Part shown: one piece after another, positions 1 to 64,000 of the stretch | Layout of the letters: each line of letters starts with the position of its first letter | Numbering within the stretch: the stretch's first letter is position 1 | Assembly: GCA_903843045.1 (NCBI GenBank) | Contig: CAIMOJ010000046.1 | Span: 95,073-159,072, forward strand | Direction of reading: 5' to 3' | DNA from: Candidatus Uhrbacteria bacterium | Lineage (GTDB): Bacteria > Patescibacteriota > Patescibacteriia > UBA9934 > GWF2-40-263 | DNA: 64,000 bases | Notes under the pieces: model-generated | Database searches by the model: none | Told to the model about the DNA's origin: nothing | The model's input: the letters and a program-made list of their open reading frames with translations, nothing else | Program-made: the position numbers and the translations under genes

Positions 1-40
1 GAATATCACAAAATCGGCCGAATAGCAGCTTGGGGATAAC

Positions 41-220
41 TCACAATCTGGCCATCCGCAGTTTGTCGGCGACATCCTTCGGATCGTCGAGCTTGATCGA
101 CTTCACGACGATCTCGACGCGCACCGGCTTGCCGTCTTGAACCACGAGACGCAGCTCCCCGTAGCCCATCGTTTCGATGAGCTGGACGAGGTGTTTCCAT
201 TGTGGCGTGTCTGGGATCAT
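41..220 (-). CDS. DUF2292/YezD-like small protein (59 aa), translationally coupled to TerL (ATGA overlap)
   Basis: Hand-translated minus-strand ORF MIPDTPQWKHLVQLIETMGYGELRLVVQDGKPVRVEIVVKSIKLDDPKDVADKLRMARL. It is just under the 60-aa ORF-track cutoff. The GELRLVVQDGKPVRVE pattern resembles the YezD/DUF2292 family. The listed alternative ORF 6..200 is Arg-rich and looks like a shadow frame. Confidence 0.5.
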   Translation of the reverse strand: MIPDTPQWKHLVQLIETMGYGELRLVVQDGKPVRVEIVVKSIKLDDPKDVADKLRMARL

Positions 221-1665
221 AGCTGGATGATTTGGGGCGTCTCGCCTTGAATCGCGAGGCTGACGGCGTGAACGAAGGCGTCGACCATGTCGTCGTGCTG
301 GCCGTGTGGGAAGGCGAGCAGCTCGGCGAAGAACTCCTCCGGCAGATCGTTTGCGAACTCGACCGTTCCGTTCTCGATGAACGGGAGCACCTGCAAGAAC
401 CGCCGCACCTTGTCTTTGTCGACTGTGATCTCCGACGTCGGGACGTAGGTGTTCTCCGATGGGCCGAGCCGGTCGATCTCCTGCTTGAGCGCCTTCTGGT
501 AGGCCACGGTTTCGATCCCGAACGTCTGGTAGTTGAACGTGCGATGTTTGCGCAGGATCATCCGAACCTGATCCGGGAACGACAGGTGGCCGCGCTCGAT
601 ATCCACGACCGTAAGCCGTCCGGTCTCGATGTTCCGCCAGACCGTTGCCACCGCCGTATAGTCGGCCGTCTCTTTCTCGCTGATGGCCGGATCAGCCGCT
701 CCGAAGGCATCCACGACCTGCGCGAGATTGCCTTCTTCATCCGTTCGCGTCGGCAGCGGCTTCGGCCTGCGTATGATCCAGCTTTCTTTCACTAGCCGCG
801 CCGCCGCAGTGATCGGGATGTTCATATATTCCTGATCGAACACGAGGGCGCCCACCGCGCGACGTTCTTCCGCAAGCCTCTTGAGCGGCCAGAATTGCGG
901 CCAGATGCTTTTACCGTCCTCGATCGCGGAACGCTGGATGCCGCCGAACGTGTTGTAAAACTTCACGAGCGCGGCGTCCGGGTGCAGGATCGTTCCGATC
1001 ATCTTCACCCTGCCGCGCTCTTTATCGCGGGACGGTATGATCACGCCAAAAATCCACCGATCGAGTTTGTCTCGCAATTCCGCGCTGCGCACTGCCTCAT
1101 CATTCTCCACGTCATCAATCACGATCTTGGTCGGCCTGCTCCCCTTGATGTTCACGCCGCGTCCCTTACGCGCTCCACGGGCTACGACGTTGACGCCGTT
1201 TGTCGTCTCGAAATGCTTGTTCGTCCATTTGCGGGACAGGTTTGAATCCGGCGGAACGATGTTGCCATAGACCTTCCGCAGCGCCGCGTTATTTTCAAGT
1301 TCGAACTTGATGCTCTCAAAATGAAACTGCGCTTCGGTAAGCGTGCACGATATGTACAAGATCACCGGCTCAAGCTTGTAGACGATGTCGTGGATGGTGT
1401 CGATCTTCTCCCACGTTGTTTTGGCGTGCCCGCGAGGAAATACGATCGCACTATCAGTCTGTCGCGCGAGTTCACGAATAAGGTCCGCATGGCAATCAGG
1501 GACTTCACCGGCGATCAGATGCGGGAAAAAATATCTACCGAAGATCGGCAGATTGTGCTTCGGCATCAGGCTTTGCCTGATCCACGTCGCCTTTTCCTGA
1601 TCCGGCTCCCTCAGCCTTGCGAGAGCCGCCATCCACGCGTTTATTTTCTTCGTCGTCTTTGTCAT
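217..1665 (-). CDS. Phage terminase large subunit (TerL)
   Basis: 482 aa. Walker A-like VFPRGHAKTT, the ATPase-domain acidic motif KIVIDDVEND, and a C-terminal nuclease DDMVDAF motif typical of TerL. Start uncertain (M1, M12 or M33) because the N-terminus overlaps the upstream TerS-like ORF. Confidence 0.85.
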   Translation of the reverse strand: MTKTTKKINAWMAALARLREPDQEKATWIRQSLMPKHNLPIFGRYFFPHLIAGEVPDCHADLIRELARQTDSAIVFPRGHAKTTWEKIDTIHDIVYKLEPVILYISCTLTEAQFHFESIKFELENNAALRKVYGNIVPPDSNLSRKWTNKHFETTNGVNVVARGARKGRGVNIKGSRPTKIVIDDVENDEAVRSAELRDKLDRWIFGVIIPSRDKERGRVKMIGTILHPDAALVKFYNTFGGIQRSAIEDGKSIWPQFWPLKRLAEERRAVGALVFDQEYMNIPITAAARLVKESWIIRRPKPLPTRTDEEGNLAQVVDAFGAADPAISEKETADYTAVATVWRNIETGRLTVVDIERGHLSFPDQVRMILRKHRTFNYQTFGIETVAYQKALKQEIDRLGPSENTYVPTSEITVDKDKVRRFLQVLPFIENGTVEFANDLPEEFFAELLAFPHGQHDDMVDAFVHAVSLAIQGETPQIIQL

Positions 1666-2071
1666 GGTCGTCGTTGATAAATGGGACCATCAATTCAAGC
1701 GCGCGCTTGCTGAGCGAACAGTCGATCTCCCCCTCGAACTCGAAGGTCTGGTGCTGCGTCGGTTTTCCTATGGCTTGATCGAGAAGCCACTCGATGGACT
1801 TTCCGTCGGGGGACTTCTTATAAACCCTGATCTCGTTGGTCTCGGGATCGGTGACCTGTACGAAGTGCCCCTTAGCCAGCGCTATCTTCGCCTCATACAA
1901 ATCGTCGAAGTGATCCGCGACCTTCTGCATCAGCTGGTTGCGCAACTCCAAACGGATGCGATTCTCTCGGCTGACCGACCCTTTAGGCCTGCCACCATTC
2001 TTCGCATTCTCGCGGTTGGCTTTTATTTGCGCTTCAGTTGCCATAATTGGGATTAAAATCCAATAACCCAA
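1535..2071 (-). CDS. Terminase small subunit-like / HTH DNA-binding protein
   Basis: Probable start at MATEAQIKANRENAKNGGRPKG (ATG at 2044). The NGGRPKG HTH motif is common in TerS and Hin-like proteins, and the gene sits immediately upstream of TerL. The acidic C-terminus overlaps the TerL start by roughly 35-130 nt. Confidence 0.5.
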   Translation of the reverse strand: MGYWILIPIMATEAQIKANRENAKNGGRPKGSVSRENRIRLELRNQLMQKVADHFDDLYEAKIALAKGHFVQVTDPETNEIRVYKKSPDGKSIEWLLDQAIGKPTQHQTFEFEGEIDCSLSKRALELMVPFINDDHDKDDEENKRVDGGSRKAEGAGSGKGDVDQAKPDAEAQSADLR

Positions 2072-2072
2072 T

Positions 2073-3251
2073 TCAAGTGATCATTTCGGCCTTTTTTCCG
2101 GTGTATTTCTCCCACCGTGCAATGATCACGTCGCAGTATCCGGGGTCGATCTCCATCATCCGGCACTTGCGTCCTGCTTGTTCGCAGGCAATCAGGGTGG
2201 TGCCGGAACCGCCGAACAGGTCTAGGACGATGTCACCGGGCACAGACGAGCCGTTAAGCGCCTTCACGACGAGCTGGATCGGCTTCATGGTCGGGTGAAG
2301 ATCGTTGACTGATGGACGCTTCAGCTGCCACACATCGCCTTGATCGCGGTCGCCGCACCAATAGTGCTCGGCACCCTCTTTCCAGCCGTAGAGAATCGGC
2401 TCGTACTGACGCTGATAATCCGCCCGGCCGAGCGTGAAGCGATCCTTCGCCCAGATGATCGTCGTCGACCAATGGCCTCCCAAGCGCAGCCATGCGGACT
2501 GTAACGGACCCCATTCCTTACAGCTCATGCAGATATACGACGCTCCGGCGTTGAATTGGAGGATGTTCTTGATGAAGCCGTCGACGAAGATCTGCCAATC
2601 GCCGTCACTCATTTTGTCGTTAACGATTTTCCGATCCTTGCCCCAGCGCGGGTTGTCATGATTCCCGTAGTCGACGTTGTAAGGCGGATCAGTGAAGACC
2701 ATCCCCGCGCGATCATCGGCCATAAGTCGCTTCACGTCTGCCTCGTCGACGGCGTCCCCGCAGATGAGGGTGTGCTCCCCAAGCCTGTAAAGATCGCCAC
2801 GCTTCGATTTCGGTTCCGCTGGCGGCTCCCCGTCGAAATCATCCTCCTCGCCCTCGATAGCCTTCTTGAGAATCTTGGCTATTTCGGACGGATCGAAACC
2901 GGACAACTTTCGTTCTTCTTCGCTCATTTCTTTCAGCAACGCCACGAGCAGCGCCTCGTCCCATTCGCCCTGAATCCTGTTCAGGGCGAGGTTCAGCGCC
3001 TTCTCTTTCTCCTTCGGGATATCAACCCTGATGACAGGCACCTCTTCGATCCCGAGACGCTTCGCGGCAGCGACCCGCTGGTGTCCGCCGATGATCGTGT
3101 CGTCTTGGTTGATGACGACCGGCTCTACACAGCCGTACTGCTCGAGGCTTCGCATCAGCTTCTCCATCTCGCGGTCGGCCATCTTGCGCGGATTATAAGA
3201 CGCCGGTTTCAGTTCCGTGATTTTCTTGTACTCGATTTGTATCTGATTCAT
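2073..3251 (-). CDS. ParB-like nuclease domain fused to N6-adenine/N4-cytosine DNA methyltransferase
   Basis: Start at MNQIQIEYKKI (ATG at 3251), not the upstream M of the listed ORF. N-terminal ParB/Srx fold (VINQDDTIIGGHQRVAAAKRLG). C-terminal MTase motifs FTDPPYN (motif IV) and LDLFGGSGTTLIACE (SAM binding). This is a typical phage ParB-MTase fusion. Confidence 0.8.
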   Translation of the reverse strand: MNQIQIEYKKITELKPASYNPRKMADREMEKLMRSLEQYGCVEPVVINQDDTIIGGHQRVAAAKRLGIEEVPVIRVDIPKEKEKALNLALNRIQGEWDEALLVALLKEMSEEERKLSGFDPSEIAKILKKAIEGEEDDFDGEPPAEPKSKRGDLYRLGEHTLICGDAVDEADVKRLMADDRAGMVFTDPPYNVDYGNHDNPRWGKDRKIVNDKMSDGDWQIFVDGFIKNILQFNAGASYICMSCKEWGPLQSAWLRLGGHWSTTIIWAKDRFTLGRADYQRQYEPILYGWKEGAEHYWCGDRDQGDVWQLKRPSVNDLHPTMKPIQLVVKALNGSSVPGDIVLDLFGGSGTTLIACEQAGRKCRMMEIDPGYCDVIIARWEKYTGKKAEMIT

Positions 3252-3758
3252 AAAAATTGAAATTGACAACAGAACACCCTTACCGCTATCCTTGAAGCAA
3301 TCGACTCGCTTCGTGATACCAGTTTCGAGGGAGACCCAGGCAAGGGTCTCTTTTCTATATCTCGTTCCCTCTGGAATGCGACCGGGTTGACGGTGTTCAT
3401 GGTTGGTTGCAAGAACCGCAGAGCCAACGATCAGAGCCCGGATTTTTCCCATGGACAGAGGAAGCGAGATTGTCTTCGGCAGCGTTACACCGTTGCCCCC
3501 ATCCAAGGCGACGGAACCTAGAGAGTCCTAGGGGATTTACACTTGCCATTTAGCGATTTGTTTTCCGCAGCCACGCGGTATCGTCGCAGTTTTACGCCCA
3601 GCACCTTTCTCCGATACGTCGGGCGACGCCTTTCTTTTTCTGCTTGCCGGTCCTTTGCGGCACGCCCTCCCACGAACGAGACACAGACCGGCCATTTAGG
3701 ACGATCTGTATTCGGTTCACAGGAGCGCGCACCGGGGCGATTGCTCGCCCGGCGGCGG

Positions 3759-3962
3759 TCAGGACAACTCTTCGATGGCTTCAAGTATGGTTTCGAGCTC
3801 TTTGAATTCGCGCTCGATCTGGTTTTGAACCACCCTTGCCATCCACTTGAGCGACCTGATCTGCCCTTCCTTGCGTTCGCGCATCTCGATCAGGTTCTGG
3901 AGCTGCTGCTCCAGCGTAATCGGCACGACCCGCACTTTGGGCTTGCGCTCATTTGTAAACAT
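3759..3962 (-). CDS. Small coiled-coil protein (67 aa), phage module
   Basis: Strong SD (AGGAGG, 5-nt spacer) before the ATG at 3962. Lies directly downstream of the Sak4-like gene. High heptad/charge content. Confidence 0.45.
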   Translation of the reverse strand: MFTNERKPKVRVVPITLEQQLQNLIEMRERKEGQIRSLKWMARVVQNQIEREFKELETILEAIEELS

Positions 3963-3977
3963 AGGCTCCTCCTAGCG

Positions 3978-5069
3978 TTAGGCTTTACTCATCGAGGCAG
4001 CCGCCTCTGCGAGTTTCTTCTCCACGAACTCGTGCATCTTGTCGATGCCGCCTTCGAGTAACTTAGGATTCTTTCCGGTGATCTCGGTCCAGCTCGGCGT
4101 TGCGAATGCAAACTCGAGCGCGGCGATCTTGTTCTGCTTCATTTCCGCCGTCTGGCCGGGCCACACCTTCGTGAGATAGGCCTCGATCTTTTCAAGGGCG
4201 ATGTCGCGGCGCTTAAGATAGTCGCGCTTGTCGTCCTCCGTTTGAACGAGAGCCGATGCGTCCGCTTCCGCGACGGTAGACCGCTTCATCGGTTCGGAGA
4301 GAATGACCTCCATCGCCGGTTTGAATTGCTCGTAGGTCGGGTTCTCGAAGGACTTGCCATCGAGAAGCGTCGAGCGGTCTTTGATGATCACCGCGCGGCG
4401 CGAGACCTTCTTGATGTCGCCTCCCTCCATTTCCTGAATGCGCTCCATGAGGACCAGAAGGTCAGGCTCGTAAGCGGTTTCGCCTTCCACCTTCATTTTC
4501 ACGCCCGACTTGTAGATTTCGCGCTTGCCGGTTTCTTCGTTGATCTCGTTGTCATACTCGAAGCCAGCGCGGCCAGTCATGATGATGTGGTACGGATCGC
4601 GGACGAAGGGGTCGGAAAACTCCGCCTTCCACGTCGGCTTGATCACGCCCCAGTCCTGAAACTCGAGCCGTGTTCGGTTTTTCTTTTTCTTGTACGCCTC
4701 CGTGAAGTTTTCCCAGATGTGGCTGATCGAATCGACCAGCAGTACGTCGGAAAAACCATCGCGACAGCGTTTCATCGTCTCGGTGAGATCTGCGAGGCTG
4801 CGGCTTTCCTTCAAAACCGCCTCGATCCCATGCTCCGCGAACAGTGGTTTCAAGAACTTGGCTGACATTTCCGTATCGAAGATGACGATTGGCTTCGTCG
4901 AACCGATACGTTTGTGGAGCCCCACAGCGACAAGCGCGGCAGTGTAGGTTTTGCCCGTTCCGGCGAAGCCTTCGAACGCGGCTTTGAAGTACGGTTTTGT
5001 GTTCCCGATCGGGCTGAAGAAGTCGTCGAAGTTGTTTTTGTCGTAGGTCGTCGTTGGTTTGGTTGTCAT
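3978..5069 (-). CDS. Sak4-like RecA-family ATPase (phage recombination/replication AAA domain)
   Basis: 363 aa. Walker A GFAGTGKTYTAALVAV and Walker B VLLVDSISHIW. SD GAGAAAGGA before the ATG. Typical phage single-strand-annealing/recombination-module ATPase. Confidence 0.75.
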   Translation of the reverse strand: MTTKPTTTYDKNNFDDFFSPIGNTKPYFKAAFEGFAGTGKTYTAALVAVGLHKRIGSTKPIVIFDTEMSAKFLKPLFAEHGIEAVLKESRSLADLTETMKRCRDGFSDVLLVDSISHIWENFTEAYKKKKNRTRLEFQDWGVIKPTWKAEFSDPFVRDPYHIIMTGRAGFEYDNEINEETGKREIYKSGVKMKVEGETAYEPDLLVLMERIQEMEGGDIKKVSRRAVIIKDRSTLLDGKSFENPTYEQFKPAMEVILSEPMKRSTVAEADASALVQTEDDKRDYLKRRDIALEKIEAYLTKVWPGQTAEMKQNKIAALEFAFATPSWTEITGKNPKLLEGGIDKMHEFVEKKLAEAAASMSKA

Positions 5070-5299
5070 ATCCTTTCTCGCCTTTCAATGGTGAATAAGC
5101 CTTGGTGGACGGTTCCTCGGCCTCGCGGCAGAGTTCCTTTTCCACCTCGATGTCGTACGGTTCGATCGAACCGCCGAGCGGGTAATCCGCGCTCGGCTCC
5201 TCATGTCCTTTGTCCATATTTCTCCTGTCAGGTTAATTAAACCCCCCGTCTCCTTTTGGCTGGAGCAGCCTTTCGACCTTTAACGGGCTGTGGATAACG

Positions 5300-5330
5300 A
5301 AAAAGCTCGCTTTTTAAGCGAGCTTCTCGT
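5300..5330. terminator. Bidirectional intrinsic terminator downstream of secA
   Basis: Hairpin AAGCTCGC-TTTTTA-AGCGAGCTT flanked by A/T runs, 25 nt past the secA stop on the minus strand. Confidence 0.6.
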
Positions 5331-5355
5331 GGTCTGATTTGCGATTATTTATCCC

Positions 5356-8055
<2,700 letters not shown>

Positions 8056-8111
8056 ATCGAGAGGATTATGCCGGTTTGCTGGGAAAACAGCAAGGGATGG
8101 CAAAACGGTCG

Positions 8112-8140
8112 AAAATCAAAAGAGCCGGATGGCTCTTTGA
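8112..8140. terminator. Intrinsic terminator after hpf
   Basis: Hairpin AGAGCC-GGAT-GGCTCT, with a U-tract on the minus-strand transcript. Confidence 0.5.
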
Positions 8141-8152
8141 TGGTTTTACGGC

Positions 8153-8494
8153 TTATTCCTTGTCCGGCCGCGGGGCGCGCTGCTCGTCCTTGGCGCGATC
8201 CTTGTGCTCGACCAGCTGGCGGCGGACCTCGTCCTTGCAGACGTCGATCGCCTCGTACAGGTCCTCGCGCTCCTCGACCGAGCGGAACAGGTTGCCAAGG
8301 AAGGTCAGGTTGATTTCCGCACGCATGTACGGGCCCTTGTTGTGGTGCTGCGTGCTTTTGCCCACCTCGACCTCGACCATCGCCGCCGCGTCGTAATCGT
8401 CCACGAGCTTCGCAATCGATTCCATGCGCTCGTCGACGTACTGCCGAATCGCGTCGGTAAGCTCGATCGCCGTCGCCTTGATCTTGATTTCCAT
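8153..8494 (-). CDS. hpf: Ribosome hibernation promoting factor (HPF/RaiA), short form
   Basis: Start at MEIKIKATAIELTDAIRQYV (ATG 8494). 113 aa S30AE-family signature. hpf directly upstream of secA as in Firmicutes-like arrangements. Confidence 0.85.
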   Translation of the reverse strand: MEIKIKATAIELTDAIRQYVDERMESIAKLVDDYDAAAMVEVEVGKSTQHHNKGPYMRAEINLTFLGNLFRSVEEREDLYEAIDVCKDEVRRQLVEHKDRAKDEQRAPRPDKE

Positions 8495-8510
8495 ACCTCG
8501 ATCATTAGTT

Positions 8511-9437
8511 TCAGAACCCCAGGTATTGTACCTCTTCCTGCAACTGGATGCCAAACTCGTTTCGCGCCCGCGTTTTTACCAAGGCGACGAGCTGGACCAC
8601 GTCGCTCGCGGTCGCGGAACCGAGGTTCACGATGAAGTTTCCGTGTTCCTCGCTGATCTTCGCGTCGCCGATGCGCGTCCCTTTCAGCCCGAGCTTGTCG
8701 ATGAGCCAGCCGGCAGACAGTCGCCGGCTGGCAGGCATCTCGTGCATAGGTATATCGGCCTTCGCGGAGATTCGTTGCGCTTCCTCTTCCGTCGCGTCAA
8801 AATTCTTAAAAACGCATCCCGCCGATCCGCCGTACAGCGGCTGCGACGCCTTCCGCTTCGCCAGCGTCTCGTCAAGCTTCGCGCGAAGTTCGTCGCGATC
8901 GCCGGGGCTGAGCTCCATCGTGACGGACAGGATGATGTCGGAAGAATGCTTGATCGCGGACTCGCGGTAGGCAAAGAGAAGATCGCCGCGGCCGACGTCG
9001 ACGGTTTGCCCGTCGCGCAGGACGCGAACGGACAAAACGACATCGCCCATCTCCCCGCCGAAGCACCCCGCGTTCCCGCGCACGGCCCCGCCGATCGTTC
9101 CGGGCAGCGAAATCGCCCACTCCATGCCCCTGAGTCCCGAGTCCGCCGTCTGTCGAGCGACCATCGCGGACATGGCGCCAGCCTCCGCGACGACCGTCGG
9201 CCCATCGATCGCGATCTTCCGCATCGCCATCTGAATCACGACTCCCGCGAACCCCTCGTCGTTCGCCAGCGTGTTCGACCCTCCGCCCGTCACGCAAAAC
9301 CCAACCCCCTTCTCCGCCGCGAACGCAATCGCCTCCCGCAATTCTTCCTCCGACCGAACCTCAACGAACCACCGCGCGTTCCCGCCGATGCGAAAGTTAG
9401 TATGCTTCGAAAGCGATTCGTTTTCCTTAAGATTCAT
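8511..9437 (-). CDS. murB: UDP-N-acetylenolpyruvoylglucosamine reductase MurB
   Basis: 308 aa with FAD-binding and MurB C-terminal domains (GGGSNTL, GTIGGAVRGNAGCFG). Confidence 0.9.
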   Translation of the reverse strand: MNLKENESLSKHTNFRIGGNARWFVEVRSEEELREAIAFAAEKGVGFCVTGGGSNTLANDEGFAGVVIQMAMRKIAIDGPTVVAEAGAMSAMVARQTADSGLRGMEWAISLPGTIGGAVRGNAGCFGGEMGDVVLSVRVLRDGQTVDVGRGDLLFAYRESAIKHSSDIILSVTMELSPGDRDELRAKLDETLAKRKASQPLYGGSAGCVFKNFDATEEEAQRISAKADIPMHEMPASRRLSAGWLIDKLGLKGTRIGDAKISEEHGNFIVNLGSATASDVVQLVALVKTRARNEFGIQLQEEVQYLGF

Positions 9438-9849
9438 ACGAAAAATGCACGCGAATCCTGTCCGCCGTAATGGTCAATTCCTCAACGCTCGCCTCGATTT
9501 TCCCAACGACGCCCTCGGAGGCGGCATACAGTCCGCGCAGGTTCGTCTTGCTCGGCAGCACGTGCGCATGCAGATGCGGCTGGCTGCGATACTCCCAGCC
9601 GTTCACAAGGAACATCGGCGTCACGCCATATTCCTTCTTCACTGCGTCCATCGCCAAATTCGCCGCCGTCATAAACGCCCGCGCCTCTTCGGCAGTAAGA
9701 TCCTTCATGTTCTCCGCGTGACGGATCGGAATGATCATGACGTGCCCGTCCTTGATCGGGTGGAGAATTGGTACAACAAATACGTGCGCGTCGGAGTAGA
9801 TGATACGGCTCTTCTCGTTCTCGAAAGCGTTGCAAAGTTCGCAGGGCAT
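9427..9849 (-). CDS. HIT-family hydrolase
   Basis: 140 aa with histidine-triad HLHAHVLP. Overlaps the murB start by 11 nt. Confidence 0.8.
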   Translation of the reverse strand: MPCELCNAFENEKSRIIYSDAHVFVVPILHPIKDGHVMIIPIRHAENMKDLTAEEARAFMTAANLAMDAVKKEYGVTPMFLVNGWEYRSQPHLHAHVLPSKTNLRGLYAASEGVVGKIEASVEELTITADRIRVHFSYES

Positions 9850-9852
9850 AAT

Positions 9853-10326
9853 TCACGATACCGGGCCGGGGAGATACCCAAGCCGCTTGAACAACTCGAC
9901 GGACGGTGGCGTCAGCTTCAGTCGGTTAAGCTCCGCAAGATCCGTCCACGCGTACTCGACGAGATCGTCATTCAGTGAAACCCCGACGTCTTCCGCGTTC
10001 TGATCGCCGAGTACAACTCGATAGACGAAAAACTTCATCTCGCACAAAACCGTTTCGCCCGTGTCCTTCAGCGTCTTCTCACCCATGCCGCCACCCTGAT
10101 CGTCGACGAGTTCGATCGGATACGCGGAAACGTCGATCCCGGTTTCCTCCCGAACCTCACGAATCAACGCGTAGACCTTCTCTTCGCCTGCGTCGATTCC
10201 TCCGCCAGGAATATGCCAGCAGTCCGCATAGACCCCGCCCTTCGACGAATCCTTTCTCCCTTGGAGCAGTTTGCCATCCTTCGACAGGAGAAGCGCGGAA
10301 ACAATGTCGCGGTGGATCGTTCGCAT
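9853..10326 (-). CDS. NUDIX hydrolase
   Basis: Start at MRTIHRDIV (ATG 10326). Nudix box GGGIDAGEEKVYALIREVREETGI. The listed longer N-terminus is a shadow of murC. Confidence 0.8.
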   Translation of the reverse strand: MRTIHRDIVSALLLSKDGKLLQGRKDSSKGGVYADCWHIPGGGIDAGEEKVYALIREVREETGIDVSAYPIELVDDQGGGMGEKTLKDTGETVLCEMKFFVYRVVLGDQNAEDVGVSLNDDLVEYAWTDLAELNRLKLTPPSVELFKRLGYLPGPVS

Positions 10327-10336
10327 AGCAAGACCG

Positions 10337-11692
10337 TTAGTCGACGAGCCTCCGCGCAACCTCGTCGATGTCCCCCGCCCCCTGGACGATGACGACGTCG
10401 CCGTCGCGGACGATCTCTCGCAACGCAGCCTCCGCCTCGTCGAGCCCCGCCGCATACTCGACTCTTCGACTCTTCGACCCTTCGACCCTTCGCACCTCCT
10501 CAACGAGATCCTCGCTCGACACCGCCTCGCTCTCCGTCCGCCCCGCGACGCCATAGATCTCGGCGACGACGATCTCATCCGCGAGGGCGATCGACGCGAC
10601 GAACTCGTCGAACAGCTCGTGGGTTCGGGAGTGCTGGTGCGGCTGGAAGCAGAGGACGATGCGGCGGCCCGGGAAGAACTCGCGGGCGGCTTCGATCGTT
10701 CCCTTGATGGCCGTTGGATGGTGGCCGTAGTCGGAGACAACCTCCGCGCCGTTAAATTGTCCGACGCGCTCGAAGCGACGCCAGATTCCGGTGAAGGACG
10801 AAAGGACGCGCGCGCAGGTTTCGAACGGGACGCCGAGTTCCATGGCGGCGGACGTGGCGGCGAGCGCGTTCATCGCGTTGAACGCTCCGGGGATCTTGAG
10901 TTTCAGCGTCCCTTGGCTCGTCTCGACGGTCTGGATTCCGTCGACGGTCATTCGTGACAGACGTTCGTAGTCCGACGCCCCGTCGAACCCGTACGTCACC
11001 CCGCGGTCGACGATGAGACGATTCGACTGCGCGTCGTCCTTGTTCCACACGGTCAGCCCCTTTCCCTTCAGCTTGTCCACGAACGTCTGGAACGTCTCGC
11101 GAATGTGGTCGACGTCGCGATAAAAGTCGAGATGGTCCGCCTCGATATTCGTGAGCACGATCATCTCCGGGTTGATCTCCAGCATGTTGGCGCGGTACTC
11201 GCACGCCTCGACGACGAAGAAGCGCCCGTTGCCGACGCGGAGGTTGCCAAGCGGAAACGACGGCACGAGCGAGCCGACGATGACCGTCGGATCGTATCCG
11301 GCGGCCTCGAGCATGAGGGCGAGCATCGCGGTGGTCGTCGACTTCCCGTTCGTCCCAGAAACCGCGATCGTGGAATACCCCTTGGACATCGCGCCCAAAA
11401 ACTGCGGGTACGATAATTCCTTCGCCCCGAGCTCGCGGGCACGGACGCGCTCGACGTTCGATTCGACGACCGCCGGGCTATACACGACCAACTGGACCCC
11501 GACCGGCACGTTCGTCGCGTCATGCCCGATCGCGATCGCCACCCCGCGACGCTCAAGATCGTCCGTGATCGCCGACCCCGCCCGATCCGACCCGCTGACT
11601 TTTTTCCCTTTCGCCAAACACCACTTCGCCGCCGCCGAAACCCCAATCCCCCCAACGCCAACGAAATGAATTGTTTCAATTCCCTCAAGCAT
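10337..11692 (-). CDS. murC: UDP-N-acetylmuramate--L-alanine ligase MurC
   Basis: 451 aa with Mur ligase N/M/C domains (GVGGIGVS, GTNGKSTTTAM). Contains an internal GGTCGAAGG tandem repeat encoding RRVEGSKSRRVE. Confidence 0.92.
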   Translation of the reverse strand: MLEGIETIHFVGVGGIGVSAAAKWCLAKGKKVSGSDRAGSAITDDLERRGVAIAIGHDATNVPVGVQLVVYSPAVVESNVERVRARELGAKELSYPQFLGAMSKGYSTIAVSGTNGKSTTTAMLALMLEAAGYDPTVIVGSLVPSFPLGNLRVGNGRFFVVEACEYRANMLEINPEMIVLTNIEADHLDFYRDVDHIRETFQTFVDKLKGKGLTVWNKDDAQSNRLIVDRGVTYGFDGASDYERLSRMTVDGIQTVETSQGTLKLKIPGAFNAMNALAATSAAMELGVPFETCARVLSSFTGIWRRFERVGQFNGAEVVSDYGHHPTAIKGTIEAAREFFPGRRIVLCFQPHQHSRTHELFDEFVASIALADEIVVAEIYGVAGRTESEAVSSEDLVEEVRRVEGSKSRRVEYAAGLDEAEAALREIVRDGDVVIVQGAGDIDEVARRLVD

Positions 11693-11811
11693 AACCCAAG
11701 CATCTTACCGTTCATCCACCATTCGTGGCAATACGTTACATATGTGTAATAAGTAACTAATTCGTTATTCGCAACCCCGCCTCCCCAAATAAAAAGGGCC
11801 ACTGAACACGA

Positions 11812-13092
11812 TCAGCGGCCGTAGGGGAGTTCGATGCGATGGATCTTGCCGCTGACGAGCACGTTCGCCGTGACGTGGTCTTCGCCGTGCGCGATGTTCC
11901 AGGCGTAGGGATAGCCTGAGGTCATCGATGAGCCGGCGACCACGTGTCTTCCGCTCCCGTCCTCGAGGACGTATGCCACGCGGCCGGAGTTGTCGATGCT
12001 GGGCTCGTACGCCATCCCGTGGATGACATCCCGGCGCCCGCCCTTCGTGACGATCATCTCGTTCCGCTGGTTTCCGTCGCTGTCGACGAGGCGGAGATGG
12101 GCCACGAACTGGCTGCCGTCGGGAGACCAGCGCAAGTCACTTTCACGGATGCAGAAATTCCCTTCGTACACGCGCTCGGTCGAGTTCAGCAGGAGCCTTC
12201 GGGAAATGCTGCCGTCCTTCCTCTGGATGCGAAGCAGATTGACGATCGAGCTCGTGTCCGGCGAAGGCCAGACGAAGTCGATCCCCGTGTCCGTCCCGTC
12301 GCGACCCATGTCCGTGAGGACTCCCTCGCGACGGACCCTTCCGTCCTTCCTGACGTCGACCTCGTGCCAGTACGCGTCGCAGTTCCCATCCCGAAGCACG
12401 CACATCATCCGTCCGTGGTACAGGAACGGCTCGACCCGGTCGGCGACGAACGGAAGCGGGTAGATCGGCGGTCCTCCCTCGTCGGCGGAAAGACGCGGAT
12501 CGGTCGGAGGCGGCAGAATCCACGAACGGCGCGTTCCGCTTCCAAGCGGAAGCATGCCGTGCGAAACTCCCCGGTCGTCCATGACGAGCCTGGTCCCCTC
12601 GGGGACGACGACCTCCGTGTCGCGAATGACGTAGCGCCGCTGCCCGTCCCCGAGCGTGCCGATCACGACGGTTCCGAACGGCGAGGGCACGACGGCGTCG
12701 ACCCGATCGAGGCGCGTCACCAGTCGCGGCGCGCAGTGCTTGGTCAGCATCCAGATGCCCCGCGTGCCCCCGTACTCTCCCCACGCCTTCACGGCGCAGT
12801 CGGAATACACGTGCAGAATCATCGCCTCCCCGAAAATGGAACCGGGAAGCGGAAGCTCGGGGCTGGAGTGGACGACGATCGAGCAGGAGCTGCCCATCCG
12901 TCGCGTGACGGCGGCGATGTGCGAGCCGTCCTCGCTCGCTACCAAGTGCCGCTGCGCCAGTCGCTTGTGCAGCTCCGAGGCGAGCAGCGGATACGACGGC
13001 GCGTAGACGAGCTGCGAACGCGTCGGCTCGCGAAGGGAGAGGTGAACGATATCCTGATCGACCGGTCTCGGTCCCTGTTGAATCTTGACCAT
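11812..13092 (-). CDS. Hypothetical protein, probable TolB-like beta-propeller (PD40-like repeats)
   Basis: 426 aa with WSPDGSQF and SIDNSGRVAYVLEDGSG repeats. Strong SD AGGAGG before the ATG at 13092. Confidence 0.55.
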   Translation of the reverse strand: MVKIQQGPRPVDQDIVHLSLREPTRSQLVYAPSYPLLASELHKRLAQRHLVASEDGSHIAAVTRRMGSSCSIVVHSSPELPLPGSIFGEAMILHVYSDCAVKAWGEYGGTRGIWMLTKHCAPRLVTRLDRVDAVVPSPFGTVVIGTLGDGQRRYVIRDTEVVVPEGTRLVMDDRGVSHGMLPLGSGTRRSWILPPPTDPRLSADEGGPPIYPLPFVADRVEPFLYHGRMMCVLRDGNCDAYWHEVDVRKDGRVRREGVLTDMGRDGTDTGIDFVWPSPDTSSIVNLLRIQRKDGSISRRLLLNSTERVYEGNFCIRESDLRWSPDGSQFVAHLRLVDSDGNQRNEMIVTKGGRRDVIHGMAYEPSIDNSGRVAYVLEDGSGRHVVAGSSMTSGYPYAWNIAHGEDHVTANVLVSGKIHRIELPYGR

Positions 13093-13236
13093 TTGTCCTC
13101 CTGCCCACCTTTCGATGGAGCTTTGCCAACCTACGTGGTTTTGCCGAGTTTGTCAAGAAAAAGACCCCGAAGTACACTGTGGCGGTATGTCATAGAGAGC
13201 TCACGATTCCTCATTTCTATTTTTTAACGTCTCTCT

Positions 13237-14481
13237 ATGTTTCTTTCTGATTTCGATCCGGACCTGACCCGCTCCCTCAACGCCGAACTCCGCCGCCAGC
13301 GCGAGGGGCTCGAGATGATCCCGTCCGAAAACTTCGTGTCGCCCGCCGTGCTCGAGGCGCTTGGCTCCGTCGCCACGAACAAGTACGCCGAAGGATACTC
13401 CGGCAAGCGGTACTACGGCGGCTGCGAGTTCATCGACGAGATCGAGGAGCTCGCGATTGCGCGCGCCAAACAGCTGTTCGGCGCCGAGCACGTGAACGTC
13501 CAGCCGCTTTCCGGAGCTCCCGCGAACATCGCCGCCTATTCGGCCATCCTGAAGCCCGGCGACACGGTCCTCGGGATGGACCTCTCGCACGGCGGCCACC
13601 TCACGCACGGCCATCCGGTCACCTTCGTCGCGGGGATCTACAACTTCATTCGATACAAGACCGCCAAGGACGGGACGCTCGACTACGACAACCTCCGGGC
13701 CATGGCGCTCGAGCACAGGCCGAAGCTGATCCTCGTGGGCTACTCGGCCTACTCGCGCGAGATCGACTACGCGAAGGTGAAGGCGATCGCCGACGAGGTT
13801 GGAGCGCTCACCATGGCCGACATCGCGCACATCGCCGGGCTCATCGCGGGCGGAGAAATGGCAAATCCGGTTCCGCTGTTCGACGTGGTTACGACCACCA
13901 CGCACAAAACGCTCCGCGGACCGCGCGGAGGGATGATCATGTGCAAGGAGGCGTTCGCGAAGGCAATCGACAAGGCGGTGTTCCCAGGGCTCCAGGGCGG
14001 TCCGCACGAGAACGCGATCGCGGCGAAGGCCGTTGCGTTCAAGGAGGCGCTCGAGCCGGCATTCCGGGACTATGCTCGGCAGATTCGGTTGAACGCGAAG
14101 GTTCTCGAACAGGAGTTCCGGTCGCGCGGCTACATGCTCGCGTTCGGAGGGACGGACAACCATCTCCTTCTCGTCGACGTGATGGGATCGAAGGGAGTCA
14201 CGGGGCGGAACGCGCAGGAGGCGCTCGACAAGGCCGGGATCACGGTAAACAAGAACGCGATTCCCGACGACGCGCGCGGACCGATGGATCCTTCGGGGAT
14301 TCGGCTGGGAACGCCGGCGGTCACGACGCGCGGAATGAAGGAAGGCGAGATGAAGCTGATCGCGGGATGGATGGACGCCGCAATCGTCCACGCCGGAGAC
14401 GAAGCAAAGCTCGCCTCGATCCGCGCCGAGGTAAAGGAGCTCACAGACAGGTTCCCGTTGTATCCCGGCCTCGCGTACTAA
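13237..14481 (+). CDS. glyA: Serine hydroxymethyltransferase
   Basis: 414 aa with the SHMT signature (PLP-lysine region [16 protein letters not shown]). -35 TTGTCA upstream. Confidence 0.95.
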
Positions 14482-14531
14482 CACGTTTCCCCGACTGCAA
14501 CCGTTCGACAATCCGTGCGATATATACGCAT

Positions 14532-15743
14532 ATGCACGAAATCAAACCAAATTCATCCGCAAAAATCGCTCTCGGCGTCTCAATCGCCGTGATCGTCTTC
14601 GCCCTCGGCGTCGCCGTCGCCCCGGATATCCAAAAGATTCTCCCGAACGTGCCTGATAACGCCGCGCCTCCAGCGACGATCCAGATCGTCTCCGAGGAAT
14701 CCGCGGTCATCGACGCGGTCAAAAAGGCATCCCCCGCGGTCGTCAGCATCATCGCGACCGGCGACGTCCCGAAGCTTGAACGCTGCATGAAGAGCGCGTT
14801 CGGAGGGTTCGGAGGAATGCAGTTCCAAATTCCGTCCACCTGCCAGAACGGAACGGAAAAGCAGCAGCTCAGCGCTGGGTCCGGATATCTCGTCACCGAA
14901 GACGGTTACATCATGACCAACAAGCACGTCGTAAGCGAGGCCGCCGGGACGGAGTACGCGGTCGTGCTGAACGACGACGGCCACAAGGGAAAGAGCGTCG
15001 CCGCGAAGGTGCTCGCGATCGACCCGACGAACGACATCGCCGTCCTAAAGATCGAGGAAACCGGGCTTCCCTTCCTCACGTTCGCGGACTCCGACGCGAT
15101 CCAGGTCGGACAAACCGCCATTGCCATCGGCTATGCGCTCGGACAGTTTGAGAACACGGTCAGCAAGGGCGTCGTCTCCGGCCTGGCCCGTTCGATCAAC
15201 GCGGGTGGTGGCACGTTGGGTTCCGAGCGCCTGTCCGGCATTATCCAGACCGACGCCGCACTCAACCCCGGAAACTCCGGCGGACCGCTGCTCGACATCC
15301 AGGGAAACGTCATCGGCATGAACGTGGCCATGGCAAGCGCGCAAAGCATCGCCTTCGCCCTTCCCGCGAACGACGTGAAGTCCGTGTTCGAAAGCGTGAA
15401 GTCGACGGGCAAGATCGAGCGCGCGTACCTCGGGGTTCGCTACGTCCCGATCGACGCGGATCTTAAGAAGCAGCAGGACCTTGCCTACGACTACGGTGCG
15501 ATCGTCGTCCGCGGCGAGAAGATCACCGACCTCGCCGTCGCCCCGGGCTCCCCGGCCGACAAGGCGGGACTCATTGAAAACGACATCCTTCTCGAGTGGA
15601 ACGGACAGAGGATCGACGAGGATCACGTGATCTCCGACTTGGTGAATCGGGCCAAGGTCGGCGACAGCGTCAGTGTCAAAATCTCGCACAAGGGCGAGGA
15701 GAAGACGGTGACCGTGGTGCTGGCGGCTAGGCCGACGGAATAA
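14532..15743 (+). CDS. HtrA/DegP-family serine protease with PDZ domain
   Basis: Start at MHEIKPNSS. N-terminal TM anchor, trypsin-like catalytic GNSGGPL and a C-terminal PDZ domain. Confidence 0.88.
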   Translation: MHEIKPNSSAKIALGVSIAVIVFALGVAVAPDIQKILPNVPDNAAPPATIQIVSEESAVIDAVKKASPAVVSIIATGDVPKLERCMKSAFGGFGGMQFQIPSTCQNGTEKQQLSAGSGYLVTEDGYIMTNKHVVSEAAGTEYAVVLNDDGHKGKSVAAKVLAIDPTNDIAVLKIEETGLPFLTFADSDAIQVGQTAIAIGYALGQFENTVSKGVVSGLARSINAGGGTLGSERLSGIIQTDAALNPGNSGGPLLDIQGNVIGMNVAMASAQSIAFALPANDVKSVFESVKSTGKIERAYLGVRYVPIDADLKKQQDLAYDYGAIVVRGEKITDLAVAPGSPADKAGLIENDILLEWNGQRIDEDHVISDLVNRAKVGDSVSVKISHKGEEKTVTVVLAARPTE

Positions 15744-15825
15744 GTTTTTGAGAGCATTCGTCGAAAGACGGGTGCTTTTCTTTTTCTTGCCGGAAGGGGT
15801 TTTTTCTGTGGCTGGCTGCCACACC

Positions 15826-16085
15826 GCGTCACTTTCTTTTTGCGGAAAAAGAAAGTAACCAAAGAAAGCCGCCGCCCGGTCGCCGGCCCTGCCGGAGCGA
15901 CCCAGCCAGGCCGCGGAAAGCTGACGGCGGCTTCAGCCGGGCGAGGATTGTCTGAGCGTACGAGCCCGCAGGCGAGAAGCGAGTTCCGCAGCGAGTCAGC
16001 TTTCCGTGGTCTGGCGTAGGAGCGGATGGCCGGGCGGAGCGGTTCTCTTTGGTTACTTTCTCTGTCCGCCAACAGAGAAAGTAAC
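15826..16085. repeat. MITE-like / structured-RNA-like inverted-repeat element (htrA-folD intergenic)
   Basis: Two similar hairpin modules, CTTTCTTTTT-GCGG-AAAAAGAAAGTAAC (around 15826-15858) and CTTTCTCTG-TCCGCCAA-CAGAGAAAGTAAC (around 16056-16085). Long-range imperfect inverted repeat GAAAGTAACCAAAGAAAGCCGCCGCCCGG (15851-15879) versus CCGGGCGGAGCGGTTCTCTTTGGTTACTTTC (16030-16060). These flank a roughly 150-nt GC-rich core. Shadow ORFs on the minus strand here are Arg-rich. Confidence 0.5.
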
Positions 16086-16121
16086 GCGGGTGCAGGGCGC
16101 AGCGCCTGCGGAAAAACACTT

Positions 16122-16150
16122 CAAATTCCGTGACACAAGTCACTTTCCCT
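16122..16150 (+). promoter_or_regulatory. Putative folD promoter (GTGACA-N17-TAACAT)
   Basis: The -10 TAACAT lies about 11 nt before the folD ATG, giving a near-leaderless transcript. Confidence 0.35.
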
Positions 16151-16170
16151 GCTAACATGCGTAGCATCTT

Positions 16171-17037
16171 ATGCTCCACCTCCTCGACGGACGTGCGATC
16201 GGCGCGCGGATCCGTGAAAAAGTGAAGGCGCGCGTCGCGGCAATGGCGGTTTCTCCCGGCCTTGCCGTAATTTTGGTCGGGGACGATCCGGCGTCGCACC
16301 TGTACGACGCGCTTAAGAAAAAAGCTTGCGAGGAGGCCGGGATCCGCTTTGAGCTATTTTTGTACCCAAACGACGAGCCCGAGCAATCGCTGATCGCGAA
16401 GATCGAGGAGCTCAACGCGCGCCACGACGTAACGGGGATCCTGGTCCAGCTCCCCCTCCCGACCCAAAACGCCGACCGTGTCATCGCCGCGATCCGACCG
16501 GATAAGGACGTCGACGGGTTCCATCAGGAAAATCTAAAGGCGCTCCGGGAAGGTCGCCCCGGAATCGTCTCCGCGCTGGCACTCGGCATCATGAAACTCG
16601 TCGACGAGGCAAAGCGAGTTTCCCCTCCTCATAGGGAGGAGGGGTCAGGGGTGGTCGTCGCGCCTCGCGTCGCCATCGTCGGAAGCAACCTCTTCGCCGA
16701 GCCCCTCCGCCACCTCTTCGCGGAACAGCACGCCGACGTCGAGCGCGTCGACCCGAAGGACGACGATCTCGCCGCCAAAACAAAAACCGCGGACGTACTC
16801 GTCGTCGCGGTCGGAAAGCCCGGACTTATCGTCGGTTCGATGGTAAAACCTGGCGCGACCGTCATCGACGTCGGAACGACACGCATGGGAAAACGCATCG
16901 TCGGCGACGTGGACGCCGAGTCCGTCTCATCCGTCGCCGGCGCGCTCAGTCCGGTTCCGGGCGGAGCCGGACCAATGACCGTCGCGATGCTGACGCTGAA
17001 CGTCCTCAAGGCCGCCGAGCTACAAAAAAATCCCTGA
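16171..17037 (+). CDS. folD: Bifunctional methylenetetrahydrofolate dehydrogenase/cyclohydrolase FolD
   Basis: 288 aa FolD with an extra surface-loop peptide VSPPHREEGSGVVV encoded by the palindromic mini-element at 16618-16664. Confidence 0.92.
   Translation: MLHLLDGRAIGARIREKVKARVAAMAVSPGLAVILVGDDPASHLYDALKKKACEEAGIRFELFLYPNDEPEQSLIAKIEELNARHDVTGILVQLPLPTQNADRVIAAIRPDKDVDGFHQENLKALREGRPGIVSALALGIMKLVDEAKRVSPPHREEGSGVVVAPRVAIVGSNLFAEPLRHLFAEQHADVERVDPKDDDLAAKTKTADVLVVAVGKPGLIVGSMVKPGATVIDVGTTRMGKRIVGDVDAESVSSVAGALSPVPGGAGPMTVAMLTLNVLKAAELQKNP
16618..16664 (+). repeat. Intragenic palindromic mini-element, type I, copy 1 (in folD)
   Basis: GTTTCCCCTCCTCATAGGGAGGAGGGGTCAGGGGTGGTCGTCGCGC, with a 9-10-bp perfect hairpin CCCCTCCTC/GAGGAGGGG. 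About 45 of 47 nt identical to the copy at 23036-23083. Confidence 0.8.
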
Positions 17038-17050
17038 CGGGATTTTTTCT
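17023..17050. terminator. Bidirectional intrinsic terminator overlapping the folD stop
   Basis: AAAAAAATCCC-TGAC-GGGATTTTTTT with the folD TGA in the loop. Convergent with the downstream minus-strand gene. Confidence 0.6.
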
Positions 17051-17054
17051 TGCC

Positions 17055-17450
17055 TTACTTCCGGCTCGCCCATCCCGCGACGAGTATCGCGGAGACATTG
17101 ATGAGCTGCCCCCGCAGCGTCGACGGCGAGAAGGCGATCGTCCACGGATATCCGTACACGGGCATCATCAGAAAGGCGGCTCCGACGACGGAAAGGCACA
17201 CCCAGACGGCGGCGACAAGAAACCGCATGCTCCAGTCGTTCTCGGAAACCTTTCGAAAATACAGCCAGGAAAACAGCAGGTATGTCAGCGGAGCCGCGAC
17301 GAACATCGCCATGAACACGAACGGGTTCGGCGCGATCTGGTAAAACGTGTACAGAAGCATCCCGGAAACATAGTTGACCGCAAAGCACGCGAACCAGAAT
17401 CCCAGCATTCGTTTGAGCGAGACGTTGTGGATGTTCATACGCTTAGGCAA
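17055..17450 (-). CDS. Hypothetical small polytopic membrane protein
   Basis: 131 aa with 4 predicted TM helices. Overlaps the permease stop by 8 nt. Start ambiguous (M1/M5/M15). Confidence 0.5.
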   Translation of the reverse strand: MPKRMNIHNVSLKRMLGFWFACFAVNYVSGMLLYTFYQIAPNPFVFMAMFVAAPLTYLLFSWLYFRKVSENDWSMRFLVAAVWVCLSVVGAAFLMMPVYGYPWTIAFSPSTLRGQLINVSAILVAGWASRK

Positions 17451-18588
17451 AATAATGAGCGACGGTCAGGATCATTCCGATCAGGTAGACTCCCGCGACC
17501 GCGAAGGAGCAAATGCGCGGAAGCTCAATGCAGACATGGTCGCGGCAGACCCCGGAGGATCGCATGGACTCGTAGGCTGCCACGATCAGGATGCCGACCC
17601 CGGCCGCGAGCACGGACCCAACGAACCCGATGAGACCGATGAACGAGCGCAGGCCGGCCAGGTAAAGGATCGCGGGCGGAACGAAGGTGAGCGCCCAGGC
17701 CGCGTTTTTGTGAAGGCCCAGATCAAATTGAAACGCATGGCGAAGCGCAATGGACGCGAGGGTGAAGATGGAGAGCACCGAGACGACTGCAAGCGCCGAG
17801 CCAATCGCCTCGAACGTCCCTCCGAGCAGCGGAACGAGCGCGTCAAGCGCGAAGGCGGACGTTCCCGTCCCGGTCGCGGATACGACGGCGAGGGTAAACA
17901 CCGCGTAGATTCCCATCACCCAACCCATTCCAACCATGACCGCGTGCGGTAGCCGCCGATTCGACCCGAGGATTTCCTTCATCTCCGGAATGGCCGCAAC
18001 CCCGCCGTTCAGGGCAAAATAAACGACGCCGTACACGAGAAGGAGCTTATTCCAGTGCGACGGCATCAGGTTCGCCGGATGCGCGACCGAGGACGCGGAA
18101 ATGGCGATGAACGCCAAGAGGAACAGAAGCACGGTGAGAATCGCCACCTCCGCCCGCGAGGCGACCTTCATCCCTCCATAGGAAATGACCGCGACCGTCG
18201 AGAGCACGAACAGGCCGAATGCCGTCTCGGATCCGGACGACGTCGTCCCAAAAAGAAGCGAAAGGAAGCGTCCGCCCGCCATCAGATACGCCGTCAGGCT
18301 CCCCCACACTCCCACCGCGAGCGCAATGAGCCCGAACCGCCCCCAACCCTTTCCCAAATATGCCGAAACGTATCCGGCAAGCCGATGATGGCCGGGGGTA
18401 TGGGCGACGATATCCGTGTACATCAGCAGGAGCAGCGCGTTCAGTCCGCCGAGAACGAGGAGCGCGAGCAAGCCAACGCCGTACCCCGCCTGCGCGAAGG
18501 CGAACGGCAGTCCGAAGATGCCAACGCCGACGATCGATCCGATCATCGTTCCCACGGCGCGTACGAACCGGTTATTGGCAAAATCCAT
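17443..18588 (-). CDS. Aromatic amino acid permease family transporter (Trp/Tyr permease-like)
   Basis: 381 aa with about 11 TM helices. N-terminal SIVGVGIFGLPFAFAQAGYG is typical of the PF03222 family. Confidence 0.8.
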   Translation of the reverse strand: MDFANNRFVRAVGTMIGSIVGVGIFGLPFAFAQAGYGVGLLALLVLGGLNALLLLMYTDIVAHTPGHHRLAGYVSAYLGKGWGRFGLIALAVGVWGSLTAYLMAGGRFLSLLFGTTSSGSETAFGLFVLSTVAVISYGGMKVASRAEVAILTVLLFLLAFIAISASSVAHPANLMPSHWNKLLLVYGVVYFALNGGVAAIPEMKEILGSNRRLPHAVMVGMGWVMGIYAVFTLAVVSATGTGTSAFALDALVPLLGGTFEAIGSALAVVSVLSIFTLASIALRHAFQFDLGLHKNAAWALTFVPPAILYLAGLRSFIGLIGFVGSVLAAGVGILIVAAYESMRSSGVCRDHVCIELPRICSFAVAGVYLIGMILTVAHYFA

Positions 18589-18652
18589 GCACAGATTATA
18601 CCACAGGTTATCCTCTTGTTCACTCTGGCCGGCGTGCTAAGATGCGTTCGAT

Positions 18653-20122
18653 ATGGGCCTTGAGAGACTCCCACCGCAAAACATGGAGGCCGAGCAATCC
18701 CTGCTCGGCTCCCTTCTGATTGACCAGGACGCCATGATCAAGATCGGCGACGTCACGCAGCCCGAGGACTTTTATCGCGACTCGCACCGGCTCATCTATG
18801 ACTGCATGCTCGACCTGAGCGAGCGCCACGAGCCAATCGACATTCTCACGGTCGGAAACCGCCTCGAGGAAAAGGGCAAGCTCCAGCACATCGGCGGCCG
18901 CACCTACCTCGTCGAGCTGTCGAACGCGGTCCCGACCAGCGCGCACATCGTCCACTACGCCCAGATCATCCAGAAGAAGGCTTCCCTTCGACGACTGATC
19001 GAGGCCGCCACGAACATCACCCGGCTCGGCTACGACGAGGAGGGCGACATCGACGAGACGCTCGACGAGGCCGAGCGCACGCTGTTCCGCGTCTCGCAGA
19101 ACCTCACCAAGAACGCCTTCACCCCCATCTCGCGCGTCCTCGCCGAGGCATTCGACCGCATCGACGAGCTCCACCGCGAGCGCGGCAAGCTCCGCGGCGT
19201 CCCGACGGGCTACACCGAGCTCGACGGGCTCCTCGCCGGGCTCCAGAAGTCCGACCTCCTCATCCTGGCCGCGCGTCCTTCCGTGGGAAAGACGTCGCTC
19301 GCCATGGACATCGCCCGCAACGTCGCCCTTCGCGGAAAGGCTCCCGTTGGCGTGTTCTCGCTCGAAATGTCCAAGGAGCAGCTGGTCGACCGTATGATTT
19401 GCGCCGAGGCCGGCGTGGACCTGTGGAAAATGCGTACCGGCCGCCTCTCCGACCGCGACGAGGACTTCCCGCGCATCGGCCACGCGCTCGGCGTGCTCTC
19501 CGAGGCCCCCATCTTCATCGACGACTCGCCGACGCTCACCGTCATGGAGCTTCGCACCAAGGCCCGCCGCATGCAGGCCGAGCACGGCCTCGGGCTTATC
19601 ATCATCGACTACTTGCAGCTGATGGAAGGCCGCAGCAAAAAAGGCGGAGGCAACGACGAGAACCGCGTGCAGGAAGTCTCGGAAATCTCCCGCGGCCTCA
19701 AGCAGATCGCCCGCGAGCTCCGCGTCCCGGTCCTCGCCCTCGCCCAGCTCTCCCGCGCCGTCGAGCAGAACAAGCCGGCCATTCCTCGATTGTCCCACCT
19801 GCGCGACTCCGGCTCCATCGAGCAGGATGCCGACGTGGTGATGTTCATCTACCGCAAGGCGGCGGACCGCAACTACCGCGAGGAGGATCTCGCCCCGGAA
19901 GAAAAGAACATCGCCGAGGTTCACATCGCCAAGCACCGCAACGGCCCGACCGGCATGGTCCGCCTCTTCTTCGATAAGACAAGGACAAGCTTTAAAAACC
20001 TCGACCTCCGCATGGGCGGCAGCAACCAGTACGGCTCCGACATGCCCGTTCCTCCCCCGATGCCGTCCGCTCCCCCTCCGGTTGATCACGGGTTCGTCCC
20101 GCCGCCGGGAGAGATGGTATAA
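18653..20122 (+). CDS. dnaB: Replicative DNA helicase DnaB
   Basis: 489 aa with the DnaB N-domain, Walker A ARPSVGKTSLAM and a Pro-rich C-terminal tail. No intein. -10 TAAGAT upstream. Confidence 0.95.
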   Translation: MGLERLPPQNMEAEQSLLGSLLIDQDAMIKIGDVTQPEDFYRDSHRLIYDCMLDLSERHEPIDILTVGNRLEEKGKLQHIGGRTYLVELSNAVPTSAHIVHYAQIIQKKASLRRLIEAATNITRLGYDEEGDIDETLDEAERTLFRVSQNLTKNAFTPISRVLAEAFDRIDELHRERGKLRGVPTGYTELDGLLAGLQKSDLLILAARPSVGKTSLAMDIARNVALRGKAPVGVFSLEMSKEQLVDRMICAEAGVDLWKMRTGRLSDRDEDFPRIGHALGVLSEAPIFIDDSPTLTVMELRTKARRMQAEHGLGLIIIDYLQLMEGRSKKGGGNDENRVQEVSEISRGLKQIARELRVPVLALAQLSRAVEQNKPAIPRLSHLRDSGSIEQDADVVMFIYRKAADRNYREEDLAPEEKNIAEVHIAKHRNGPTGMVRLFFDKTRTSFKNLDLRMGGSNQYGSDMPVPPPMPSAPPPVDHGFVPPPGEMV

Positions 20123-20150
20123 TATCGTCGCATTAATCTATTACGATCCT

Positions 20151-20453
20151 ATGTTCTCCAAGATCAAAGCCATCAAGGATATCCGCGACCAGGCCAAGAA
20201 CATGCAGTCCGCGCTCGAGGAGGTTGTCTGCACCGGTACCGGAGGAAAGGGCAAGGTGAGCATTTCCATGAACGGCAACCAGCGCATCCTTTCCATCGAC
20301 ATCGACGACGAGCTCATGACGAACAAGCCGGCGCTCAGCCAGGCGCTCATCGAGGCGTTCGGCAACGTGACGAAGGATCTGCAGAAGGAGATGGCAGGAA
20401 AGATGAAGGAGATGGGCGGATTGCAGGATATGATCAAGAGCTTGGGGATGTGA
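20151..20453 (+). CDS. ybaB: Nucleoid-associated protein YbaB/EbfC
   Basis: Start at MFSKIKAIKDIRDQAKNMQ (ATG 20151). 100 aa. Confidence 0.85.
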   Translation: MFSKIKAIKDIRDQAKNMQSALEEVVCTGTGGKGKVSISMNGNQRILSIDIDDELMTNKPALSQALIEAFGNVTKDLQKEMAGKMKEMGGLQDMIKSLGM

Positions 20454-21049
20454 GACGCTTTCCGGAGCCAATACAAAACGCCGTCGCGAGTTTCGCGCGG
20501 CTGCCAGGCGTGGGGCCCAAAACGGCCCTGCGCTTTGTGTATTATTTGCTGAAGCTGCCGAAGCACGACCTCGAGGTGATGGCCCGGTCGGTCGTCGCCC
20601 TCGCCGACATCAAGGTCTGTTCAACCTGCTTCACCTACGGCGAGGCCGAGACCTGCGACATCTGCCGCGACGAGAAGCGCGACAAGGCGATCCTCTGCGT
20701 CGTCGAGGAACCGCGCGACATCTCGACGCTCGAGGCGACGGACGCGTACCGCGGGCACTACCATGTCCTCGGCGGAACGCTTAACCCGATCGAGGGAATC
20801 ACGCCCGACGTTCTGCGCATCAAGGAGCTCGTCGAGCGCATTCGATCGACGGACTCGATCCGCGAGGTGATCCTGGCATTGTCTCCGACCGTTCATGGGG
20901 AGGCGACCATGATGTATCTGACGAAACAGCTGGCGCCGCTGGGACGACGCGTCACGCGGCTGGCGCGCGGCCTGCCGATCGGGGCGAGCTTGGAGTACGC
21001 GGACGAGATTACGCTCGGCGACGCGCTGAAGGGGCGGAGGGACTCGTAA
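20450..21049 (+). CDS. recR: Recombination protein RecR
   Basis: 199 aa with zinc finger C-x2-C...C-x2-C and a Toprim domain. Overlaps ybaB by 4 nt. Confidence 0.92.
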   Translation: MRRFPEPIQNAVASFARLPGVGPKTALRFVYYLLKLPKHDLEVMARSVVALADIKVCSTCFTYGEAETCDICRDEKRDKAILCVVEEPRDISTLEATDAYRGHYHVLGGTLNPIEGITPDVLRIKELVERIRSTDSIREVILALSPTVHGEATMMYLTKQLAPLGRRVTRLARGLPIGASLEYADEITLGDALKGRRDS

Positions 21050-21117
21050 CAGGATACAAAAAAGCCCCGCGCCAGCCCACCATCGGTGAGCCAACGCAGG
21101 GCAAGGGACGAGAGTCG

Positions 21118-21723
21118 TCAGGCGAGCGACGACGACAACAGCATGCGACGGCGCCCGCCAACGTGACGTTGGGGAACCTTCAGGTAGGGAGCATCATGCC
21201 GGCTGACATGAACCTTGCTGGCAAGATCGCACGCGCTCAGACAGCCCGAGCCAAACGACGTGCGAAGGAGGCATTCGGTAATGTCATCGATGCGCCTGCC
21301 AGCGAGATCCGAGCACGTCAGGTACAGGATGGCGTACTCCTCAAGCGACAGGAGACAGACGTCCGGCGTCAGTTCCTCGTGGCTTCTCATGCGATGCGGG
21401 CAGTTCACCGCGGCTTGAGAGAGGAACCAGTACCCGACGTCGCATGGCTCCCACCGGACCTTCTTCCGGGCCGCCTCGTCCGCGACGGTCCAGTCCCTGT
21501 CACAGCCGTGCGATGACATCCATGCCTCGTACGTCAGCTGCGACTCGGGAGGACGGTAGTTGAGGTCGAACTCCAGCCGCTCCCAGTTCATCAGATCCCG
21601 AACGGAGGCGGTCGGTTTCGGAACCGTCACGAACGGGTGGCCGAGACGACGGTAGTTCGCCTCGACGGCGGTGCGACGTTCCTCGGCGCGGTCACGAACG
21701 AATTCATCCAGCTGCGCTTCCAT
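21118..21723 (-). CDS. Hypothetical Cys-rich protein (9 Cys)
   Basis: 201 aa with high GC3 throughout. No recognisable family. Confidence 0.5.
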   Translation of the reverse strand: MEAQLDEFVRDRAEERRTAVEANYRRLGHPFVTVPKPTASVRDLMNWERLEFDLNYRPPESQLTYEAWMSSHGCDRDWTVADEAARKKVRWEPCDVGYWFLSQAAVNCPHRMRSHEELTPDVCLLSLEEYAILYLTCSDLAGRRIDDITECLLRTSFGSGCLSACDLASKVHVSRHDAPYLKVPQRHVGGRRRMLLSSSLA

Positions 21724-21858
21724 GAGCCTTCCAGGAAAATATGTCCGTTTCCGCGCGGGATGCGCGATCTTGGAACGATGGGAAGGTACCCGAAAATGAA
21801 GGATTTGTCAAGAAATCCCGGTTTGTGCGAACAAAAAAAGCCGACCGAGCATGGTCGA

Positions 21859-22107
21859 CTAGTGGACGCACTCATCCCAGGCTTTCGCCTGTATCTCCCG
21901 GGACCGCTGGAGCCGCAGGAGCATGACGAGCTCCTTCACGTGTTCGTTGCGACACCCTTCGAAGAATCGCCTGGACTCCTCGGAATCGTAGCCATACGCG
22001 TGTTCGCGCACGGAGTCGACGTGGATTTCCCACGGGACCTTCTTCTCCGCCTCATCGATCGCCTCGGCCAGCCTCTCATCCGACAGCCGTTCTTCCTGAT
22101 TTGCCAT
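21859..22107 (-). CDS. Hypothetical small acidic protein (82 aa)
   Basis: Canonical -35 TTGACA / N17 / -10 TATTGT and SD AGGAG upstream. Coding-like GC3. Confidence 0.55.
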   Translation of the reverse strand: MANQEERLSDERLAEAIDEAEKKVPWEIHVDSVREHAYGYDSEESRRFFEGCRNEHVKELVMLLRLQRSREIQAKAWDECVH

Positions 22108-22190
22108 TGCCCTGCTCCTAATGGTCGACTGACAATACTTGAAAACCGGCCGATTGTCAACCCAAGCGGCGCCAAAAGAAAATCTCCGCC

Positions 22191-22505
22191 CTAGGCGGAG
22201 ATTTTTTCGATCTTGAGCTTGGTGAACGGCTGGCGGTGACCGACGTGGCGGCGATAGCGCACCTTCGGCTTGTACTTGACCACCAGGATCTTGTCGGCGC
22301 GGCCGTGCTCGACGACGGTGGCCGAAACGACGGCTCCGGTGACGAACGGCGCTCCCACCTTCACGCTCTTGCCTTCCTCGTCGGAGACGAGCATGGCGTC
22401 GAACGCAATGGCCTTGCCCGCTTCGGTCTCCAGCAGCTCAACCTTGAGCTCCTGTCCCTCGCGGACAATGTACTGCTTTCCGCCGGTCTTAATGACTGCG
22501 AACAT
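22191..22505 (-). CDS. rplU: 50S ribosomal protein L21
   Basis: 104 aa, MFAVIKTGGKQY signature. No rpmA immediately downstream. Confidence 0.92.
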   Translation of the reverse strand: MFAVIKTGGKQYIVREGQELKVELLETEAGKAIAFDAMLVSDEEGKSVKVGAPFVTGAVVSATVVEHGRADKILVVKYKPKVRYRRHVGHRQPFTKLKIEKISA

Positions 22506-22587
22506 ATTTCACTCGCGGCTTATCCGTCCCCGTCAGCGACGGGCGATCCTGCCTGCGAACCTAGAGAATTACAGCGGAATAGTACCT

Positions 22588-23100
22588 TTACGGGAGATTG
22601 ATGTCAAGCGATTGGCCTGGTTTCAGGTCATGTTTCAGAGCAAACCCGGCGTTTACCTCCAAAACCTGGTTTATATCGCCGTTTGGCCGAACGCTTGGCG
22701 GATTCATGTCCGTCGAAACAGGCATGGACGGCTCGATTCCGACGACGATCCCGTCGCGCAGCCAGACGATGTCGATCGGAAACTTCATGTCCTTCATCCA
22801 AAACGCCGGGCGGGACAGGCCGTCGAGCATGAACAGCATCCCGCGGTCCGGGTCAAGAAAGATGTGGTCGGAAAGGCCGACGCGCCGTTCCTCGGGAGAA
22901 TCAGCGATTTCGACGGAGACGACGGTTCCGTCGGGGAAATGAACGGTCGGATGCGGGGATTTGAAGCGAATGAACAAGATGGCAATCGCGAGGACGAGGA
23001 AAACGGCGATAGCGACGACTGTCGCAGCTCGACGTTGCGCGACGACCACCCCTACCCCCTCCTCCCTATGAGGAGGGGAAACGATGTTATCGCGGATCAT
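22588..23100 (-). CDS. DUF192 (COG1430) family protein with N-terminal anchor
   Basis: 170 aa with the DUF192 signature FWMKDMKFPIDIVWL. The N-terminus carries the VSPPHREEGVGVVV peptide from mini-element copy 2. Confidence 0.7.
   Translation of the reverse strand: MIRDNIVSPPHREEGVGVVVAQRRAATVVAIAVFLVLAIAILFIRFKSPHPTVHFPDGTVVSVEIADSPEERRVGLSDHIFLDPDRGMLFMLDGLSRPAFWMKDMKFPIDIVWLRDGIVVGIEPSMPVSTDMNPPSVRPNGDINQVLEVNAGFALKHDLKPGQSLDINLP
23036..23083 (-). repeat. Intragenic palindromic mini-element, type I, copy 2 (in the DUF192 gene)
   Basis: The reverse complement reads GTTTCCCCTCCTCATAGGGAGGAGGGGGTAGGGGTGGTCGTCGCGC. Same orientation relative to the coding strand and same frame as copy 1. Confidence 0.8.
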
Positions 23101-24122
23101 ACCGGCTTATCCTGCTTCGACAGAACGATCGCGACGACGAGCATGAGGGCGACGATCGCGGCCAGGGCGATCAGCTTCTCCCTGCTCTGCAGGAACAGCG
23201 CCGAGCAGCCGAAGACGATGGCGACGAGATAGTAGGCCGCGACGATCTGGGTCTGGGTCCATCCGCGGTCGAGGAGGCGGTGGTGGAGATGCTTGCGGTC
23301 GCCCTTGAACACCTGGGACAGTCCTCCCGCTCGGAAGCGACGAACCATGATCCACACGACGTCGAGCATCGGGATCGCGAGGACTAACAATGCCGTCGCG
23401 AGCTTTCCGCCCGAGATCACCGCAAGCGTGCCGACGATAAAGCCGACGAACGTGCTGCCTCCCTCGCCGAGGAAGATCTTGGCGGGATGAAAGTTAAACG
23501 CAAGGAACCCGAGCATCGCGCCGAGGCAAACGGTCGCAAAGGCCGCGACGTCGGGCTGGAAATATGCGGCCGTCGAGGCGAGCAGCAGGACCATCAGCGT
23601 TCCAATCGACGAGACTCCGGTCGCGAGACCGTCGAGGCCGTCGAGGAACTTCGTCGTGTACATCACGACCATGAGCCAGACGAAGACGATGACGTTCGAC
23701 TGCCAGTGCTCGAGAAGGATGACGCCGCCGAACGGGTTCGTGAGCTTCGTGATCTCGATCCCGAGCGCGATCACGATGACGGCCGCGATGACCGGCGCGA
23801 CGATGGCGAACTTCGCGGAAAGGTTGAGCTTGTCGTCGAGGAACCCGCCGACCATGAGGACGGTGCCGCCGAGCAGGAAGCCGACGTAGTGGCGTACGGA
23901 GATGTCGCCGCCGGTCAGCAGATCCGTGCGAAGCAAGAGGACGTCGACGGTCGCGGCGATCGCGAGAAAGATTGCCAGCCCTCCGAGCAGCGGGATCGCC
24001 TTCGCATGGATCTTTCGTCCTCCCGTGGGCCGGTCGACGATCCCGAACCGGATCGCGACGGAACGGACGACGACCGTCGCGACCATCGACAGGAAGAACG
24101 CGCCAAAGAACCAGGAGATCAT
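23097..24122 (-). CDS. Glycosyltransferase family 4 phospho-sugar transferase (WecA/TagO/MraY-like)
   Basis: 341 aa polytopic protein with the D-D...LDGLDGLA motifs of the MraY/WecA superfamily. Confidence 0.85.
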   Translation of the reverse strand: MISWFFGAFFLSMVATVVVRSVAIRFGIVDRPTGGRKIHAKAIPLLGGLAIFLAIAATVDVLLLRTDLLTGGDISVRHYVGFLLGGTVLMVGGFLDDKLNLSAKFAIVAPVIAAVIVIALGIEITKLTNPFGGVILLEHWQSNVIVFVWLMVVMYTTKFLDGLDGLATGVSSIGTLMVLLLASTAAYFQPDVAAFATVCLGAMLGFLAFNFHPAKIFLGEGGSTFVGFIVGTLAVISGGKLATALLVLAIPMLDVVWIMVRRFRAGGLSQVFKGDRKHLHHRLLDRGWTQTQIVAAYYLVAIVFGCSALFLQSREKLIALAAIVALMLVVAIVLSKQDKPV

Positions 24123-26770
24123 AGTGCCGCCCCCTTCTCAATCTCAATCTTTCCTCCGTGATGCAGGACGATCGTGTCGCGACGATTCACGCGCCCTTCG
24201 AGAAGAGCGGTCGCGATCGCGTTGTCGACCTCCTCCTGGATAATGCGGCGCAACGGACGCGCGCCAAACTTCGGGTCGTACCCCTTCGTCGACAGCTCCG
24301 CGACCGCCTCGTCCGTCGCGCGGAACATAATCCCTTTTGCCTCGAGCCGCTCCGCGACCTGCGCGATCATGAGGTAGGTGATCTGTTGAACGTCGTCGGG
24401 CGTCAGCGGATGGAAGACGATGATCCCGTCGAAGCGGTTCAGCAGCTCCGGGCGGTACGTTCCGTGCAGTTCCTCCTCGATGAGGCGCGTCTTCATCTGG
24501 TCGGCCGGGACGCCCTCGGACACGGCCTTCTGAATGTACGCGCTCCCGGCGTTCGAGGTGACGATGATGATCGCGTTCGTGAAGTCGACGACGCGCCCGG
24601 CCGAATCGGTGAGGCGGCCCTCGTCGAACACCTGGAGGAACAGGTTGAGGATGTTCGGGTGCGCCTTCTCGAACTCGTCGAGCAGGATGAGCGAGAACGG
24701 ATTGCGTCGGACGGCCTCGGTCATCAGCCCCGCGTCCCCTCCCGGCGCGCCGATAAGCCGGTAGACGCTCGCCTGGTCCTGGTACTCGCTCATGTCGAAC
24801 CGCAGCATCGCGTTCTCCCCGCCGAAGTACGACGCCGCCACGGCCTTTGCGAGCGCGGTCTTTCCAACGCCGGACGGGCCGAGGAACAGGAAGGTCGAGA
24901 TGGGGCGGTTCTGCGCCCGAAGCTCGGTCCGCGCGCGACGCAGTGCCGAAGCCACGGCCTTCACGGCCTCCTCCTGGCCGATCACGCGCGCGTGGATCGT
25001 CGACTCGAGCGTCAGCAACTTGTCCTTCTCATCGGTGGATACCTGCGTCATCGGGATACCGGTCTTTGCCGCGAGGACCGTTTCCACGTCGTCTCCCGTG
25101 ACGATCGCGTTCTCCCCTCGGGCCTTGAACGCGACGAGCGCGGCCTCCTTGCAGACGCCGATCGCCTTCTTCGGAAGGTAGGAGGCGTGGACGTATCGGT
25201 CAGAGAGAACGACGGACCGCTCGACCGCGTCATACGTAAAGATGACGTTCTGATCGTATTCGATCGCGCCGACCTTCGACTCGACGATGCGGATCGCCTC
25301 GGTCGTATCGGGCTCGGGAACGTTCACGACCTCGAAGACGCGCGAGATCGGCGACCGCTCGACGGTTTGCGCGTATGCCTCGGGGGTCGTGGTCGCGATC
25401 ACGAACGCCATTCGGCGCGTGAGGGCGTCCACGAGGAGCGAGGCGAGTTCCGACCCCGTCTCGACGAGCTGCTCGATGTTCTGCATGACGAGTACGACGT
25501 TCCCCGAGCGTCCGGAGTCGTTCAACACGCCGATAAGTCTCTGCTGCGCCTCGGACGCGTCGACTCCCGAGATGACCGCCGACAGCACGACGCTCACGAG
25601 GCGACGGTCCTGTAGCATCTTCGGAACGTCCTCGCGCACCATCCGTTCGGCCAGCCCGGAAATGAGCGCGGTCTTTCCCACGCCCTCCGGACCCACGAGC
25701 AGAACGCTGCGTCCGCCCCCCTCGATGACGCGCAATAGTTCCTCCATCTCCGCGTCGCGCCCGATGAGCATCGGCAGGCGTCCTCCCACCGCCGCGGTCG
25801 TAAGATCCTCGGAAACGGAATCGAGCGCCGGCGTCTGGATGGCGGTCATGGAGCGGTTCATCGGCCCGGTGGGCTTGAACGCGGCGGCGCGGCGGTACCT
25901 GTCGTACCGCTCCCGGAGCGCGTCCGTGATGCGGATCCATTCGACGACGTTCGAGAGCCGCGCCTCGTCGACCTTCACGTCGTACAGGAGCTCCTGGACG
26001 AACGGGTCGCGACGGTATGCCTCGTAGAATAGTTCGATAGGGGAAACGGACGATCGGTCACGAACGACCGCGTTTTGGAACGCCGCGATCAGGGTCTGCT
26101 CGGCCTCCTCGGAAAAGGTCGGCCCGGGGCCGGTCGGAACGGAAAGCAGGCGGCGGTTGAGCGCGTCGCTTACCGCGTCGAACCGAAGGCCGAGGCGGCC
26201 GAAGACGACCGGAACGTCGCCGTGCGACAACGATGAGATGAACAGGTGCAGCGGCTGGATCGATGCGTGACCGAACGAAGAGGCGAGCTTGTACGCGTCC
26301 TCGACCGTCTTCATCGCGTCCGCGTGGAACAGATCGGCAACGTTGACGCGCTCGCCCTCCGGGATCGTCGAGACAACGCCAGGCACCGCTTCCCCGTGCG
26401 AAATCACCGGCATCTCAACTTTCTTTCGCGTTACCTCGCACATCCGTTGGAAGACAAACGAGGATGACAGCACGAACAGCGAAAACGAGAGCCCCACGAA
26501 GCTCGGACGGAATACCGCGCGCACGAATGCCGTCATTCCACTGGGAATCACGTACAGGTACATCCCCCATCCGAACCAGAGGAAAAATAGGAATGCCGCG
26601 GCCAGGATTCCTGCGCTGATGGCTGTCTGAACCTTTTGTGCCAGCCGCTTCTTCGCGAGCGACGCGTCGTCTAGCCGTTCCGACCAAACAAAAGCCTTCC
26701 CGTCGATGAGGACGCCGGCGCGGGGGGTCGAAGGGATCGGGGGGTTCGAAGGGATCATGTTAAAAAACAA
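24119..26770 (-). CDS. ClpC/ClpA-like two-NBD AAA+ chaperone with N-terminal transmembrane anchor
   Basis: 883 aa. Two predicted TM helices, then two Clp_N repeats, NBD1 (GPEGVGKTAL), a short linker and NBD2 (GPSGVGKTALAKA). The start region contains a GGTCGAAGG-type tandem repeat encoding IPSNPPIPSTP. Confidence 0.85.
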   Translation of the reverse strand: MFFNMIPSNPPIPSTPRAGVLIDGKAFVWSERLDDASLAKKRLAQKVQTAISAGILAAAFLFFLWFGWGMYLYVIPSGMTAFVRAVFRPSFVGLSFSLFVLSSSFVFQRMCEVTRKKVEMPVISHGEAVPGVVSTIPEGERVNVADLFHADAMKTVEDAYKLASSFGHASIQPLHLFISSLSHGDVPVVFGRLGLRFDAVSDALNRRLLSVPTGPGPTFSEEAEQTLIAAFQNAVVRDRSSVSPIELFYEAYRRDPFVQELLYDVKVDEARLSNVVEWIRITDALRERYDRYRRAAAFKPTGPMNRSMTAIQTPALDSVSEDLTTAAVGGRLPMLIGRDAEMEELLRVIEGGGRSVLLVGPEGVGKTALISGLAERMVREDVPKMLQDRRLVSVVLSAVISGVDASEAQQRLIGVLNDSGRSGNVVLVMQNIEQLVETGSELASLLVDALTRRMAFVIATTTPEAYAQTVERSPISRVFEVVNVPEPDTTEAIRIVESKVGAIEYDQNVIFTYDAVERSVVLSDRYVHASYLPKKAIGVCKEAALVAFKARGENAIVTGDDVETVLAAKTGIPMTQVSTDEKDKLLTLESTIHARVIGQEEAVKAVASALRRARTELRAQNRPISTFLFLGPSGVGKTALAKAVAASYFGGENAMLRFDMSEYQDQASVYRLIGAPGGDAGLMTEAVRRNPFSLILLDEFEKAHPNILNLFLQVFDEGRLTDSAGRVVDFTNAIIIVTSNAGSAYIQKAVSEGVPADQMKTRLIEEELHGTYRPELLNRFDGIIVFHPLTPDDVQQITYLMIAQVAERLEAKGIMFRATDEAVAELSTKGYDPKFGARPLRRIIQEEVDNAIATALLEGRVNRRDTIVLHHGGKIEIEKGAAL

Positions 26771-27137
26771 TCAGCCCGACCGCGTGGTAGAGCAAGCCGA
26801 GAATGGCCATCGGAAGGGCAAGGACGTAGACGGCAAGCCCGACGAACGCGGCCGAGGACCAGACGGCAACCGCGCTGCCGCGCACGAAGATCATCGCGAA
26901 ACGCACGCCGAAGCTGATGGCGCGCCCGCTCCATTCCGTGTCGCCGTACATCGGAACAAACAGGTTCCTTACCCACACCCCAAGCGAGAAGCGCTCGGAG
27001 GCGTCCCGGACGAATGTTCGGAACCATGCGGTCATGATGGCAAGGCCGCGCGTGTACCACCACGCCGGAAGCGAGACGATGCCGTCGAATAGTTCCGTGA
27101 GGACGAGACGCAAAACCATATGCGTACAGTTTACCAT
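26760..27137 (-). CDS. Hypothetical small membrane protein
   Basis: Start MVNCTHMVLRLV (or M at 27119), 3 TM helices. Overlaps the clp start by 11 nt. Putative -10 TAAACT upstream. Confidence 0.4.
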   Translation of the reverse strand: MVNCTHMVLRLVLTELFDGIVSLPAWWYTRGLAIMTAWFRTFVRDASERFSLGVWVRNLFVPMYGDTEWSGRAISFGVRFAMIFVRGSAVAVWSSAAFVGLAVYVLALPMAILGLLYHAVGLIVF

Positions 27138-27186
27138 AAATCGATTGCATTGACAGAAGCGCGATAATCGCGTATTCTGCCGGTTC

Positions 27187-27783
27187 GTGCGCGGATCCTC
27201 CGAGCACAACCCAGAGGTTTTCATGCCCCTCCCCGCCTTCTCCCCCTGCCAGCACTTCATACAGGCCGTCCTCCCCGGTCTGATCCACGCGGACGCTTCG
27301 CTCACGCACGTGGTGGCAAGTTACAACCGGATCGGATCCAGAAGGCCCGCGATGCCCGCGGAGATTCTCCGAGCCGACGGGCTGACCTCATTGCTGTTTT
27401 CAGAGCTGACGCTTGGACGGATCCAGACGGACGTCGTCCGGGTCGTTCGGAAGGAATCCGACCCCCTGGTCCCGATGATCGCGACCGTCTACGTCGGCGG
27501 ACGACAGTTTGTCGAGATGATGCAGCTCGTCGTCCTCCTTCGCGAGGCTCGTCCGGACGCCAGGATCGTCGCCATCGCCTGTCCGTGCATCACGACGGAC
27601 CAGGAGGAGACCGTCAGGCGCGGCATCGAGGCCGGCAAGCTCACGGCGGCGGCCTGGAGCGATTGCGGCGGAACGAACATGATCCGCGACATCCATCGCG
27701 CGGTCGAAAAAAACTGGATCTCCGACGAATCGGACATCCAGTTCTCTCACCACTCGACGAATTCCGTCGACCTTGGCGCCTAG
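27187..27783 (+). CDS. Hypothetical protein
   Basis: 198 aa (start possibly MPLPAFSP at 27223). Divergent from the 26760 gene. The opposite-strand ORF is a shadow of tgt. Confidence 0.4.
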   Translation: MRGSSEHNPEVFMPLPAFSPCQHFIQAVLPGLIHADASLTHVVASYNRIGSRRPAMPAEILRADGLTSLLFSELTLGRIQTDVVRVVRKESDPLVPMIATVYVGGRQFVEMMQLVVLLREARPDARIVAIACPCITTDQEETVRRGIEAGKLTAAAWSDCGGTNMIRDIHRAVEKNWISDESDIQFSHHSTNSVDLGA

Positions 27784-27785
27784 CC

Positions 27786-28901
27786 TTAGGCGCTTTTTTC
27801 TTTTCTCAGTTCCTCCATCAGCCTCAGGTAAAACCGCAGGTTGTGGATCGTCGCCAGCCGCATGGCCAGCATCTCGCCGACCGAGAACAGGTGTCGGAGA
27901 TACGCCCGCGAGACGGTCTTGCACGTCGAGCAGTCGCACCACGCGTCCACCGGCGACTCGTCGAACGTACTGGCCTCGCCGGTCACGTTGAGCTTCTTGT
28001 AGAAATCGGTGGGCCGCTTCGAGAAGTCGATCGTCGTCGGATCCTGAGCCCAGGTGAACAGCGTGCCGTGCCGCGCGTTTCGCGTCGGGATCACGCAGTC
28101 GAACATGTCCACGCCGAGCGAGACGTAATGCACGATCTCCTCCGGCATCCCCCCGCCCATGAAATACCGCGGCTTGTCCGCCGGCATCTTGTCGCAGATG
28201 AACTCCGCGATCCGATACGCGTCCTCCCGCTTCTCCCCGACGGACAGTCCGCCGATCGCATACCCGTCGAACCCGATCTCGACGAGCCCCTCGACCGACT
28301 TCTCGCGAAGGTCCTCGTGCGTCCCGCCCTGGACGATCCCGAACAGATTCTGTCCTGGCGGCAGCGCATCCTTGCACCGCCTCGCCCATCGCAGCGACAG
28401 CTCCATCGCCTGCTCGTACCGCTCGCGCGTCGAGTCGCCGGCCGCGACGTCGTCGAACTGCATCACGATGTCGGACCCGATCGCCGCCTGCATCTGCATC
28501 GACAACTCCGGAGTCAAATGGATCCGCTTCCCATCGATGTGCGACTGGAACGTCACGCCATCCTCGTTCGTCTTGTTCATCTTCGACAGGCTGAAGACCT
28601 GATAGCCACCTGAGTCCGTGATGATCGGCTTGTTCCAACCCATCAGGTGATGGAGACCTCCAAGTTTCTCCATTCCCTCCAACCCCGGACGCAGCAACAG
28701 ATGATACGTGTTCGACAAAACGATCGACGCGCCAAGCGCTTCGACATCCGCCGACGACAGCGTCTTCACCGCCCCCTTGGTCGCGATCGGCATAAAGCAG
28801 GGCGTCTCGACGATTCCATGTGGAAGGGTCAGGCGTCCGCGTCGGGATTTTCCGTTGGTTGAGAGAAGTTCGAACACAGAGAATTTCAAATTGATCAACA
28901 T
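27786..28901 (-). CDS. tgt: Queuine tRNA-ribosyltransferase (tRNA-guanine transglycosylase)
   Basis: 371 aa with the TGT signature (RRGRLTLPHG...ETPCFMP) and zinc site CDCSTC...H. Confidence 0.92.
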   Translation of the reverse strand: MLINLKFSVFELLSTNGKSRRGRLTLPHGIVETPCFMPIATKGAVKTLSSADVEALGASIVLSNTYHLLLRPGLEGMEKLGGLHHLMGWNKPIITDSGGYQVFSLSKMNKTNEDGVTFQSHIDGKRIHLTPELSMQMQAAIGSDIVMQFDDVAAGDSTRERYEQAMELSLRWARRCKDALPPGQNLFGIVQGGTHEDLREKSVEGLVEIGFDGYAIGGLSVGEKREDAYRIAEFICDKMPADKPRYFMGGGMPEEIVHYVSLGVDMFDCVIPTRNARHGTLFTWAQDPTTIDFSKRPTDFYKKLNVTGEASTFDESPVDAWCDCSTCKTVSRAYLRHLFSVGEMLAMRLATIHNLRFYLRLMEELRKEKSA

Positions 28902-28968
28902 ACCTCACGGCTGCAAGGTAAGTTGAACTGTCCAACATACCTTGCAGCCGTGAGGTATGTTGGACAGT
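28889..28968 (-). promoter_or_regulatory. Mutually exclusive hairpins sequestering the tgt SD/AUG (dnaJ-tgt junction)
   Basis: Perfect 25-bp inverted repeat CAACATACCTCACGGCTGCAAGGTA (28896-28920) / TACCTTGCAGCCGTGAGGTATGTTG (28938-28962). In the minus-strand transcript this puts the tgt AUG and the GAGG inside the 3' arm. An alternative 16-bp hairpin AACTGTCCAACATACC/GGTATGTTGGACAGTT uses the 5' arm. Confidence 0.5.
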
Positions 28969-30045
28969 TTACTGTAGCAGGTGGAGCTCTTCCAGCAGCT
29001 TCCGCTGCTCCTTCGACAACTTCGTGGGCGTCACGACTTGAACAATGAACACGTGATCGCCACGACCGTTTCCTGCCGGGACGCCTTTGCCGCGGACACG
29101 GATTTCCGTTCCCGACTGTGTGCCGGGTTCAATCTCGAGTTTCCACTTTCCGTCGATGATCTCCGTATCCACCGTCGCGCCGAGCGCGGCCTGCGTGAAG
29201 CCGAGATTGAGCGACGAGTAAATCGTCGAACCCTCGCGCTCGAAGCGCGTGTCGTTCTTCACGTGGAGACGGACGAACAGGTCGCCCGTTTGTCCCCCGC
29301 GGATCGCCTCGCCGCCGCCGCGAACGCGGAGGGTGTTGCCGTTCTCGACGCCGGACGGGATATGGACCGTCAGCGTCTTTTTTCCGCGGACGATCCCATC
29401 GCCGTGGCACGCCTTGCAGTTCGTCGACGGAACCTTTCCCTCGCCGCGGCACGTTCCGCACGCGACCTTGGACTGGAACGTTCCAAGAATCGTGCGCTGC
29501 TGGACCACCTTCACGCCCTTTCCGCCGCAGTCGTCGCAGTCCCTCATCTTCGTCCCCGGCTCGGCTCCCTTGCCGTCGCATTTCTCGCACGCGTCGAACT
29601 TCGACAGGTGCAATTCCTTGTCGACGCCAAAGATTGAATCCTTGAACGTAAGCTCGGCATCGACCTGGATGTCGTTCCCCCGCGGCGCGGCATGACGACC
29701 TCCTCCCCCGCCGAACATGTTCCCGAACATCTCGCCCAAATCCTCGAACCCACCGCCGCCCTGGAACCCAGAGAAATCAAACCCTCCAAACCCCTGGCCA
29801 CCGCCGAATCCCTGCCCCCCTCCCGGGCTTCCATCAAACGCGGCCGACCCGAACTGGTCGTACTTCTTGCGCTTCTCCGCGTCGCCCACCACCTGGTACG
29901 CCTCGTTGATCTCCTTGAACTTCGCCTCGTCCCCCGTCGGCTTGTCGGGATGATACTGGTGCGCCAGCTTCCGGAACGCAGCCTTAATCTCATCCTGCGA
30001 CGCGGACTTGGAGACGCCGAGCAAATTGTAGAAATCTTTGGCCAT
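28969..30045 (-). CDS. dnaJ: Chaperone DnaJ
   Basis: 358 aa with the J domain (HPD), G/F-rich region and four CxxCxGxG zinc repeats. Confidence 0.95.
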   Translation of the reverse strand: MAKDFYNLLGVSKSASQDEIKAAFRKLAHQYHPDKPTGDEAKFKEINEAYQVVGDAEKRKKYDQFGSAAFDGSPGGGQGFGGGQGFGGFDFSGFQGGGGFEDLGEMFGNMFGGGGGRHAAPRGNDIQVDAELTFKDSIFGVDKELHLSKFDACEKCDGKGAEPGTKMRDCDDCGGKGVKVVQQRTILGTFQSKVACGTCRGEGKVPSTNCKACHGDGIVRGKKTLTVHIPSGVENGNTLRVRGGGEAIRGGQTGDLFVRLHVKNDTRFEREGSTIYSSLNLGFTQAALGATVDTEIIDGKWKLEIEPGTQSGTEIRVRGKGVPAGNGRGDHVFIVQVVTPTKLSKEQRKLLEELHLLQ

Positions 30046-30049
30046 AGGT

Positions 30050-30295
30050 TCAATGTCCTCCTCCGCCGCGGTGAATCGACAGCATCAAGAGCTCGATCAT
30101 CAGTCCGACAAAGAGGACCACGATCACCAGCGTCGCGAGATGCCACTGCGCGATGCCATACAACGAGTGGACCGACTTCGAACACGAAGACGGGGGCGGG
30201 ATCATCCCGCCCGCCGTCTTCACGCATCCTTCCTGAGATTCCGCGAACGCGACGATCTGCTCGTCAAACGACCGCGCCACGTGCGTCTGAGTCAT
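30050..30295 (-). CDS. Small membrane protein (81 aa) between dnaK and dnaJ
   Basis: ATG 2 nt after the dnaK stop. High GC3. One strong TM helix (WHLATLVIVVLFVGLMIELLMLSI). Ends GGGGH 5 nt before the dnaJ ATG. Confidence 0.5.
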   Translation of the reverse strand: MTQTHVARSFDEQIVAFAESQEGCVKTAGGMIPPPSSCSKSVHSLYGIAQWHLATLVIVVLFVGLMIELLMLSIHRGGGGH

Positions 30296-30297
30296 AT

Positions 30298-32181
30298 TTA
30301 TTTCTCTTCGGCCTTCGCGTCAATCGGCTCATCGTTCGTCTTTTCCTCCGAACCCTTGGCCCCCTCGGAACCCTCGGTCCCCTTATTCTCGTACATCTTC
30401 GCCCCAACCTTCTGCGCCGCGTCCGACAGCGTGTCCGCGGCCTTCTTGATGGCCTCGTGGTCGTCGCCGTCCTTCACAGCCTTCAGCGCCGCGATCTTTT
30501 CCTCGATGTCCTTCTTTTCCTCGTCGGTCGCCTTGTCGCCGGCGTCCTTCATCATCTTCTCGGCGGTATAGATCATGTTGTCCGCCAGGTTGCGATGCTC
30601 GATCATCTCCTTCTTCTTCTTGTCCTCGTCGGCATGCTCCTCGGCATCGCGCTTCATGCGCTCGATCTCGTCCTTGGAGAGGCCGGTCGACGCGGTAATC
30701 GTGATCTGCTGGCTCTTGCCGGTGCCTTTGTCCGTCGCAGAGACGTTCAGGATTCCGTTCGCGTCGATGTCGAACTTCACCTCCACCTGCGGCACGCCGC
30801 GCGGCGCCATCGGGATTCCGGAGAGGGTGAAGTGTCCGAGCGGCTTGTTGTCCGCGGCCATCTCGCGCTCGCCCTGGAGAACGACGATTTCGACGGACGA
30901 CTGGTTGTCCGCGGCCGTCGAGAAGACCATCGCCTTCGACGTCGGGATCGTGGTGTTGCGCTCGATCAGCTTCGTCGACACGCCGCCCATCGTCTCGATG
31001 CCGAGCGACAGCGGGGTCACGTCGAGCAGGAGCACGTCCTTCACCTCGCCCTGCAGCACGCCGCCCTGAACCGCCGCGCCGACCGCGACCACCTCGTCCG
31101 GGTTCACCGTGATGTTCGGCTTCTTGCCAAAGAAATCCTCCACGGCCTTCTGCACCATCGGCATGCGCGTCATTCCGCCCACCATGACGATCTCGTTGAT
31201 GTCGCCCTTGTCCATCTTTGCGTCCGCAAGCGCCTTCTTCACCGGACCGAGCGTCTTTTCCACGAGCGGGCGAACGAGCTCTTCCAGTTTCGATCGCGAC
31301 AGCGAAAGCGACAGATGCTTCGGGCCGTTGGCGTCCGACGTGATGAACGGCTGGTTGACCTCCGTCTGCTGGGCCGTCGACAATTCAATCTTGGCACGCT
31401 CGGCGGCATCCTTGATGCGCTGCAGCGCGAGCGGATCCTTTCCGAGGTCGATTCCCTCGGCCTTTCGGAACTCGTCCACGATCCAATCGATAATACAGCG
31501 GTCGAAGTCATCTCCGCCAAGGTGCGTGTCGCCGTTGGTCGACTTCACTTCGACGGTGTCAGCGGAAACGTCGAGCACGGAAACGTCGAACGTTCCGCCC
31601 CCGAGGTCGTACACCATCACCTGCTCGCCCTTCTTCTTGTCGAATCCGTAGGCAAGCGCGGCAGCCGTCGGCTCGTTGATGATGCGCAGAACTTCGAGTC
31701 CGGCGATTTCGCCCGCAACCTTGGTCGCGGCGCGCTGGGCGTCGTCGAAGTACGCCGGAACGGTGATGACCGCCTGCGTGATCTTCTCCCCGAGCTTCTC
31801 CTCCGCGTCCGCCTTGAGCTTCCCAAGGATCATCGCCGAGATCTCCTCCGGCGTGTAATCCGTTCCCGACATGGTAATCGCGATCCCGTCGCCCTTCTTC
31901 ACGATCTTGTACGGCATCGTCTTCATGTCGCGCTGCACCTCGGCGTCGTCAAACCGGCGGCCGATCAGACGCTTGATCGAAAACAGCGTGCTCTCCGCGT
32001 TCGTCACGGCCTGACGCTTCGCAGGTGCTCCAACGAGACGCTCGCCCGTCTTCGTCACGGCGACCATCGAGGGAGTCGTCCGCGCGCCTTCGCGATTTTC
32101 CAAAACCTTCGGCTGTCCGCCTTCAATGATGGACATGCACGAGTTCGTCGTTCCAAGGTCGATTCCAAGAATCTTTGCCAT
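30298..32181 (-). CDS. dnaK: Chaperone DnaK (Hsp70)
   Basis: 627 aa with the Hsp70 signatures IDLGTTNS and DLGGGTFD. Confidence 0.97.
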
Positions 32182-32191
32182 AAAAATATTG

Positions 32192-32677
32192 TTATTTGTT
32201 TACGATGACCTTCCCCGGCCTCACGATCTTGCCTCCCATCTTCCATCCGCGCGCGACGACCTCGACGATCGCGTTCGGGGCGACCTTCTCGTCCGCTCGC
32301 TCGCCGACCGCGTCGTGCAGGTTCGCGTCGAACGGGTCTCCGACTTCGCCGAACGGTTCCACCCCCATCTGGAGAAGGACCTCGTCGAGCTGGGTCTGGA
32401 CGAACAGGATGCCCATGAGCCAGTTCTTCAGCTTCGCGTCGATCCCCTCCGGGACGAACTTCACGGCGGTGTCGAAGTTGTCGATCACCGGGATGATCCG
32501 GCTTGCCGCGTCGGCCGTGGCCGCCGCGCGCATCTCGACGCGCTCGCGTCCCTGCTCCTTCTTCAGGTTGTCGTAATCCGCGAGGGCGCGTTTCCATCCC
32601 GCAAGATACTCGGCTGCCTTGTCCTCGACAGGTGTCTCGACAGTCGGCTCGACCGTCACGTCTTGTTCGTCGCTCAT
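32192..32677 (-). CDS. grpE: Nucleotide exchange factor GrpE
   Basis: Start at MSDEQDVTV (ATG 32677), overlapping the hrcA stop. GrpE coiled-coil plus beta domain. Confidence 0.9.
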
Positions 32678-33387
32678 AGAGAATCGTCTAGAATTTCTTG
32701 AATGTCCGTAACGAGTCCGAGGTTCCTCCCATAGTCCATCCGCATGGGGCCGATCAATCCGAGGATGCCAATCTGTCCGTTTGGCAGCCGACACTTCACC
32801 ATCACCGCGCTCATGTCCTTGCCGAACGGGTTCTCGCTGCCGATGAGAACCTGCGGCTCGCTCGTCATGCGGTCGAACACCTCGCCGACCAGCTGGTCGA
32901 AGCGGTCGAGCATCCGGGAAAGTTCCTGGACGACCACGATGTCGCTGAAGTCGGGTTTGCCCACGAGGTTGGCGACGCCCGAGTAATAGCTGTTGCGCGG
33001 ATCGACCGCGACGATCGCCATCTCGCCCGACAGCTCCATGAGCGTCCGGGCCAGGTCGCGCATGTCGGGCTCTCCGGCTCCGGTCGAGCGGCCGTCCGCG
33101 ACCGACTTCCGGAGCTGGTCGCTGGCCGCGTGTCCGGGCTCCGCGGACACGAAGTTCTGGAGATAGTAGACGTACGCCCTCTCGGTGGGTATCCGTCCGG
33201 CCGACGTGTGCGGCTGGACGATGAATCCCGCATCCTCGAGCGCGGCCATCTCGCTGCGGATGGTGGCGGGCGACACGTTGCTCCCCGACAGCTCCGCGAC
33301 CAGGCGAGACCCGACCGGTTGCGCCGATCGGATATACTCGTCCACGATCGCCTTCAAAATGGCCTCTTGCCGTGGTTCCAGACGCAT
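32674..33387 (-). CDS. hrcA: Heat-inducible transcription repressor HrcA (short form)
   Basis: 237 aa. N-terminal winged helix ILKAIVDEYIRSAQPVGSR...SPATIRSEMAALE. Confidence 0.9.
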   Translation of the reverse strand: MRLEPRQEAILKAIVDEYIRSAQPVGSRLVAELSGSNVSPATIRSEMAALEDAGFIVQPHTSAGRIPTERAYVYYLQNFVSAEPGHAASDQLRKSVADGRSTGAGEPDMRDLARTLMELSGEMAIVAVDPRNSYYSGVANLVGKPDFSDIVVVQELSRMLDRFDQLVGEVFDRMTSEPQVLIGSENPFGKDMSAVMVKCRLPNGQIGILGLIGPMRMDYGRNLGLVTDIQEILDDSL

Positions 33388-33397
33388 AAAATCAAAA

Positions 33398-33424
33398 TTA
33401 GCACTCTCATTGTACGAGTGCTAA
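33398..33424 (-). promoter_or_regulatory. CIRCE operator (TTAGCACTC-N9-GAGTGCTAA) with embedded -10
   Basis: Perfect consensus inverted repeat 11 nt upstream of the hrcA ATG. -35 TTGACA at 33431-33436 and -10 TACAAT inside the N9 spacer. Confidence 0.9.
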
Positions 33425-33460
33425 TTCATCGTGTCAAGGCTGAGAAAAACGGCATGCGCG

Positions 33461-35119
33461 CTATCGGTCCAAGGCCAGTTTCTGCCAGGACAAACGTCGC
33501 GTTTTCTTTTCTGACAGCAACTCGCGCAACTTCTCTCCCCCGAGCACCGTCGGAATGATCACGAACGTCGCACCGGCCGCGTAACACTTCTCAGCCTCGT
33601 CCTTCGTCCGCGCCGACACGACGGCCGTTCCGGCGAATTTCTCGCCGCGAAGATAACCGAGAATCTCGAGCGAAACGCTCACGTCCGGAATGGTCGACAC
33701 GATGAACTTCGCGCGCTCGACCCCGATCTCCTCGAGAAAGCTGTCGTCGCCCGCGTCGCCGTAAATGGCCGGGATGCCGACCGCGGTGAGGTCGCGAATC
33801 ACGATCGGGTCGAAGTCGACCACCGCGAACGGCTGGCGCAGTTCCTCGAGCGCGGAAAGGGCCGCCGTGCCGATGTCGTGCAGGCCGAAGAGATACGTCT
33901 TCACCTCCGGATGGACGACCTTGTGCTCGCGCGAAAGCGACCGTGCCGGCTCCATGAATCGAAACACCGGGCGAAGGATGTCATAGATGGCCGCGTTATG
34001 CTGGATGACGAGCGACGAGGTAGCGATCGTCACGAGCCCGACTGTCGTCGCAAGCGTGAGAATCGACGGATCGATATGGCCGAGCGCAATTCCCGCCGCG
34101 ATCACGATGAACGAGAACTCGGAGATCTGCGCGGCCGTGGTCCCGGAAAGGAACCCTGTGCGCGGATGGTAGCCGAGCGCGCGCATCACGAGCATGGCAA
34201 GGATCGGGTTGCCAACGAGGACGTAGAGCGAGAAGACGATCGTCGGAACGACGAGCGAGCCGACGGACGAGACGTTGAGGTGCGTTCCGAGGACCACGAA
34301 GAAGATCAGCAGGAAGAAGTCGCGCAACGACCGGATGCGCGCGCCGATCTCGCGTTCGAACACCGTTCCCGAAAGCGTTATCCCGGCGATGAGCGCGCCC
34401 ATCTCCACGCCGAATCCGAACCAGACAAGCAGTCCGGCGATGAGAAAGCACCAGGCGACGGAGAAGACGAACAGGAGCTCCTGCGACTTGGCTGCGTATG
34501 CGACGAGACGCGGGACGACGTATGCGGACACGACCATCAGGACGGGGACGAGGAATGCGATCTTGATCAGCGTCTGCGCGATGATATCCGGCAGGCTTGC
34601 CCCGCTCCCGATGGCGCCGAGGCCGAGCAGGATGAACATGGCGATGAAGTCCTGCACGAGGAGGAACCCCACGCTGATGCGCCCGTACAGCGTGTTGAGC
34701 TCGTCCTTGTCCGACAGCAGCTTCACGATCACGATCGTGCTCGAGAACGAGAACGCGACCGCCACGTACAGCGACGTAACTGTCGTGAGCCCGACGAGAC
34801 GTCCGATCACGAACCCAACCACCGACGTCACGAGAACCTGCCCGACCCCCGTCGCAAGCGCGATCCCGCCCACGTCCTTCATCCGCCGCCAGTTCAGCCC
34901 GAGCCCGACCGTGAACAGCAGGAAGGCGACGCCAATCTTCGACAGAGCCTCAAACGTCTCCGGATTTTTCGTCAGCGCGAACACGCTCGGCCCCACGAGA
35001 ATTCCCGTCACGATATACGCGATCACGAGCGGAAGTCGCAAACGCGAAACCACCATCGCGAGCGATGCCGCGAGGACGACGACGGTTCCGATCTCAAAAA
35101 ACAATTCCTGCAGGAGCAT
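33461..35119 (-). CDS. Kef-type K+/H+ antiporter (CPA2) with C-terminal RCK/TrkA-N domain
   Basis: Start at MLLQELFFEIGT (ATG 35119). About 12 TM helices plus a Rossmann-like domain (LFGLHDIGTAA). -10 TATACT upstream. Confidence 0.85.
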   Translation of the reverse strand: MLLQELFFEIGTVVVLAASLAMVVSRLRLPLVIAYIVTGILVGPSVFALTKNPETFEALSKIGVAFLLFTVGLGLNWRRMKDVGGIALATGVGQVLVTSVVGFVIGRLVGLTTVTSLYVAVAFSFSSTIVIVKLLSDKDELNTLYGRISVGFLLVQDFIAMFILLGLGAIGSGASLPDIIAQTLIKIAFLVPVLMVVSAYVVPRLVAYAAKSQELLFVFSVAWCFLIAGLLVWFGFGVEMGALIAGITLSGTVFEREIGARIRSLRDFFLLIFFVVLGTHLNVSSVGSLVVPTIVFSLYVLVGNPILAMLVMRALGYHPRTGFLSGTTAAQISEFSFIVIAAGIALGHIDPSILTLATTVGLVTIATSSLVIQHNAAIYDILRPVFRFMEPARSLSREHKVVHPEVKTYLFGLHDIGTAALSALEELRQPFAVVDFDPIVIRDLTAVGIPAIYGDAGDDSFLEEIGVERAKFIVSTIPDVSVSLEILGYLRGEKFAGTAVVSARTKDEAEKCYAAGATFVIIPTVLGGEKLRELLSEKKTRRLSWQKLALDR

Positions 35120-35169
35120 ATTGACAGTATAGCATTTTTCCCCTACGGTGCGCGACACCCGAGACAATC

Positions 35170-36024
35170 ATGCCGCTGCTCATCGTCCTCTTCTATCAGC
35201 TCGTTCTTTTTCCCATCTTCTACCTGGCCGTCGTTCGCCTCGCGAGCACGGCTCCTGCCGATGCCGTCGATCCCGTTTCCCATTTCTCATCGACCGGACG
35301 CGCCTGCGCGCTCCCAGGATGGGCCGTCACGCTCGGCGCGATGACTCTCGTCCTTGCAATCATCGTCTGGCTCGTGGAGACATAGCCGGACTTCTCGAAG
35401 GCGCTCGACCGCTGGGGCACGATCCTCGTCCTCGGCGCGTTCCTCGGCGGAGTCTTTTCGCCCAAGACAACCTGGACCAGGCTCGCGCTGGGGTACGCGG
35501 CCGCCTACGCGCTCTTCGAGGGAGTGCGCGCCTGGACGAACTGGCTGACGCTGGAAATGCTCGGGTTCGCGGTCTGCGGCATCGGAATCCTGCTCTTTCG
35601 CCAGATCCGGACGCGGTTCCTTTCCTACGGGTCCGTCGGCATGATGCTCTATGACGTCATCAACGTCTTCGGAACGAAGCTGATGCTCCGCATCGTCCCG
35701 GACACATCGGACACGACGTCCATGGCACCAACCCTGGCCGGAACATTCTCCATCCCGATGTCCCTGAGCCTTTCCTCGGACGCGTCCGTCAGCCTCGGCT
35801 TCGGCGACATCGTCATCCCCGGACTCTGGGTGATGGCAGCGGCGCGGACGACCGATCGCCCGACGCGCGCCGTCCTCTGGACCGTTGCCGGAATCTCCGT
35901 CGCGCACGTGGTCACCCTCGGCGTCCTGATCGCCTCACAGGTTCCGCTCCCCGCCCTGCTCTTCCTCCTCCCCGGCGCCGCCGCCGGCTACTGGATCGGC
36001 ACCCACCCTCCGCACACCCGCTAA
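35170..36024 (+). pseudogene. Presenilin/SPP-like (A22 family GxGD) intramembrane aspartyl protease interrupted by an in-frame TAG at 35383-35385
   Basis: The two listed ORFs (35170-35385 and 35524-36024) are in the same frame. The 47 codons after the TAG have high GC3 and no start codon. The joined product has 9 TM helices with YD (MMLYDVINVF), GxGD (LGFGDIVIPG) and PAL (PLPALLFLLPG) motifs. Confidence 0.55.
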
Positions 36025-36113
36025 ACCGGGTGTTTTTTCTTCTTCGCCCGTTCCGTCAGGACGATCGGCAACGTCCTTGAGTCGCAGAGTCGTTGCGTGT
36101 AGGATGCTTGCAT

Positions 36114-36782
36114 ATGTTCACAGGAATCGTAAAAGGACTCGGAACGGTCGTCTCGGGCCACGCGCGGCCGGGACTCGTCAGCTTCACCGTCGAAATGCCC
36201 GCGGGATACGCGGACGGCTTACAAATCGGCGCGTCCGTCGCCATCGACGGGGTTTGCCTGACCGTCACCGACATGTACCCCTCTCCTTCACAAGGAGAGG
36301 GACAGGGTGAGGTCATCGCCTCGGCGTCCTTCGACGCGATGCAGGAAACGCTCGAACGAACGACCATCGGCGCGCTCGTCGAAGGTTCTCGCGTCAACGT
36401 CGAGCGATCCTATCGCGTCGGCGACGAGGTCGGCGGACACATCGTCTCCGGCCACGTCACCGGAACGGCCGATATCGTCGCGATCGACGCGCCGGAAAAC
36501 AACCACGTCATCACCTTCCGCGTCCCGCCGGAATGGATGAAGTACATCCTCCCCAAAGGATTCGTCGCCCTCGACGGATGCTCGCTCACCATCGTCGACG
36601 TCAACCGAACCGATTCGACCTTCACCGTCTGGCTCATCCCCGAGACGCTCCGAATGACAACCTTCGGCTTCAAGAAACCAGGCGACAAAGTAAACCTCGA
36701 GATCGATTCGAAGACCCAAACCATCGTCGACACCGTAGAATCTTTCCTATCCGTACATCCCCAGATCCGTAATTCGTACTAA
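36114..36782 (+). CDS. ribE: Riboflavin synthase alpha subunit
   Basis: Start at MFTGIVKGLG. Two lumazine-binding repeats. Carries the extra peptide YPSPSQGEGQGEV encoded by mini-element copy 3. Confidence 0.9.
   Translation: MFTGIVKGLGTVVSGHARPGLVSFTVEMPAGYADGLQIGASVAIDGVCLTVTDMYPSPSQGEGQGEVIASASFDAMQETLERTTIGALVEGSRVNVERSYRVGDEVGGHIVSGHVTGTADIVAIDAPENNHVITFRVPPEWMKYILPKGFVALDGCSLTIVDVNRTDSTFTVWLIPETLRMTTFGFKKPGDKVNLEIDSKTQTIVDTVESFLSVHPQIRNSY
36278..36314 (+). repeat. Intragenic palindromic mini-element, type II, copy 3 (in ribE)
   Basis: CCCCTCTCCTTCACAAGGAGAGGGACAGGGTGAGGTC with a 10-bp hairpin CCCTCTCCTT/AAGGAGAGGG. 36 of 37 nt identical to the copy at 51840-51876. Confidence 0.8.
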
Positions 36783-36791
36783 AAAATCCGT

Positions 36792-37193
36792 ATGAGAAAT
36801 ATCGCCATCGTCCTCGGCTCGTTCCACACGAAGGAGGTCTCGGAGATGCTCGACGAGGCCAAGCAGACCGCGGCCGAGCTCGGGCTCAACATCGTCGAGC
36901 TCGTATGGGTCCCGGGATCCATCGAGAAGCCGCTCGCGCTCAAGCGCCTGCTGATGCGCAGCGATATCCACGGCTGCGTGGCGCTCGGCATCATCGAGCG
37001 CGGCGCCACCAAGCATGGCCTCGTGATGGGCGAGGTGGTGTACGACGCCATCATCCGCCTCATGCTCGAATTCATGAAGCCCATCGGCCTCGGCATCCTC
37101 GGGCCGGAGATCGACCCGGAACAGATCGAACCCCGCCTTCGCCCGTACGCCCGCGCCGCGGTGGAAGCGACGGCCAAGATGATGGTCGTATGA
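36792..37193 (+). CDS. ribH: 6,7-dimethyl-8-ribityllumazine synthase
   Basis: 133 aa, lumazine synthase fold. Confidence 0.92.
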   Translation: MRNIAIVLGSFHTKEVSEMLDEAKQTAAELGLNIVELVWVPGSIEKPLALKRLLMRSDIHGCVALGIIERGATKHGLVMGEVVYDAIIRLMLEFMKPIGLGILGPEIDPEQIEPRLRPYARAAVEATAKMMVV

Positions 37194-38674
37194 TCGACGA
37201 CGACGGGTCCGTCCCGATGATCGTCGGAGCCGGCGTGATGCTTGGCGCGCTGTTTTACGGCTTGGTTTGGAGTTCGAACGGACTGGGAATCAACGCGTTT
37301 CTGATGCAGATCGCGTTCGTGGCCGCCATCGCCTGGCTCACGCGTCGAGCGGGCCGAACCCTTCCCCGCGAGGCGTGGGTTGCGGCGGCTTTCTCGCTGG
37401 CATTCGCGGGAACCTTTGCGATATGGACGTCCGACCTTGCGCTGGGCGTCGCGTTCGTCTGCCTCATGGTGTCGGAGGCGGCGTTCATTCTCTACGCCAT
37501 CGGCCATCACTTTGAATTCCACCACCCCGCGCTCTTTGCCCACGCCGCGTTCGTCATGACGCCCATCCATGCCCTCGGACGGCTCGGCATCTTCCGTCAC
37601 CTTCCGCTCCCAAGCCGCGCCCCGGCGCAAACGCGATCAATCGTGGTGGGCCTTCTCGCGCTTGTCCCGGTCCTGCTCGTCTTCGGAACCCTGTTCGCAT
37701 CCGCGGATCCCCTGTTCGGAGACTACGTGCGGAGTGTCCTAAATTTCTCCTCCGTTCCAGACTGGACGAGATACGCCGTTGGAACCCTCTTCTGGTCCGT
37801 CGCGTTCGCGTCCCTGCTCGGCCTCGCGTTTTGGAAACGGGAAACGTTCGCGTCGCACGTCCGGCCGAGTCCGCAGTGGCACGTCGAAAGCAACGTCGTT
37901 CTCTGCGGAGTCATCGGCCTGTTCGCGCTCTTTATCGCCGTCCAGGCAACCTACCTGTTCGGCGGCGAAGCGGCGTTCCTTGCCACCGACTATACCTTTT
38001 CCGAGTACGCCCGCCGCGGTTTCAACGAGCTCGTAACCGTCGCGACGATCGTTCTGTTCCTCTTCCTCAGCCTGCGCTACCTCCACGGCGATCGCGCGTC
38101 AAACATCCTGAGAGTTCTGTATGGCGTCCTCTTCGGCGAGACCCTGCTCGTCCTTCTCTCCGCGATCATCCGCATGAACCTGTACGTGGACGCCTACGGC
38201 TATACCGCGGCAAGGCTGTTCGCCTACGCGTTCCTTACGGCCGTCGCGACCCTCATCGTCGTCGCCTTCGTCCACGTCCTGCGCAACGAGCCCCAGCCGC
38301 GATTTATCCGGCAAGGACTGGTCGTCACCGGAATCTTCGCCCTTGCGTTCGTCGTCTCCGCCCCGGACGCACTGTCCATGAGCCTGAACGAGAACCGCTT
38401 CCGCCAGAACGGAGGAATCAGCCTGCTGGATATTATCTACGCGTCCGAGGAGGCATACCCGGTCATGCGCTCCATGGAAGCGCGCGGCATCGTCGCGTAC
38501 GATCTCGGGCCGTCGCAGGAGCTGACGGATACGGAAGTAAACGCGGAATTCCCCAGCCCCCAACCGGACTGGCGCCAATGGAACTTCTCAAAATCCCGCA
38601 TTGATCCGTCGAAACCCTATCCCTGGCTTGGCTGCGTAACCCCCGAATGCACGGCGACCGAAGCCCAGCCTTGA
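37190..38674 (+). CDS. Hypothetical polytopic membrane protein (DUF4153/DUF4173-like)
   Basis: Start at MIDDDGSVP, with an ATGA overlap on the ribH stop. About 12 TM helices and a C-terminal extracytoplasmic tail. Confidence 0.6.
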   Translation: MIDDDGSVPMIVGAGVMLGALFYGLVWSSNGLGINAFLMQIAFVAAIAWLTRRAGRTLPREAWVAAAFSLAFAGTFAIWTSDLALGVAFVCLMVSEAAFILYAIGHHFEFHHPALFAHAAFVMTPIHALGRLGIFRHLPLPSRAPAQTRSIVVGLLALVPVLLVFGTLFASADPLFGDYVRSVLNFSSVPDWTRYAVGTLFWSVAFASLLGLAFWKRETFASHVRPSPQWHVESNVVLCGVIGLFALFIAVQATYLFGGEAAFLATDYTFSEYARRGFNELVTVATIVLFLFLSLRYLHGDRASNILRVLYGVLFGETLLVLLSAIIRMNLYVDAYGYTAARLFAYAFLTAVATLIVVAFVHVLRNEPQPRFIRQGLVVTGIFALAFVVSAPDALSMSLNENRFRQNGGISLLDIIYASEEAYPVMRSMEARGIVAYDLGPSQELTDTEVNAEFPSPQPDWRQWNFSKSRIDPSKPYPWLGCVTPECTATEAQP

Positions 38675-38727
38675 TCAATCTGAGCGGGCATGATATTCTC
38701 TCGCCACGAGAAACTATCAGCCCAAAC

Positions 38728-38802
38728 GGCCCCATCGTCTAGCGGCTAGGACGGCTCCCTCTCACGGAGCAAACCCGGGTTCGATTCCCGGTGAGGTCAC
38801 CA
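38728..38802 (+). tRNA. tRNA-Glu (anticodon CUC)
   Basis: Cloverleaf read by hand. Acceptor GGCCCCA/UGAGGUC with one C-A mismatch. D-stem GTCT/GGAC. Anticodon stem GCTCC/GGAGC with loop CTCTCAC. T-arm CCGGG-TTCGATT-CCCGG. Discriminator A and encoded CCA. Confidence 0.8.
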
Positions 38803-38805
38803 AAA

Positions 38806-38836
38806 ATCCCCACGCAACTGCGTGGGGATTTTTGCT
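38806..38836 (+). terminator. Intrinsic terminator after tRNA-Glu
   Basis: ATCCCCACGC-AACT-GCGTGGGGAT followed by TTTTG. Confidence 0.7.
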
Positions 38837-38846
38837 TAGAAAGCGG

Positions 38847-39152
38847 TTATGACACAAGGTACCCGATCGCCGCCGTGACAACATTCATCACCACCCCCGT
38901 GGCAAACGCCAGCGCCCGGCGATCCCGGAACATCAGCCCAAGGACAATCCCCTCGAACGCCGCGACGCATGCTTCCGATAGGAACCAGTTCGCGTGCAAA
39001 ACGAAGATCATCTGCCAGACGATCGGATGCGAGACCATGTTGACCCCGACCACGACCAAGGTCACCCGCCGCCAGTCCTCCTGCCGCAGGAGGACGAGGG
39101 CGACGGGCAGCTCGACGGCGACCGTCAGGATGAGATACGTTATTTCTTCCAT
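38847..39152 (-). CDS. Hypothetical small membrane protein (101 aa)
   Basis: 3 TM helices. Last gene of a minus-strand surface-protein operon. Confidence 0.45.
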   Translation of the reverse strand: MEEITYLILTVAVELPVALVLLRQEDWRRVTLVVVGVNMVSHPIVWQMIFVLHANWFLSEACVAAFEGIVLGLMFRDRRALAFATGVVMNVVTAAIGYLVS

Positions 39153-39907
39153 GCCTTTGTGGCGAGAACCAGGATCGCGGCGCCCATGACGACGATGGCG
39201 ATCCAGAAGGGCGTCGAGGAGGAATTGGTGGAATCGGCGACGGGCGCGGGAACAATGATCGGGGTTGCCGCGACGGGTACCGTGTCGGTAGCGGGCTGGA
39301 CGGTCGTCGCGACGACGGGAGTCGCGGTCCGAACGGTCGGAAGCGCGGGGCCGCTCACGAGCTTCGCGGTCGCGTCATAGCGGGACTCGCTCACGAAGTG
39401 CGCGGTGAACTGCGCGTCCGTCAGCTGGTCGATATGATACGTCCAGACGATGTAGACGGCTGGATTCGAATCCGGGAGAGCGCCGTTCACAAGTTCTGTC
39501 TTTAAAGACTTTCCCTCTCCCGTACCGGTCGCAACGATCAGGTACTGCTTGTTTTCGGGAAGTTTGTCCCACATGTCGCCCTGCTCCCCGCTTGGATCGT
39601 CCTTGTGCGCGATTAACGACTGATTGCTTTTCTTGACGGCAACGAACGGAGGCAAGTCGGAGGTCGGATGCCCATTGGAAGCAATGTCCTTCTGAACGGG
39701 AGCGACCGCGTCCTTCGCCAGCGTCAAGGACGGTCCGAACCGCCAGCTCATGGTCGCGTAAACGTCGTATCCCGGATAATCCGCAAGGTTATCAAACTCC
39801 GCGTGCGTAGAATACTCGTGCGTTCCCGGATCCGGCGCGATGTCGGCCTTCGCGGCAAACGGCAGAATGGTCGCGCCAATGAGCAGAATTGAAAGGAGAT
39901 ATTTCAT
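39140..39907 (-). CDS. Hypothetical secreted/cell-surface protein with C-terminal T/P-rich linker and TM anchor
   Basis: Signal peptide MKYLLSILLIGATILPFAAKA, then PTVRTATPVVATTVQPATDTVPVAATP and a C-terminal TM segment. Confidence 0.55.
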   Translation of the reverse strand: MKYLLSILLIGATILPFAAKADIAPDPGTHEYSTHAEFDNLADYPGYDVYATMSWRFGPSLTLAKDAVAPVQKDIASNGHPTSDLPPFVAVKKSNQSLIAHKDDPSGEQGDMWDKLPENKQYLIVATGTGEGKSLKTELVNGALPDSNPAVYIVWTYHIDQLTDAQFTAHFVSESRYDATAKLVSGPALPTVRTATPVVATTVQPATDTVPVAATPIIVPAPVADSTNSSSTPFWIAIVVMGAAILVLATKAWKK

Positions 39908-39918
39908 AGGATTGTTCG

Positions 39919-40659
39919 TTACCGGTTTTTAATCTTCAGCGTCGACGCGATGTCCGTCATGGCCGCCAGCGCCTTGGTCAGCTCGGCGCTGCCCTTGACC
40001 GGAAAGTCGTTCACGACCTTGCCGTCGTAGGCCATGGTAACGACGAGGGCCGGATTCTGGCCGGGGACGTAATCGTTAAAGTACCCGTTGCCCGGGCTCG
40101 TCAGGTACGAGAAGAACCAGACGGTCTTCCCGTTCGTCGGAACCGAGCATCCGGCGCGGGCGTCGTCGGGTCCCACGAAATTGTCGACGCGCGAGAAGCT
40201 GTCGTGCGCGGGCGTCGTCTCCCTCGTGCCGCACTCGCCCGGCCAGTCGGTCACCACCGCGTCCGCGCTGGGCGCTCCCATCGCGATCTCGGCGAACCGC
40301 CCTCCCTCCACGCCGCTCGCCTGCGACGCGTTCACGTTGATGTACAGGATCCACTTTCCATTCGTCACGTTGACGCCGGCAGTGGTCGCGGCTTGCTTGG
40401 CGGTCCAGCCGGCGGGGACGGTCAACGTCAGATCGGCGGTATCATAGACGGTCCCCTTCTTTGCCGAGGCATCCGTCGCGGTGACGGCAGGCGACGTCGG
40501 AACGACCTTCGGATCGGAAGGCGCTACCGCGGACGAAACCGTCGCGTTAACCTGCGACGGACGCTGACGGCGGACGTTCCACGCGGGATAGGAGACGGCC
40601 GCCCCGACGAGAATAAGCGCAACAACCGCGATACCGATCGTCTGTGTCCGATTTGACAT
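39919..40659 (-). CDS. Hypothetical membrane-anchored extracytoplasmic protein
   Basis: Start at MSNRTQTIGIAVVALILVGAAV (ATG 40659). Signal anchor plus a 220-aa domain. The upstream part of the listed ORF is Arg-rich shadow. Confidence 0.55.
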   Translation of the reverse strand: MSNRTQTIGIAVVALILVGAAVSYPAWNVRRQRPSQVNATVSSAVAPSDPKVVPTSPAVTATDASAKKGTVYDTADLTLTVPAGWTAKQAATTAGVNVTNGKWILYINVNASQASGVEGGRFAEIAMGAPSADAVVTDWPGECGTRETTPAHDSFSRVDNFVGPDDARAGCSVPTNGKTVWFFSYLTSPGNGYFNDYVPGQNPALVVTMAYDGKVVNDFPVKGSAELTKALAAMTDIASTLKIKNR

Positions 40660-40811
40660 AGCACCAGATAAGTCACTCAGCGTGGGACTCTCCATTGAGT
40701 GTGGGCTACATCGGCCAGAAGCACAAGGACATTGACGTTCCGCGCACGGTCGACCATTCGGTTGCCCGGGATTCGGCGGGGTTGTTTCCTTTTCAACAAA
40801 AAAACGACGAT

Positions 40812-41735
40812 TCACGCGTCGAGCGTGGTCGCCGTCAGGCCGATGACGAGGTAGTCCGCGAGGGTGCAGTCGGGGGTCGGGTCGAACGTGCGGTACGCTT
40901 CCACGATCTCGGGGCCGTCCGCCACGATGCGGTCCTCGTCGAACGGGACGCCGGAGAACGCCTCGAGGACGCCCGGGGCGAGAGTTCCGTCGCGAATGAG
41001 CGCCCGGAGGATCTTTGCCCAGACGTCCGTGAACGATCCCACGAACTCGGCAAGCTCCTTGTACGCGATTCCAGCCTTGCGCGCGTGATGGGCCGCCCAG
41101 AGAAAATGCCCGCTCCACGACACGAGCTTCTCCGCCTCGTCGTCGACGACCGGGTGCGCGCCGGATTCCATCAGCGACGAGAACGGGTCGACGGCGGCGC
41201 ACAGGAGATCGATCGCGTCCGCGAGCGTGTCCGGATTCTCGGACCATTCGCGCTCCACGAACTCGTTGTCGTCCAGGTCTCCCGCGAGCATCGCGGACAC
41301 GTCCATCAGCCGTAGAAGGAGCTGCTCGTACGCGAGGTGCGCGTCCTGGACGGGATCGTCCGTGGCGCGAATCAGCGACGGAACGGAAGACAGCCGGCGC
41401 AGGAAGCGCGTCATCTCCGGGAGCGTATAGCGCAGCCCGAGCTCCCAAACTTCGCCCGCGATCAGGAGGCCGAACAGGTGGTCGGCCGGATCCGGAAGCG
41501 CCGACGCGATCTCTCCCGCCGCCTCGATCCACCCCTCGAACATCGGCCGGCCCGGCGTCGCCGCGCATGGAGCGCTTGCGTACCGCGCCAGCATCGCCCG
41601 CATGGGGTCGACCGGGTGCGTCCACGAGTGCGCGACCGCGGACAGCCGGTCCTGAAGCCACTCGAACCGGGCGTGGTCGGATGGGAATTCCCCGCCCCGG
41701 ACCTGCGTCGCATATCCCTCGATTTCCTTTGACAT
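40812..41735 (-). CDS. Hypothetical cytoplasmic protein
   Basis: Start at MSKEIEGYATQ (ATG 41735). 308 aa, coding-like GC3. Confidence 0.5.
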   Translation of the reverse strand: MSKEIEGYATQVRGGEFPSDHARFEWLQDRLSAVAHSWTHPVDPMRAMLARYASAPCAATPGRPMFEGWIEAAGEIASALPDPADHLFGLLIAGEVWELGLRYTLPEMTRFLRRLSSVPSLIRATDDPVQDAHLAYEQLLLRLMDVSAMLAGDLDDNEFVEREWSENPDTLADAIDLLCAAVDPFSSLMESGAHPVVDDEAEKLVSWSGHFLWAAHHARKAGIAYKELAEFVGSFTDVWAKILRALIRDGTLAPGVLEAFSGVPFDEDRIVADGPEIVEAYRTFDPTPDCTLADYLVIGLTATTLDA

Positions 41736-41848
41736 TCGTACCTCCGACGTGAGAGTAGACGAGGAAATCCCCTGCGTCAAGAATCGGGTGCCGCTCCTTG
41801 ACGCATCTTCGATTTCCCTCTACCCTACGCGGACACACGGAGCCTCGC

Positions 41849-42442
41849 ATGGCAATCATCGTAGACGCGTGCCCCGCGGAGGCGGGATGGCGCTATCGCC
41901 TCAGGGACACGCAGACGGCACGGTACGTGACCGACGGGACCGGCGCGGTCGAGATCACGGCGGAAATCAAGGCCATGATGGAATGGGGCGGAGTCCAGGA
42001 AAGCCCGGACGCGAATGCCGTCCTGAACCGGTGGCTGAACCTGGCACGTACGCGCGGCAGCAGCGACCTCTCGAAGAAGGCCGTGGAGCCCGCGGACAGG
42101 AAGTGACAGGCGCCGACGGAGACGGATCCGCCGGCCGGACCGCTCCGCTACGCCATCCGGTCGGCAGCCGTTGCTGGACAAATCGTCCAGGGCATCCTGA
42201 ACACCCAGATTGCCGAATGGACGTCCCGTCTCTCCCCCGAGGCGGCCGCGTTCCTGGGAACGTCCTTCGTCATTCCAGAGCTCCTGCGCGGCCCCGGCAC
42301 GGCGGTAATCCGTGCCCGCATCGGCTCGCATGCCGACACGCAGAAGCTCGTCACGGAAATCACCCTCGCCTTGCCCGAGATCGTCTCCGTCGAAACCGAA
42401 TGCGTCGACGATACCATCTCCTTCGTCTTCCGCCTGCGCTAG
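41849..42442 (+). pseudogene. Hypothetical protein gene with an in-frame TGA at 42104-42106 (85 + 111 codons)
   Basis: -35 TTGACG / -10 TACCCT / SD GGAG before ATG 41849. After the TGA the same frame continues for 111 high-GC3 codons with no ATG, GTG or TTG start until close to its end. It ends with TAG at 42440-42442, followed by a terminator-like hairpin. Confidence 0.5.
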
Positions 42443-42522
42443 CGCACGGCGGTTTTTTCTTGACGCTGATTGGGAAATCGTCTAACGTCCCGGCACGATC
42501 AACCACTCACCGGGAGCCAGCG

Positions 42523-43158
42523 ATGAAACTTCTCAGTCCGTTCTTTGACCAGGAAGGCAAGGCGGCGATCATGGGGCTGCGGGACGGGAAAAAATACACC
42601 GCGTTCGTCGTGCACGGCAAGGACGCGGCGCGTCACGTCGTCGCGCGCCACGCGGCAGCCGGCGACCGGCATTGGGAGATGCTCTCGCTCGTCGAGAACT
42701 CGCCGCTTCCCGGGCTGGCCGTCCTCGAGACGGAAATCGTCGACGGAGGGTCGGCGGAAATCGTGCACAGTGCGCTCGCGACGTTCGACGAGTTCGTGGG
42801 TCGGAACGCGCGCATCGACGAGACGGAAGAGGAGACGGCGCTCGCGGGCATCCAGCTGGCGTTCACCAGGCGCGGAAAGAGATCGGGAGGACTCCTGGCC
42901 TATCGGGATCCCGAGCGGAATTCCCACGTGTTCGCCTTCTGCGCGAAGCGCCAGGCGCGAAAGCACGTGCGCCAGCAGCTGATCTGGCTCGACAAGGAAC
43001 CATGCACCGCCATCTCCCAGAACGTCGAGGAGAGCGACCTTGACGACCAGCCACCCGTCAACGCCAACCCCGCGCGGCGCGAGGTCCACATCGTCGGCGA
43101 TCTCGCCACTCGCATCCGCATGGGACTCTACCTCCGAGCGACCAGGACGAAGCTCTGA
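42523..43158 (+). CDS. Hypothetical protein (211 aa)
   Basis: -35 TTGACG / N17 / -10 TAACGT / SD GGGAG before ATG 42523. Terminator GCACCGA-TCGT-TCGGTGC plus a T-tract at 43162-43188. Confidence 0.55.
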   Translation: MKLLSPFFDQEGKAAIMGLRDGKKYTAFVVHGKDAARHVVARHAAAGDRHWEMLSLVENSPLPGLAVLETEIVDGGSAEIVHSALATFDEFVGRNARIDETEEETALAGIQLAFTRRGKRSGGLLAYRDPERNSHVFAFCAKRQARKHVRQQLIWLDKEPCTAISQNVEESDLDDQPPVNANPARREVHIVGDLATRIRMGLYLRATRTKL

Positions 43159-43233
43159 CCCGCACCGATCGTTCGGTGCGTTTTTTATTGGAATGTGCTA
43201 TCGTTTAAGCATTGAAATCGCTCATCCACCCAT

Positions 43234-43764
43234 ATGCGATCCTCTCCATCCCCAAAGCCGCCAGGATTCTGGGAAAACCTGAAAAACGCTCCCGGCGACC
43301 TGATGAAGGAAATCAAGGGGGTCGTCGCGCCGAAGCCGAAGGAGTCTCCGCCGCAGACGACCACGGCCGAATTGAACCGTCAGGAGAAAACAACCGCAAA
43401 ATATCAGGCGCTCCACGCTGCCGACCAGCAGAAAAACGCCCCGGCAATCGACGCGATACGCAACCGGTGGAACCCGCCGCCCATGCGCCCCGTTGAGGCT
43501 CGGCGTCAACGGTCGGCCGTAGAGCAGGACATGGAAGACTCATTCAACGCGACGCCTGCGGGAAGAGAGGTCGGCGCCGCGGTCAAGGCCGGGACGATGG
43601 ACACGCGACCGCTTACTGCGGACGAGATGAGGAGCCGTGACACGAAACGCATGCTCCTCGACGCGCTGCCCGCGGCCAAGACGAAAGCGGATCAGGATCG
43701 TATCTACGCCCAGCTATACGCGCAAAAAGGCAAGCAGGCCGGCGGACAACATCCGAATCTATAA
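43234..43764 (+). CDS. Hypothetical low-complexity/disordered protein (176 aa)
   Basis: Long ORF, Lys/Pro/Ala-rich. A terminator follows it. Confidence 0.45.
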   Translation: MRSSPSPKPPGFWENLKNAPGDLMKEIKGVVAPKPKESPPQTTTAELNRQEKTTAKYQALHAADQQKNAPAIDAIRNRWNPPPMRPVEARRQRSAVEQDMEDSFNATPAGREVGAAVKAGTMDTRPLTADEMRSRDTKRMLLDALPAAKTKADQDRIYAQLYAQKGKQAGGQHPNL

Positions 43765-43765
43765 A

Positions 43766-43797
43766 AAACAGGCACGGGTCAGACCCGTGCCTTTGTG
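43766..43797. terminator. Bidirectional intrinsic terminator
   Basis: AGGCACGGGTC-AGA-CCCGTGCCT flanked by A6 and TTTG. Sits between convergent genes. Confidence 0.55.
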
Positions 43798-44210
43798 ATT
43801 TCCGCTTCGACGATGCGGATGATGTCCATGATGTGCGACATGGGCTTGAAGACCTCGGCGATTCGATGGTCGGCGAAGTACCCGTCGGGGAGGGTTTCGC
43901 GAAACTCCGGCCCGCCGCCATGAACGAGAATGAACGCGATGCGCCGCGCCCGCAGCGTCGGCTCGATCGTCGCGTGGATCGCGATTCCCGTCTCGCCGGA
44001 CAGCGTCTGGTCGCACAGCACGGCGACCACGTCGTCGTGCGCGTCGAGGAGCGCGCAAAGCTGCTCCCCGGACGATCCGGCGGAAGTCGAGAATCGTCCT
44101 TCCATTGCCAGAACGGTCGCGAAGATTTCGCAGATCAGTTGCTCGTCGTCAATCAACAGAACGCGCCCCAAGATGCACTCCTGTCCGGTTGGACAGGATA
44201 ATTGCACCAC
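43779..44210 (-). CDS. Single-domain response regulator (CheY-like receiver)
   Basis: 143 aa with LLIDDE and VLCDQ acidic-pocket/phospho-acceptor motifs. Confidence 0.75.
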   Translation of the reverse strand: MVQLSCPTGQECILGRVLLIDDEQLICEIFATVLAMEGRFSTSAGSSGEQLCALLDAHDDVVAVLCDQTLSGETGIAIHATIEPTLRARRIAFILVHGGGPEFRETLPDGYFADHRIAEVFKPMSHIMDIIRIVEAEITKARV

Positions 44211-44225
44211 GGTTCGCGAAAATAT

Positions 44226-45524
44226 TCAAGCCGCTTCCACCCACGCCCCGTACTGGCGAACGAGCAGTTCCTCCGCCCGCAGCGGCTCGGCCATCAGGTC
44301 CTTCACGACCTTTTCCATCCGTGCGCTCTGCGAACCCTTCACGAGCACGATGTCGCCCTTCTTCACGTTGAAGTCCAGCCATCTCCCCGCCTCGACCGAC
44401 GTCGCGAAGAACTCGACGTTGTGCTCGTCCATCCCGGCCTCGATGGCGCCGCGGCGCGTGTCGCGGCCCTCCTCGTTCACGCAGACGAGAATGTCCGCGA
44501 CCTCGGCGGCGCGCATGCCGAGAAGACGGTGCTCATTTTCGGAGTAGCGGCCGAGCTCGGCCATCTTGCCGAGGACGGCGATGCGACGCGCGTTTTCGTC
44601 GGGAGAGAAAAATCGAAGGACCTCTAGGGCGGAAGCCATCGAGGCGGGCGCGGCGTTATAGGAATCGTCGAGGAGGAGCGTCTCCTTGATGCCCGGCAGC
44701 GGGCGCATGCGTCCGGCCTGGGGTTGGAGCGTTCGGAGCGCGGCGACGATCTCGGAGAGCGGCATGCCGAAGTGTCGTCCGACCGCGGCGGCCGCGAGGG
44801 CGGCGCAGGCCTGGCCGCGGCCGAGGAGGTTTGGCAGGGAGACCTCGGCGCGCTCGTCGCCAACGACGAGGTCGAAGTGGATCTCGCAGAACGGCTCGTC
44901 GGACTGGCAGCGGAGAACGTCGTGCGTCTCGACGTGATAGTTTTCGGCGCGGACGTCGAGGCCTTCCGAGAACCCGTAGGTGACGACGGTTCCGTCGCCT
45001 CGTTCCGCAATCACGAGCGGGTCGTCGCCATTCAAAATCGCGACTCCTCCCCTCTTGAGATGACGGACGATTCCCGCCTTCTCGTGGGCGAGCGCCTCGA
45101 TCGAATCGAAATATTCCGCGTGGACCGGCGAGACGGCCGTGAAGACGGCCACGTCGGGCGGGGCGATCTTGCAGAGCGCGTCCATGTCGCCGGGACGGTC
45201 GATGCCGTACTCGAGCGCGAGGAGGTTCGGATACTTTGCGCGCGGGAGCAGCCAGAGCGCCTTGGCCCGGGCAAGGATGCCCAGCCAGCCCAGAATCGAC
45301 GAACCCGCGGTCTTTTCGCCGACGATCGTCAGCGGGACGCCGAACTCGTTGTTGTAGTTCTCCTCCGGAGACCGAACGACAAACCGACCGTCCAGGACGG
45401 CCGCGATCGCGTTTCGCGTCGAAGTCTTTCCGACCGACCCCGTCACGGCGACGACGGTCGGACGGTAGCGACGAAGGGTCATGCGGGCATGGAAGGCGAG
45501 CAACGATTGGATGAGATATTTCAT
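44226..45524 (-). CDS. murF: UDP-N-acetylmuramoyl-tripeptide--D-alanyl-D-alanine ligase MurF
   Basis: Start at MKYLIQSLLAF (ATG 45524). Mur ligase P-loop VTGSVGKTST. Confidence 0.9.
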   Translation of the reverse strand: MKYLIQSLLAFHARMTLRRYRPTVVAVTGSVGKTSTRNAIAAVLDGRFVVRSPEENYNNEFGVPLTIVGEKTAGSSILGWLGILARAKALWLLPRAKYPNLLALEYGIDRPGDMDALCKIAPPDVAVFTAVSPVHAEYFDSIEALAHEKAGIVRHLKRGGVAILNGDDPLVIAERGDGTVVTYGFSEGLDVRAENYHVETHDVLRCQSDEPFCEIHFDLVVGDERAEVSLPNLLGRGQACAALAAAAVGRHFGMPLSEIVAALRTLQPQAGRMRPLPGIKETLLLDDSYNAAPASMASALEVLRFFSPDENARRIAVLGKMAELGRYSENEHRLLGMRAAEVADILVCVNEEGRDTRRGAIEAGMDEHNVEFFATSVEAGRWLDFNVKKGDIVLVKGSQSARMEKVVKDLMAEPLRAEELLVRQYGAWVEAA

Positions 45525-45544
45525 AGGGTTATGGGGTCCGGAGG

Positions 45545-45592
45545 GTCGAAGGTTCGAAGAGCCGCGGTTCTTCGAACCTTCGACCCTATCCT
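45545..45592. repeat. GGTCGAAGG-family palindrome (18-bp stem hairpin) between ftsI and murF
   Basis: GGGTCGAAGGTTCGAAGAGCCGCGGTTCTTCGAACCTTCGACCC. The same core motif occurs at 10452-10500 and 26718-26760. Confidence 0.5.
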
Positions 45593-45605
45593 CCCTTCTC
45601 ACCCC

Positions 45606-47372
45606 TCAGAGAGGCCGCTCCGGCGGCACTTCGAAATATTGAAGAAGAAACTTCGCGATGTCCCCGAACAGCGGCGCGGCGGACGACTCGGCCCAGGTGA
45701 CGTCGCGCGGATGGTCGATGCGGACGATCATGACGAACCGCGGATTGTTCACCGGGCCGAACCCCGCGAACGAGCCGATCGTCGAGTCAAGCTCGTACCC
45801 GCCGCCGTCCGAACGCGCGACCTGCGCCGTGCCGGTCTTTCCGCCGATGTAATACCCCGGCACGCCCGCCTTCTTTCCGTGCCCGTTTTCGACGACGGAG
45901 ACAAGCATCGCTCCCAGCAGGCTCGCGGTCTTCGGCTGGACGACGCGGCGCACCTCCTGCGGAACGCGCGGATCGTGCGTCCCGTCCGGCTTCACCACGT
46001 CCTCGACGACATACGGCCGCATCAGCATCCCGTTGTTCGCAAGCGCGCCGTACGCCGCCACCATCTGAACCGGCGTGACCGTGATCCCCTGCCCGAACGA
46101 CGCGGTCGCCGCGTAAATCTCCTGTCCGATATCGAGCGACGCGATCGTACCCGACGACTCGGTTTCCATCTCCAATCCCGTTCGGACGCCGAACCCGAAG
46201 TTCTTCACGTACTCGACGAACTTTTCCATTCCCATCTGTCGCATCGAGTACACCATGCCCGTATTCACCGATTCCTCCAGCACGGTCGTCATGTCGATCA
46301 GCCCGTACACCTTGTTCTGCGCGTTCCGGATCGGCCTCGGCCATCCGCTCACCATCACCTCGCCCGTGTCCGTGAACGTGGTCGTGGGCGTCACGGCCCC
46401 GGTATCGACGGCCGCGGCCATCGTGATTGCCTTGAAGATGGATCCCGGCTCGTAGGAGTTGAAGATGGCAGGATTGTTGAAGGAATCGGTGGAAGGAGCA
46501 TTGCGATAATCGCCAGGCTCAAAGTCTGGCGACCCGCACATGGCAAGAATCTTGCCCGTTTTCGGCTCCATGACGATCACGCTTCCGCCGTCCGCCCCGT
46601 GCCGCGCCACGGCCTCCTTCAGCTTGGTGCACGCCTCGTACTGAATCGTGCGGTCTATCGTCAATACCACGTCGGACCCGTTCACCGCCGGCTCGATCGA
46701 GCGCTCCCCGACCGCGATCAAGCGCCCCGCGATGTCGCGCTCGCTGCGTAGGAACCCGGGAGTACCCGTCAGCTCCTGGTTGAAGTATCCCTCGATCCCG
46801 TACTTTCCGGTCATGGTCCCGTCCTCCGACGACCCGACGAACCCCGTCACCTGCCCTCCGAGCCCGGACTCGGGATACAGGCGTCCTTCCTCCCGGATAA
46901 AGTAGATACCGGGTAACTTCAGCGCGATGAGTTCCGAGAGCTTGTCCTCCTTCACGTTGCGCATGATCGGCTCGTAGGGGTCGGTATGCACGTCGAGGTG
47001 CGTCGCAATCGTCTTGACCTTGTCCGCGTCGAACCCGAACAGCGCCCCGAGCTTGTCGGCCGTCCCGATCGCATCCACGACCTTTCGCGGGTCGGCATAC
47101 ACGAACGAAACCTGCTGAACCGTCGCGATCGGAACGAGCGAGCCGTCCTTCATGTCATGGATCAGGATATCGCCGCGGCTCGGGAACAGTTCCTTGAAAA
47201 TCTCATGCTGGCCCGAGGCAAGCGCCACGTACGTGTCGTGGTCGAGCACCTGGAGCACGAACAGCTTCAGCGTGATCGCCACCGCAAACGCAACCATTCC
47301 GTAACGAATGGCATTCATGCGCCACTCGTTGTTTCCCTGCGACAGTGAGGATCCTCGTCGGTGTCGTGTCAT
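45606..47372 (-). CDS. ftsI: Peptidoglycan D,D-transpeptidase FtsI/PBP2-like (class B PBP)
   Basis: Start at MTRHRRGSS (ATG 47372). N-terminal TM, PBP dimerisation domain, and transpeptidase motifs SIFK, SVN and KTGT. Confidence 0.9.
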   Translation of the reverse strand: MTRHRRGSSLSQGNNEWRMNAIRYGMVAFAVAITLKLFVLQVLDHDTYVALASGQHEIFKELFPSRGDILIHDMKDGSLVPIATVQQVSFVYADPRKVVDAIGTADKLGALFGFDADKVKTIATHLDVHTDPYEPIMRNVKEDKLSELIALKLPGIYFIREEGRLYPESGLGGQVTGFVGSSEDGTMTGKYGIEGYFNQELTGTPGFLRSERDIAGRLIAVGERSIEPAVNGSDVVLTIDRTIQYEACTKLKEAVARHGADGGSVIVMEPKTGKILAMCGSPDFEPGDYRNAPSTDSFNNPAIFNSYEPGSIFKAITMAAAVDTGAVTPTTTFTDTGEVMVSGWPRPIRNAQNKVYGLIDMTTVLEESVNTGMVYSMRQMGMEKFVEYVKNFGFGVRTGLEMETESSGTIASLDIGQEIYAATASFGQGITVTPVQMVAAYGALANNGMLMRPYVVEDVVKPDGTHDPRVPQEVRRVVQPKTASLLGAMLVSVVENGHGKKAGVPGYYIGGKTGTAQVARSDGGGYELDSTIGSFAGFGPVNNPRFVMIVRIDHPRDVTWAESSAAPLFGDIAKFLLQYFEVPPERPL

Positions 47373-47373
47373 A

Positions 47374-48606
47374 TCATTGTCCGAGCCCAAAGCCAAAGAG
47401 CGATCCGGTCCCGCTTGGATTCTGTCCGTTCAGAACCTCCTCGCCGTCGCTTTTCCCATCGCCGTCCGTGTCCGCCTTGTTCGGGTTCGTCCCGTAGAAC
47501 GCCTCGACGATCGCGGAAAGCCCGTCATTGTCCGCGTCGTCCGTCGCGTTCGTTGTCTCCACGGGAAGGTGCGCCGCGTCGTTCGTGACAAGCGCGGTCG
47601 CCGGTCTGCCCGCCATATCCGCCGACGATTCCAGCGAGCCGATCATCGCGTTCGCGATCGACGAGAAGCCGACGGTCTTCTTCGAACCCGGCACCTCGCC
47701 ACCGTAGGGAGCGTTGAAATCCGAAAGATTTACGAGAACGTCGACGGTCGCCTTCGTCTTCGGTTCCTCCGCAACCGTCCCAGCGACCTGAAACCGATAG
47801 AGCAGATGGTCGGTCGTCCCGATCCAAAGCCGAACCTTCAGCGATTCCAGCTGCTTGGCCCGAGACTCGACGATCACCCGTTCCGCGTCGTTCGGCTCGC
47901 GATTTTCCTTCGCGCGAATCTCGTCCGCCAGAAACGCCCGAATCGCGTCCGGGTCGAACCGCGCCTCGATCACCCGCGTCGCATGCGCGTCGACGATCTC
48001 GGTCACGTCGTCGTACCGAACGAGAAAGACGTCCGCGACGGAAAGGAGGTCACGCAGGCGAAGGATCGCGTCGTCCGTCCAGGGAGTCGCGGGTTCGAGG
48101 TACGAGGACGTCGCAGGCAACGAGACGATCGGCGCGTCCAGACCCGGCAGCACGGAACCCCACTTCGGCAATTCCCCATCCGCGAAGGAGACCCACGTTT
48201 CCTTCGACGAAAAGTCCACGCCGGGAACGTTCGGTCCCGGCGGCGAGTACGTCAGGTACGTCGTCCCGCCCTTCGTCCTCAGCTCGCCGGACAGGTCCGC
48301 GTACTCCTTCGACGTCTTCAGCCGGAACAGCCGAAACTTCGTATCCTGCTGAATGGACGGCAGACCCGAAAGGTCCATCTGCCCGACGAGATAGAGCGAC
48401 GTCGCCACCCGGGCCTTCCCCTCACCCCGCGTCCAGGAAAACGCCGACCGCTCCCGAACGGTCTGAACCTTCGACATCGCCCGCAGCATCCGCGGAATCT
48501 CGGCCTCGGGCCGAAACTTCATGAAGACCACGTAAACCGCGAAGACGACGATCAAAACGAAAAGCACGGCGGAGGCGATAAAGTAGAGGGCGCGGCGGCC
48601 GTTCAT
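47374..48606 (-). CDS. Hypothetical bitopic membrane protein with C-terminal thrombospondin-type-3-like Ca-binding repeats
   Basis: N-terminal TM (ALYFIASAVLFVLIVVFAVYVV) and a C-terminal DADNDG / DTDGDGKSDGEE region. Sits in the FtsL position upstream of ftsI. Start ATG 48606 (or GTG 48615). Confidence 0.55.
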   Translation of the reverse strand: MNGRRALYFIASAVLFVLIVVFAVYVVFMKFRPEAEIPRMLRAMSKVQTVRERSAFSWTRGEGKARVATSLYLVGQMDLSGLPSIQQDTKFRLFRLKTSKEYADLSGELRTKGGTTYLTYSPPGPNVPGVDFSSKETWVSFADGELPKWGSVLPGLDAPIVSLPATSSYLEPATPWTDDAILRLRDLLSVADVFLVRYDDVTEIVDAHATRVIEARFDPDAIRAFLADEIRAKENREPNDAERVIVESRAKQLESLKVRLWIGTTDHLLYRFQVAGTVAEEPKTKATVDVLVNLSDFNAPYGGEVPGSKKTVGFSSIANAMIGSLESSADMAGRPATALVTNDAAHLPVETTNATDDADNDGLSAIVEAFYGTNPNKADTDGDGKSDGEEVLNGQNPSGTGSLFGFGLGQ

Positions 48607-48624
48607 ATTGCCCACAGTATACTA

Positions 48625-48663
48625 AAAATCCCCGGTCTCTGGAACTCAGAGACCGGGGATTTG
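48625..48663. terminator. Intrinsic terminator (bidirectional-capable)
   Basis: ATCCCCGGTCTC-TGGAACTCA-GAGACCGGGGAT, with a U-tract on the minus transcript after the 48668 gene. Confidence 0.6.
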
Positions 48664-48667
48664 TCCA

Positions 48668-49114
48668 CTATTCGACCAATACGACATCTTCCTCACCGAC
48701 GACGACCCCGACGAACGTCATCACGTCGCCCGTGCTGTCGTTGCGAACGAGACGGATGCGCTCGCCACCGGAGGACTCGTAGTCCGAGAAGCCGTAGCGC
48801 TCGTCGCTGTCCACCGGGCAGTCTCCCTCCGCATCGGTGACGGAACCGACGTCCTCGTACGAGAACTCGTATTCCTTCCCCTGCCAGCCGATGGTCTCGT
48901 TCTCCGGCTCCAGCGCCTCGTCAAGCTGGCGGTAAAACATCAGTTCCTCGTCGCTCGGCGAAATGGCCAGCATCGCCCCGTCCGCCTGGAACAGCCAGAT
49001 CAGCGCATCCCCGCCTTCCAAGGTAACGGATGCCTTTCCAGAATAGGTGAACGGTTCGTTGGAAATTGTGAGCTCGGAGTCCGGCTCGAGGGTCAAAAGC
49101 GCGTCGATCTTCAT
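48668..49114 (-). CDS. Hypothetical acidic protein (148 aa; DUF4178-like, tentative)
   Basis: Start at MKIDALLTLEPDS (ATG 49114). -35 TTGGCG / -10 TATAAT upstream. The listed longer ORF is a shadow of truD. Confidence 0.5.
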   Translation of the reverse strand: MKIDALLTLEPDSELTISNEPFTYSGKASVTLEGGDALIWLFQADGAMLAISPSDEELMFYRQLDEALEPENETIGWQGKEYEFSYEDVGSVTDAEGDCPVDSDERYGFSDYESSGGERIRLVRNDSTGDVMTFVGVVVGEEDVVLVE

Positions 49115-49228
49115 AAAGGGCTGGCTGATTGAATAACAATCGGGATTATAACAGGATATCTGAAATCGCCAAGAGGGGGCATGCGATGGTAGAATACTGT
49201 CAACACTTACTCGCGAGACGAACGACGT

Positions 49229-50644
49229 ATGGCGACATCCCACGCGGACCACGAGGTCTGGCAGAAAGAGCAGAATTTCATCTCGCAAAAGCGCAAGGAG
49301 AACCGAGAGCTGTTCGCGTCGTCGGACAAGGGCGCGTTCGATCTGTATGATCGAATCGGCATCACGTCGCATCCGCCGCAGCTGCCGAAGGGGTACGTGA
49401 AATATTCGCCGCTCGACTTCATCGTCGAGGAAATCCGTCCGGACGGAACGCTCATGACCGTCGACGGCCAGCCCGCCGTGCCGGAGACGCCCGACGGCGA
49501 GGGGACGATTTACGCGGATCTCACCAAGCTTGGCATCTCGACGCTCGACGCGGTCCAGCGCATGACCGACGTGCTTGGGGTTCCCCAGGACAAGATCGGC
49601 TACGCGGGAATCAAGGACGCGGTCGCGCTTACGGCGCAGCGAATCAGCGTCCGCGGAGGGTCGCTTGAGGCCGTGAAGAATCTCGCGATCACCGGCTGCC
49701 AGTTTCGACAGGTGGTCGACGGCAAGGGCGTGATCTCGACCGGCAACCTGAAGGGGAATCGGTTCACCCTTCTCATCCGCACGGAAGGCGAGCCCGACAA
49801 GGAGGCGTTCGCCGCGGCGATCGAGCTGGTGAAGACGCGGGGCGTGATGAACTACTACGGCACGCAGCGCTTCGGCACGCCGCGGTTTCTCGCCCACCTG
49901 TTCGGCGCGCACATCATGCGCGGCGACCTCGAATCGCTCATCAAGGCGTACCTCATGCAGCCGAGCCCGTACGAGCTCCCGTTCTACGCCAACATCCGGG
50001 CCGAGGCGGCCGCGGCGTATGGCGACTTTGCAAAGATGCAGACGATCATGGGAGTGCTCCCCTACTCGTTCCGCTACGAGCTCCAGATGCTCGAGGAGCT
50101 CGTCAAGAACCCGACGGGCTTCGAGGCGGCCATGAACCGCACGCAAAAGCAGGCGGACCTCTGGGCCCGCGCCTACGCCAGCTATCTCACCAACCTCATC
50201 CTCGCCGACGCGGAAAAAAACGGAACCAAGCTCCCGGACCGCATCCCGCTCCTCATCACGCAGGAACCGGAGGCGAAGCAGTTTTACGCGTCGTGGCTCA
50301 AACAGCACGGAACGGAGAGGTACATGGAGAACCTGAGAAAGTACCGGTTCATCAACGTGGGAAAGAACCAGACCATCGAGCCCGTCATCCGCCCGACGGT
50401 CCATGATTACAAGTTCGTCCCCGAGGGAATCGTCATCTCGTTCGACCTTCCGAAGGGCGCCTACGCGACAACGATCCTGATGTACCTGTTCGACTCCGTC
50501 AGCGGAACGCCGATTCCGGAATGGATGAACACGGCCGAGGTCGACACCAAGGAACTCCTCGGCACCGGCTCGCTCCGCCACGTCCGCGAACAATTTGCCG
50601 GGGAGATCGTTTCGGCGATGGCGAACAAGACGGACGACGAGTAG
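49229..50644 (+). CDS. truD: tRNA pseudouridine(13) synthase TruD
   Basis: 471 aa with catalytic-Asp motif GIKDAVALTAQRIS and NYYGTQRFG. Extended -10 TGgTAGAAT upstream. Confidence 0.88.
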   Translation: MATSHADHEVWQKEQNFISQKRKENRELFASSDKGAFDLYDRIGITSHPPQLPKGYVKYSPLDFIVEEIRPDGTLMTVDGQPAVPETPDGEGTIYADLTKLGISTLDAVQRMTDVLGVPQDKIGYAGIKDAVALTAQRISVRGGSLEAVKNLAITGCQFRQVVDGKGVISTGNLKGNRFTLLIRTEGEPDKEAFAAAIELVKTRGVMNYYGTQRFGTPRFLAHLFGAHIMRGDLESLIKAYLMQPSPYELPFYANIRAEAAAAYGDFAKMQTIMGVLPYSFRYELQMLEELVKNPTGFEAAMNRTQKQADLWARAYASYLTNLILADAEKNGTKLPDRIPLLITQEPEAKQFYASWLKQHGTERYMENLRKYRFINVGKNQTIEPVIRPTVHDYKFVPEGIVISFDLPKGAYATTILMYLFDSVSGTPIPEWMNTAEVDTKELLGTGSLRHVREQFAGEIVSAMANKTDDE

Positions 50645-50752
50645 GCCGAAAAAACAAAGAGACCCCGGGCAACGCGGAGATCGAGACGAGCACCGTGTGC
50701 TCGGGATCTCTTTGTTGCCACGGGGTCAGGGACCTCGCAGCGGGGCCGCGGG

Positions 50753-51466
50753 TCAGACGCGCTCGTAGCTCAGGCCGGTCTCGCTGAAGCTGAGCTTCTT
50801 GACGGTCGCGGGAGGCAGGCCGTCGACTCGGTGGCTGAGGTTCAGCGTGACGCTGCCGTTCGGGTTCGAGAACCCATGAACGTGCTCATACGCGCTGGCC
50901 AGGACGGCGTCGATCTCGCCCTGCATCGCGGGTGAAACCGAGAAGGGCACCGCCTCTTCGCCCTTGCTGTACCAGAGCTTGAGCTGGCACATCTTGTCGC
51001 CGGTCTTGTGCTCGATGTAGACCCGCTCGAGAACGTAGCCGGCGGCGAGCAGCTCCGCGGGAACCTCGGAGAGCAGGCCGAGCGCGAGCCCGTCCGTCCC
51101 CCAGATCTTGGTCCCGCTGTCCGCCTGGACGTTGCCGGAGCCATCGACGCGCAGGCCGTTACCGGAGCCATTGGCCTGTGCCTCTGCCATGCGCGCGTTC
51201 GCCTGCTCTTGCATCTTGCCGACGGACTTCTCCCTCAGCTCGACACCAGTCCGCATGAGCCGGCCCGCGGCCTTCTCGTTGATGCGGAGGTTGATGCCGA
51301 AGGACGTGGGAGCGATTGAGAAATTGTACACGGTCACCTCAAGGAAATATGCCCGGGTTGGGCGGTCACGACGTCCAGGAATGGAAACGGCGCTAGATTC
51401 ATGGTCGTTTTCTCCGTGGTGGAAAATGACTGCGAGTCTTGCGCCGCTTTCAATCGGGTGGATCAT
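50753..51466 (-). CDS. Hypothetical protein
   Basis: 237 aa. -35 TTGACA / N17 / -10 TATTCT sits about 20 nt before the ATG at 51466 (short leader). Alternative start MRTGVELREK at 51256. Confidence 0.45.
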   Translation of the reverse strand: MIHPIESGARLAVIFHHGENDHESSAVSIPGRRDRPTRAYFLEVTVYNFSIAPTSFGINLRINEKAAGRLMRTGVELREKSVGKMQEQANARMAEAQANGSGNGLRVDGSGNVQADSGTKIWGTDGLALGLLSEVPAELLAAGYVLERVYIEHKTGDKMCQLKLWYSKGEEAVPFSVSPAMQGEIDAVLASAYEHVHGFSNPNGSVTLNLSHRVDGLPPATVKKLSFSETGLSYERV

Positions 51467-51529
51467 CGTCGGAAAAGAAGAATACCACCTTTTGGAGGTT
51501 TTGTCAAGTGATCGATGGTCAGATTACGC

Positions 51530-52066
51530 TTATCTCACGTATAAATAGAGCTTTGCCGCCCCAGGCATCTCGTCGACTTTCGTGGGATTCCAATCCGGAA
51601 TTGGCCAGACGAACGAGACGAGTCGCGCTCCCGGTTTCAGTTCCGCTTCCAGTTTTGGGCGGATTTTTTCGTAGGTTTCAGGGAGAAGAAAGAGATATAC
51701 CGCGTCGGCGTCGCGAAGGTCGTAGGCGAACGCGTTGCCAAGGACGAAGCGGGTGTTCCAGGAACGCGTGATGATTCGACGGATCTGCGCGGCGATCCAC
51801 TGGATAATCGAGAGCTCGACGCCGACGGCGATGATCTTAGACCTCACCCTGTCCCTCTCCTTTTGAAGGAGAGGGGAGCTTAGAGCGAGGACGACCCTTC
51901 CGTCCCCGCAGCCGAGCTCGACGAATTTCTCCCCGTCCTTCAAATCCAACAGCCGTCGAATGCGCTCGATGTCCCGCTTGAACGTGGGAACCCAGGGCGC
52001 GCCCGAGGCGGAGGCGTAGGCGAGGGAAAAGAGGAGAATGAGGATTGGGATCCAGAGGAGGGACAT
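51530..52066 (-). CDS. Membrane-anchored class I SAM-dependent methyltransferase
   Basis: N-terminal TM, SAM motif I VELGCGDGRVV. Contains the extra peptide SSPLLQKERDRVRS encoded by mini-element copy 4. Paralog of the 59870-60412 gene. Confidence 0.7.
   Translation of the reverse strand: MSLLWIPILILLFSLAYASASGAPWVPTFKRDIERIRRLLDLKDGEKFVELGCGDGRVVLALSSPLLQKERDRVRSKIIAVGVELSIIQWIAAQIRRIITRSWNTRFVLGNAFAYDLRDADAVYLFLLPETYEKIRPKLEAELKPGARLVSFVWPIPDWNPTKVDEMPGAAKLYLYVR
51840..51876 (-). repeat. Intragenic palindromic mini-element, type II, copy 4 (in the methyltransferase gene)
   Basis: The reverse complement reads CCCCTCTCCTTCAAAAGGAGAGGGACAGGGTGAGGTC. It is translated in a different frame from copy 3. 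Confidence 0.8.
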
Positions 52067-52146
52067 AGCGGGCGTATTTTACCACGCATTCCCGTCTCTT
52101 GCGCGAAAAACGACATTCGGGTATTATTCTCCTCGCAAAGGGAAAT

Positions 52147-52281
52147 CGGGCTGTGGCGCAGATGGTAGCGCGCTTCGCGAGGGAGTGCAGGCGCAGAGAG
52201 GAGCCAACTGCTTGGCTCCGAACCGCCGGAACGGGCATGGCGTTATGCATCAGCATAGCCATGCACGGAAGAGGCCGTGGG
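52147..52281 (+). pseudogene. Scrambled partial tRNA-Pro copy (5' half 31 nt + 87-nt unrelated insert + 15-nt 3' fragment)
   Basis: 52147-52177 CGGGCTGTGGCGCAGATGGTAGCGCGCTTCG is identical to nt 1-31 of the intact tRNA-Pro. 52267-52281 GGAAGAGGCCGTGGG matches its anticodon-stem 3' side through the T-stem 5' side. The intervening 87 nt (52178-52264) contain the local hairpins GGAGCC...GGCTCC and GCATGGC...GCCATGC. No T-loop or acceptor 3' strand is present. Confidence 0.5.
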
Positions 52282-52297
52282 GGAAAATCGAATTAGT

Positions 52298-52373
52298 CGG
52301 GCTGTGGCGCAGATGGTAGCGCGCTTCGTTCGGGACGAAGAGGCCGTGGGTTCAAATCCCGCCAGCCCGACCA
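52298..52373 (+). tRNA. tRNA-Pro (anticodon CGG)
   Basis: Acceptor CGGGCTG/CAGCCCG, D-stem GCGC/GCGC, anticodon stem CTTCG/CGAAG with loop TTCGGGA, T-arm GTGGG-TTCAAAT-CCCGC, discriminator A, CCA encoded. Confidence 0.85.
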
Positions 52374-52374
52374 C

Positions 52375-52407
52375 AAAGAGACTGTCGCAAGACAGTCTCT
52401 TTGTTTT
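52375..52407 (+). terminator. Intrinsic terminator after tRNA-Pro
   Basis: AAAGAGACTGTC-GCAA-GACAGTCTCTTT followed by GTTTT. Confidence 0.75.
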
Positions 52408-52414
52408 GCACTCC

Positions 52415-53398
52415 CTAGTAATCGATCCCTTCCCGCGCCTGCACCCCGCTGTAAAAATAATGCTTTCTTAATCTCATCTCCGTCACCAGATGCGCGTGGT
52501 CGAAGAACGCGTCCGGCGCGTTGCGGCCCGTCAGGACGACCTCGGTCTTCTCCGGTTTCTCGTCGAGGACGGACAAGACGGATTCGACGGACAACATCTT
52601 CAAATCGGTCGTCGAGTTGATCTCGTCGAGCACGACCAAGTCGTATCCCTCCGCGAACATCCTGCGAACCTCCTCGAGCCCGCGAGCCGCCTCGTCGCGA
52701 TCGATTTGCTGGATCGAGAAGTCGAACCGGTTCGTCACCGGATCGATGCGGTCGCGGCCCGTGGCGACGTATGCGGTGCCGACGCGATCGAGAATCGTCC
52801 GCTCCGAGTAGTGCGTATTCCCGCCCTTGTCGAAGAACACGATCCCGACCTTTTTTCCCGCCCCGGCAGCACGCACCGCCTCGCCGATTGCCGCGGTTGT
52901 CTTTCCCTTTCCGTTTCCCGTAAACAGTTGGATCAGTCCCAACCCCTGCCGCCCCACGATCGCCTTGTCCGCCGCGACGACGATCCCCTCGCTCTTGCGA
53001 TACGCGTCGACGACCTCCGCGATATGCCACGCCTCGATCTTTGCGCCGCGCGGATCGATCCAATCGTAGGAGACGTGCTCGTTCGACAGGACGATCTCGA
53101 CCTCGCCGACGGGAACGACGAAGTACAGGCAGAGGACGTATTCGACCTGGCTTGCCGTCTCGCTCAATTCCAACCCGTGGTAAATGCGTCGTCCCGCGAA
53201 GAACGGCTGGATCCCGGCCACGTCCAGGTCGAGCCCGGTCTCCTCGCGCAGTTCGCGCCGCAGTCCGTCGTGCGTCCCTTCCCCGGCGTCCATCCGCCCG
53301 CCCGGAAGGTCTTCCTTCCCGTTCGCGAGCCGCAGCATCAGGATCTTTCCGTGCGGATTGACGAGCAGCGCCTTGTTCGACACGTACATTTTTTCCAT
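52415..53398 (-). CDS. NUDIX hydrolase fused to cob(I)alamin adenosyltransferase (CobA/CobO/BtuR family)
   Basis: N-terminal Nudix box GGRMDAGEGTHDGLRRELREETGL. C-terminal P-loop QLFTGNGKGKTTAAIGEAVRAAG and VLDEI. Start MEKMY at 53398 (alternatives 53389, or GTG 53416). Confidence 0.8.
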   Translation of the reverse strand: MEKMYVSNKALLVNPHGKILMLRLANGKEDLPGGRMDAGEGTHDGLRRELREETGLDLDVAGIQPFFAGRRIYHGLELSETASQVEYVLCLYFVVPVGEVEIVLSNEHVSYDWIDPRGAKIEAWHIAEVVDAYRKSEGIVVAADKAIVGRQGLGLIQLFTGNGKGKTTAAIGEAVRAAGAGKKVGIVFFDKGGNTHYSERTILDRVGTAYVATGRDRIDPVTNRFDFSIQQIDRDEAARGLEEVRRMFAEGYDLVVLDEINSTTDLKMLSVESVLSVLDEKPEKTEVVLTGRNAPDAFFDHAHLVTEMRLRKHYFYSGVQAREGIDY

Positions 53399-53420
53399 AC
53401 GCCAACATGCTATCACGCCG

Positions 53421-53449
53421 TTGACATCCGGGCCAAAATGGCGTATGTT
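53421..53449 (+). promoter_or_regulatory. Sigma70-like promoter TTGACA-N17-TATGTT with SD AAGGAGA
   Basis: Sits immediately upstream of ATG 53479, divergent from the cobO fusion gene. Confidence 0.5.
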
Positions 53450-53478
53450 CGTGGCGGCATTTCGCCAAGGAGAAGTTC

Positions 53479-54243
53479 ATGCGTGGATTCTGTCTGTTGC
53501 CAGGGACCGTCAAGGGCGAGGCGTGCACGGTGCGCGTCCATCCGCTCAATCCGAACGCCGAGTACTTCGGCCCTCCCATTCCTCCGGAAATGAACGAGCT
53601 GTTCGAACGCACGCTGGACGCGACCGTCTCCGAGCTCGGAGGACCGCGGGTTGGCGGCGGGCGTCACGTCGAGGTCCGTCTCATCGACGAGTGGCTCGAG
53701 ACGAACTCGCGCCCGGGGCTTCGCAGGCTGTACGGCGGCGAGCCGCCCGCGCCGTTCAAGTACGAGCTGGCGAGACTCAAGCACTACATGAACGGCTGGA
53801 CGCGCGAGACTGACATCAAGGTCGGCTCCAAGGCGTTCATCTGGATCAAGGAGACGGGCGACATCCCGTGGCTCCACCGCGTACCCGATCAGCTCCCGTC
53901 CGCGTTCCCCCGCTACCCGCACGCGCAGACGGTGGGCTTCTGGGAGGCACGCATCGAGGCGATCAGCAAGCCCGCGGAAGGAATTCTCGTCCGCAAGGTG
54001 CGCGCCGTGCTCACCGACCTGCGCATCCGCAACCACGAGAACAGCGCCGTCGCCGTACTGCACGGACAGGAGCCCTGGATCGACTACACGGTGACGCTCG
54101 CCGCGAACGAGACCCTCGCCGCCATGGGCGAAGCCTGGGGCGCGCTCGGCGACTGGACCGAGGCAAGGACGCGCGGAATCAAGGTTCCCCGCTGGCTCCA
54201 GGACGTGGGCGAGCAGATCTGGGACCCGGACGACCTCCTCTAA
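53479..54243 (+). CDS. Hypothetical protein A (254 aa) of the orphan cluster
   Basis: Own promoter and SD. Terminator AGCCCCGAC-TCCG-GTCGGGGCT plus a T-tract at 54243-54270. No recognisable domain. Confidence 0.55.
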   Translation: MRGFCLLPGTVKGEACTVRVHPLNPNAEYFGPPIPPEMNELFERTLDATVSELGGPRVGGGRHVEVRLIDEWLETNSRPGLRRLYGGEPPAPFKYELARLKHYMNGWTRETDIKVGSKAFIWIKETGDIPWLHRVPDQLPSAFPRYPHAQTVGFWEARIEAISKPAEGILVRKVRAVLTDLRIRNHENSAVAVLHGQEPWIDYTVTLAANETLAAMGEAWGALGDWTEARTRGIKVPRWLQDVGEQIWDPDDLL

Positions 54244-54317
54244 GCCCCGACTCCGGTCGGGGCTCTTTTCATTGACAATCGGGAAAATTCCTGTCACGAT
54301 CTCCCTCGGAGAGTCAC

Positions 54318-54737
54318 ATGGCAAACATCGTATCGGACCGACTGCTGTGCGCCATCGGCCGCGCGCCCGGGACCGATCCGCCCCCGGATACGTTTCGAGA
54401 AGGGTCGCACAGGGAGCAGTTCCGCGCCGAGTGGGATGGCGATATCCCACTGGCAGTCGCAAACGTAGCCCTCGCGCTCGAGATCGCCCGCCGCAGGATT
54501 TTCACGCGCGTCATCCTCGACGTCCTGAGGGCGTCCTCGACCTCGCAGATTCCCCCGATGGCGAAACGACAGCACTTGGAAAAGCGCAAGCTCGTCCGCG
54601 GAGAGATCATCGACGGGCTTGGCCACTGGGACGTCGCTCCCGCCGGCCACGAGCTCCTTCGTTCCTCCGCAATCGTCGCGACGATCCCCGAGGAGACGAT
54701 CCGCGCCATCCTTGCTCGCCACGGAATGGCAGCCTGA
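54318..54737 (+). CDS. Hypothetical protein B (139 aa) of the orphan cluster
   Basis: Preceded by TTTCATTGACA (-35 TTGACA at 54273-54278). Terminator GACGACCG-AACC-CCGGTCGT plus T6 at 54736-54761. Confidence 0.5.
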   Translation: MANIVSDRLLCAIGRAPGTDPPPDTFREGSHREQFRAEWDGDIPLAVANVALALEIARRRIFTRVILDVLRASSTSQIPPMAKRQHLEKRKLVRGEIIDGLGHWDVAPAGHELLRSSAIVATIPEETIRAILARHGMAA

Positions 54738-54824
54738 CGACCGAACCCCGGTCGTTTTTTCATTGACAGGATTGAATTTCCATGCCAGCATATTCGCGCA
54801 ACGCCATGACAAGGAGATCGAGCC

Positions 54825-55430
54825 ATGGGCAGTCCACTCAGCCTCACGGAATTCAAGCGGATCAAGAGACAGCACGGGCAAAAGGTCGCGGAAGCGGCAA
54901 ACCGGGGGGAGTACGCGCATCTTGTGCGACAGATTCGGACCCCCCTCACGGTGTCCGGCCCCGATTTTGAGGAGGTCGAGCGTCCGCCTCGCCAGGAGAG
55001 ACCGGAACGTCCATCCGTCGAAAGGACGGCGCGTCCGTTCATGGTTCGACCGAACCCCTTCCCGACCGAAGCGGTTCCTGAAGTTCCCAAGAAGGAGACG
55101 ATCGTCGAGGTACCAAAGCCGAGCCGACCGATCCTGAACCCCATCCAGGCGCGGTTCGCCGCCATCGCCTGGAACGTCCAGGGGCAGCTGAGGCGCCCGC
55201 CGACCAAGGCCGAGCTCGAGGTCATCCGGGAGAGGATCTTCTTCGGAGGGAACTTCTTCGGAGCGATGAGCGCGCTCGAGCGTCTCGGCGCCGTCGCCCG
55301 CGACGACGACGGCGACAGCATCCGCTACCGCGTCCACGAGCCGCGAACGGCGGCCCTGCAGCCAAGCGACTACAAGATCGTCCGCGCGGCCGTGACGGGC
55401 GTCACGAACGAAAGCGACGAGCCCGCTTGA
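54825..55430 (+). CDS. Hypothetical protein C (201 aa, Pro/Glu/Arg-rich middle) of the orphan cluster
   Basis: Preceded by TTTTCATTGACA (54764-54769) and SD AAGGAGA. Confidence 0.5.
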   Translation: MGSPLSLTEFKRIKRQHGQKVAEAANRGEYAHLVRQIRTPLTVSGPDFEEVERPPRQERPERPSVERTARPFMVRPNPFPTEAVPEVPKKETIVEVPKPSRPILNPIQARFAAIAWNVQGQLRRPPTKAELEVIRERIFFGGNFFGAMSALERLGAVARDDDGDSIRYRVHEPRTAALQPSDYKIVRAAVTGVTNESDEPA

Positions 55431-55819
55431 CTCGAACGGCGTTTCCGAAGACAATTGTCCTGCCAGCCATCCGCTCCCGCCACACCCCGAGGTTCTCCGC
55501 CATGCCCCTGCCCCCGCAAACGTTCGCCCCCACGCCCGAGCCGCTCACCAAGCTCACCTATCTGCTCCTGTGCCGCCTGTGCGACGACCACGACGCCGTC
55601 GTCGTCCCGCGCGACCTGTTGCTCAGCCATATCGCCCGGTGGTCGCTCATCGACAACCCCGCCGGCACGCTCGATCACCTGCGACGCAACAAGGTCGTCG
55701 TTGAGCTGAACGACGGCCGCGTCCGCGTCCGCCGCCCGAAGCGCGATCTCAAGAGCCTTCCCGGCTCGCTTCCGCACAACTGGCTCCTGCTCCTCCGTGG
55801 AACGACGGCCACCCTCTGA
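55427..55819 (+). CDS. Hypothetical protein D (up to 130 aa) of the orphan cluster
   Basis: Overlaps gene C by 4 nt. Alternative internal start MPLPPQTF at 55499. Terminator GACGACC-AATC-GGTCGTC plus T8 at 55818-55846. Confidence 0.4.
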   Translation: MTRTAFPKTIVLPAIRSRHTPRFSAMPLPPQTFAPTPEPLTKLTYLLLCRLCDDHDAVVVPRDLLLSHIARWSLIDNPAGTLDHLRRNKVVVELNDGRVRVRRPKRDLKSLPGSLPHNWLLLLRGTTATL

Positions 55820-55963
55820 CGACCAATCGGTCGTCCTTTTTTTTCGGCCTGCGGGCTTCTGCGAATAACGTATGAGCTGCCAATCACACAAATTGCTACG
55901 GATTGCCACGAATACAAAAGGCCGGGGGAATACCCTCGGCCTTTCTTTTCGTCAGCGGTTGGA

Positions 55964-58900
55964 TCAGCTACATCCCGACGTGCTTCCGCAATTCAGACAC
56001 TTGTAACACGCGGCGTTGCGCACCATCATGGAGCCGCAGGTGTCGCAGGCCGGGGCGTCGGAGTGGTTGTCGAACGTGCCGGTGAGGGACGGCGCCTTGG
56101 TCGCGGCCTTCGGGGCGGCGGCGAACAGGTCGATCTGGGCGTTCGGAACGGAAGTGACGGCGTCGGACCCGTGGAGCTTTCCCTCCAGTTCCTTCATTTC
56201 GTCGACGACCACGTCCTCGACCACGTTGATCCCGACGGCGCGCTGGGCCTCGACCGAGAGGAACTTCATCGCCATCCAGCGGAAGATGTAATCCACGATG
56301 GACTTGGCGATGCGGATGTTCGGGTTGGTGGTGTATCCGCTCGGCTCGAAGCGCATGTGCACGTACTTGTTCACGAACACCTGCAACGGAACGCCGTACT
56401 GAAGCCCCACGGAAATGCTCGCCGCGAACGCGTCCATCAGGCCGGAGATGACCGAGCCCTCCTTCGCCATCGTGATGAAGATCTCGCCCGGCGTGCCGTC
56501 GTCGTACAGGCCGACGGTGATGTATCCCTCGTGATTGCCCACGGAGAACTTGTGCGTGATGGCGCGGCGCTCGTCCGGAAGGCGTCGGCGCTTGGCCTTG
56601 TACTCGTCCGTGACGACCGCGGCGGCGACGGGCTTGGGTGCCTCGACGGTCTCAACGGCCTTCGCTACCTCCTCCGCGTTCTGTTTCTTCGCGTCCTTTT
56701 CCTTGCTCGTCGTCAGCGCCTGCTGTCGCTTCGAACCGTCGCGATAGATCGCAATCGCCTTCAGCCCGAGCTTCCAGCCTTCCATGTACACCTTTTCGAT
56801 ATCCTCCACCGTCGCCTCGTGGGGCATGTTGACCGTCTTCGAGATGGCACCAGAGATGAACGGCTGCACGGCAGCCATCATGCGGACGTGGCCCATGTAC
56901 TGGATGGTACGCGTCCCCTGCGCGGCCTTGAAGGCACAGTCGAACACCGGGAGGTGCTCGGCGCGGATGTGCGGCGCGCCCTCGATGGTGTCGGCCTTGT
57001 CGATGTACTCCAAGATCTCGCGGATCTCCGTCTCGGTGTAGCCGAGGCGGTGCAGTCCTTCCGGCACGGTCTGGTTCACGATCTTCATCATGCCGCCGCC
57101 CACGAGCCACTTGTACTTCACGAGCGCGATGTCCGGCTCGATGCCGGTCGTGTCGCAGTCCATAAGGAACCCGATGGTTCCGGTCGGGGCGAGCACGGAG
57201 ATCTGCGCGTTGCGGAGGCCGTGGACCGACGCGTGCGAGACGACGTTGTCCCACGCCTTGCGCGCCTCGAACAGGATGTCGGACGGGACGCCCGACGTCG
57301 TGATCTGGTACGCCGCGTCGCGATGCATGCGCATCACCTCGAGGCAGGGCGCCTCGTTCTTCTTAAATCCCGCGAACGGGCCGATCTTCTCCGCGATCTT
57401 CGACGACTGGAAGTAGCTGTGGCCGCTCTGCAGCGCCGTGATGGTCGCCGCGAGGTTGCGACCTTCCTCGGAATCGTACGGGAGGCCGAAGCTCATGAGA
57501 AGCGCGCCGAGGTTCGCGTAGCCGATGCCGAGCGGGCGGTAGTCGAACGAGTTCTGCTCGATGGCCGGGGTCGGATAGCTCGAGGATCCCACGACGATCT
57601 CCATCGCCGTGATGATGATCTCGTTCGCCTTCTTGAACGAGTCGACGTCGAACACCTGCTCGCCGTTCACCACCTTGCGATACTTCATCAGGTTGAGCGA
57701 CGCCAGGTTGCACGCCGTGTCGTCGAGGAACATGTACTCGCTGCACGGGTTCGACGCGTTGATGCGGTCGGTGTTCTTGCAGGTGTGCCACTTGTTGACG
57801 GTGGTGTCGTACTGCATCCCCGGGTCGCCGCACAGCCAGGTGGCCTCGGCGGCCGCGCGCATGACCTCGCGGGCCTTGTACGTGAGCGAGGGCTTGCCGG
57901 TGGTCACCTCGTGCGTGGTCCAATCGCCGTCGGCCTCCACGGCGAACATGAAGTCGTCGGTGACACGGACGGAGTTATTGGCGTTCTGGAAATAGATCGA
58001 CGAGTAGGCAGCGCCGTCCATGGAGCCGTCGTATCCGGCGTCCATCAGCGCCCAGGCCTTCTTCTCTTCCTCCAGCTTGCAGGTGATGAACTCCATGATG
58101 TCCGGGTGGTCGGCGTTCAGGATGACCATCTTGGCCGCGCGGCGCGTCTTGCCGCCGCTCTTGATGACGCCGGCGAACGCGTCGAGCCCCTTCATGAAGC
58201 TCACCGGGCCCGAGGCCTTGCCGTTCGATCCGCCCATGTATTCCTGGCGCGAACGAAGCTTGGAAAGGTTGGAGCCCGCTCCCGAGCCGCCCTTGAACAG
58301 CATTCCCTCGGTGACGGCGAGGTTGAGAATCGAGCGCATGTCATCCTGCACCGAGTTGATGAAACAGGCCGAGCACTGCGGATGCGGGTTCACGCCCACG
58401 TTGAACCAGACCGGCGAGTTAAACGCGGCCATCTGGTTGGCGAGCAGGTGCGTGAGCTCGGCCTCGAAGACATCGGCGTCCTCAGCGGTTTGGAAGTACG
58501 CCTCGTTGCGTCCCCAGTTGGAGATGGTCACGGCCACGCGCGAAACGAGCTGCTTCACGGAAAACTCGCGGTCGGGAGCGCCGACCTTGCCGCGAAAATA
58601 TTTCGAGACGACGATGTTCGTGGCGGTCTGCGTCCAGGTCTTCGGAACCTCCACGGCCAGCTGCTCGAACACGGTCGCGCCCTTCTCGTTCGTGATGCGG
58701 GCGTCGCGGCGCTCCCATTCGATCTGGTCGTACGGGTGCATCCCCGGCTTCGTGTAGTAGCGGCCGACCGAGATCCCATGGCCGAACGTCGGCTGCTTGG
58801 CGCGGCGCGCCTCGACGGTGCGGAACGAAAGATAGCGCTTGGCGGCATGCGACAGGTTGTGGTCGATGAACGTCAGGTTCACGGCCTCGCGCACGTCCGA

Positions 58901-59173
58901 AAATCCCGGGGTGCTGTGGCCGTCGAACACGGCCGTAAGCCGGGAGACGACGCTCGCGGAAACGGTCCGCGCGAGCCGCTCGTCCTTGATCCCCGCCGAC
59001 TGCATGGCGGCAAGAACGGAGCGGTATAGCTTTCCCGCGTCGAACGACTGCTCGGAACCGTCGCGTTTTTTCAGGGCCTTGAGCGACGTAACAAATTCCC
59101 AGACGGCATCGGAGACGCCCTGGGCCGGAGCGATCGTCGGACGAACGGACGTAGCAACGAGGGGTTCGGACAT
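55964..59173 (-). CDS. nrdJ: Adenosylcobalamin-dependent ribonucleotide reductase (class II, NrdJ)
   Basis: 1069 aa. Class II RNR motifs: the thiyl-radical Cys loop around NPCSE and the B12-binding region. C-terminal Cys-rich zinc ribbon CDTCGSMMVRNAACYKCLNCGS. No intein seen. Confidence 0.93.
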   Translation of the reverse strand: MSEPLVATSVRPTIAPAQGVSDAVWEFVTSLKALKKRDGSEQSFDAGKLYRSVLAAMQSAGIKDERLARTVSASVVSRLTAVFDGHSTPGFSDVREAVNLTFIDHNLSHAAKRYLSFRTVEARRAKQPTFGHGISVGRYYTKPGMHPYDQIEWERRDARITNEKGATVFEQLAVEVPKTWTQTATNIVVSKYFRGKVGAPDREFSVKQLVSRVAVTISNWGRNEAYFQTAEDADVFEAELTHLLANQMAAFNSPVWFNVGVNPHPQCSACFINSVQDDMRSILNLAVTEGMLFKGGSGAGSNLSKLRSRQEYMGGSNGKASGPVSFMKGLDAFAGVIKSGGKTRRAAKMVILNADHPDIMEFITCKLEEEKKAWALMDAGYDGSMDGAAYSSIYFQNANNSVRVTDDFMFAVEADGDWTTHEVTTGKPSLTYKAREVMRAAAEATWLCGDPGMQYDTTVNKWHTCKNTDRINASNPCSEYMFLDDTACNLASLNLMKYRKVVNGEQVFDVDSFKKANEIIITAMEIVVGSSSYPTPAIEQNSFDYRPLGIGYANLGALLMSFGLPYDSEEGRNLAATITALQSGHSYFQSSKIAEKIGPFAGFKKNEAPCLEVMRMHRDAAYQITTSGVPSDILFEARKAWDNVVSHASVHGLRNAQISVLAPTGTIGFLMDCDTTGIEPDIALVKYKWLVGGGMMKIVNQTVPEGLHRLGYTETEIREILEYIDKADTIEGAPHIRAEHLPVFDCAFKAAQGTRTIQYMGHVRMMAAVQPFISGAISKTVNMPHEATVEDIEKVYMEGWKLGLKAIAIYRDGSKRQQALTTSKEKDAKKQNAEEVAKAVETVEAPKPVAAAVVTDEYKAKRRRLPDERRAITHKFSVGNHEGYITVGLYDDGTPGEIFITMAKEGSVISGLMDAFAASISVGLQYGVPLQVFVNKYVHMRFEPSGYTTNPNIRIAKSIVDYIFRWMAMKFLSVEAQRAVGINVVEDVVVDEMKELEGKLHGSDAVTSVPNAQIDLFAAAPKAATKAPSLTGTFDNHSDAPACDTCGSMMVRNAACYKCLNCGSTSGCS

Positions 59174-59228
59174 AGGAACGAAATGAAGGGAAAAATGTCG
59201 GATAAAAAAGAGGCACGGAACGCCCCAC

Positions 59229-59274
59229 CCACTACATCTAGTGGTATGTCTCTATTTTATGCCACAAGATGTGG
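59229..59274 (-). promoter_or_regulatory. Tandem NrdR-box-like palindromes upstream of nrdJ
   Basis: On the minus strand, box 1 CCACATCTTGTGG and box 2 CCACTAGATGTAGTGG (close to the NrdR consensus aCACTAtATaTAGTGt). Centre-to-centre spacing about 31.5 bp. TAAAAT -10-like element between the boxes. Box 2 lies 56 nt upstream of the ATG. Confidence 0.45.
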
Positions 59275-59301
59275 GGTTGCAAGGGTCGGTTATCCACACG
59301 A

Positions 59302-59868
59302 TCAAAACCCCAGCGTTAGGTTGATCGCCTGCTTCTGGGCGGGTTTCTGGGCGAAGTCCACGGGGATCGCCTTACGCCCCCCAAGCCGGTCCTCGTAGGC
59401 CAAAGCGCCATATTTCAAGCCGTATTCGTACACGCCCTTGGTTACCCGGACGTCGTCGAGGCAATACTTCTTGATCTTCTCGATTTCCCCCTGCTGGTAC
59501 CACTCCACGGCCTGCAGCCCGTGGCCGCTCTTCCCCACCCCGAGGCAGGTCTGCGCCACGTGGTCGAGCTTCAGCCGGAACCCGATGGACTTCTTGATTT
59601 CCTCCAGGATATCAAGCTGCGGGAGCTGGAATAGGTCGCCCGGATAGTAGTTATTCAATATCGGAATGTCGAATCCCTTGGAATTGTACCCGATCATCCG
59701 CCCGCCGTGCTCCAGCCGCGGCCAGAGCTTCGGCAGCTCCGCCTCCGTATAGGCCACATACTCGTCCGTCTCATAAAAATACACGCCGACGATCGACGCG
59801 CGCATCAACGAATAGTCCGCTCCCGCGGCGGTGGTTGTCTCGATGTCGAAGACGATCTCGTTGCTCAT
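59302..59868 (-). CDS. DEDDh 3'-5' exonuclease (DnaQ/RNase T-like)
   Basis: Start at MSNEIVFDIETTT (ATG 59868), an Exo I motif. 188 aa. Confidence 0.75.
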   Translation of the reverse strand: MSNEIVFDIETTTAAGADYSLMRASIVGVYFYETDEYVAYTEAELPKLWPRLEHGGRMIGYNSKGFDIPILNNYYPGDLFQLPQLDILEEIKKSIGFRLKLDHVAQTCLGVGKSGHGLQAVEWYQQGEIEKIKKYCLDDVRVTKGVYEYGLKYGALAYEDRLGGRKAIPVDFAQKPAQKQAINLTLGF

Positions 59869-59869
59869 A

Positions 59870-60412
59870 TTACAGTTCGTATAGGAATACCGTCTCGCTG
59901 CCAATCTTTTCTCTCCCGGTCTCTTTCAGCGTCGGAAACGGGAAGGTGCGCGAAACGACTCTCGTTCGGGCAGGATACCGTTTTTTCAGGATTGGCTCAA
60001 GGCGGGCATTGAGCTCGGGAAAGAGGTAGGAAAAAATAACGTCGGCATCGGGGAGATCAACCTTGAGCATGCTGCCACGCGCAAACGTCGCCGTTTCCGA
60101 CAGACCGAGAGAGCGCGCGCGCAGATTCGAAAACCAGTACAGCGACCACTGCGTCTCGATCCCGTGGCCGGTCGCCCCGAAGTCGCGCGCCGCGTCGATG
60201 ACGGTCGATCCGTCCCCGCTCCCCGCGTCGAGCATCCGTTCGCCCGGCTTCAGCCCGGCCAGTTGCAGCATCCTCTTCGTTTTCCACCGCGGCGTCCGAA
60301 CCCAGGGAACGGACGTGAAGGCGACGAGGTGCCAGTGAATCATGAACAGCATCGCGGCCAGCAGGATCAGCTGAATCAGAAGGATGAGGAACAGCGCGAT
60401 GGATTGCGGCAT
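59870..60412 (-). CDS. Membrane-anchored class I SAM-dependent methyltransferase (paralog of 51530-52066)
   Basis: N-terminal TM, VPWVRT, LDAGSGDGSTVID and PGARVVS, aligning with the other copy at about 35-40% identity. Confidence 0.65.
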   Translation of the reverse strand: MPQSIALFLILLIQLILLAAMLFMIHWHLVAFTSVPWVRTPRWKTKRMLQLAGLKPGERMLDAGSGDGSTVIDAARDFGATGHGIETQWSLYWFSNLRARSLGLSETATFARGSMLKVDLPDADVIFSYLFPELNARLEPILKKRYPARTRVVSRTFPFPTLKETGREKIGSETVFLYEL

Positions 60413-60430
60413 AGTGTTTTCACGGGGACG

Positions 60431-61279
60431 TCAGTCCCGCTTGTTCGAAACTGCCGCGGCCGCCTTCCCGACCCCTTCGCTCCAGGCAGAATCCGCACGG
60501 GGCATGGCCGCGAGCCTCTCGACCGTCGTCCCGAGTTGAATCGCAACGGAGGCCTCGTGGATCATCTCGCCGGCGCGGTCCGCGACGATCTGGCACCCCA
60601 CGACCTTGCGCGTCTTCGGGTGCGCGACGATCTTCACGAGACCGGTCGCGACCTTTTCCGCGACCGCTCGCGGCAGCGTCGAAACGTCGCACCGGCCCAC
60701 GAGCGCGCCGCCGAACCTTGCCTTCGCCTCCGCGGCCGTGAGTCCCGCCGTCGCGACCTCGGTGTGAACGAACGCGACGCGGACCAAGGACGGATCAACG
60801 GGCTTGCCCGTGCGTCCCGCCGCCAGCACGACCGCCTCGAGCGCGTGCGTCTCGACCGTGGCGCCGGACCGTACCCTCAGTCCGTATACCGCCCCTGTCG
60901 CGTTGATGGCCTCGAGAATTTCCGCGGACGTCGCGACCTCGATCCCCAGCCGGGCAAGCCGAGCGCCTGCGACCGCGGAAATCTCCCGGTCGACGCGCGG
61001 CAGCACGTTCGCCTCCCGCTCCACGAGCAGGACGCGCGTCCCGAGCGACGCGAACAGCGCCGCGATCTCGCATCCCGTCGACCCCGCGCCGATGACCGCC
61101 ATCGTCTTCGGCAGCCGCTTGAGCGACAACGCGTCCCTCGCGCGCAACAAGTGAATCGTCTCGATGCCGGGAATGCCCGGCACGATCTCCTCGCGTCCGG
61201 CCGCGACCGCGCGCTCCGCCTTCGCGCGAAGGATTCTCGCGAGCGGCACGTCCAAAAAATCCATGGTGGGTTGCGACAT
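60431..61279 (-). pseudogene. Pyridine nucleotide-disulfide oxidoreductase fragment (Lpd/MerA/GR family) lacking the N-terminal FAD/redox-Cys domain
   Basis: 282 aa covering only the NAD-binding domain (MAVIGAGSTGCEIA) and dimerisation domain. The ATG is 1 nt after the upstream GH stop. It could also be an expressed truncated protein. Confidence 0.55.
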
Positions 61280-61280
61280 A

Positions 61281-62297
61281 CTAGCGCGATGAGAATATCC
61301 GCCTCGCCTCGTTCCACAGTCCCGGATCCCCGTGCTTCTTCAGCCAAAACCACCACTCCGCGCCCCAGAGGTTCGTCTCGGAAATGCCCGTGCGCGCGGC
61401 GAAGGCGACGTTCTCGGCGAGGTCGCGCGGGGTAAAGTAGGTCGCCCACTCGGCCGGGGCATTGTTCGCGATCGGCTCGCCGAACCAGGGTTCGGCCTGC
61501 AGTTCGGAAATGCCCACCTCGCCTGCGAACGGCCTGACGGCAAGGGCGCGGACGCGATAGACCCAGGCGGGAATCGGATAGTGGAAATAGCCGAACGTGG
61601 GGCTCCACGTGGTGCGGTAGAGCGAGATCCCGAGATCGTCGACGGGACCCGCGACGGGAAGCCATGCCTCCAGTTCCCCGCTGACCGTCGCCGCGATCGG
61701 GTGTCTGCCATCGGTTTGGCGAACGAGATCAATCTCGCGCCGCCACTCGGTCGCGTCGGGCTTCGGACACACGCCGAAGTCGAACAGCGGCTCGTTCTCC
61801 ACCTGCCAGCGAGAGAGCGCGGGACTGTTCTGATAGCGCGTAACGACGCCCCCGAGAAATGCCTCCAACGCCTCGTACCGCTTCGGGGCGTCGCCAGCCT
61901 CGGCCCAGTCCGGAACGAAGCATTCCGGCCACCGCGGCACTTTCATCCCAATCGCCAGCGTCACCGAAGCTCCGCGTTTCTCCGCCTCGCCCATCATCCA
62001 GTCCACGTCGTCCCAATGAAACTCGCCTTGGCGCGGCTCCACGTCCGACCAGTACACCGGAATTCGAAACCGTCGCACGCCGACGTCGTCCAGCAGCGCC
62101 GTAAACGTCTCCCGCGAATCCAGCCCAAGCTCCCGCGCGTGAATCGTAGAAAACGTCACGCCCAACTTCTGTCGCGCCGGCACCTCCGCCCAAACCGCCA
62201 ACCCAAACGCCGCCGCAACGATCAAAAATCCGACGGCAACGTGCCTCTTTTCGTATTTCGTTACTTTCGTAATATGTTTCGCACTTCGTAACCTCAT
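61281..62297 (-). CDS. Membrane-anchored glycoside hydrolase, GH clan A (GH5-like)
   Basis: Start at MRLRSAKHI (ATG 62297). Signal anchor VAVGFLIVAAAFGLAVWA and catalytic NEP motif WQVENEPLFDF. The listed longer N-terminus (TTG start) is an Arg-rich shadow. Confidence 0.65.
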   Translation of the reverse strand: MRLRSAKHITKVTKYEKRHVAVGFLIVAAAFGLAVWAEVPARQKLGVTFSTIHARELGLDSRETFTALLDDVGVRRFRIPVYWSDVEPRQGEFHWDDVDWMMGEAEKRGASVTLAIGMKVPRWPECFVPDWAEAGDAPKRYEALEAFLGGVVTRYQNSPALSRWQVENEPLFDFGVCPKPDATEWRREIDLVRQTDGRHPIAATVSGELEAWLPVAGPVDDLGISLYRTTWSPTFGYFHYPIPAWVYRVRALAVRPFAGEVGISELQAEPWFGEPIANNAPAEWATYFTPRDLAENVAFAARTGISETNLWGAEWWFWLKKHGDPGLWNEARRIFSSR

Positions 62298-62319
62298 CGC
62301 CCTTCGTACCCACCCGTGC

Positions 62320-63897
62320 CTAGATCTCTTCTTTTTTCTCCCGCAGAAACGCCAGCCATCCCTCCACCATGCTGATCGCCGCCTTGAACGGCGCCTCCAC
62401 GATGAAGTCAAAGAAGAAGATGAACACGTTCACCCGCGGGGCCCGGAGCGCGACCCAGCGGCCGGCGCGGATCATCGGGAGGAACAGGATGTCCGCGATC
62501 GTCCCGACGATGCCGACGCGCGTCTCCACCACCATCAGCTCGCGGCGCGTGTTGCGGATCTTCAGGCCGAAGAAGGTGACGAGCGAGAGGAAGAACACGA
62601 AGAAGAAGATCGAGAGCGGGTTGAAGTCGAACGAGTGCAGGATCGTCGCGATCACCGTGATCGTGAACAGGAACATCACGGCGTAAATCGCGTTGAACAC
62701 GATGCCGAGCGTTCCGCGCGACCAGGGCCGGCGCATCTTGTACGTGAACCCGACGTTATCGCCGATTCCGAGGAACGCGTGCGCCTCGTGGATGATCGCC
62801 TCCGTGTTCGCCGCCTCCGGGATGCGCGCGGTCAGTCCGATGATGCCGAGCATCGTCGGGTGGAAGATGATGTTCACGAGCAACGGCGTAATGTTCGTCG
62901 TCTTCAGCACGAGCCGCTCGTATGGGAACTCGATGATGAGCGCGAGCGCCATCTTGGTAATGAACAGGAACAGCACGGCGCGCACGACCGAGTTGCGCAG
63001 GCGCGCCTTGAACTTGTCGTAGCGCTGCGACGCGAACAGCGAGACGCGGGAATCGATCTCGCCCACGTTGTGCGCCGTCACGTACTCGGCGAACTTCTTC
63101 GGATTTTCCTCGGCCGCGTCGCGGATGACATGGAAGACGATGGCGTGCCGGCGCACGATCATGTACAGCGCGTCCTGGCCCGGATGCTGGATGGAGCGCT
63201 CCACCTGGTCGATCATCCGCGTCAGCTCCTCGGCCGTCACGGCTTTCGCGACATGCTCGCCCGACTTGGTCCAGTCGGGATGGAACAGCGCGAACACGCG
63301 GAATCGCAGCGTCGCGAGGTTCGACTTGAGAACCGCGCGGTGAACGGCAATGTACAGCTGAAGGTCTCGATCCTGCTCGCCGATCACGTCGCTGTTCCAC
63401 GACAGCCGCTGCTTCAGCTCCGCGTACGCGAAGCTGGCCACCGCCTCGTCCACGATCGGAGGCGACATCACGTATTCGACCTCCGTCGACACGACGTCAA
63501 GCAGCCAGTCGTGCGAGCGCTGGCCTTCCTTCGTCGTGTGCGTCGCGGCCACGAAGAGCGGCTGGTACTTGTCGAGGATCGCCGCGAGCGTGCCGACCTT
63601 GGACTCGGGGATCGCCTTGTTCGGAAGGTACCGCGCCCAGATCAGCTCGCGCAACAAATCGGCTGCGAGCGCCGCGCTCTCAACCTCCCCAAGCTTGCGC
63701 TTCAAAATCCGACGGATCGCGTTCCGGCGAAGCAAATGTTCCTCGTCGTACTCCAACGAGTTCCGAATCGTCTCGTACACCGACGCGGCCGCCGAGACGG
63801 TCTCGGACACGGTCAGAAGCTCGCCCTCGGGCTTCGTCTCGGCGAGCTCGTGAGCCTTCTCAATCGCTCCGAGAAGAAATTCAAGCGGTTTATCCAT
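62320..63897 (-). CDS. Hypothetical protein with large cytoplasmic N-domain and C-terminal polytopic membrane domain
   Basis: 525 aa, 5-6 C-terminal TM helices. No recognisable family. Confidence 0.55.
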   Translation of the reverse strand: MDKPLEFLLGAIEKAHELAETKPEGELLTVSETVSAAASVYETIRNSLEYDEEHLLRRNAIRRILKRKLGEVESAALAADLLRELIWARYLPNKAIPESKVGTLAAILDKYQPLFVAATHTTKEGQRSHDWLLDVVSTEVEYVMSPPIVDEAVASFAYAELKQRLSWNSDVIGEQDRDLQLYIAVHRAVLKSNLATLRFRVFALFHPDWTKSGEHVAKAVTAEELTRMIDQVERSIQHPGQDALYMIVRRHAIVFHVIRDAAEENPKKFAEYVTAHNVGEIDSRVSLFASQRYDKFKARLRNSVVRAVLFLFITKMALALIIEFPYERLVLKTTNITPLLVNIIFHPTMLGIIGLTARIPEAANTEAIIHEAHAFLGIGDNVGFTYKMRRPWSRGTLGIVFNAIYAVMFLFTITVIATILHSFDFNPLSIFFFVFFLSLVTFFGLKIRNTRRELMVVETRVGIVGTIADILFLPMIRAGRWVALRAPRVNVFIFFFDFIVEAPFKAAISMVEGWLAFLREKKEEI

Positions 63898-63906
63898 AGA
63901 AAAATT

Positions 63907-64000
63907 TTACACGATCAGCGGCAGCGGCTGGATCTCGCTGATTCTTCCGAGCACGATGTCCTCGATGCGGTACGTTCCGTGCGTCGGCGCCTCCACGTAG
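63907..64000 (-). CDS. 3' end of an unidentified CDS (partial, runs off the window)
   Basis: The minus-strand frame ends ...YVEAPTHGTYRIEDIVLGRISEIQPLPLIV then TAA (63907-63909). High GC3. Confidence 0.4.
   Translation of the reverse strand, partial: YVEAPTHGTYRIEDIVLGRISEIQPLPLIV

What the first reader, a model, noticed from the sequence alone, without database searches (positions are those of the whole stretch)
1..5069. Phage-derived packaging/recombination module at the window edge, adjacent to secA
Co-directional minus-strand genes: Sak4-like RecA-family ATPase, a small SD-driven protein, a 500-nt non-coding gap, a ParB-nuclease/DNA-methyltransferase fusion, TerS-like HTH protein, terminase large subunit, then a YezD/DUF2292-like small protein coupled by an ATGA overlap. 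This is the canonical recombination-to-packaging order of a temperate phage or phage-inducible island. The window starts inside the module, so the extent, integrase and att sites are not visible. TerS and TerL overlap unusually (35-130 nt depending on start choice).
Basis: partly seen in the sequence, partly recalled or inferred. Interest (0 to 1): 0.55.

Follow-up and report, generated by a model that had tools for sequence, protein, structure and literature searches.

The report
Prophage inserted in secA of Uhrbacteria
The flagged genes are one end of a tailed prophage of roughly 33 kb (only about 15.6 kb of it was read) that sits in the last codons of the essential secA gene of a tiny "candidate phyla radiation" bacterium (Candidatus Uhrbacteria), is present in some cells and absent in otherwise identical ones, and rebuilds the end of secA as it inserts; it is a well-resolved but not fundamentally new kind of element.

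Summary
Window 1-5382 is the right arm of an integrated tailed prophage.

- **Structural genes:** A 100%-identical contig (L006) extends 9.96 kb past the window edge. It carries a portal-MuF fusion, prohead protease, HK97 capsid, connectors, tail tube and tape measure.
- **Host:** Candidatus Uhrbacteria (CPR); the nearest named SecA is 97% identical.
- **Ends:** attB, the near junction and the far junction were all recovered. A 14-bp perfect repeat, AAGTATAAGAAATG (20 bp with one mismatch), lies in the last codons of secA. The phage arm re-supplies Cys-His-Gly-X-stop plus a terminator.
- **Polymorphism:** Occupied and empty alleles co-occur in the same metagenomes, with SecA identical except for its last residue (A versus V).
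- **Second host:** A 92%-identical phage end occupies the same secA site where SecA is only 68% identical.
- **Refinements:**
  - TerL starts at 1665, so the terS/terL overlap is 131 nt. The overlapped TerS tail is unconstrained.
  - ParB-methyltransferase starts at 3251.
  - The 507-nt gap is truly non-coding but conserved. It holds a ~112-nt element whose fold recurs in a distant phage.
- **Not verified:** "TerS" rests on position and purifying selection only. The integrase, lysis and lysogeny genes lie in about 18 kb I could not reach.

Rating: new member of a known kind.

The parts
41..220 (-). DUF2292/YezD-like 59-aa protein, start overlaps the TerL stop (ATGA)
   Evidence: Pfam PF10055 E=6.9e-8, 32.4 bits against a cut-off of 22. 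Sequence read. The same protein follows TerL in 14 contigs.
217..1665 (-). Terminase large subunit, 482 aa; true start is the ATG at 1665
   Evidence: PHROG 38 at 1e-75, Terminase_6C, TIGR01630. N-terminal residues 9-33 are conserved in distant homologues. Changes at 1654, 1618 and 1588 are synonymous in this frame.
1535..2044 (-). 169-aa protein in the small-terminase position. Its last 43 codons (1535-1665) overlap terL and appear unconstrained.
   Evidence: No hit in Pfam, PHROGs, NCBIfam or GenBank phages. The AF2 model has pLDDT 54 and is unusable. 19 of 25 changes against L047 are synonymous in the body; 0 of 5 are synonymous in the overlap. A 39%-identical homologue sits in the same position in L012.
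2073..3251 (-). ParB_N nuclease-like domain fused to an N6/N4 DNA methyltransferase, 392 aa
   Evidence: Pfam PF02195 + PF01555; PHROG 498 at 2.8e-140; NCBIfam adenine-methyltransferase hits below their curated cut-offs. Homologues sit upstream of terS/terL in L012, L015, L016 and L017.
3252..3758 (-). Conserved non-coding region (507 nt) upstream of the ParB-MTase/terS/terL operon. It includes a long imperfect hairpin at 3659-3733.
   Evidence: Indels of 1-4 nt among window, L047 and L049. Identity is 87-98%, against 85-90% in the neighbouring ORF. RNA fold z=-3.6 on the gene strand and -2.25 on the antisense strand. Consensus fold (RNAalifold): 1 compensatory, 12 one-sided and about 11 broken pairs, which is inconclusive. 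No Rfam match.
3359..3470 (-). ~112-nt element inside the gap whose fold recurs in a distant phage
   Evidence: The blocks GGCTCTGATCGT and CACCGTCAACC were found together only here, in close variants and in L012 5999-6112. Independent MFE folds give the same architecture: an outer stem of unrelated sequence, and a CCGGG/CCCGG helix that is CCAGG/CCTGG in L012.
3263..3356 (+). Antisense promoter-like site (TTGACA-18-TATCCT, 3263-3292), two hairpins (3294-3312, 3331-3350) and a T-run. Possibly a ~60-nt antisense RNA.
   Evidence: Promoter scan. Hairpins and T-run read from the sequence. All of it is invariant in L047 and L049. Consensus match only; function inferred.
3759..3962 (-). 67-aa coiled-coil-like protein with an AGGAGG ribosome-binding site
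   Evidence: No family. The core KEGQIRSLKWMARV is conserved in L047 and L049. Synonymous/non-synonymous codon changes are 11/9 and 8/14, so constraint is weak.
3978..5069 (-). AAA_24 (RecA-fold, Sak4-type) ATPase, 363 aa; probable recombination protein
   Evidence: Pfam PF13479 at 33.8 bits against a cut-off of 27; PHROG 1366 at 1.8e-40; Sak4 PHROG 124 at 3.9e-9. It is 37% identical over 91% of its length to Cronobacter phage phiES15 gp07, which lies between gam and xis-int.
5158..5197 (.). Two adjacent palindromes upstream of the ATPase gene: a 16-nt perfect palindrome CGGTTCGATCGAACCG, and 8-nt arms separated by 9 nt. Likely an operator or other protein-binding site.
   Evidence: The stems are conserved in the host-2 copy, and the differences fall in the loop or spacer.
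5249..5298 (-). 50-nt block nearly invariant between the two phage copies, next to att
   Evidence: window against L046; coordinates. Function inferred: integrase arm site or promoter.
5300..5325 (-). Phage-supplied intrinsic terminator for secA (10-bp stem plus T-run)
   Evidence: It is absent from the empty site, where the next gene starts 13 nt after secA.
5363..5382 (-). Attachment-site repeat at the near junction: 14-bp perfect core at 5369-5382 and a 20-bp repeat with one mismatch. Bases 5356-5368 (codons C-H-G-A-stop of secA) are phage DNA.
   Evidence: Comparison of the window, the empty site (L040, L041) and the far junction (L043 299-318). The sequence is unique in the window, with 0 expected by chance.
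5356..8055 (-). Host secA (899 aa), the integration target
   Evidence: Pfam domains. P0001 (occupied) and P0002 (empty) are identical at 898 of 899 residues and differ only in the last residue, A against V.

Best explanation
Window 1-5382 is the right-hand arm of a temperate, HK97-type, long-tailed phage integrated site-specifically into the 3' end of secA of a Candidatus Uhrbacteria (Patescibacteria/CPR) bacterium.

Shown:
- Read on the gene strand, the order is: att core; phage-borne end of secA plus terminator; a conserved block and palindromes; AAA_24 recombination ATPase; 67-aa protein; 507-nt conserved non-coding region; ParB-methyltransferase; a small protein in the TerS position; TerL; DUF2292. 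Beyond the window it continues with portal-MuF, protease, capsid, connectors, tube and tape measure.
- The crossover lay within the 14-bp identity AAGTATAAGAAATG. The near junction carries the phage variants and the far junction carries the host variants.
- The phage arm restores the last codons of SecA's zinc-binding SEC-C motif.
- The same host genotype exists with and without the element in the same samples.
- A closely related phage end sits at the same site in a much more distant host.

Inferred:
- Total length is about 33 kb.
- Integration is by a tyrosine-type integrase encoded in the unseen far part.
- The phage terminator at one end and an outward-facing promoter at the other end limit polar effects on the split secA operon.
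- The ATPase acts in recombination.
- The non-coding region is a leader or regulatory RNA of the packaging operon.
For: Gene identities.

Structural genes past the window edge: they lie on L006, which is 100% identical over 3389 nt. Gene lengths match those of relatives L044 and L045: portal 727 against 727/731 aa, capsid 386 against 390/398, tape measure 510 against 511/511.

Host: SecA is 97% identical to a protein NCBI names Candidatus Uhrbacteria, and nearly all other named hits are Uhrbacteria (the rest Patescibacteria or Parcubacteria).

Empty site: in contigs whose SecA matches at 898 of 899 residues, secA is followed 13 nt later by a 171-aa gene.

Junction sequences:
- attB: GGCAAG-AAGTATAAGAAATGTCACGG-GGTGTAA
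- near junction: ...AAGTATAAGAAATGCCACGG-AGCTTAG
- far junction (L043): GCGCAT-AAGTATAAGAAATGTCACGG-GGTGTAA

The repeat is unique in the window.

Both alleles occur in one sample. In ERZ18647568, L005 and L041 both begin at the branch point that corresponds to window 5423. In ERZ1426536 the gene tables show both states.

In ERZ27313426 the two junctions sit on host contigs of 95.7 kb and 67.6 kb.

Second host: L046 is 99.8% identical to the corresponding part of L050. There SecA (P0013) is 68% identical to ours, the flanking gene order is the same, and the ATPase gene is 92% identical in nucleotides.

Variants at 88-92% nucleotide identity show purifying selection.

G+C is lower than in the host.
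Against: - No integrase, excisionase, repressor or lysis gene was seen. About 18 kb between the tape measure and the far junction could not be fetched. Only the last 298 nt were read: the end of a gene, ...GRPKKRT*, then non-coding DNA.
- The attP-spanning sequence was not found in IMG/VR or in JGI metagenomes. Those collections also lack the phage itself (best TerL 59%).
- Co-occurrence of the two alleles could reflect two strains rather than ongoing excision.
- The host-2 copy has a disrupted ATPase gene.
- Variant L009 shows apparent frameshifts.
- The size of about 33 kb rests on one contig length (33,373 bp) and on the contig lengths of relatives.
Confidence: 0.85

Rival explanations
1. 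A cryptic or defective prophage remnant that can no longer excise or form particles. The presence/absence difference would be old strain variation.
For: Integrase, lysis and lysogeny genes were not seen. No attP sequence was found. The copy in the second host is interrupted in the ATPase gene. L009 has apparent frameshifts in terL, the protease and the tube gene.
Against: Every gene seen in this copy is full length relative to its homologues. Substitutions are mostly synonymous. SecA of occupied and empty hosts is identical except for the phage-supplied last residue. Both att repeats are intact, with host and phage variants segregating as expected for a recent crossover. A near-identical phage end sits in a host with 68%-identical SecA, which implies recent transfer.
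Confidence: 0.12
2. A phage-inducible chromosomal island or satellite that carries only packaging and recombination genes and hijacks a helper phage.
For: Within the window alone, only recombination, methylase and terminase genes are visible.
Against: Contiguous portal, protease, HK97 capsid, connectors, tube and tape measure follow on identical DNA. At least 15 kb was read contiguously and the total is about 33 kb.
Confidence: 0.01
3. A Mu-like transposable phage inserted by transposition. The nearest TerL proteins among isolated phages are those of D3112, DMS3 and MP38, and the portal is fused to a Mu F-like domain.
For: The best GenBank phage TerL hits are Mu-like Pseudomonas phages at about 28% identity. 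Pfam Phage_Mu_F is present on the portal fusion.
Against: The flanks share a 14-20-bp identity with the empty site, rather than showing a short target duplication. The same secA codons are used in two hosts. The gene next to the end is an ATPase, not a repressor or transposase. 28% identity is too weak to infer lifestyle.
Confidence: 0.02
4. An assembly or binning artefact: phage DNA wrongly joined to an Uhrbacteria contig.
For: A 92%-identical phage-only contig (L009) is binned in a MAG labelled Gammaproteobacteria. Assemblies break repeatedly inside the element, at window 1696, 3389, 3910 and 5213.
Against: The secA-phage junction is identical in independent assemblies from several samples and assemblers. 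The other junction was recovered separately and carries the matching repeat. A second host shows the same junction.
Confidence: 0.01

Closest known systems
Temperate tailed phages that integrate into the 3' end of a host gene and carry a replacement for the displaced end (lambdoid phage 21 in icd; many tRNA-targeting phages). From my own knowledge.
   Same: A short identity between the phage and host sites lies inside the end of a conserved gene. The phage arm restores the reading frame (here C-H-G-X-stop of SecA). Direct repeats flank the prophage.
   Different: The target is secA. I found no paper describing secA as a phage attachment site in the searchable library, though absence there is not proof. 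The insertion splits an operon, since the next gene starts 13 nt after secA. The integrase itself was not seen.
Prophages of Patescibacteria/CPR reported from groundwater metagenomes (PMC12911398; PMC12455944)
   Same: A temperate Caudoviricetes element in an ultra-small CPR genome from water or groundwater-type samples. PMC12911398 infers that most phages linked to Patescibacteria are temperate.
   Different: Those surveys rest on automated prediction and linkage. Neither mentions Uhrbacteria or an attachment site. Here attB and both junctions are defined to the base, and both alleles are shown in one population.
Cronobacter phage phiES15 early-left operon (gam, AAA ATPase gp07, small protein, DNA methyltransferase, xis, int, attP)
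   Same: The ATPase is 37% identical over 91% of its length. In both phages it is followed by a small protein and then a methyltransferase, close to the attachment site.
   Different: In phiES15, xis and int lie between the methylase and attP. Here the ATPase is the first gene after att and the methylase is fused to a ParB_N domain. The rest of the two genomes is unrelated.
IMG/VR contig 3300020047_009091 (L012/L053), an uncultivated phage
   Same: ParB-MTase, TerS-position gene, TerL (59%) and portal-MuF (42%) in the same order. A long terS/terL overlap. The shared ~112-nt element lies in a long non-coding stretch upstream of that operon.
   Different: G+C is 49%. No AAA_24 gene lies within 10 kb. 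The early genes are divergent and on the opposite strand. Host unknown.
Mu-like Pseudomonas phages D3112/DMS3/MP38
   Same: Closest TerL among isolated phages; both have a Mu F-type head protein domain.
   Different: Identity is only about 28%. Integration here is site-specific with an att repeat, not transpositional.

Membership tests
Integrated temperate tailed phage (Caudoviricetes prophage) | Large terminase with ATPase and nuclease domains | tested here: met
   PHROG 38 at 1e-75; Terminase_6C at 39.8 bits against a cut-off of 22.6; TIGR01630 at 58.3 against 41.65.
Integrated temperate tailed phage (Caudoviricetes prophage) | Contiguous portal, protease/scaffold, major capsid, connector, tail tube and tape measure genes | tested here: met
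   L006 is 100% identical to window 1-3389. TIGR01537 portal at 148 bits against 112; TIGR01554 HK97 capsid at 114 against 27.5; PHROG hits for protease, adaptor, neck, minor tail protein (phrog_290) and tape measure; Pfam Phage_tube_2 on the 330-aa tube protein in the contig gene table.
Integrated temperate tailed phage (Caudoviricetes prophage) | Flanking direct repeats that match a single copy at the empty site (the two junctions and attB) | tested here: met
   14-bp perfect and 20-bp imperfect repeat at window 5363-5382 and at L043 299-318. A single copy is present in L040 and L041.
Integrated temperate tailed phage (Caudoviricetes prophage) | Presence/absence polymorphism in otherwise identical hosts | tested here: met
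   SecA identical at 898 of 899 residues. Both alleles occur in ERZ18647568 and in ERZ1426536.
Integrated temperate tailed phage (Caudoviricetes prophage) | Integrase (and excisionase) next to an att site | not testable with these tools
   The far ~18 kb could not be fetched. Only 298 nt at the far junction were read. The tape-measure search did not return the exact protein, so I could not walk further along the element.
Integrated temperate tailed phage (Caudoviricetes prophage) | Excised circular or free form (attP) | tested here: inconclusive
   The attP-spanning 28-mer is absent from IMG/VR and JGI contigs. Those collections do not hold this phage at all. Reads from the source samples were not available.
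Phage-inducible chromosomal island / satellite | No capsid and tail genes of its own; small size | tested here: not met
   A full head and tail module is present; more than 15 kb was read contiguously.
Mu-like transposable phage | Near-random insertion with a short target duplication; DDE transposase at the genome end | tested here: not met
   The same secA codons are used in two hosts, with a 14-20-bp phage-host identity. The end gene is an AAA_24 ATPase. The transposase search is incomplete because the far part is unseen.
Sak4-type AAA_24 recombination ATPase | AAA_24 domain with a Walker A motif | tested here: met
   PF13479 at 33.8 bits against a cut-off of 27. GTGKT is present in the sequence.
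Sak4-type AAA_24 recombination ATPase | Best match to characterised Sak4 proteins; single-strand annealing activity | tested here: inconclusive
   The Sak4 PHROG 124 scores only 3.9e-9, against 1.8e-40 for the unnamed PHROG 1366. The protein has about 120 extra C-terminal residues. There is no PDB relative. Its homologue in phiES15 lies between gam and the xis-int genes, which by my reading is where lambda carries bet/exo; this is supportive only. Activity is not testable here.
Small terminase subunit (TerS) | Membership of a TerS family, or a TerS fold | tested here: inconclusive
   No hit in Pfam, PHROGs, NCBIfam or GenBank phages. The AF2 model has pLDDT 54. Support comes only from its position directly upstream of TerL, a homologue in the same place in L012 and purifying selection.
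ParB_N-DNA methyltransferase fusion (PHROG 498) | Both domains in one polypeptide | tested here: met
   PF02195 at 35.2 bits against 26.3; PF01555 at 83.6 against 26.7; PHROG 498 at 2.8e-140.

The most novel reading that the evidence does not exclude
The conserved 507-nt non-coding stretch (3252-3758), and in particular the ~112-nt element at 3359-3470, is a previously undescribed structured RNA. It would act as a leader or regulator (for example an antitermination or translational control element) of the packaging operon, shared by a CPR phage and a distant uncultivated phage. It has no Rfam match. Its fold is kept through an outer stem of unrelated sequence and one compensatory pair.
Probability: 0.3. 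Interest if true: 0.55.

Novelty: new member of a known kind. Interest (0 to 1): 0.42.

Why it matters
Phages of CPR bacteria are known almost only from automated predictions. No CPR phage-host pair of this lineage has been cultivated.

This locus gives a base-resolved example. It shows the host (Uhrbacteria), the empty site, both junctions, and co-existing lysogen and non-lysogen alleles. A near-identical phage end also occurs in a host whose SecA is only 68% identical, which hints at a host range spanning distinct Uhrbacteria.

The target is the end of an essential gene in a roughly 1-Mb genome. The phage repairs that end (the zinc-binding Cys-His of SecA) and brings its own terminator.

The attP, attB and junction sequences can be used directly to quantify lysogeny and induction in existing metagenomes. 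The integrase, once read, could become a site-specific tool for a lineage that has no genetics.

Tried and rejected
- **Walking left beyond L006.** The homology search with it did not return the exact protein; the best hit was 53%. The relatives fetched through it show tail genes followed by a reverse-strand block of small genes, with no integrase domain in what was visible (L044, L045). L051 is too distant to be useful.
- **Far junction from the host side.** This succeeded only for 298 nt (L043). A 10-kb flank merged occupied and empty places in the output.
- **Searches of public collections that found nothing.** The attP 28-mer. The conserved att-proximal block and the secA-end mimic in IMG/VR. 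The ATPase and the tape measure in IMG/VR.
- **Small ORF starting at 5217.** I considered it because its N-terminus looked conserved against L046. I rejected it. The conserved bases are two palindromes, the differences fall in loops and spacers, and the frame runs 221 aa through the ATPase gene.
- **459/477-aa start of ParB-MTase.** Rejected, because frame-breaking indels occur in L049.
- **449-aa TerL start.** Rejected.
- **TerS by structure.** The single-sequence model was too poor to search with.
- **Third host.** The site next to P0006 secA is empty.
- **Covariation in the whole gap.** Three sequences at about 90% identity are too similar to each other to decide.

Full report
**1. What is in the window**

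- DUF2292 (41-220) passes Pfam's cut-off. Its ATG overlaps the TerL stop as ATGA.
- TerL (217-1665) matches PHROG 38 at 1e-75, Terminase_6C and TIGR01630.
- The ParB_N + N6_N4 methyltransferase fusion matches PHROG 498 at 2.8e-140.
- The 363-aa protein (3978-5069) is an AAA_24 ATPase above Pfam's cut-off. Its best PHROG is an unnamed family (1.8e-40), and the Sak4 PHROG scores only 3.9e-9.
- The 67-aa ORF has an AGGAGG ribosome-binding site and no family.
- The ORF in the TerS position has no hit in Pfam, PHROGs, NCBIfam or GenBank phages. A single-sequence AlphaFold model was too poor to use (pLDDT 54).
- G+C is 54-56% here, against about 62% in the remaining 58 kb.

**2. Beyond the window edge**

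Exact-protein look-ups found the same genes on other assemblies.

- Contig L006 (Logan ERR4194647) is 100% identical to window 1-3389 and runs 9,960 nt further.
- It encodes a 727-aa portal fused to a Mu F/SPP1 gp7-type domain, a prohead protease/scaffold, an HK97 major capsid protein, adaptor, neck, a 330-aa tail tube protein and a 510-aa tape measure.
- Their lengths match those of relatives L044 and L045.
- A satellite or island is excluded.

**3. Host**

SecA (5356-8055) is 97% identical to a protein that NCBI names Candidatus Uhrbacteria bacterium. Most of the other named hits are also Uhrbacteria or Patescibacteria. The host is therefore a CPR bacterium.

**4. Empty site and both junctions**

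A SecA identical at 898 of 899 residues (P0002) lies on contigs where secA is followed 13 nt later by a 171-aa gene, with no phage. The only difference is the last residue: V in empty hosts and A in occupied hosts.

DNA of the same-strain empty site (L040, L041) and of the far junction (L043) was recovered through the 171-aa protein.

| Site | Sequence |
|---|---|
| attB | GGCAAG AAGTATAAGAAATGTCACGG GGTGTAAGTGCC |
| Near junction (window 5382 to 5356, minus strand) | AAGTATAAGAAATGCCACGG AGCTTAG |
| Far junction (L043) | ...CCGCGCAT AAGTATAAGAAATGTCACGG GGTGTAAGTGCC |

- The prophage is bounded by a 14-bp perfect repeat (20 bp with one mismatch), and this repeat is unique in the window.
- The phage-type bases sit at the near junction and the host-type bases at the far junction. 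The crossover therefore lay inside the 14-mer.
- The phage arm encodes Cys-His-Gly-Ala-stop, which is the end of SecA's SEC-C zinc motif.
- The phage arm is followed by a 10-bp-stem terminator that the empty site lacks.
- The finding's right limit should therefore be 5382, not 5069.

**5. Population evidence**

- In ERZ18647568, an occupied contig (L005) and an empty contig (L041) both begin at the base corresponding to window 5423. This is what an assembly-graph branch gives when both alleles are present.
- ERZ1426536 also holds both states.
- In ERZ27313426 the two junctions lie on host contigs of 95.7 kb and 67.6 kb.
- Variants of the phage at 88-92% nucleotide identity occur in other samples (L007, L009, L047, L049).
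- A second host carries the same phage end at the same secA codons. Its SecA (P0013) is 68% identical to ours and the flanking gene order is the same. It carries the same conserved block and an ATPase gene 92% identical in nucleotides. That copy is interrupted at codon 224.
- Two other Uhrbacteria, with SecA 97% and 81% identical to ours, have empty sites.

**6.

- **TerL start and the overlap.**
  - TerL residues 9-33 are conserved in distant homologues.
  - Against variant L047, the three changes in TerL codons upstream of the alternative start that are synonymous for TerL are non-synonymous for TerS.
  - In the overlap as a whole, 4 of 5 changes are synonymous for TerL and 0 of 5 for TerS. 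In the TerS body, 19 of 25 are synonymous.
  - So TerL starts at 1665 and the overlap is 131 nt. The overlapped 43-residue TerS tail shows no constraint.
  - Overlaps of 0 to about 170 nt occur across this TerL clade.
- **ParB-MTase start.** It starts at 3251. The longer ORF is broken by indels in L049.
- **The gap.** It is 507 nt, non-coding and somewhat better conserved than the neighbouring ORF.

**7. The non-coding region**

- It folds better than shuffled sequence on the gene strand (z=-3.6) and has no Rfam match.
- With three close sequences, covariation is undecided.
- A ~112-nt element (3359-3470) shares two sequence blocks with a ~700-nt non-coding stretch of a distant phage (L012, TerL 59% identical). 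That stretch is also upstream of the operon holding ParB-MTase, TerS and TerL.
- Independent folds of the two give the same architecture: an outer stem of unrelated sequence, and one G-C to A-U compensatory pair.
- This is suggestive of a structured leader RNA, but two lineages are too few to establish it.
- On the opposite strand there is a promoter-like site and a hairpin followed by a T-run. These could give a short antisense RNA. This rests on consensus matches only.

**8. Mechanism**

Shown:
- Site-specific insertion at a 14-bp identity in the end of secA.
- Restoration of the gene end by the phage arm.
- A complete head and partial tail module.
- Presence/absence polymorphism in the host population.

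Inferred:
- A tyrosine-type integrase in the unseen part.
- A total size of about 33 kb, from a 33,373-bp contig that starts in secA and from relatives' contigs of 28-36 kb.
- Relief of polarity on the split operon. The phage terminator closes secA, and an outward TTGACT-17-TATCCT site 215 nt from the far core points at the 171-aa gene.
- A recombination role for the ATPase. Its homologue in Cronobacter phage phiES15 (37% identical over 91%) lies between gam and xis-int, followed by a small gene and a methylase.

**9. Comparison with what is known**

- Prophages of Patescibacteria have been reported in bulk from groundwater (PMC12911398, PMC12455944). The kind is therefore known.
- I found no paper on an Uhrbacteria prophage or on secA as an attachment site.
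- The closest isolated-phage TerL proteins are Mu-like, at about 28% identity. Integration here is plainly not transpositional.

**10. Limits**

- About 18 kb of the element was not read.
- No reads were available to test excision.
- The TerS function is unverified.
- The RNA reading rests on two lineages.

**Verdict**

This is a new member of a known kind, of moderate interest.

Noticed in passing
window 49858-49952 (-): ARAGORN calls a 95-nt tRNA-Ile(GAT). The Rfam tRNA model does not report it, and it lies inside long ORFs on both strands. It is probably a false positive, or else an intron-containing tRNA.
   Followed up: no
window 59001-60000: G+C dips locally to 0.566, against about 0.62-0.66 on either side. 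This could be another acquired segment.
   Followed up: no
L009 (GTDB MAG contig CAYYII010000007.1): A 13.5-kb phage-only contig, 92% identical to this prophage, is binned in a MAG labelled Gammaproteobacteria. It shows apparent frameshifts in terL, the protease and the tube gene. The likely causes are mis-binning and co-assembly errors.
   Followed up: partly
L046 3713-3839; L050 14059-14194: In the second host, the ATPase gene is cut at codon 224 by unrelated DNA that starts a new ORF (MYPRIEQAIKDQILEEIKNGSKVAET...). Two independent contigs end about 130 nt later, as expected for a multi-copy insertion sequence.
   Followed up: partly
L046 2747-3010: The second-host copy carries an extra 87-aa ORF between att and the ATPase gene. 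It has no Pfam or PHROG match.
   Followed up: partly
L043 1-298 (far end of the prophage, outside the window): This stretch holds the end of a gene (...VKNVYRWYQYGVGEISAGKPGRPKKRT*), then a TTGACT-17-TATCCT site facing the host, then about 190 nt that fold with z=-3.8. There is no Rfam match.
   Followed up: partly
window 1533-1553 (-): A terminator-like hairpin plus T-run lies exactly at the TerS stop codon, inside terL. It could be a chance match or an attenuator between terS and the rest of the operon.
   Followed up: no
L044 1431-3715: The closest sizeable relative (53-76% amino-acid identity) has three extra genes (161, 159 and 428 aa, no Pfam hit) between the portal-MuF gene and the protease. 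This looks like a cargo or moron slot in this phage group.
   Followed up: no

What the first reader, a model, noticed from the sequence alone, without database searches (positions are those of the whole stretch)
15826..16085. MITE-like / structured-RNA-like element between htrA and folD
About 260 nt carry two homologous hairpin modules (CTTTCTTTTT-GCGG-AAAAAGAAAGTAAC and CTTTCTCTG-TCCGCCAA-CAGAGAAAGTAAC). A long-range imperfect inverted repeat of about 29 nt (GAAAGTAACCAAAGAAAGCCGCCGCCCGG versus CCGGGCGGAGCGGTTCTCTTTGGTTACTTTC) encloses a roughly 150-nt GC-rich core with further local hairpins. No credible ORF is present. The folD promoter lies downstream of the element, so it is not the folD leader. 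Candidates are a small RNA gene (6S-like closing stem), a non-autonomous transposable element with terminal inverted repeats, or a complex terminator/insulator.
Basis: seen in the sequence. Interest (0 to 1): 0.55.

Follow-up and report, generated by a model that had tools for sequence, protein, structure and literature searches.

The report
Truncated copy of hairpin-rich mobile repeat
The odd 260-base stretch between htrA and folD is a partly deleted copy of a non-coding, hairpin-rich repeat element that occurs many times in related genomes and, in recognisable form, in distant bacteria and phages; I found no name for this family.

Summary
The nested inverted repeats exist and fold far better than shuffles (z about -10). 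The element is wider than reported, about 15776-16122.

It is not a folD leader, 6S RNA or riboswitch. Rfam gives nothing, and closer and more distant relatives have glyA-folD without it.

It is one internally deleted copy of a roughly 590-bp two-armed repeat. One sister genome holds at least 9 loci of it. It lies in opposite orientation at this same locus in another relative, and it is present or absent at syntenic sites.

Each arm has three parts: a long hairpin with a conserved apical motif (UGUYUGAGC...GCGAGUU), a U-rich tract, and a conserved palindrome (GTTACTTTCTTTG..CAAAGAAAGTAAC). The same parts occur in Ralstonia, Burkholderia, Paraburkholderia, Pasteurella multocida, many MAGs and viral contigs.

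Stems covary strongly. G-U pairs far outnumber A-C, always on the strand that reads outward, so a single strand (RNA or ssDNA) is what folds.

No neighbouring protein recurs, no target duplication was resolved, and no name was found in the literature.

Best reading: a non-autonomous, MITE-like element that moves or acts through a single-stranded form. This copy is probably an inert passenger or an extra terminator between htrA and folD. The mobilising enzyme is unknown.

The parts
15750..15779 (+). htrA intrinsic terminator stem-loop. This is a host feature, not part of the element; the element starts directly after it.
   Evidence: Terminator-like site. The same hairpin follows glyA in L008, which lacks the element. 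In other loci a different host terminator hairpin sits in the same position.
15776..15807 (+). T-rich outer left end (TTTTCTTTTTCTTGCCGGAAGGGGTTTTTTCT).
   Evidence: Homologous sequence lies at the left end of at least 6 non-orthologous copies, while the preceding hairpins differ. BLAST similarity to other copies starts here.
15808..15822 (+). Outer hairpin h0, left (GTGGCTGGCTGCCAC).
   Evidence: Read. Present in all full copies; the stem sequence varies while pairing is kept.
15828..15859 (+). Subterminal palindrome h1, left (GTCACTTTCTTTTT-GCGG-AAAAAGAAAGTAAC), followed by CAAAGAAAG at 15860-15868.
   Evidence: I5. The C-A mismatch on the + strand is a G-U pair on the - strand, which is the outward-reading strand for a left end.
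15876..15881 (.). Deletion junction. About 250 nt (the second arm's long hairpin plus the AT-rich centre) that are present in full copies are missing here. The junction lies in a short sequence (CCGGTC) shared by both arms.
   Evidence: blastn (W 7-138 aligns with L004 7-136; W 133-427 aligns with L004 364-675). Alignment with three full copies.
15869..16042 (+). Long hairpin of the surviving ('alpha') arm, read on the + strand.
   Evidence: Covariance model R1, built from 33 units, matches 15892-16033 at 140.9 bits, E 3e-34, and this is the only hit in the window.
15905..15925 (+). Stem P1, 5' strand, pairing with 15995-16015.
   Evidence: I2. Across 33 units, 97.8% of cells are paired, 19 of 21 pairs show compensatory changes, and 0 of 500 shuffles reach this.
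15928..15939 (+). Small hairpin P2 (CGGC-TTCA-GCCG).
   Evidence: Read. Other units have GTCC-ATCA-GGAC, GTCCGAC-GAAC-GTCGGAC or TCCCGCC-GAA-GGCGGGA at the same place.
15941..15992 (+). Conserved apical core: GCGAGGATTGTCTGAGC (15941-15957), a variable hairpin P3, then GCGAGTTCCGCAGC (15979-15992).
   Evidence: Invariant in all units retrieved. A shorter form, CTGTYTGAGC..GCGAGTT, sits at the hairpin apex in the Ralstonia and viral copies.
15995..16015 (+). Stem P1, 3' strand.
16043..16051 (+). U-rich tract TTCTCTTTG, directly after the long hairpin.
   Evidence: Scored terminator-like together with the preceding stem, and likewise on the sense strand of both arms of a full copy.
16052..16085 (+). 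Subterminal palindrome h1, right (GTTACTTTCTCTGT-CCGCCA-ACAGAGAAAGTAAC).
   Evidence: I4. The module is conserved in Ralstonia, Burkholderia, Pasteurella and viral contigs.
16092..16109 (+). Outer hairpin h0, right (GCAGGGCGCAGCGCCTGC).
   Evidence: Conserved in the right ends of non-orthologous copies, including the Patescibacteria and gammaproteobacterial-MAG copies.
16110..16122 (+). A-rich outer right end (GGAAAAACACTTC). Similarity to non-orthologous copies stops here.
16130..16158 (+). folD promoter-like site. This is a host feature outside the element.
   Evidence: It is conserved with the orthologous locus L072 but not with non-orthologous copies.

Best explanation
The feature is one decayed copy of a non-coding, two-armed, hairpin-rich repeat element of about 590 bp. 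It behaves as a non-autonomous mobile element (MITE-like).

Shown:
- A full copy reads: T-rich end, outer hairpin h0, palindrome h1, CAAAGAAA, long hairpin (core on the minus strand), AT-rich centre, long hairpin (core on the plus strand), TTTCTTTG, h1, h0, A-rich end.
- The window copy has lost one long hairpin and the centre through a deletion between short direct repeats.
- The family is dispersed and multi-copy in sister genomes. It is present or absent at syntenic sites, occurs in either orientation at this very locus, and never has a recurrent neighbouring gene.
- Its stems covary, and the wobble pairs lie on the strand that reads outward from the centre in both arms.

Inferred:
- The arms act as folded single strands. 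These are most simply the strand that ends 3' at each terminus of the element (ssDNA during mobilisation), and less likely outward transcripts.
- The conserved apical motif and the h1 palindrome would be the recognition sites for an enzyme supplied in trans, which I could not identify.
- In this window the copy sits exactly between the htrA terminator and the folD promoter. It probably does nothing for the cell beyond adding hairpin-plus-U-tract barriers to read-through.
For: Structure is real:
- z-scores are -10.1 and -8.6.

Not a conserved local gene:
- Relatives with 85%, 72% and 67% FolD identity have glyA-folD with no element.

Full two-armed copies at the same locus:
- They occur in L004/L005 and L006/L007. 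The whole block is inverted between them: 80.8% identity as reverse complement over 546 nt against 66.5% direct.

Multi-copy:
- The core pattern found 63 genome loci against about 8 expected by chance (my estimate); about 50 carry the further motifs.
- These include 9 loci in Uhrbacteria MAG ELA555, 5 in a second Uhrbacteria MAG, and 6 in one betaproteobacterial MAG.
- Common ends were defined by copy-to-copy similarity.

Presence or absence:
- L058 has a 435-nt copy where window 30044-30093 has 49 nt.
- B. cepacia has a 274-nt aceF-lpdA spacer with h1, against 43 nt in P. sabiae.

Deletion derivatives:
- They occur elsewhere (L042; Ralstonia CFBP 8695).

No partner gene:
- ORF clustering around 63 genome loci and 14 viral loci gave only housekeeping genes and spurious ORFs inside the repeat.

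Single-strand folding:
- P1 is 97.8% paired, 19 of 21 pairs are compensatory, 0 of 500 shuffles reach this, and slid controls give 34-46%.
- G-U against A-C counts are 52 to 6 in P1 and 10 to 2 in h1.
- 54 of 57 units fold better on the sense strand, by 12.5 kcal/mol on average.

Breadth:
- The same architecture occurs in Ralstonia GMI1000, Pasteurella multocida, B. cepacia and viral contigs.

No known RNA family:
-.
Against: - No target-site duplication could be resolved; the filled/empty pairs are too diverged.
- No autonomous relative or transposase was found, so mobility is inferred from distribution and not from mechanism.
- Copies within a genome are only about 80-90% identical, so there is no sign of recent bursts.
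- Adjacency to terminators may reflect where insertions are tolerated in a compact genome rather than targeting.
- Strong conservation of an internal loop motif across phyla is unusual for a MITE and fits a functional RNA at least as well.
- The G-U excess could in principle come from strand-biased deamination rather than selection.
- Only one copy is present in the 64-kb window itself.
- Many genome hits are MAGs whose taxon labels may be unreliable.
Confidence: 0.7

Rival explanations
1. Each arm is a gene for a structured small RNA, or a self-processing RNA such as a new ribozyme. It would be transcribed outward from the centre, and the DNA repeat family would be the footprint of a mobile RNA gene.
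For: - Compensatory changes are strong and G-U pairs are strand-specific.
- A conserved multi-helix junction (P1, P2, P3) carries invariant junction strands.
- The motif is kept from Patescibacteria to Proteobacteria and phage contigs.
- The long hairpin is followed by a U-rich tract, as in a terminator.
- In 6 of 7 single-arm phage copies the arm has the orientation of the upstream gene (my reading).
Against: - No sigma-70-like promoter is conserved in the centre of the Uhrbacteria or Ralstonia copies. The one Pasteurella match is within chance expectation.
- The wobble evidence puts h1 in the same folded strand as the long hairpin, so the U-tract cannot be the 3' end, and nothing terminator-like follows h0.
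- Single units lie in both orientations relative to flanking genes, about 12 sense to 6 antisense by crude gene calls.
- Loops are not the GNRA or UNCG types that are common in RNAs.
- No Rfam family matches.
Confidence: 0.17
2. It is a host-selected transcription terminator or insulator that separates htrA from folD and happens to be built from repeats.
For: - It sits exactly between the htrA terminator and the folD promoter.
- The long hairpins are flanked by A-rich and U-rich tracts, so they score as terminators on the sense strand of both arms.
- Beta-type copies enclose classic A-tract, hairpin, T-tract terminators.
Against: - htrA already has its own canonical terminator.
- Relatives manage with a 107-nt glyA-folD spacer.
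- Terminator function explains neither the invariant apical motif, nor the h1 palindrome conserved across phyla, nor the dispersed copies in either orientation.
Confidence: 0.08
3. It is a cis-regulatory leader of folD, such as a folate or ZTP-type riboswitch or an attenuator in a one-carbon metabolism operon (glyA-htrA-folD).
For: It lies upstream of folD and downstream of glyA, a classic setting for ZTP and THF riboswitches, and the RNA fold is very stable.
Against: - No ZTP, THF or other riboswitch match appears even at E up to 10.
- The promoter-like site lies downstream of the element.
- The same element sits next to unrelated genes in dozens of loci.
- It is absent upstream of folD in relatives.
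Confidence: 0.02
4. It is an invertible DNA switch (inverton) that a site-specific recombinase flips between the two h1 palindromes.
For: - The whole block is inverted between two related genomes at the same locus.
- The h1 modules resemble recombinase core sites: 13-14-bp inverted arms around a short spacer.
- One assembly breaks at the element border.
Against: - The h1 spacer length varies from 3 to 8 nt, and the outer base pairs covary as in a hairpin, not as in a fixed core site.
- The inverted block includes the h1 modules and outer ends themselves.
- Independent assemblies of the same species show one orientation only (L001-L003, L004/L005, L006/L007).
- No recombinase gene recurs nearby.
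Confidence: 0.03

Closest known systems
Bacterial MITEs that fold into long hairpins (ERIC/IRU, Correia/NEMIS, RUP, BOX, Rickettsia RPE); properties from my own knowledge and the review PMC10969869
   Same: The element is small (up to about 600 bp), non-coding, intergenic and multi-copy. It has long inverted arms and shows insertion/deletion polymorphism between strains. It gives rise to internally deleted derivatives and can potentially act on transcription termination or mRNA stability.
   Different: No target-site duplication and no parent insertion sequence were identified. The most conserved parts are an internal loop motif and a subterminal palindrome, not the extreme termini. These are shared across phyla, whereas known MITE families are restricted to a genus or family. 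Wobble pairs are strand-specific.
REP / REPIN elements mobilised by RAYT (Y1 HUH) transposases
   Same: Both are extragenic palindromes arranged as inverted doublets that form hairpins in a single strand. Both often lie next to terminators, and structure is conserved more than sequence. The enzyme is supplied in trans from a single-copy gene elsewhere.
   Different: REPs are 20-40 nt and species-specific, whereas the arms here are about 250 nt with several nested hairpins. No RAYT gene was seen in any locus held, and the family occurs in phage contigs and in Patescibacteria.
IS200/IS605-derived palindrome-associated elements (PATEs)
   Same: Both have subterminal hairpins recognised in single-stranded DNA, strand-specific folding, and no obvious target duplication.
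   Different: IS200/IS605 ends carry both hairpins on the same strand and lack terminal inverted repeats. Here the two arms are inverted copies, and the folding strand switches at the centre.
[quoted passage not shown]
   Same: Both show a GC-rich hairpin flanked by A-rich and U-rich tracts and are located at gene ends.
   Different: This element is much longer and multi-helix, with an invariant loop motif and an extra palindrome that termination does not need.
6S RNA
   Same: Both have a long closing stem around a less-paired centre.
   Different: There is no match to the 6S models, the element is not single-copy, it is not syntenically conserved, and it has no promoter.

Membership tests
MITE (non-autonomous DNA transposon) | Small size and no coding capacity | tested here: met
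   The full copy is about 590 bp and the window copy about 345 bp. No gene is called in L001, L004 or L006. Recurrent ORFs are only spurious frames inside the repeat.
MITE (non-autonomous DNA transposon) | Many dispersed copies in a genome | tested here: met
   There are 9 loci in MAG ELA555, 5 in a second Uhrbacteria MAG, and 2-18 places per Ralstonia megaplasmid. Only one copy lies in the 64-kb window, and the rest of this genome was not available.
MITE (non-autonomous DNA transposon) | Terminal inverted repeats | tested here: met
   The two halves of full copies are reverse complements at about 67% over about 540 nt. The ends (T-run, h0, h1) are inverted copies of each other.
MITE (non-autonomous DNA transposon) | Target-site duplication | tested here: inconclusive
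   Flanks of about 10 copies show no shared direct repeat. The two filled/empty pairs are too diverged to place the junction.
MITE (non-autonomous DNA transposon) | Presence/absence polymorphism at orthologous sites | tested here: met
   L058 against window 30044-30093; B. cepacia against P. sabiae at aceF-lpdA; opposite orientation at htrA-folD.
MITE (non-autonomous DNA transposon) | An autonomous relative with the same ends that encodes a transposase | tested here: not met
   No transposase or other recurrent gene lies within 2-2.5 kb of 63 genome loci and 14 viral loci. Only arm pairs within one 8-kb locus could be seen.
REP/REPIN-RAYT | A 20-40-nt imperfect palindrome, with a RAYT gene flanked by REPs in the same genome | tested here: not met
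   The unit size is an order of magnitude larger, and no Y1 transposase gene is in the loci held. Whole genomes were not searchable, so the RAYT part is not fully testable.
IS200/IS605-type element | No terminal inverted repeats; both end hairpins on the same strand | tested here: not met
   Long inverted arms are present, and the favoured folding strand differs between the left and right arm.
6S RNA | Match to the Rfam 6S covariance models; one conserved copy per genome | tested here: not met
   No hit appears at the gathering threshold or at E up to 10. The element is absent from the syntenic locus in relatives.
ZTP/THF or other riboswitch upstream of folD | Match to the family model; location in the 5' leader of the regulated gene | tested here: not met
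   No Rfam match. The promoter-like site is downstream of the element, and the element occurs next to unrelated genes.
Intrinsic terminator | GC-rich stem-loop followed by a U tract on the transcribed strand | tested here: met
   The scan flags 16028-16044 plus CTCTTTGGTT in the window, and the equivalent site on the sense strand of both arms of L072. Whether it functions as a terminator is not testable with these tools.
Structured RNA (generic) | Compensatory base changes beyond controls, with strand-specific wobble pairs | tested here: met
   The same pattern is expected for a folded DNA single strand, so this does not decide between RNA and ssDNA.
Structured RNA (generic) | Own promoter or evidence of a discrete transcript | tested here: not met
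   No conserved sigma-70-like site lies in the centre. Transcript data are not available here.

The most novel reading that the evidence does not exclude
The arm (long hairpin with the invariant apex UGUYUGAGC-hairpin-GCGAGUU, a U-rich tract, and the GTTACTTTCTTTG..CAAAGAAAGTRAC hairpin) is an undescribed functional single-stranded nucleic-acid module. It is shared by Patescibacteria, Proteobacteria and phages. It could be a new self-processing or guide-type RNA, or the recognition structure of a new class of hairpin-dependent (single-strand) mobile element. Such an element may capture cargo between two arms: a tRNA gene in L056 and a cytochrome-c-like gene in L025.
Probability: 0.2. Interest if true: 0.85.

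Novelty: new variant of a known kind. Interest (0 to 1): 0.58.

Why it matters
For this window, the finding removes a false lead: the element is not a folD regulator or a housekeeping small RNA. The family behind it is more interesting than this copy. It is a non-coding element whose internal loop motif and subterminal palindrome are recognisable from candidate-phyla-radiation bacteria to Ralstonia, Burkholderia, Pasteurella and phage contigs. It has textbook covariation, the folding strand switches at the centre of the element, no associated protein was found, it has no entry in Rfam, and I found no name for it in the literature. If the single-strand reading is right, the family marks either an unknown mobilisation mechanism or an unknown RNA class. 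It also occurs in cultured, genetically tractable hosts (R. pseudosolanacearum GMI1000, P. multocida, B. cepacia ATCC 25416), so it can be tested directly. It is also a practical annotation issue, because these elements break assemblies and generate spurious ORF calls (L011).

Tried and rejected
- **Rfam, window:** at gathering thresholds only two tRNAs were found. The region at E up to 10 gave only noise; the best hit was hya RNA at 17.9 bits against a cut-off of 56.8.
- **Rfam, other copies:** 17 proteobacterial, Patescibacteria and viral loci, and the Ralstonia and Pasteurella copies, gave nothing but sub-threshold microRNA-hairpin matches.
- **Other copies in the window:** blastn, the repeat finder and the covariance model found none. 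The fourth GAAAGTAAC at 62260 is a chance 9-mer.
- **blastn against INPHARED phages:** no match for the window element or a viral arm.
- **blastn against complete E. coli genomes:** no match, so blastn with the Pasteurella copy detected no similarity to anything in E. coli, ERIC copies included.
- **blastn of a 'Bordetella' MAG arm against PLSDB:** no match.
- **Partner protein:** clustering of all ORFs within 2-2.5 kb of every copy gave only ABC ATPases, LeuRS, regulators and similar housekeeping genes.
- **Orientation relative to flanking genes:** mixed.
- **Global alignment of all 57 units:** unusable for consensus folding because stem lengths differ between lineages, so I restricted the analysis to 33 alignable units.
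- **Target-site duplication:** not resolvable.
- **Promoter scans of the centre:** nothing conserved.
- **Literature:** searches for the core and h1 strings, for CPR MITEs, and for Ralstonia and Pasteurella repeats found no name.
- **Considered from memory and dropped:** hammerhead (no CUGANGA...GAAA), k-turn / C-D box (no 3-nt bulge geometry), integron attC (no RYYYAAC/GTTRRRY), dif/lox-type core site (variable spacer), group IIC intron (no intron domains, two-fold symmetry), and single-strand origin ssoA (TAGCGA is present only in some units).
Full report
**1. Observation**

- The repeat finder reports two local palindromes: 15828-15859 (14-nt arms, 93% complementary) and 16052-16085 (14-nt arms, 100%). 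They are also 72% identical as direct repeats.
- It reports a 38-nt long-range inverted repeat at 84% (15835-15872 against 16039-16076), an outer pair (15824-15837 against 16076-16089), and an inner 21-nt stem at 90% (15905-15925 against 15995-16015).
- GAAAGTAAC occurs four times in the window against 0.11 expected. Three occurrences are in the element. The fourth, at 62260, has no further similarity.
- As a single strand, 15815-16100 folds into one long branched hairpin. The + strand gives -173.6 kcal/mol, against -118.4 +/- 5.4 for shuffles (z -10.1). The - strand gives -155.6 (z -8.6).
- The flanking genes are glyA (13237-14481), htrA (ending at 15743) and folD (16171-17037), all on the + strand.
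- A canonical htrA terminator lies at 15750-15779, and a promoter-like site for folD at 16130-16158.

**2. Not a known RNA and not a local regulator**
- Rfam at gathering thresholds finds only two tRNAs in the window. At E up to 10 the region gives only noise.
- FolD homologues place the organism among Candidatus Uhrbacteria.
- Three other assemblies of the same species carry an identical intergenic region. One contig ends a few bases before the left palindrome.
- Relatives with 85%, 72% and 67% FolD identity have glyA followed by folD, directly or after an unrelated gene. Their spacers are short and lack the element.
- The element is therefore neither an ancestral leader of folD nor a conserved gene.

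**3. A truncated copy of a larger two-armed element**
- Two closer relatives (97% and 87% FolD identity) have 675-nt and 636-nt htrA-folD spacers.
- These hold two long hairpins in inverted orientation around an AT-rich centre.
- Between the two genomes the whole block of about 540 nt is inverted: 80.8% identity as reverse complement over 546 nt, against 66.5% direct. The end modules change sides with it.
- The window aligns to the left end and to the right arm of the 97% relative, and lacks about 250 nt in between.
- The junction (about 15876-15881) falls in a CCGGTC shared by both arms. I read this as a deletion between short direct repeats (inference from the sequences).
- Similar internally deleted copies exist elsewhere (L042; Ralstonia CFBP 8695).

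**4. The family**
- Every unit shares GCGAGGATTGTCTGAGC, a variable hairpin, and GCGAGTTCCGCAGC.
- A scan of one genome per species with GCGAGGATTGTC-N(18-48)-GCGAGTTCC returned 63 loci, against roughly 8 expected by chance (my estimate from database size).
- About a dozen are coding-sequence coincidences. The rest also carry TGAGC and GCAGC and are flanked by complementary stems.
- They include 9 loci in Uhrbacteria MAG ELA555, which is the 97% relative. They also include 5 in a second Uhrbacteria MAG that lacks the element at folD, other Patescibacteria, and 6 loci in one betaproteobacterial MAG. Further hits are Stagnimonas, Caldimonas, Thauera, Pseudohongiella and others.
- All of these records are MAGs, so I do not rely on their taxon labels.
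- Many loci hold a pair: a minus-strand unit on the left and a plus-strand unit 200-650 nt to the right. This is the arrangement seen at folD.
- Copy-to-copy similarity within ELA555 defines the full element as: T-rich end, hairpin h0, CCGCG, palindrome h1, CAAAGAAA, 'beta' long hairpin (core on the minus strand), AT-rich centre (sometimes with a further nested hairpin insert), 'alpha' long hairpin (core on the plus strand), TCTCTTTG, h1, CGCGG, h0, A-rich end.
- The two arms are diverged inverted copies (about 67%), and each keeps its identity across copies.
- In most Uhrbacteria copies the beta end starts directly after the T-run of a host terminator whose stem differs from locus to locus. 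In such compact genomes this may reflect where insertions are tolerated rather than targeting.
- By this definition the window element runs from about 15776 to about 16122.

**5. Mobility evidence**
- The family is dispersed and multi-copy, and occurs in both orientations at one locus.
- Two presence/absence pairs support mobility. L058 is syntenic with window 29251-34350 and has a 435-nt single-arm copy where the window has 49 nt. B. cepacia ATCC 25416 has a 274-nt aceF-lpdA spacer containing h1, where Paraburkholderia sabiae has 43 nt.
- Both pairs are too diverged to show a target duplication, and none is visible in the flanks of about 10 copies.
- No protein family recurs within 2-2.5 kb of the 63 genome loci or the 14 viral loci.
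- The element is therefore non-autonomous, and its partner, if any, is unknown.

**6. Evidence for a folded single strand**
- On 33 alignable units, the 21-bp stem P1 is paired in 97.8% of cells, and 19 pairs show compensatory double changes. The covariation score is 0.743 against 0.238 +/- 0.015 in shuffles (0 of 500 reach it). Slid controls give 34-46% pairing.
- The small hairpin P2, the variable hairpin P3 and the outer 3-5 pairs of h1 also change in a compensatory way: GTTAC/GTAAC, CCTAC/GTAGG, CATAC/GTATG, CTGAC/GTCAG, CCCAC/GTGGG.
- Wobble pairs are one-sided: 52 G-U against 6 A-C in P1, and 10 against 2 in h1.
- 54 of 57 distinct units fold better on the strand that reads GCGAGGAUUGUC..., by 12.5 kcal/mol on average.
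- In two-armed copies this favoured strand is the bottom strand for the left arm and the top strand for the right arm. In each case it is the strand that reads outward and ends 3' at the terminus.
- This excludes a purely double-stranded role such as a protein operator or cruciform. It points to RNA transcribed outward, or to single-stranded DNA.
- I lean towards DNA for three reasons. No promoter is conserved in the centre. h1 folds on the same strand beyond the U-tract. The strand switch at the centre is what a transposon's two 3' ends would show. This step is inference.
- Strand-biased deamination could contribute to the G-U excess.

**7. Breadth**
- The h1 module with its upstream TTTCTTTG occurs in 14 IMG/VR viral contigs; my estimate of the chance expectation is near zero.
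- In each of these contigs a hairpin precedes h1. Some carry the full core (L087). Others carry a short form at the apex, GGGGAA-CTGTTTGAGCGAAGCGAGTT-TTCCCC (L079, L084, L086).
- In AT-rich phage DNA the arm stands out as a GC-rich island (L081).
- blastn against PLSDB then found the same two-armed architecture in cultured bacteria. These include the Ralstonia solanacearum complex (2-6 places per megaplasmid, 18 in Ralstonia sp. RRA.1); in GMI1000 the copy lies at NC_003296.1 756882-757337. They also include Paraburkholderia (9-16 places), Burkholderia, Caballeronia, Variovorax and Pasteurella multocida PF13.
- None of these copies carries any annotation.
- A covariance model of the Uhrbacteria and gamma units finds the window copy (E 3e-34) as the only hit in the window. 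It also finds units in proteobacterial MAGs, including several that the pattern had missed, but it does not reach the short-core versions.
- The link to Ralstonia, Pasteurella and most phage copies therefore rests on three shared features: h1, the TTTCTTTG tract, and the apical motif in the same order and polarity.

**8. Function of this copy**
- It lies between a complete terminator and the folD promoter, so it interrupts nothing.
- The long hairpin followed by TTCTCTTTG scores as terminator-like, so it may reinforce insulation between htrA and folD.
- Having lost one arm and the centre, it is probably no longer mobile (inference).

**9. Comparison with known systems**
- It works most like the hairpin-forming bacterial MITEs and like REPINs.
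- It meets the MITE criteria of size, absence of coding capacity, copy number, inverted arms and insertion polymorphism.
- It fails or leaves open two criteria: target duplication and an autonomous parent.
- It differs from all of them in three ways: the cross-phylum conservation of an internal loop motif and a subterminal palindrome, the nested multi-hairpin arms, and the strand switch.
- It is not a member of 6S RNA, riboswitch or IS200/IS605-type families (see the membership table).
- I found no name for it. String searches for the core and h1 returned nothing, and topical searches returned only general reviews and a 2008 catalogue of stem-loop repeat families, whose unnamed Bordetella and Pasteurella entries I cannot match to it.

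**10. Verdict**
- The sRNA and riboswitch readings are not supported, and the terminator reading holds only as a side effect.
- The copy itself is an ordinary decayed repeat. The family is an apparently undescribed and unusually widespread variant of the hairpin-repeat kind.
- There is a modest chance (about 0.2) that it hides a new single-strand-dependent mobility mechanism or a new RNA class.

Noticed in passing
window 30044-30093: This is the empty site that corresponds to a 435-nt single-arm copy of the same repeat family in the syntenic Patescibacteria contig L058 (785-1220). That copy lies between two same-strand genes.
   Followed up: yes
window 28888-28970: A 41-nt-arm inverted repeat (88% complementary, 1 nt between the arms) lies in the spacer between two minus-strand ORFs. 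It is unrelated in sequence to the element studied. It may be a long terminator or another repeat.
   Followed up: partly
window 45542-45587: A near-perfect 23+23-nt palindrome (AGGGTCGAAGGTTCGAAGAGCCG / CGGTTCTTCGAACCTTCGACCCT) lies between two minus-strand ORFs.
   Followed up: partly
window 14532-15743 (htrA) compared with L008, L010, L012: htrA is present between glyA and folD only in the sub-clade that also carries the repeat. More distant relatives have glyA-folD directly, or with a HAD-family hydrolase gene in between. The same terminator hairpin (GCCCGTCGAAAGACGGGTG) follows htrA or glyA respectively.
   Followed up: partly
L003 position 1 (= window about 15821): A 60-kb contig from another assembly of the same species ends a few bases before the left palindrome. 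This fits an assembly break at a repeat or a long hairpin.
   Followed up: no
L056 3597-4293; L025 6481-7643: In a betaproteobacterial MAG, two head-to-head arms enclose a tRNA gene (3851-3922). In another MAG, two arms 1.1 kb apart enclose a cytochrome-c-like ORF (CGSCH motif). These may be cargo between arms or independent insertions.
   Followed up: partly
L081 3334-3500; L077 27-180: In two large viral contigs the h1 palindrome is followed directly by iteron-like tandem repeats (catagagaattttagataactc x5; ggtaggaaaaatttcacgaatc x4). This suggests a position next to a replication origin.
   Followed up: no
L033, L050, L057, L069, L042, L011, L024 (centre of the element): Several Uhrbacteria copies carry an extra 60-100-nt insert in the centre, with the hairpin CCCCTCCTCATAGGGAGGAGGGG. 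This may be a second small element nested in the first.
   Followed up: no
L011 3571-4065: A gene caller predicted a 164-aa protein with no Pfam domain that runs through the repeat and overlaps the folD start. It is very likely a spurious ORF created by the element.
   Followed up: partly
L016 about 7040-7110 and L025 about 7680-7750: Beta-type copies enclose a classic bidirectional terminator (AAAGAAAATC, GC hairpin, GATTTTCTT) inside their outer stem. Other copies of the same type lack it at the same position.
   Followed up: no
window 15882-15926: There is a weak sub-threshold resemblance to the Rfam hya RNA motif (17.9 bits against a cut-off of 56.8, E 1.4). I judge it to be chance.
   Followed up: yes

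What the first reader, a model, noticed from the sequence alone, without database searches (positions are those of the whole stretch)
16618..16664. Palindromic mini-element inserted in frame inside unrelated housekeeping genes (RPE-like intragenic repeat)
Four copies of a 37-47-nt element carry a perfect 9-10-bp GC-rich hairpin (CCCCTCCTC-ATAG-GGAGGAGGGG, or CCCTCTCCTT-N3-AAGGAGAGGG) plus a CAGGG(G)TG(A/G)GGTC tail. They lie inside folD (16618-16664), the DUF192 gene (23036-23083), ribE (36278-36314) and a SAM methyltransferase (51840-51876). All are oriented with the coding strand and keep the host reading frame. Each adds a 12-15-aa peptide (VSPPHREEGSGVV, PSPSQGEGQGEV or SPLLQKERDRVRS) where orthologs would be expected to have a short loop. 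Within each subtype the copies are more than 95% identical at the DNA level although the host genes are unrelated. This points to a mobile or recently spread nucleotide element that tolerates in-frame insertion, analogous to Rickettsia palindromic elements but much smaller.
Basis: seen in the sequence. Interest (0 to 1): 0.8.

Follow-up and report, generated by a model that had tools for sequence, protein, structure and literature searches.

The report
Triplex-forming mini-repeats inside essential genes
Four 42-45-base repeats sit in frame inside housekeeping genes of an uncultivated Uhrbacteria-like (CPR) bacterium; they belong to the known BoxC/PIT/"TM" class of DNA-triplex-forming repeats, which was described in E. 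coli as intergenic, and such repeats turn out to flank genes for a small DUF559 nuclease in many phyla.

Summary
There are two type A copies (folD, DUF192 gene) and two type B copies (ribE, a SAM-methyltransferase-like gene). Copies are 96-97% identical within a type, none is expected by chance, and all four are in frame. That is the third strand of a class II purine-motif intrastrand DNA triplex, so the elements belong to the BoxC/PIT/TM class (Holder 2015), reported as always intergenic in E. coli K-12. Close orthologues of FolD, RibE and the methyltransferase either lack the peptide or carry a different subtype in the same loop. This means fast gain, loss or switching, not an ancestral protein feature. 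The peptides fall in low-confidence surface loops. The all-sense orientation is a small-sample effect: a fifth copy 5 kb beyond the window (hflX) is antisense. Unexpected lead: DUF559 (Vsr-like nuclease) genes are typically bracketed by inverted TM repeats. Examples include type B repeats in an Uhrbacteria genome and E. coli ycjD next to TM_ECO no. 9. This resembles the REP/RAYT pairing. The copying mechanism remains inferred. Verdict: new variant of a known kind, with a testable and possibly important extension.

The parts
16618..16662 (+). Type A element, copy 1 (45 nt), inside folD; encodes VSPPHREEGSGVVVA (FolD residues 150-164)
   Evidence: Layout: GTTT | CCCCTCCTC | ATAGG | GAGGAGGGG | TCA | GGGGTGGTC | GTCGCG.
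16622..16630 (+). A1 pyrimidine arm (CCCCTCCTC)
   Evidence: Forms a 9-bp Watson-Crick stem with 16636-16644. DNA fold -14.8 kcal/mol, z = -3.2.
16636..16644 (+). A1 purine arm (GAGGAGGGG)
16648..16656 (+). A1 third strand (GGGGTGGTC), a mirror of the purine arm after the 3-nt loop TCA
   Evidence: 8 of 9 triads obey G.G-C / T.A-T. This stretch is left unpaired in the Watson-Crick fold.
23038..23082 (-). Type A element, copy 2 (45 nt), codons 7-21 of the DUF192 ORF; encodes VSPPHREEGVGVVVA
   Evidence: It is 96% identical to copy 1. Loop 2 is GTA instead of TCA.
23070..23078 (-). A2 pyrimidine arm
23056..23064 (-). A2 purine arm
23044..23052 (-). A2 third strand (GGGGTGGTC)
36273..36314 (+). 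Type B element, copy 1 (42 nt; 36-nt triplex core 36279-36314), inside ribE; encodes (M)YPSPSQGEGQGEV
   Evidence: Core layout: CCCTCTCCTT | CAC | AAGGAGAGGG | ACA | GGGTGAGGTC.
36279..36288 (+). B1 pyrimidine arm
   Evidence: 10-bp stem; DNA fold -12.8 kcal/mol, z = -3.7.
36292..36301 (+). B1 purine arm
36305..36314 (+). B1 third strand (GGGTGAGGTC)
   Evidence: 9 of 10 triads obey the rule; 9 of 9 with zero mismatches over the inner 9.
51840..51881 (-). Type B element, copy 2 (42 nt, AAGCTC + core), inside the methyltransferase-like ORF, read in a different frame: SSPLLQKERDRVRS
   Evidence: Identical over 42 nt to the folD copy of a related genome (L004).
51866..51875 (-). B2 pyrimidine arm
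51853..51862 (-). B2 purine arm
51840..51849 (-). B2 third strand
16171..17037 (+). Host gene folD (288 aa)
   Evidence: PDB and Pfam matches. AlphaFold mean pLDDT is 91.4. The insert lies in the coil at residues 151-165, between helix 135-150 and strand 166-171; mean pLDDT of residues 151-160 is 62.
22588..23100 (-). Host gene encoding a DUF192 protein (170 aa if started at the ATG that overlaps the upstream stop)
   Evidence: PF02643, E = 4e-25. The element lies in the N-terminal tail before the hydrophobic helix.
36114..36782 (+). Host gene ribE (riboflavin synthase, 222 aa)
   Evidence: Matches 1i8d at E = 1e-50, with a 12-residue gap at the insert. In the AlphaFold model the insert extends a beta-hairpin tip; mean pLDDT of residues 61-70 is 59.
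51530..52066 (-). Host gene, class I SAM-methyltransferase-like (178 aa)
   Evidence: Homologues carry PF13649/PF13847. The insert lies between motif I (ELGCGDGR) and the VGVELS strand.

Best explanation
What they are. [quoted passage not shown] This is the class known as BoxC, PIT or TM. Each unit reads, on one strand: pyrimidine arm, short loop, complementary purine arm, 3-nt loop, then a G/T(A) stretch that mirrors the purine arm. As single-stranded DNA this layout can fold into a hairpin with the last stretch laid antiparallel on the purine arm (G.G-C, T.A-T, A.A-T triads).

How they behave (inferred). They act at the DNA level and are copied between sites by a mechanism that is still unknown. 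This genome is gene-dense, so nearly every landing site is coding. Only copies that add a multiple of 3, carry no stop in the frame used, and fall in a surface loop or terminal tail survive. The pyrimidine arm then reads as Pro/Ser/Leu, and the purine arm and third strand as Gly/Glu/Arg/Lys/Val. The result is a flexible 13-15-residue loop.

Turnover. Within 76-91% identical orthologues the same loop is empty, holds type A, or holds type B, C or others.

Candidate partner (inferred). The likely partner protein is a DUF559 (Vsr-like PD-(D/E)xK) nuclease. Its gene is commonly bracketed by two inverted repeats of this class, including type B repeats in a related Uhrbacteria genome.

Status of each step. 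Shown: anatomy, copy identity, in-frame status, presence/absence among orthologues, mirror covariation, and the DUF559 association. Inferred: triplex folding of these particular sequences, the act of mobility, and any role of DUF559.
For: Anatomy. A triplex-motif scanner written for this check (stems >=8 nt, <=1 mismatch per strand) finds exactly the four elements in the window. Shuffles give a mean of 0.05. Unrelated DNA gives 4 hits in 773 kb.

Mirror rule. I used 106 distinct matches from a scan of one genome per species. At the variable arm/tail positions the triplex rule is obeyed by 101/106, 99/106 and 98/106 sequences. Independence would give 62, 53 and 53. Registers slid by 1-3 nt obey it at 0.42-0.51, against 0.80 in the true register. 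A direct-repeat register carries almost no mutual information (at most 0.07 bits).

Literature (PMC4666352). The motif class is CCCTCNCCC-N3-6-GGGNGAGGG-N3-GGGNGAGGG. CD and NMR showed a stable triplex in vitro. The motif is multi-copy in more than 260 genomes and is linked to local genomic instability.

Insertions, not ancestral features. PDB alignments show gaps at the inserts. Orthologue alignments and rough trees show A, B, C and empty states intermixed. DNA of filled and empty sites was compared directly.

Same elements elsewhere. They occur in ValS, a Wzy-family gene, a DUF559 gene and MurG of other Patescibacteria. They also occur in MetRS, UvrA, an NRPS and an Eco57I-type methylase of other phyla.

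Loop location. AlphaFold models place the peptides in low-confidence loops.

DUF559 link:
- 10 of 120 repeat-selected loci hold a DUF559 ORF, against 0 in 773 kb of control DNA.
- 8 of those 10 ORFs overlap a repeat or lie within about 60 nt of one, and several are bracketed on both sides.
- In an independent protein-selected sample, 8 of 12 DUF559 genes have such repeats within 200 nt. The scanner's background is 17 per 773 kb.
- E. coli TM_ECO no. 9 lies 170 nt from ycjD.
Against: - Triplex folding was not, and cannot be, tested here for types A and B. Each has a mismatched terminal triad, and their stems do not fit the strict TM_ECO consensus.
- Holder et al. saw no stable triplex in vivo.
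- No target-site duplication, no terminal inverted repeats beyond the hairpin, and no clean empty-versus-filled junction was found. Filled alleles replace 6-12 nt of host sequence, so true insertion events are not demonstrated.
- The net gain is the same for different subtypes at one site: +11 codons in folD, +12 in ribE. This fits in-place switching at least as well as repeated insertion.
- No DUF559 gene lies in the 74 kb seen of this genome (one search covers the window; L244, the 10 kb beyond it, was fetched afterwards and scanned only for repeats).
- 4 of 12 sampled DUF559 genes have no repeat nearby.
- The trees are neighbour-joining without support values.
Confidence: 0.8

Rival explanations
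1. Old insertions kept homogeneous by gene conversion. On this view each loop was hit once, long ago. The subtype seen today results from ectopic, microhomology-templated repair that copies another repeat of the same genome. 'Empty' alleles are secondary hairpin deletions. Nothing has transposed recently.
For: - Different subtypes at one site add the same net length: +11 codons in folD for A and B, and +12 codons in ribE for B, B and C.
- The window genome and the L229 genome share type A at both folD and DUF192.
- Empty folD alleles keep tail-like strings at the site: CAGGGGTC in L006 and GGGTCAGG in L228.
- No degenerate relics exist in the window, which points to all-or-none deletion rather than slow decay.
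- Holder et al. report frequent deletion of such motifs.
Against: - The first arrival at each of many unrelated sites, and in many phyla, still needs an insertion process.
- 36-45-nt repeats give little homology for conversion.
- The tail-like strings in the empty alleles are short and could be chance or target preference.
Confidence: 0.3
2. A REP- or MITE-type hairpin element moved by a tyrosine (RAYT, IS200/IS605) transposase. On this view the tail is incidental and no triplex is involved.
For: The element is a small GC-rich hairpin, multi-copy, and sometimes intragenic, like REPs (PMC3733652). Type A ends in ...GGTCGTCG, which contains CGTC.
Against: - There is no GTAG or CGTC tag at a fixed position across subtypes. 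The 5' flanks read GTTT, GCTC, GTAC and GTTC.
- The tail co-varies with the purine arm in mirror register across phyla, which a REP model does not predict.
- No transposase family appears among the Pfam-annotated neighbours in the six syntenic loci.
- The gene that does co-occur is DUF559, not Y1_Tnp.
Confidence: 0.07
3. The functional form is not a triplex. It is either a hairpin/G-quadruplex switch, or an mRNA hairpin that masks a Shine-Dalgarno-like purine arm placed 8-9 nt before a GTG (translation pausing or internal initiation).
For: - The broader class has four G-tracts, and Holder et al. discuss a competing quadruplex.
- In sense orientation A reads AGGAGG-N8-GTG and B reads AAGGAG-N9-GTG.
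- In DUF559 units the sense repeat sits immediately upstream of the ORF.
Against: - NMR on the E. coli motif showed a triplex, not a quadruplex.
- Types A and B have only GG in two of the four tracts.
- The position-by-position A->T mirror rule is not required by a quadruplex.
- Antisense intragenic copies are common: hflX here, the Wzy-family gene, MetRS, UvrA and an NRPS. An mRNA-level role therefore cannot be general.
Confidence: 0.08
4. The peptides are selected protein features (functional loops) or assembly artefacts, and the DNA similarity is secondary.
For: All copies are in frame and lie in loops.
Against: - The same 42-nt unit is read in two different frames (PSPSQGEGQGEV and SPLLQKERDRVRS) and, elsewhere, in antisense.
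- Unrelated proteins carry it, and close orthologues lack it.
- Intergenic copies exist, for example downstream of recR in L004 and L229.
- The exact proteins recur in about 19 contigs from independent samples and assemblers.
Confidence: 0.02

Closest known systems
BoxC / PIT (potential intrastrand triplex) / TM_ECO repeats of E. coli and other bacteria (Hoyne & Maher 2000, as cited in Holder et al. 2015; Holder et al. 2015, PMC4666352)
   Same: - Same architecture: pyrimidine arm, 3-6-nt loop, purine arm, 3-nt loop, mirror G/T third strand.
- Same size, 34-37 nt of core.
- G/C-rich, multi-copy, and highly conserved within a genome.
- Strong differences in copy number between close relatives.
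- Occasional inverted pairs.
- Local instability: here, gain, loss and switching, plus nested inserts in loop 2.
   Different: - The stem sequences differ (CCCCTCCTC and CCCTCTCCTT rather than CCCTCNCCC).
- The host is a CPR/Patescibacteria lineage.
- All five copies seen in this genome are inside protein-coding genes and are translated in frame, whereas the 23 E. coli K-12 copies were reported as always intergenic.
- An association with DUF559 genes was not reported for that class.
Rickettsia palindromic elements (RPE) (PMC10969869)
   Same: Selfish palindromic repeats inserted in frame into unrelated housekeeping genes. They add a peptide at positions compatible with the fold.
   Different: RPEs are about 100-150 bp and confined to Rickettsia. 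They have no triplex-type mirror strand and no sequence similarity to these elements. The elements here are 3-4 times shorter.
GTAG- and CGTC-tagged REPs and their RAYT transposases, 'REPtrons' (PMC3733652)
   Same: - 20-40-bp hairpin repeats, some located inside genes for known proteins.
- A protein gene flanked by the repeats (RAYT there, DUF559 here).
- Solo repeats that far outnumber the gene-associated ones.
   Different: - No GTAG or CGTC tag.
- An extra mirror strand is present.
- The associated gene encodes a PD-(D/E)xK Vsr-like nuclease, not a HUH tyrosine transposase.
- No mobilisation has been shown.
Vsr / DUF559 / DUF2726 group of PD-(D/E)xK nucleases, which includes the group I intron homing endonuclease I-Bth0305I (PMC3424549; PDB 3hrl)
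   Same: The Uhrbacteria ORF bracketed by type B repeats matches PF04480 (E = 5e-37) and 3hrl (E = 9e-21).
   Different: No function is known for DUF559 proteins. A link to triplex repeats is proposed here and is not established.

Membership tests
G/C-rich class II intrastrand triplex motif repeats (ITxF definition, Holder 2015) | Three consecutive blocks in the order Y-arm, R-arm, mirror R/T arm. Stems are 6-15 nt, loops 1-6 nt, with at most one mismatched pair or triad. | tested here: met
   Types A and B: scored as 10- and 11-nt stems, each copy has one mismatch in the Watson-Crick arm and one in the third strand; loops are 3 nt and 1-3 nt. Scored as 9-nt stems (loops 5 and 3 nt), type B has no mismatch and type A only one third-strand mismatch.
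G/C-rich class II intrastrand triplex motif repeats (ITxF definition, Holder 2015) | Stem G/C content above 50%. | tested here: met
   A: 7 of 9. B: 6 of 10.
G/C-rich class II intrastrand triplex motif repeats (ITxF definition, Holder 2015) | Over-represented relative to scrambled sequence, multi-copy, and conserved. | tested here: met
   4 copies against 0.05-0.3 in shuffles. Copies are 96-97% identical. The same units occur in other Uhrbacteria genomes.
G/C-rich class II intrastrand triplex motif repeats (ITxF definition, Holder 2015) | The third strand obeys G.G-C / A.A-T / T.A-T in antiparallel (mirror) register. | tested here: met
   Covariation across 106 distinct sequences is seen only in the mirror register.
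G/C-rich class II intrastrand triplex motif repeats (ITxF definition, Holder 2015) | The isolated strand forms a triplex (CD, NMR). | not testable with these tools
   This has been shown only for E. coli TM_ECO oligonucleotides.
TM_ECO / BoxC in the strict sense | Consensus CCCTCNCCC N3-6 GGGNGAGGG N3 GGGNGAGGG. | tested here: not met
   The arms of A and B differ from this consensus. They are therefore separate subfamilies of the class.
TM_ECO / BoxC in the strict sense | Intergenic location (reported for all 23 copies in E. coli K-12). | tested here: not met
   5 of 5 copies in this genome are inside ORFs with homologues.
Rickettsia palindromic elements | Palindromic repeat of about 100-150 bp from one of the described RPE families, in Rickettsia. 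| tested here: not met
   The units are 42-45 nt and the host is Uhrbacteria-like. The resemblance is in behaviour only.
REP / RAYT system | A conserved GTAG (or CGTC) tetranucleotide at one end of the hairpin. | tested here: not met
   The 5' flanks are GTTT, GCTC, GTAC and GTTC, and the 3' ends differ by subtype.
REP / RAYT system | A RAYT (Y1 transposase) gene flanked by the repeats. | tested here: inconclusive
   None was seen among the Pfam-annotated genes of the syntenic loci. No complete genome was available.
MITE | Terminal inverted repeats plus a target-site duplication. | tested here: not met
   No duplication was found at 15 aligned copies. The TAAG repeat around the methyltransferase copy is 43 nt apart, which is incompatible with the preserved frame.
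Proposed TM-DUF559-TM unit | A DUF559 ORF bracketed within about 100 nt by two inverted repeats of this class. | tested here: not met
   There is no DUF559 ORF in the window. Such a unit is present with type B repeats in Uhrbacteria nzgw368 (L155 3501-3960).

The most novel reading that the evidence does not exclude
The triplex-type repeats (BoxC/PIT/TM) may be the non-autonomous partners, or the homing targets, of DUF559 Vsr-like nuclease genes. On this reading, a unit of about 0.4-0.5 kb (repeat, DUF559 gene, inverted repeat) is the autonomous form of a cross-phylum mobile-element system that has gone unrecognised. The in-frame peptides in FolD, RibE and the other proteins would then be its footprints in a genome with almost no non-coding space. 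That would give a function to DUF559/YcjD and explain how BoxC elements spread, a question left unanswered in the literature reviewed here.
Probability: 0.35. Interest if true: 0.85.

Novelty: new variant of a known kind. Interest (0 to 1): 0.6.

Why it matters
Triplex-forming BoxC/PIT/TM repeats have been known since the 1990s, but no mechanism of spread and no partner protein has been found. In E. coli K-12 they were described as strictly intergenic.

This lineage shows that they also colonise coding sequence of essential genes. There they behave like very small RPEs: they add flexible loops, they switch subtype, and they disappear within closely related lineages. That gives natural insertion-tolerance maps for FolD, RibE, HflX, ValS, MurG and others. 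It is also a caution for annotation, because a domain split by the insert can fall below the Pfam threshold. The methyltransferase here is an example.

The recurrent bracketing of DUF559 nuclease genes by these repeats includes E. coli ycjD next to TM_ECO no. 9. This turns the question of what moves or processes these repeats into a simple bench experiment in E. coli.

Tried and rejected
1. Metagenome scan wasted. I ran a protein-based scan of metagenome contigs with FolD to collect close alleles. The 773 kb returned served only as unrelated control DNA.
2. Target-site duplications. None is consistent. The TAAG pair around the methyltransferase copy is incompatible with the preserved frame.
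3. Rfam. No family matches at any of the four sites; only two tRNAs were found in the window.
4. Sense-strand rule. It was rejected after finding antisense copies.
5. 'Flanking host sequence carried along'. The shared GCCAAGCTC between the L004 folD copy and the L155 Wzy-family copy is better read as the 5' extension of the type B unit, AMGYTY.
6. DUF192 N-terminus. It is too divergent to define an empty site.
7. Source organism. An exact cluster lookup returned no names. The taxon rests on names attached to homologues and to repeat-bearing genomes.
8. Viral contigs. 17 matches were found, including type-B-like units in low-GC contigs. This was not pursued and gives no evidence for a phage vector.
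9. Literature. Searches for a triplex/Patescibacteria link or a DUF559/repeat link found nothing in the held library.
Full report
**1. Observation**

The type A hairpin (CCCCTCCTC-ATAGG-GAGGAGGGG) occurs at 16622-16644 (+) and 23056-23078 (-). The type B hairpin (CCCTCTCCTT-NNN-AAGGAGAGGG) occurs at 36279-36301 (+) and 51853-51875. With up to three mismatches allowed there are no other matches, and none in 100 dinucleotide-preserving shuffles. Repeat finding gives a 46-nt A pair at 96% identity and a 37-nt B pair at 97%.

Each copy lies in an ORF that reads through it:
- folD, 16171-17037 (+)
- a DUF192 gene, 22588-23100 (-)
- ribE, 36114-36782 (+)
- a 178-aa ORF, 51530-52066 (-), with methyltransferase motif I.

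A second ORF (51837-52262) ends inside the B copy. The methyltransferase frame is the one with homologues.

The organism is an uncultivated CPR bacterium close to Candidatus Uhrbacteria. This rests on the source names of homologues and on genomes that carry identical repeats. The exact FolD, RibE and methyltransferase-like proteins, peptides included, are each on record on about 19 contigs; the FolD contigs that were read come from several samples and assemblers. Assembly error is therefore excluded.

**2. Are the peptides insertions?**

Yes. Against solved structures FolD has about 10 extra residues and RibE 12 extra residues exactly at the repeats.

- FolD orthologues. The 97% and 88% relatives carry type A. 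Two 86-87% relatives carry the type B peptide (LPSPSKGEGQGEV) at the same place. Six relatives at 83-85% are empty. More distant ones carry other peptides of the same style.
- RibE. The same hairpin turn holds type B, a type C (SPLLPQGGVGGG), or two further types, or is empty (DRD-K).
- The methyltransferase. The loop after motif I holds type B or at least four other such peptides, or is empty.
- Trees. On rough neighbour-joining trees built without the insert columns, the states are intermixed among nearest neighbours.

DNA from syntenic loci confirms this:
- folD: the window has A; L004 has a B unit identical over 42 nt to the window's methyltransferase copy; L006 and L228 are empty.
- ribE: the window and L210 have B, L209 has C, L208 is empty.

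A related genome (GCA_943357095.1, 41 kb seen) has no such element. The window has one per 16 kb.

AlphaFold places the FolD peptide in a coil between helix 135-150 and strand 166-171. Mean pLDDT of residues 151-160 is 62, in a model with mean pLDDT 91. The RibE peptide sits at the tip of a beta-hairpin, where mean pLDDT of residues 61-70 is 59.

**3. What the element is**

One scan of species-representative genomes used a degenerate pattern covering both types.

Across these matches the 'tail' changes together with the purine arm, and it does so as a mirror image: G stays G, and A becomes T or A. At the variable positions the rule is obeyed by 101/106, 99/106 and 98/106 distinct sequences. 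Independence would give 62, 53 and 53. Slid registers and a direct-repeat register show nothing.

This is the pairing code of an antiparallel purine-motif triplex. A literature search on the tail sequence led to Holder et al. 2015 (PMC4666352). That paper describes this class under the names BoxC, PIT elements and TM_ECO. [quoted passage not shown] It reports 23 copies in E. coli K-12, 'always intergenic', and an association with local genomic instability. It found no associated mobile element and no common function among the flanking genes. It also notes that purine-motif triplexes do not form in RNA.

A scanner written to the published definition finds exactly the four window elements. Shuffles give 0.05, and 773 kb of unrelated DNA gives 4 hits. 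A relaxed version finds no degenerate relics. As DNA the hairpins are stable (-10 to -15 kcal/mol, z = -2.7 to -3.7) and leave the third strand free. Rfam has nothing at these sites.

Types A and B do not fit the strict TM_ECO consensus. They are separate subfamilies of the class.

**4. Coding location and orientation**

By flank conservation over 15 Uhrbacteria copies the units are 45 nt (A) and 42 nt (B), both multiples of three. Type B is read in two frames in the window (PSPSQGEGQGEV in RibE, SPLLQKERDRVRS in the methyltransferase). The third sense frame has a stop.

Further in-frame copies:
- In other Patescibacteria: ValS (sense), a Wzy-family gene (one internal antisense copy and one sense copy forming the C-terminus), the C-terminus of a DUF559 protein (antisense), and MurG (a double unit).
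- In other phyla: MetRS, UvrA, an NRPS adenylation domain, an Eco57I-type methylase and others, mostly antisense.
- In cyanobacteria the picture differs: only 1 of 45 copies is spanned by an ORF of 150 aa or more, against 76% of random positions.
- In the window's own genome, a fifth copy about 5 kb beyond the window end lies antisense in hflX, between the G4 and G5 motifs.

Intragenic 20-40-bp palindromic repeats are already documented for REPs (PMC3733652), and in-frame RPEs are classic.

**5. Dynamics**

No target-site duplication or clean junction was found. Filled alleles replace 6-12 nt of host sequence. Different subtypes at one site add the same net length: +11 codons in folD, +12 in ribE. 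Empty folD alleles keep short tail-like strings at the site.

In L229 both type A copies (folD and DUF192) carry different small palindromic inserts of 30 and 39 nt. Both inserts sit exactly in loop 2, between the purine arm and the third strand, and both remain in frame.

These facts fit a structure-prone site that breaks and is repaired from other copies. They do not separate repeated insertion from in-place switching. I keep both possibilities open.

**6. An unexpected association**

Two of the intragenic cases sat next to DUF559 domains. I therefore searched all held ORFs with the two DUF559 sequences.
- Ten of the 120 repeat-selected loci (892 kb) hold a DUF559 ORF.
- None of the control loci (773 kb) does.
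- None is in the window.

In eight of the ten, the ORF overlaps a repeat or lies within about 60 nt of one. The typical layout is: sense repeat with its third strand next to the start codon, then the ORF, then an antisense repeat that often supplies the last codons and the stop. Such units are 400-470 bp. One is in Uhrbacteria nzgw368 (L155 3501-3960). Its repeats are type B, identical in arms and third strand to the window's. Its ORF matches PF04480 at E = 5e-37 and PDB 3hrl at E = 9e-21.

I then drew an independent sample chosen by protein only: tblastn against plasmid records, with 12 hits spread down the ranking. Eight of the twelve DUF559 genes have such repeats within 200 nt. Several have them on both sides, and two have arrays. 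The scanner's background is 17 per 773 kb.

In E. coli K-12 the only repeat in a 13-kb stretch lies 170 nt downstream of ycjD, a DUF559 gene. It is TM_ECO no. 9 of Holder's Table 1, the only copy listed between 0.62 and 3.05 Mb.

A published screen lists 'DUF559 domain-containing protein' among gene families enriched as targets of predicted programmed inversions (PMC9881135). That would be expected if inverted repeats overlap these genes. The Vsr/DUF559 group also includes a homing endonuclease (PMC3424549).

I found no paper in the held library that links DUF559 to these repeats. The pairing resembles REP/RAYT. Whether DUF559 moves the repeats, homes into them or processes them is not known.

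**7. Verdict**

It is incomplete in that the element belongs to a known class.

New here:
- the coding, in-frame lifestyle of this class in a CPR lineage;
- the recurrence and subtype switching at single loops;
- the DUF559 association, which is a lead and not yet a mechanism.

Noticed in passing
L155 3501-3960; also L195 3068-3531, L136 1027-1499, L168 4016-4456, L114 3160-3561, L237 1413-1871, L239 1397-1842: Compact units of 400-470 bp. A DUF559 (Vsr-like nuclease) ORF is bracketed by two inverted triplex-type repeats. The upstream repeat abuts the start codon, and the downstream one often encodes the C-terminus and the stop.
   Followed up: partly
L230 8205-8238 (E. coli K-12 NC_000913.3 1351204-1351237): TM_ECO no. 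9 of Holder et al. lies 170 nt downstream of ycjD, a DUF559 gene of E. coli K-12. It is the only listed copy in a stretch of about 2.4 Mb.
   Followed up: yes
L244 4992-5023 (same genome, about 5 kb beyond the window's right end): A fifth, slightly shortened type B copy lies in antisense orientation and in frame in hflX (LTRPLLLKERG), between the G4 and G5 motifs.
   Followed up: yes
L229 folD (within 4011-4901) and DUF192 gene (within 12899-13444): Both type A copies of this related genome carry different small palindromic inserts of 30 and 39 nt, exactly in loop 2 between the purine arm and the third strand. Both stay in frame.
   Followed up: partly
L231 1885-3325 (Photobacterium) and L238 1982-2675 (Neisseria gonorrhoeae): Regular arrays of alternating triplex-type repeats (period about 147 nt and about 281 nt) begin just downstream of a DUF559 gene.
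   Followed up: no
window 217-1665 (-) and leftwards (L243): The first gene of the window is a phage terminase large subunit. Portal, Mu-F-like and capsid genes follow on a matching contig, so the window starts inside a prophage or phage-derived region.
   Followed up: partly
window 28888-28970: Inverted repeat with 41-nt arms, 88% complementary and 1 nt apart, apparently intergenic.
   Followed up: no
window 15833-15872 and 16039-16076: A 38-nt inverted repeat (84%) lies upstream of folD. It includes the hairpin TTTCTTTTTGCGGAAAAAGAAA. A similar A/T-rich hairpin sits upstream of folD in the related locus L004.
   Followed up: no
window 45535-45600 and 10467-10496: A long palindrome (GGGTCGAAGGTTCGAAGAACCGCGGCTCTTCGAACCTTCGACCC) lies between two minus-strand ORFs. 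Related tandem heptamers TTCGAC(C/T)C occur at the second site.
   Followed up: no
window 16636-16650, 23050-23064, 36292-36309, 51845-51862: In sense orientation the purine arm plus third strand read AGGAGG-N8-GTG (A) or AAGGAG-N9-GTG (B). This is a Shine-Dalgarno-like box at start-codon distance, normally sequestered in the hairpin.
   Followed up: partly
L004 14996-15029 and L229 10110-10142: An intergenic type-C-like repeat lies about 12 nt after the recR stop in two related genomes. The window (about 21050-21120) and L006 have an ordinary terminator-like hairpin there instead.
   Followed up: yes
L211, L213, L225, L227 (IMG/VR viral contigs, 35-38% GC): Type-B-like units (CCCTCTCCTT-loop-AAGGAGAGGG-NNA-GGGTGAGGT) occur in low-GC viral contigs. 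This could reflect convergence or transfer.
   Followed up: no
L112 2-3046: A Spirosomataceae UvrA ORF contains an in-frame DUF559 domain (residues 521-625) about 60 nt downstream of an antisense triplex-type repeat. It looks like a repeat-plus-nuclease cassette inserted into uvrA.
   Followed up: partly
L209 12314-12661 and 19601-20008: The related genome carries two PF05635 (23S rRNA intervening-sequence protein) genes near ribE.
   Followed up: no
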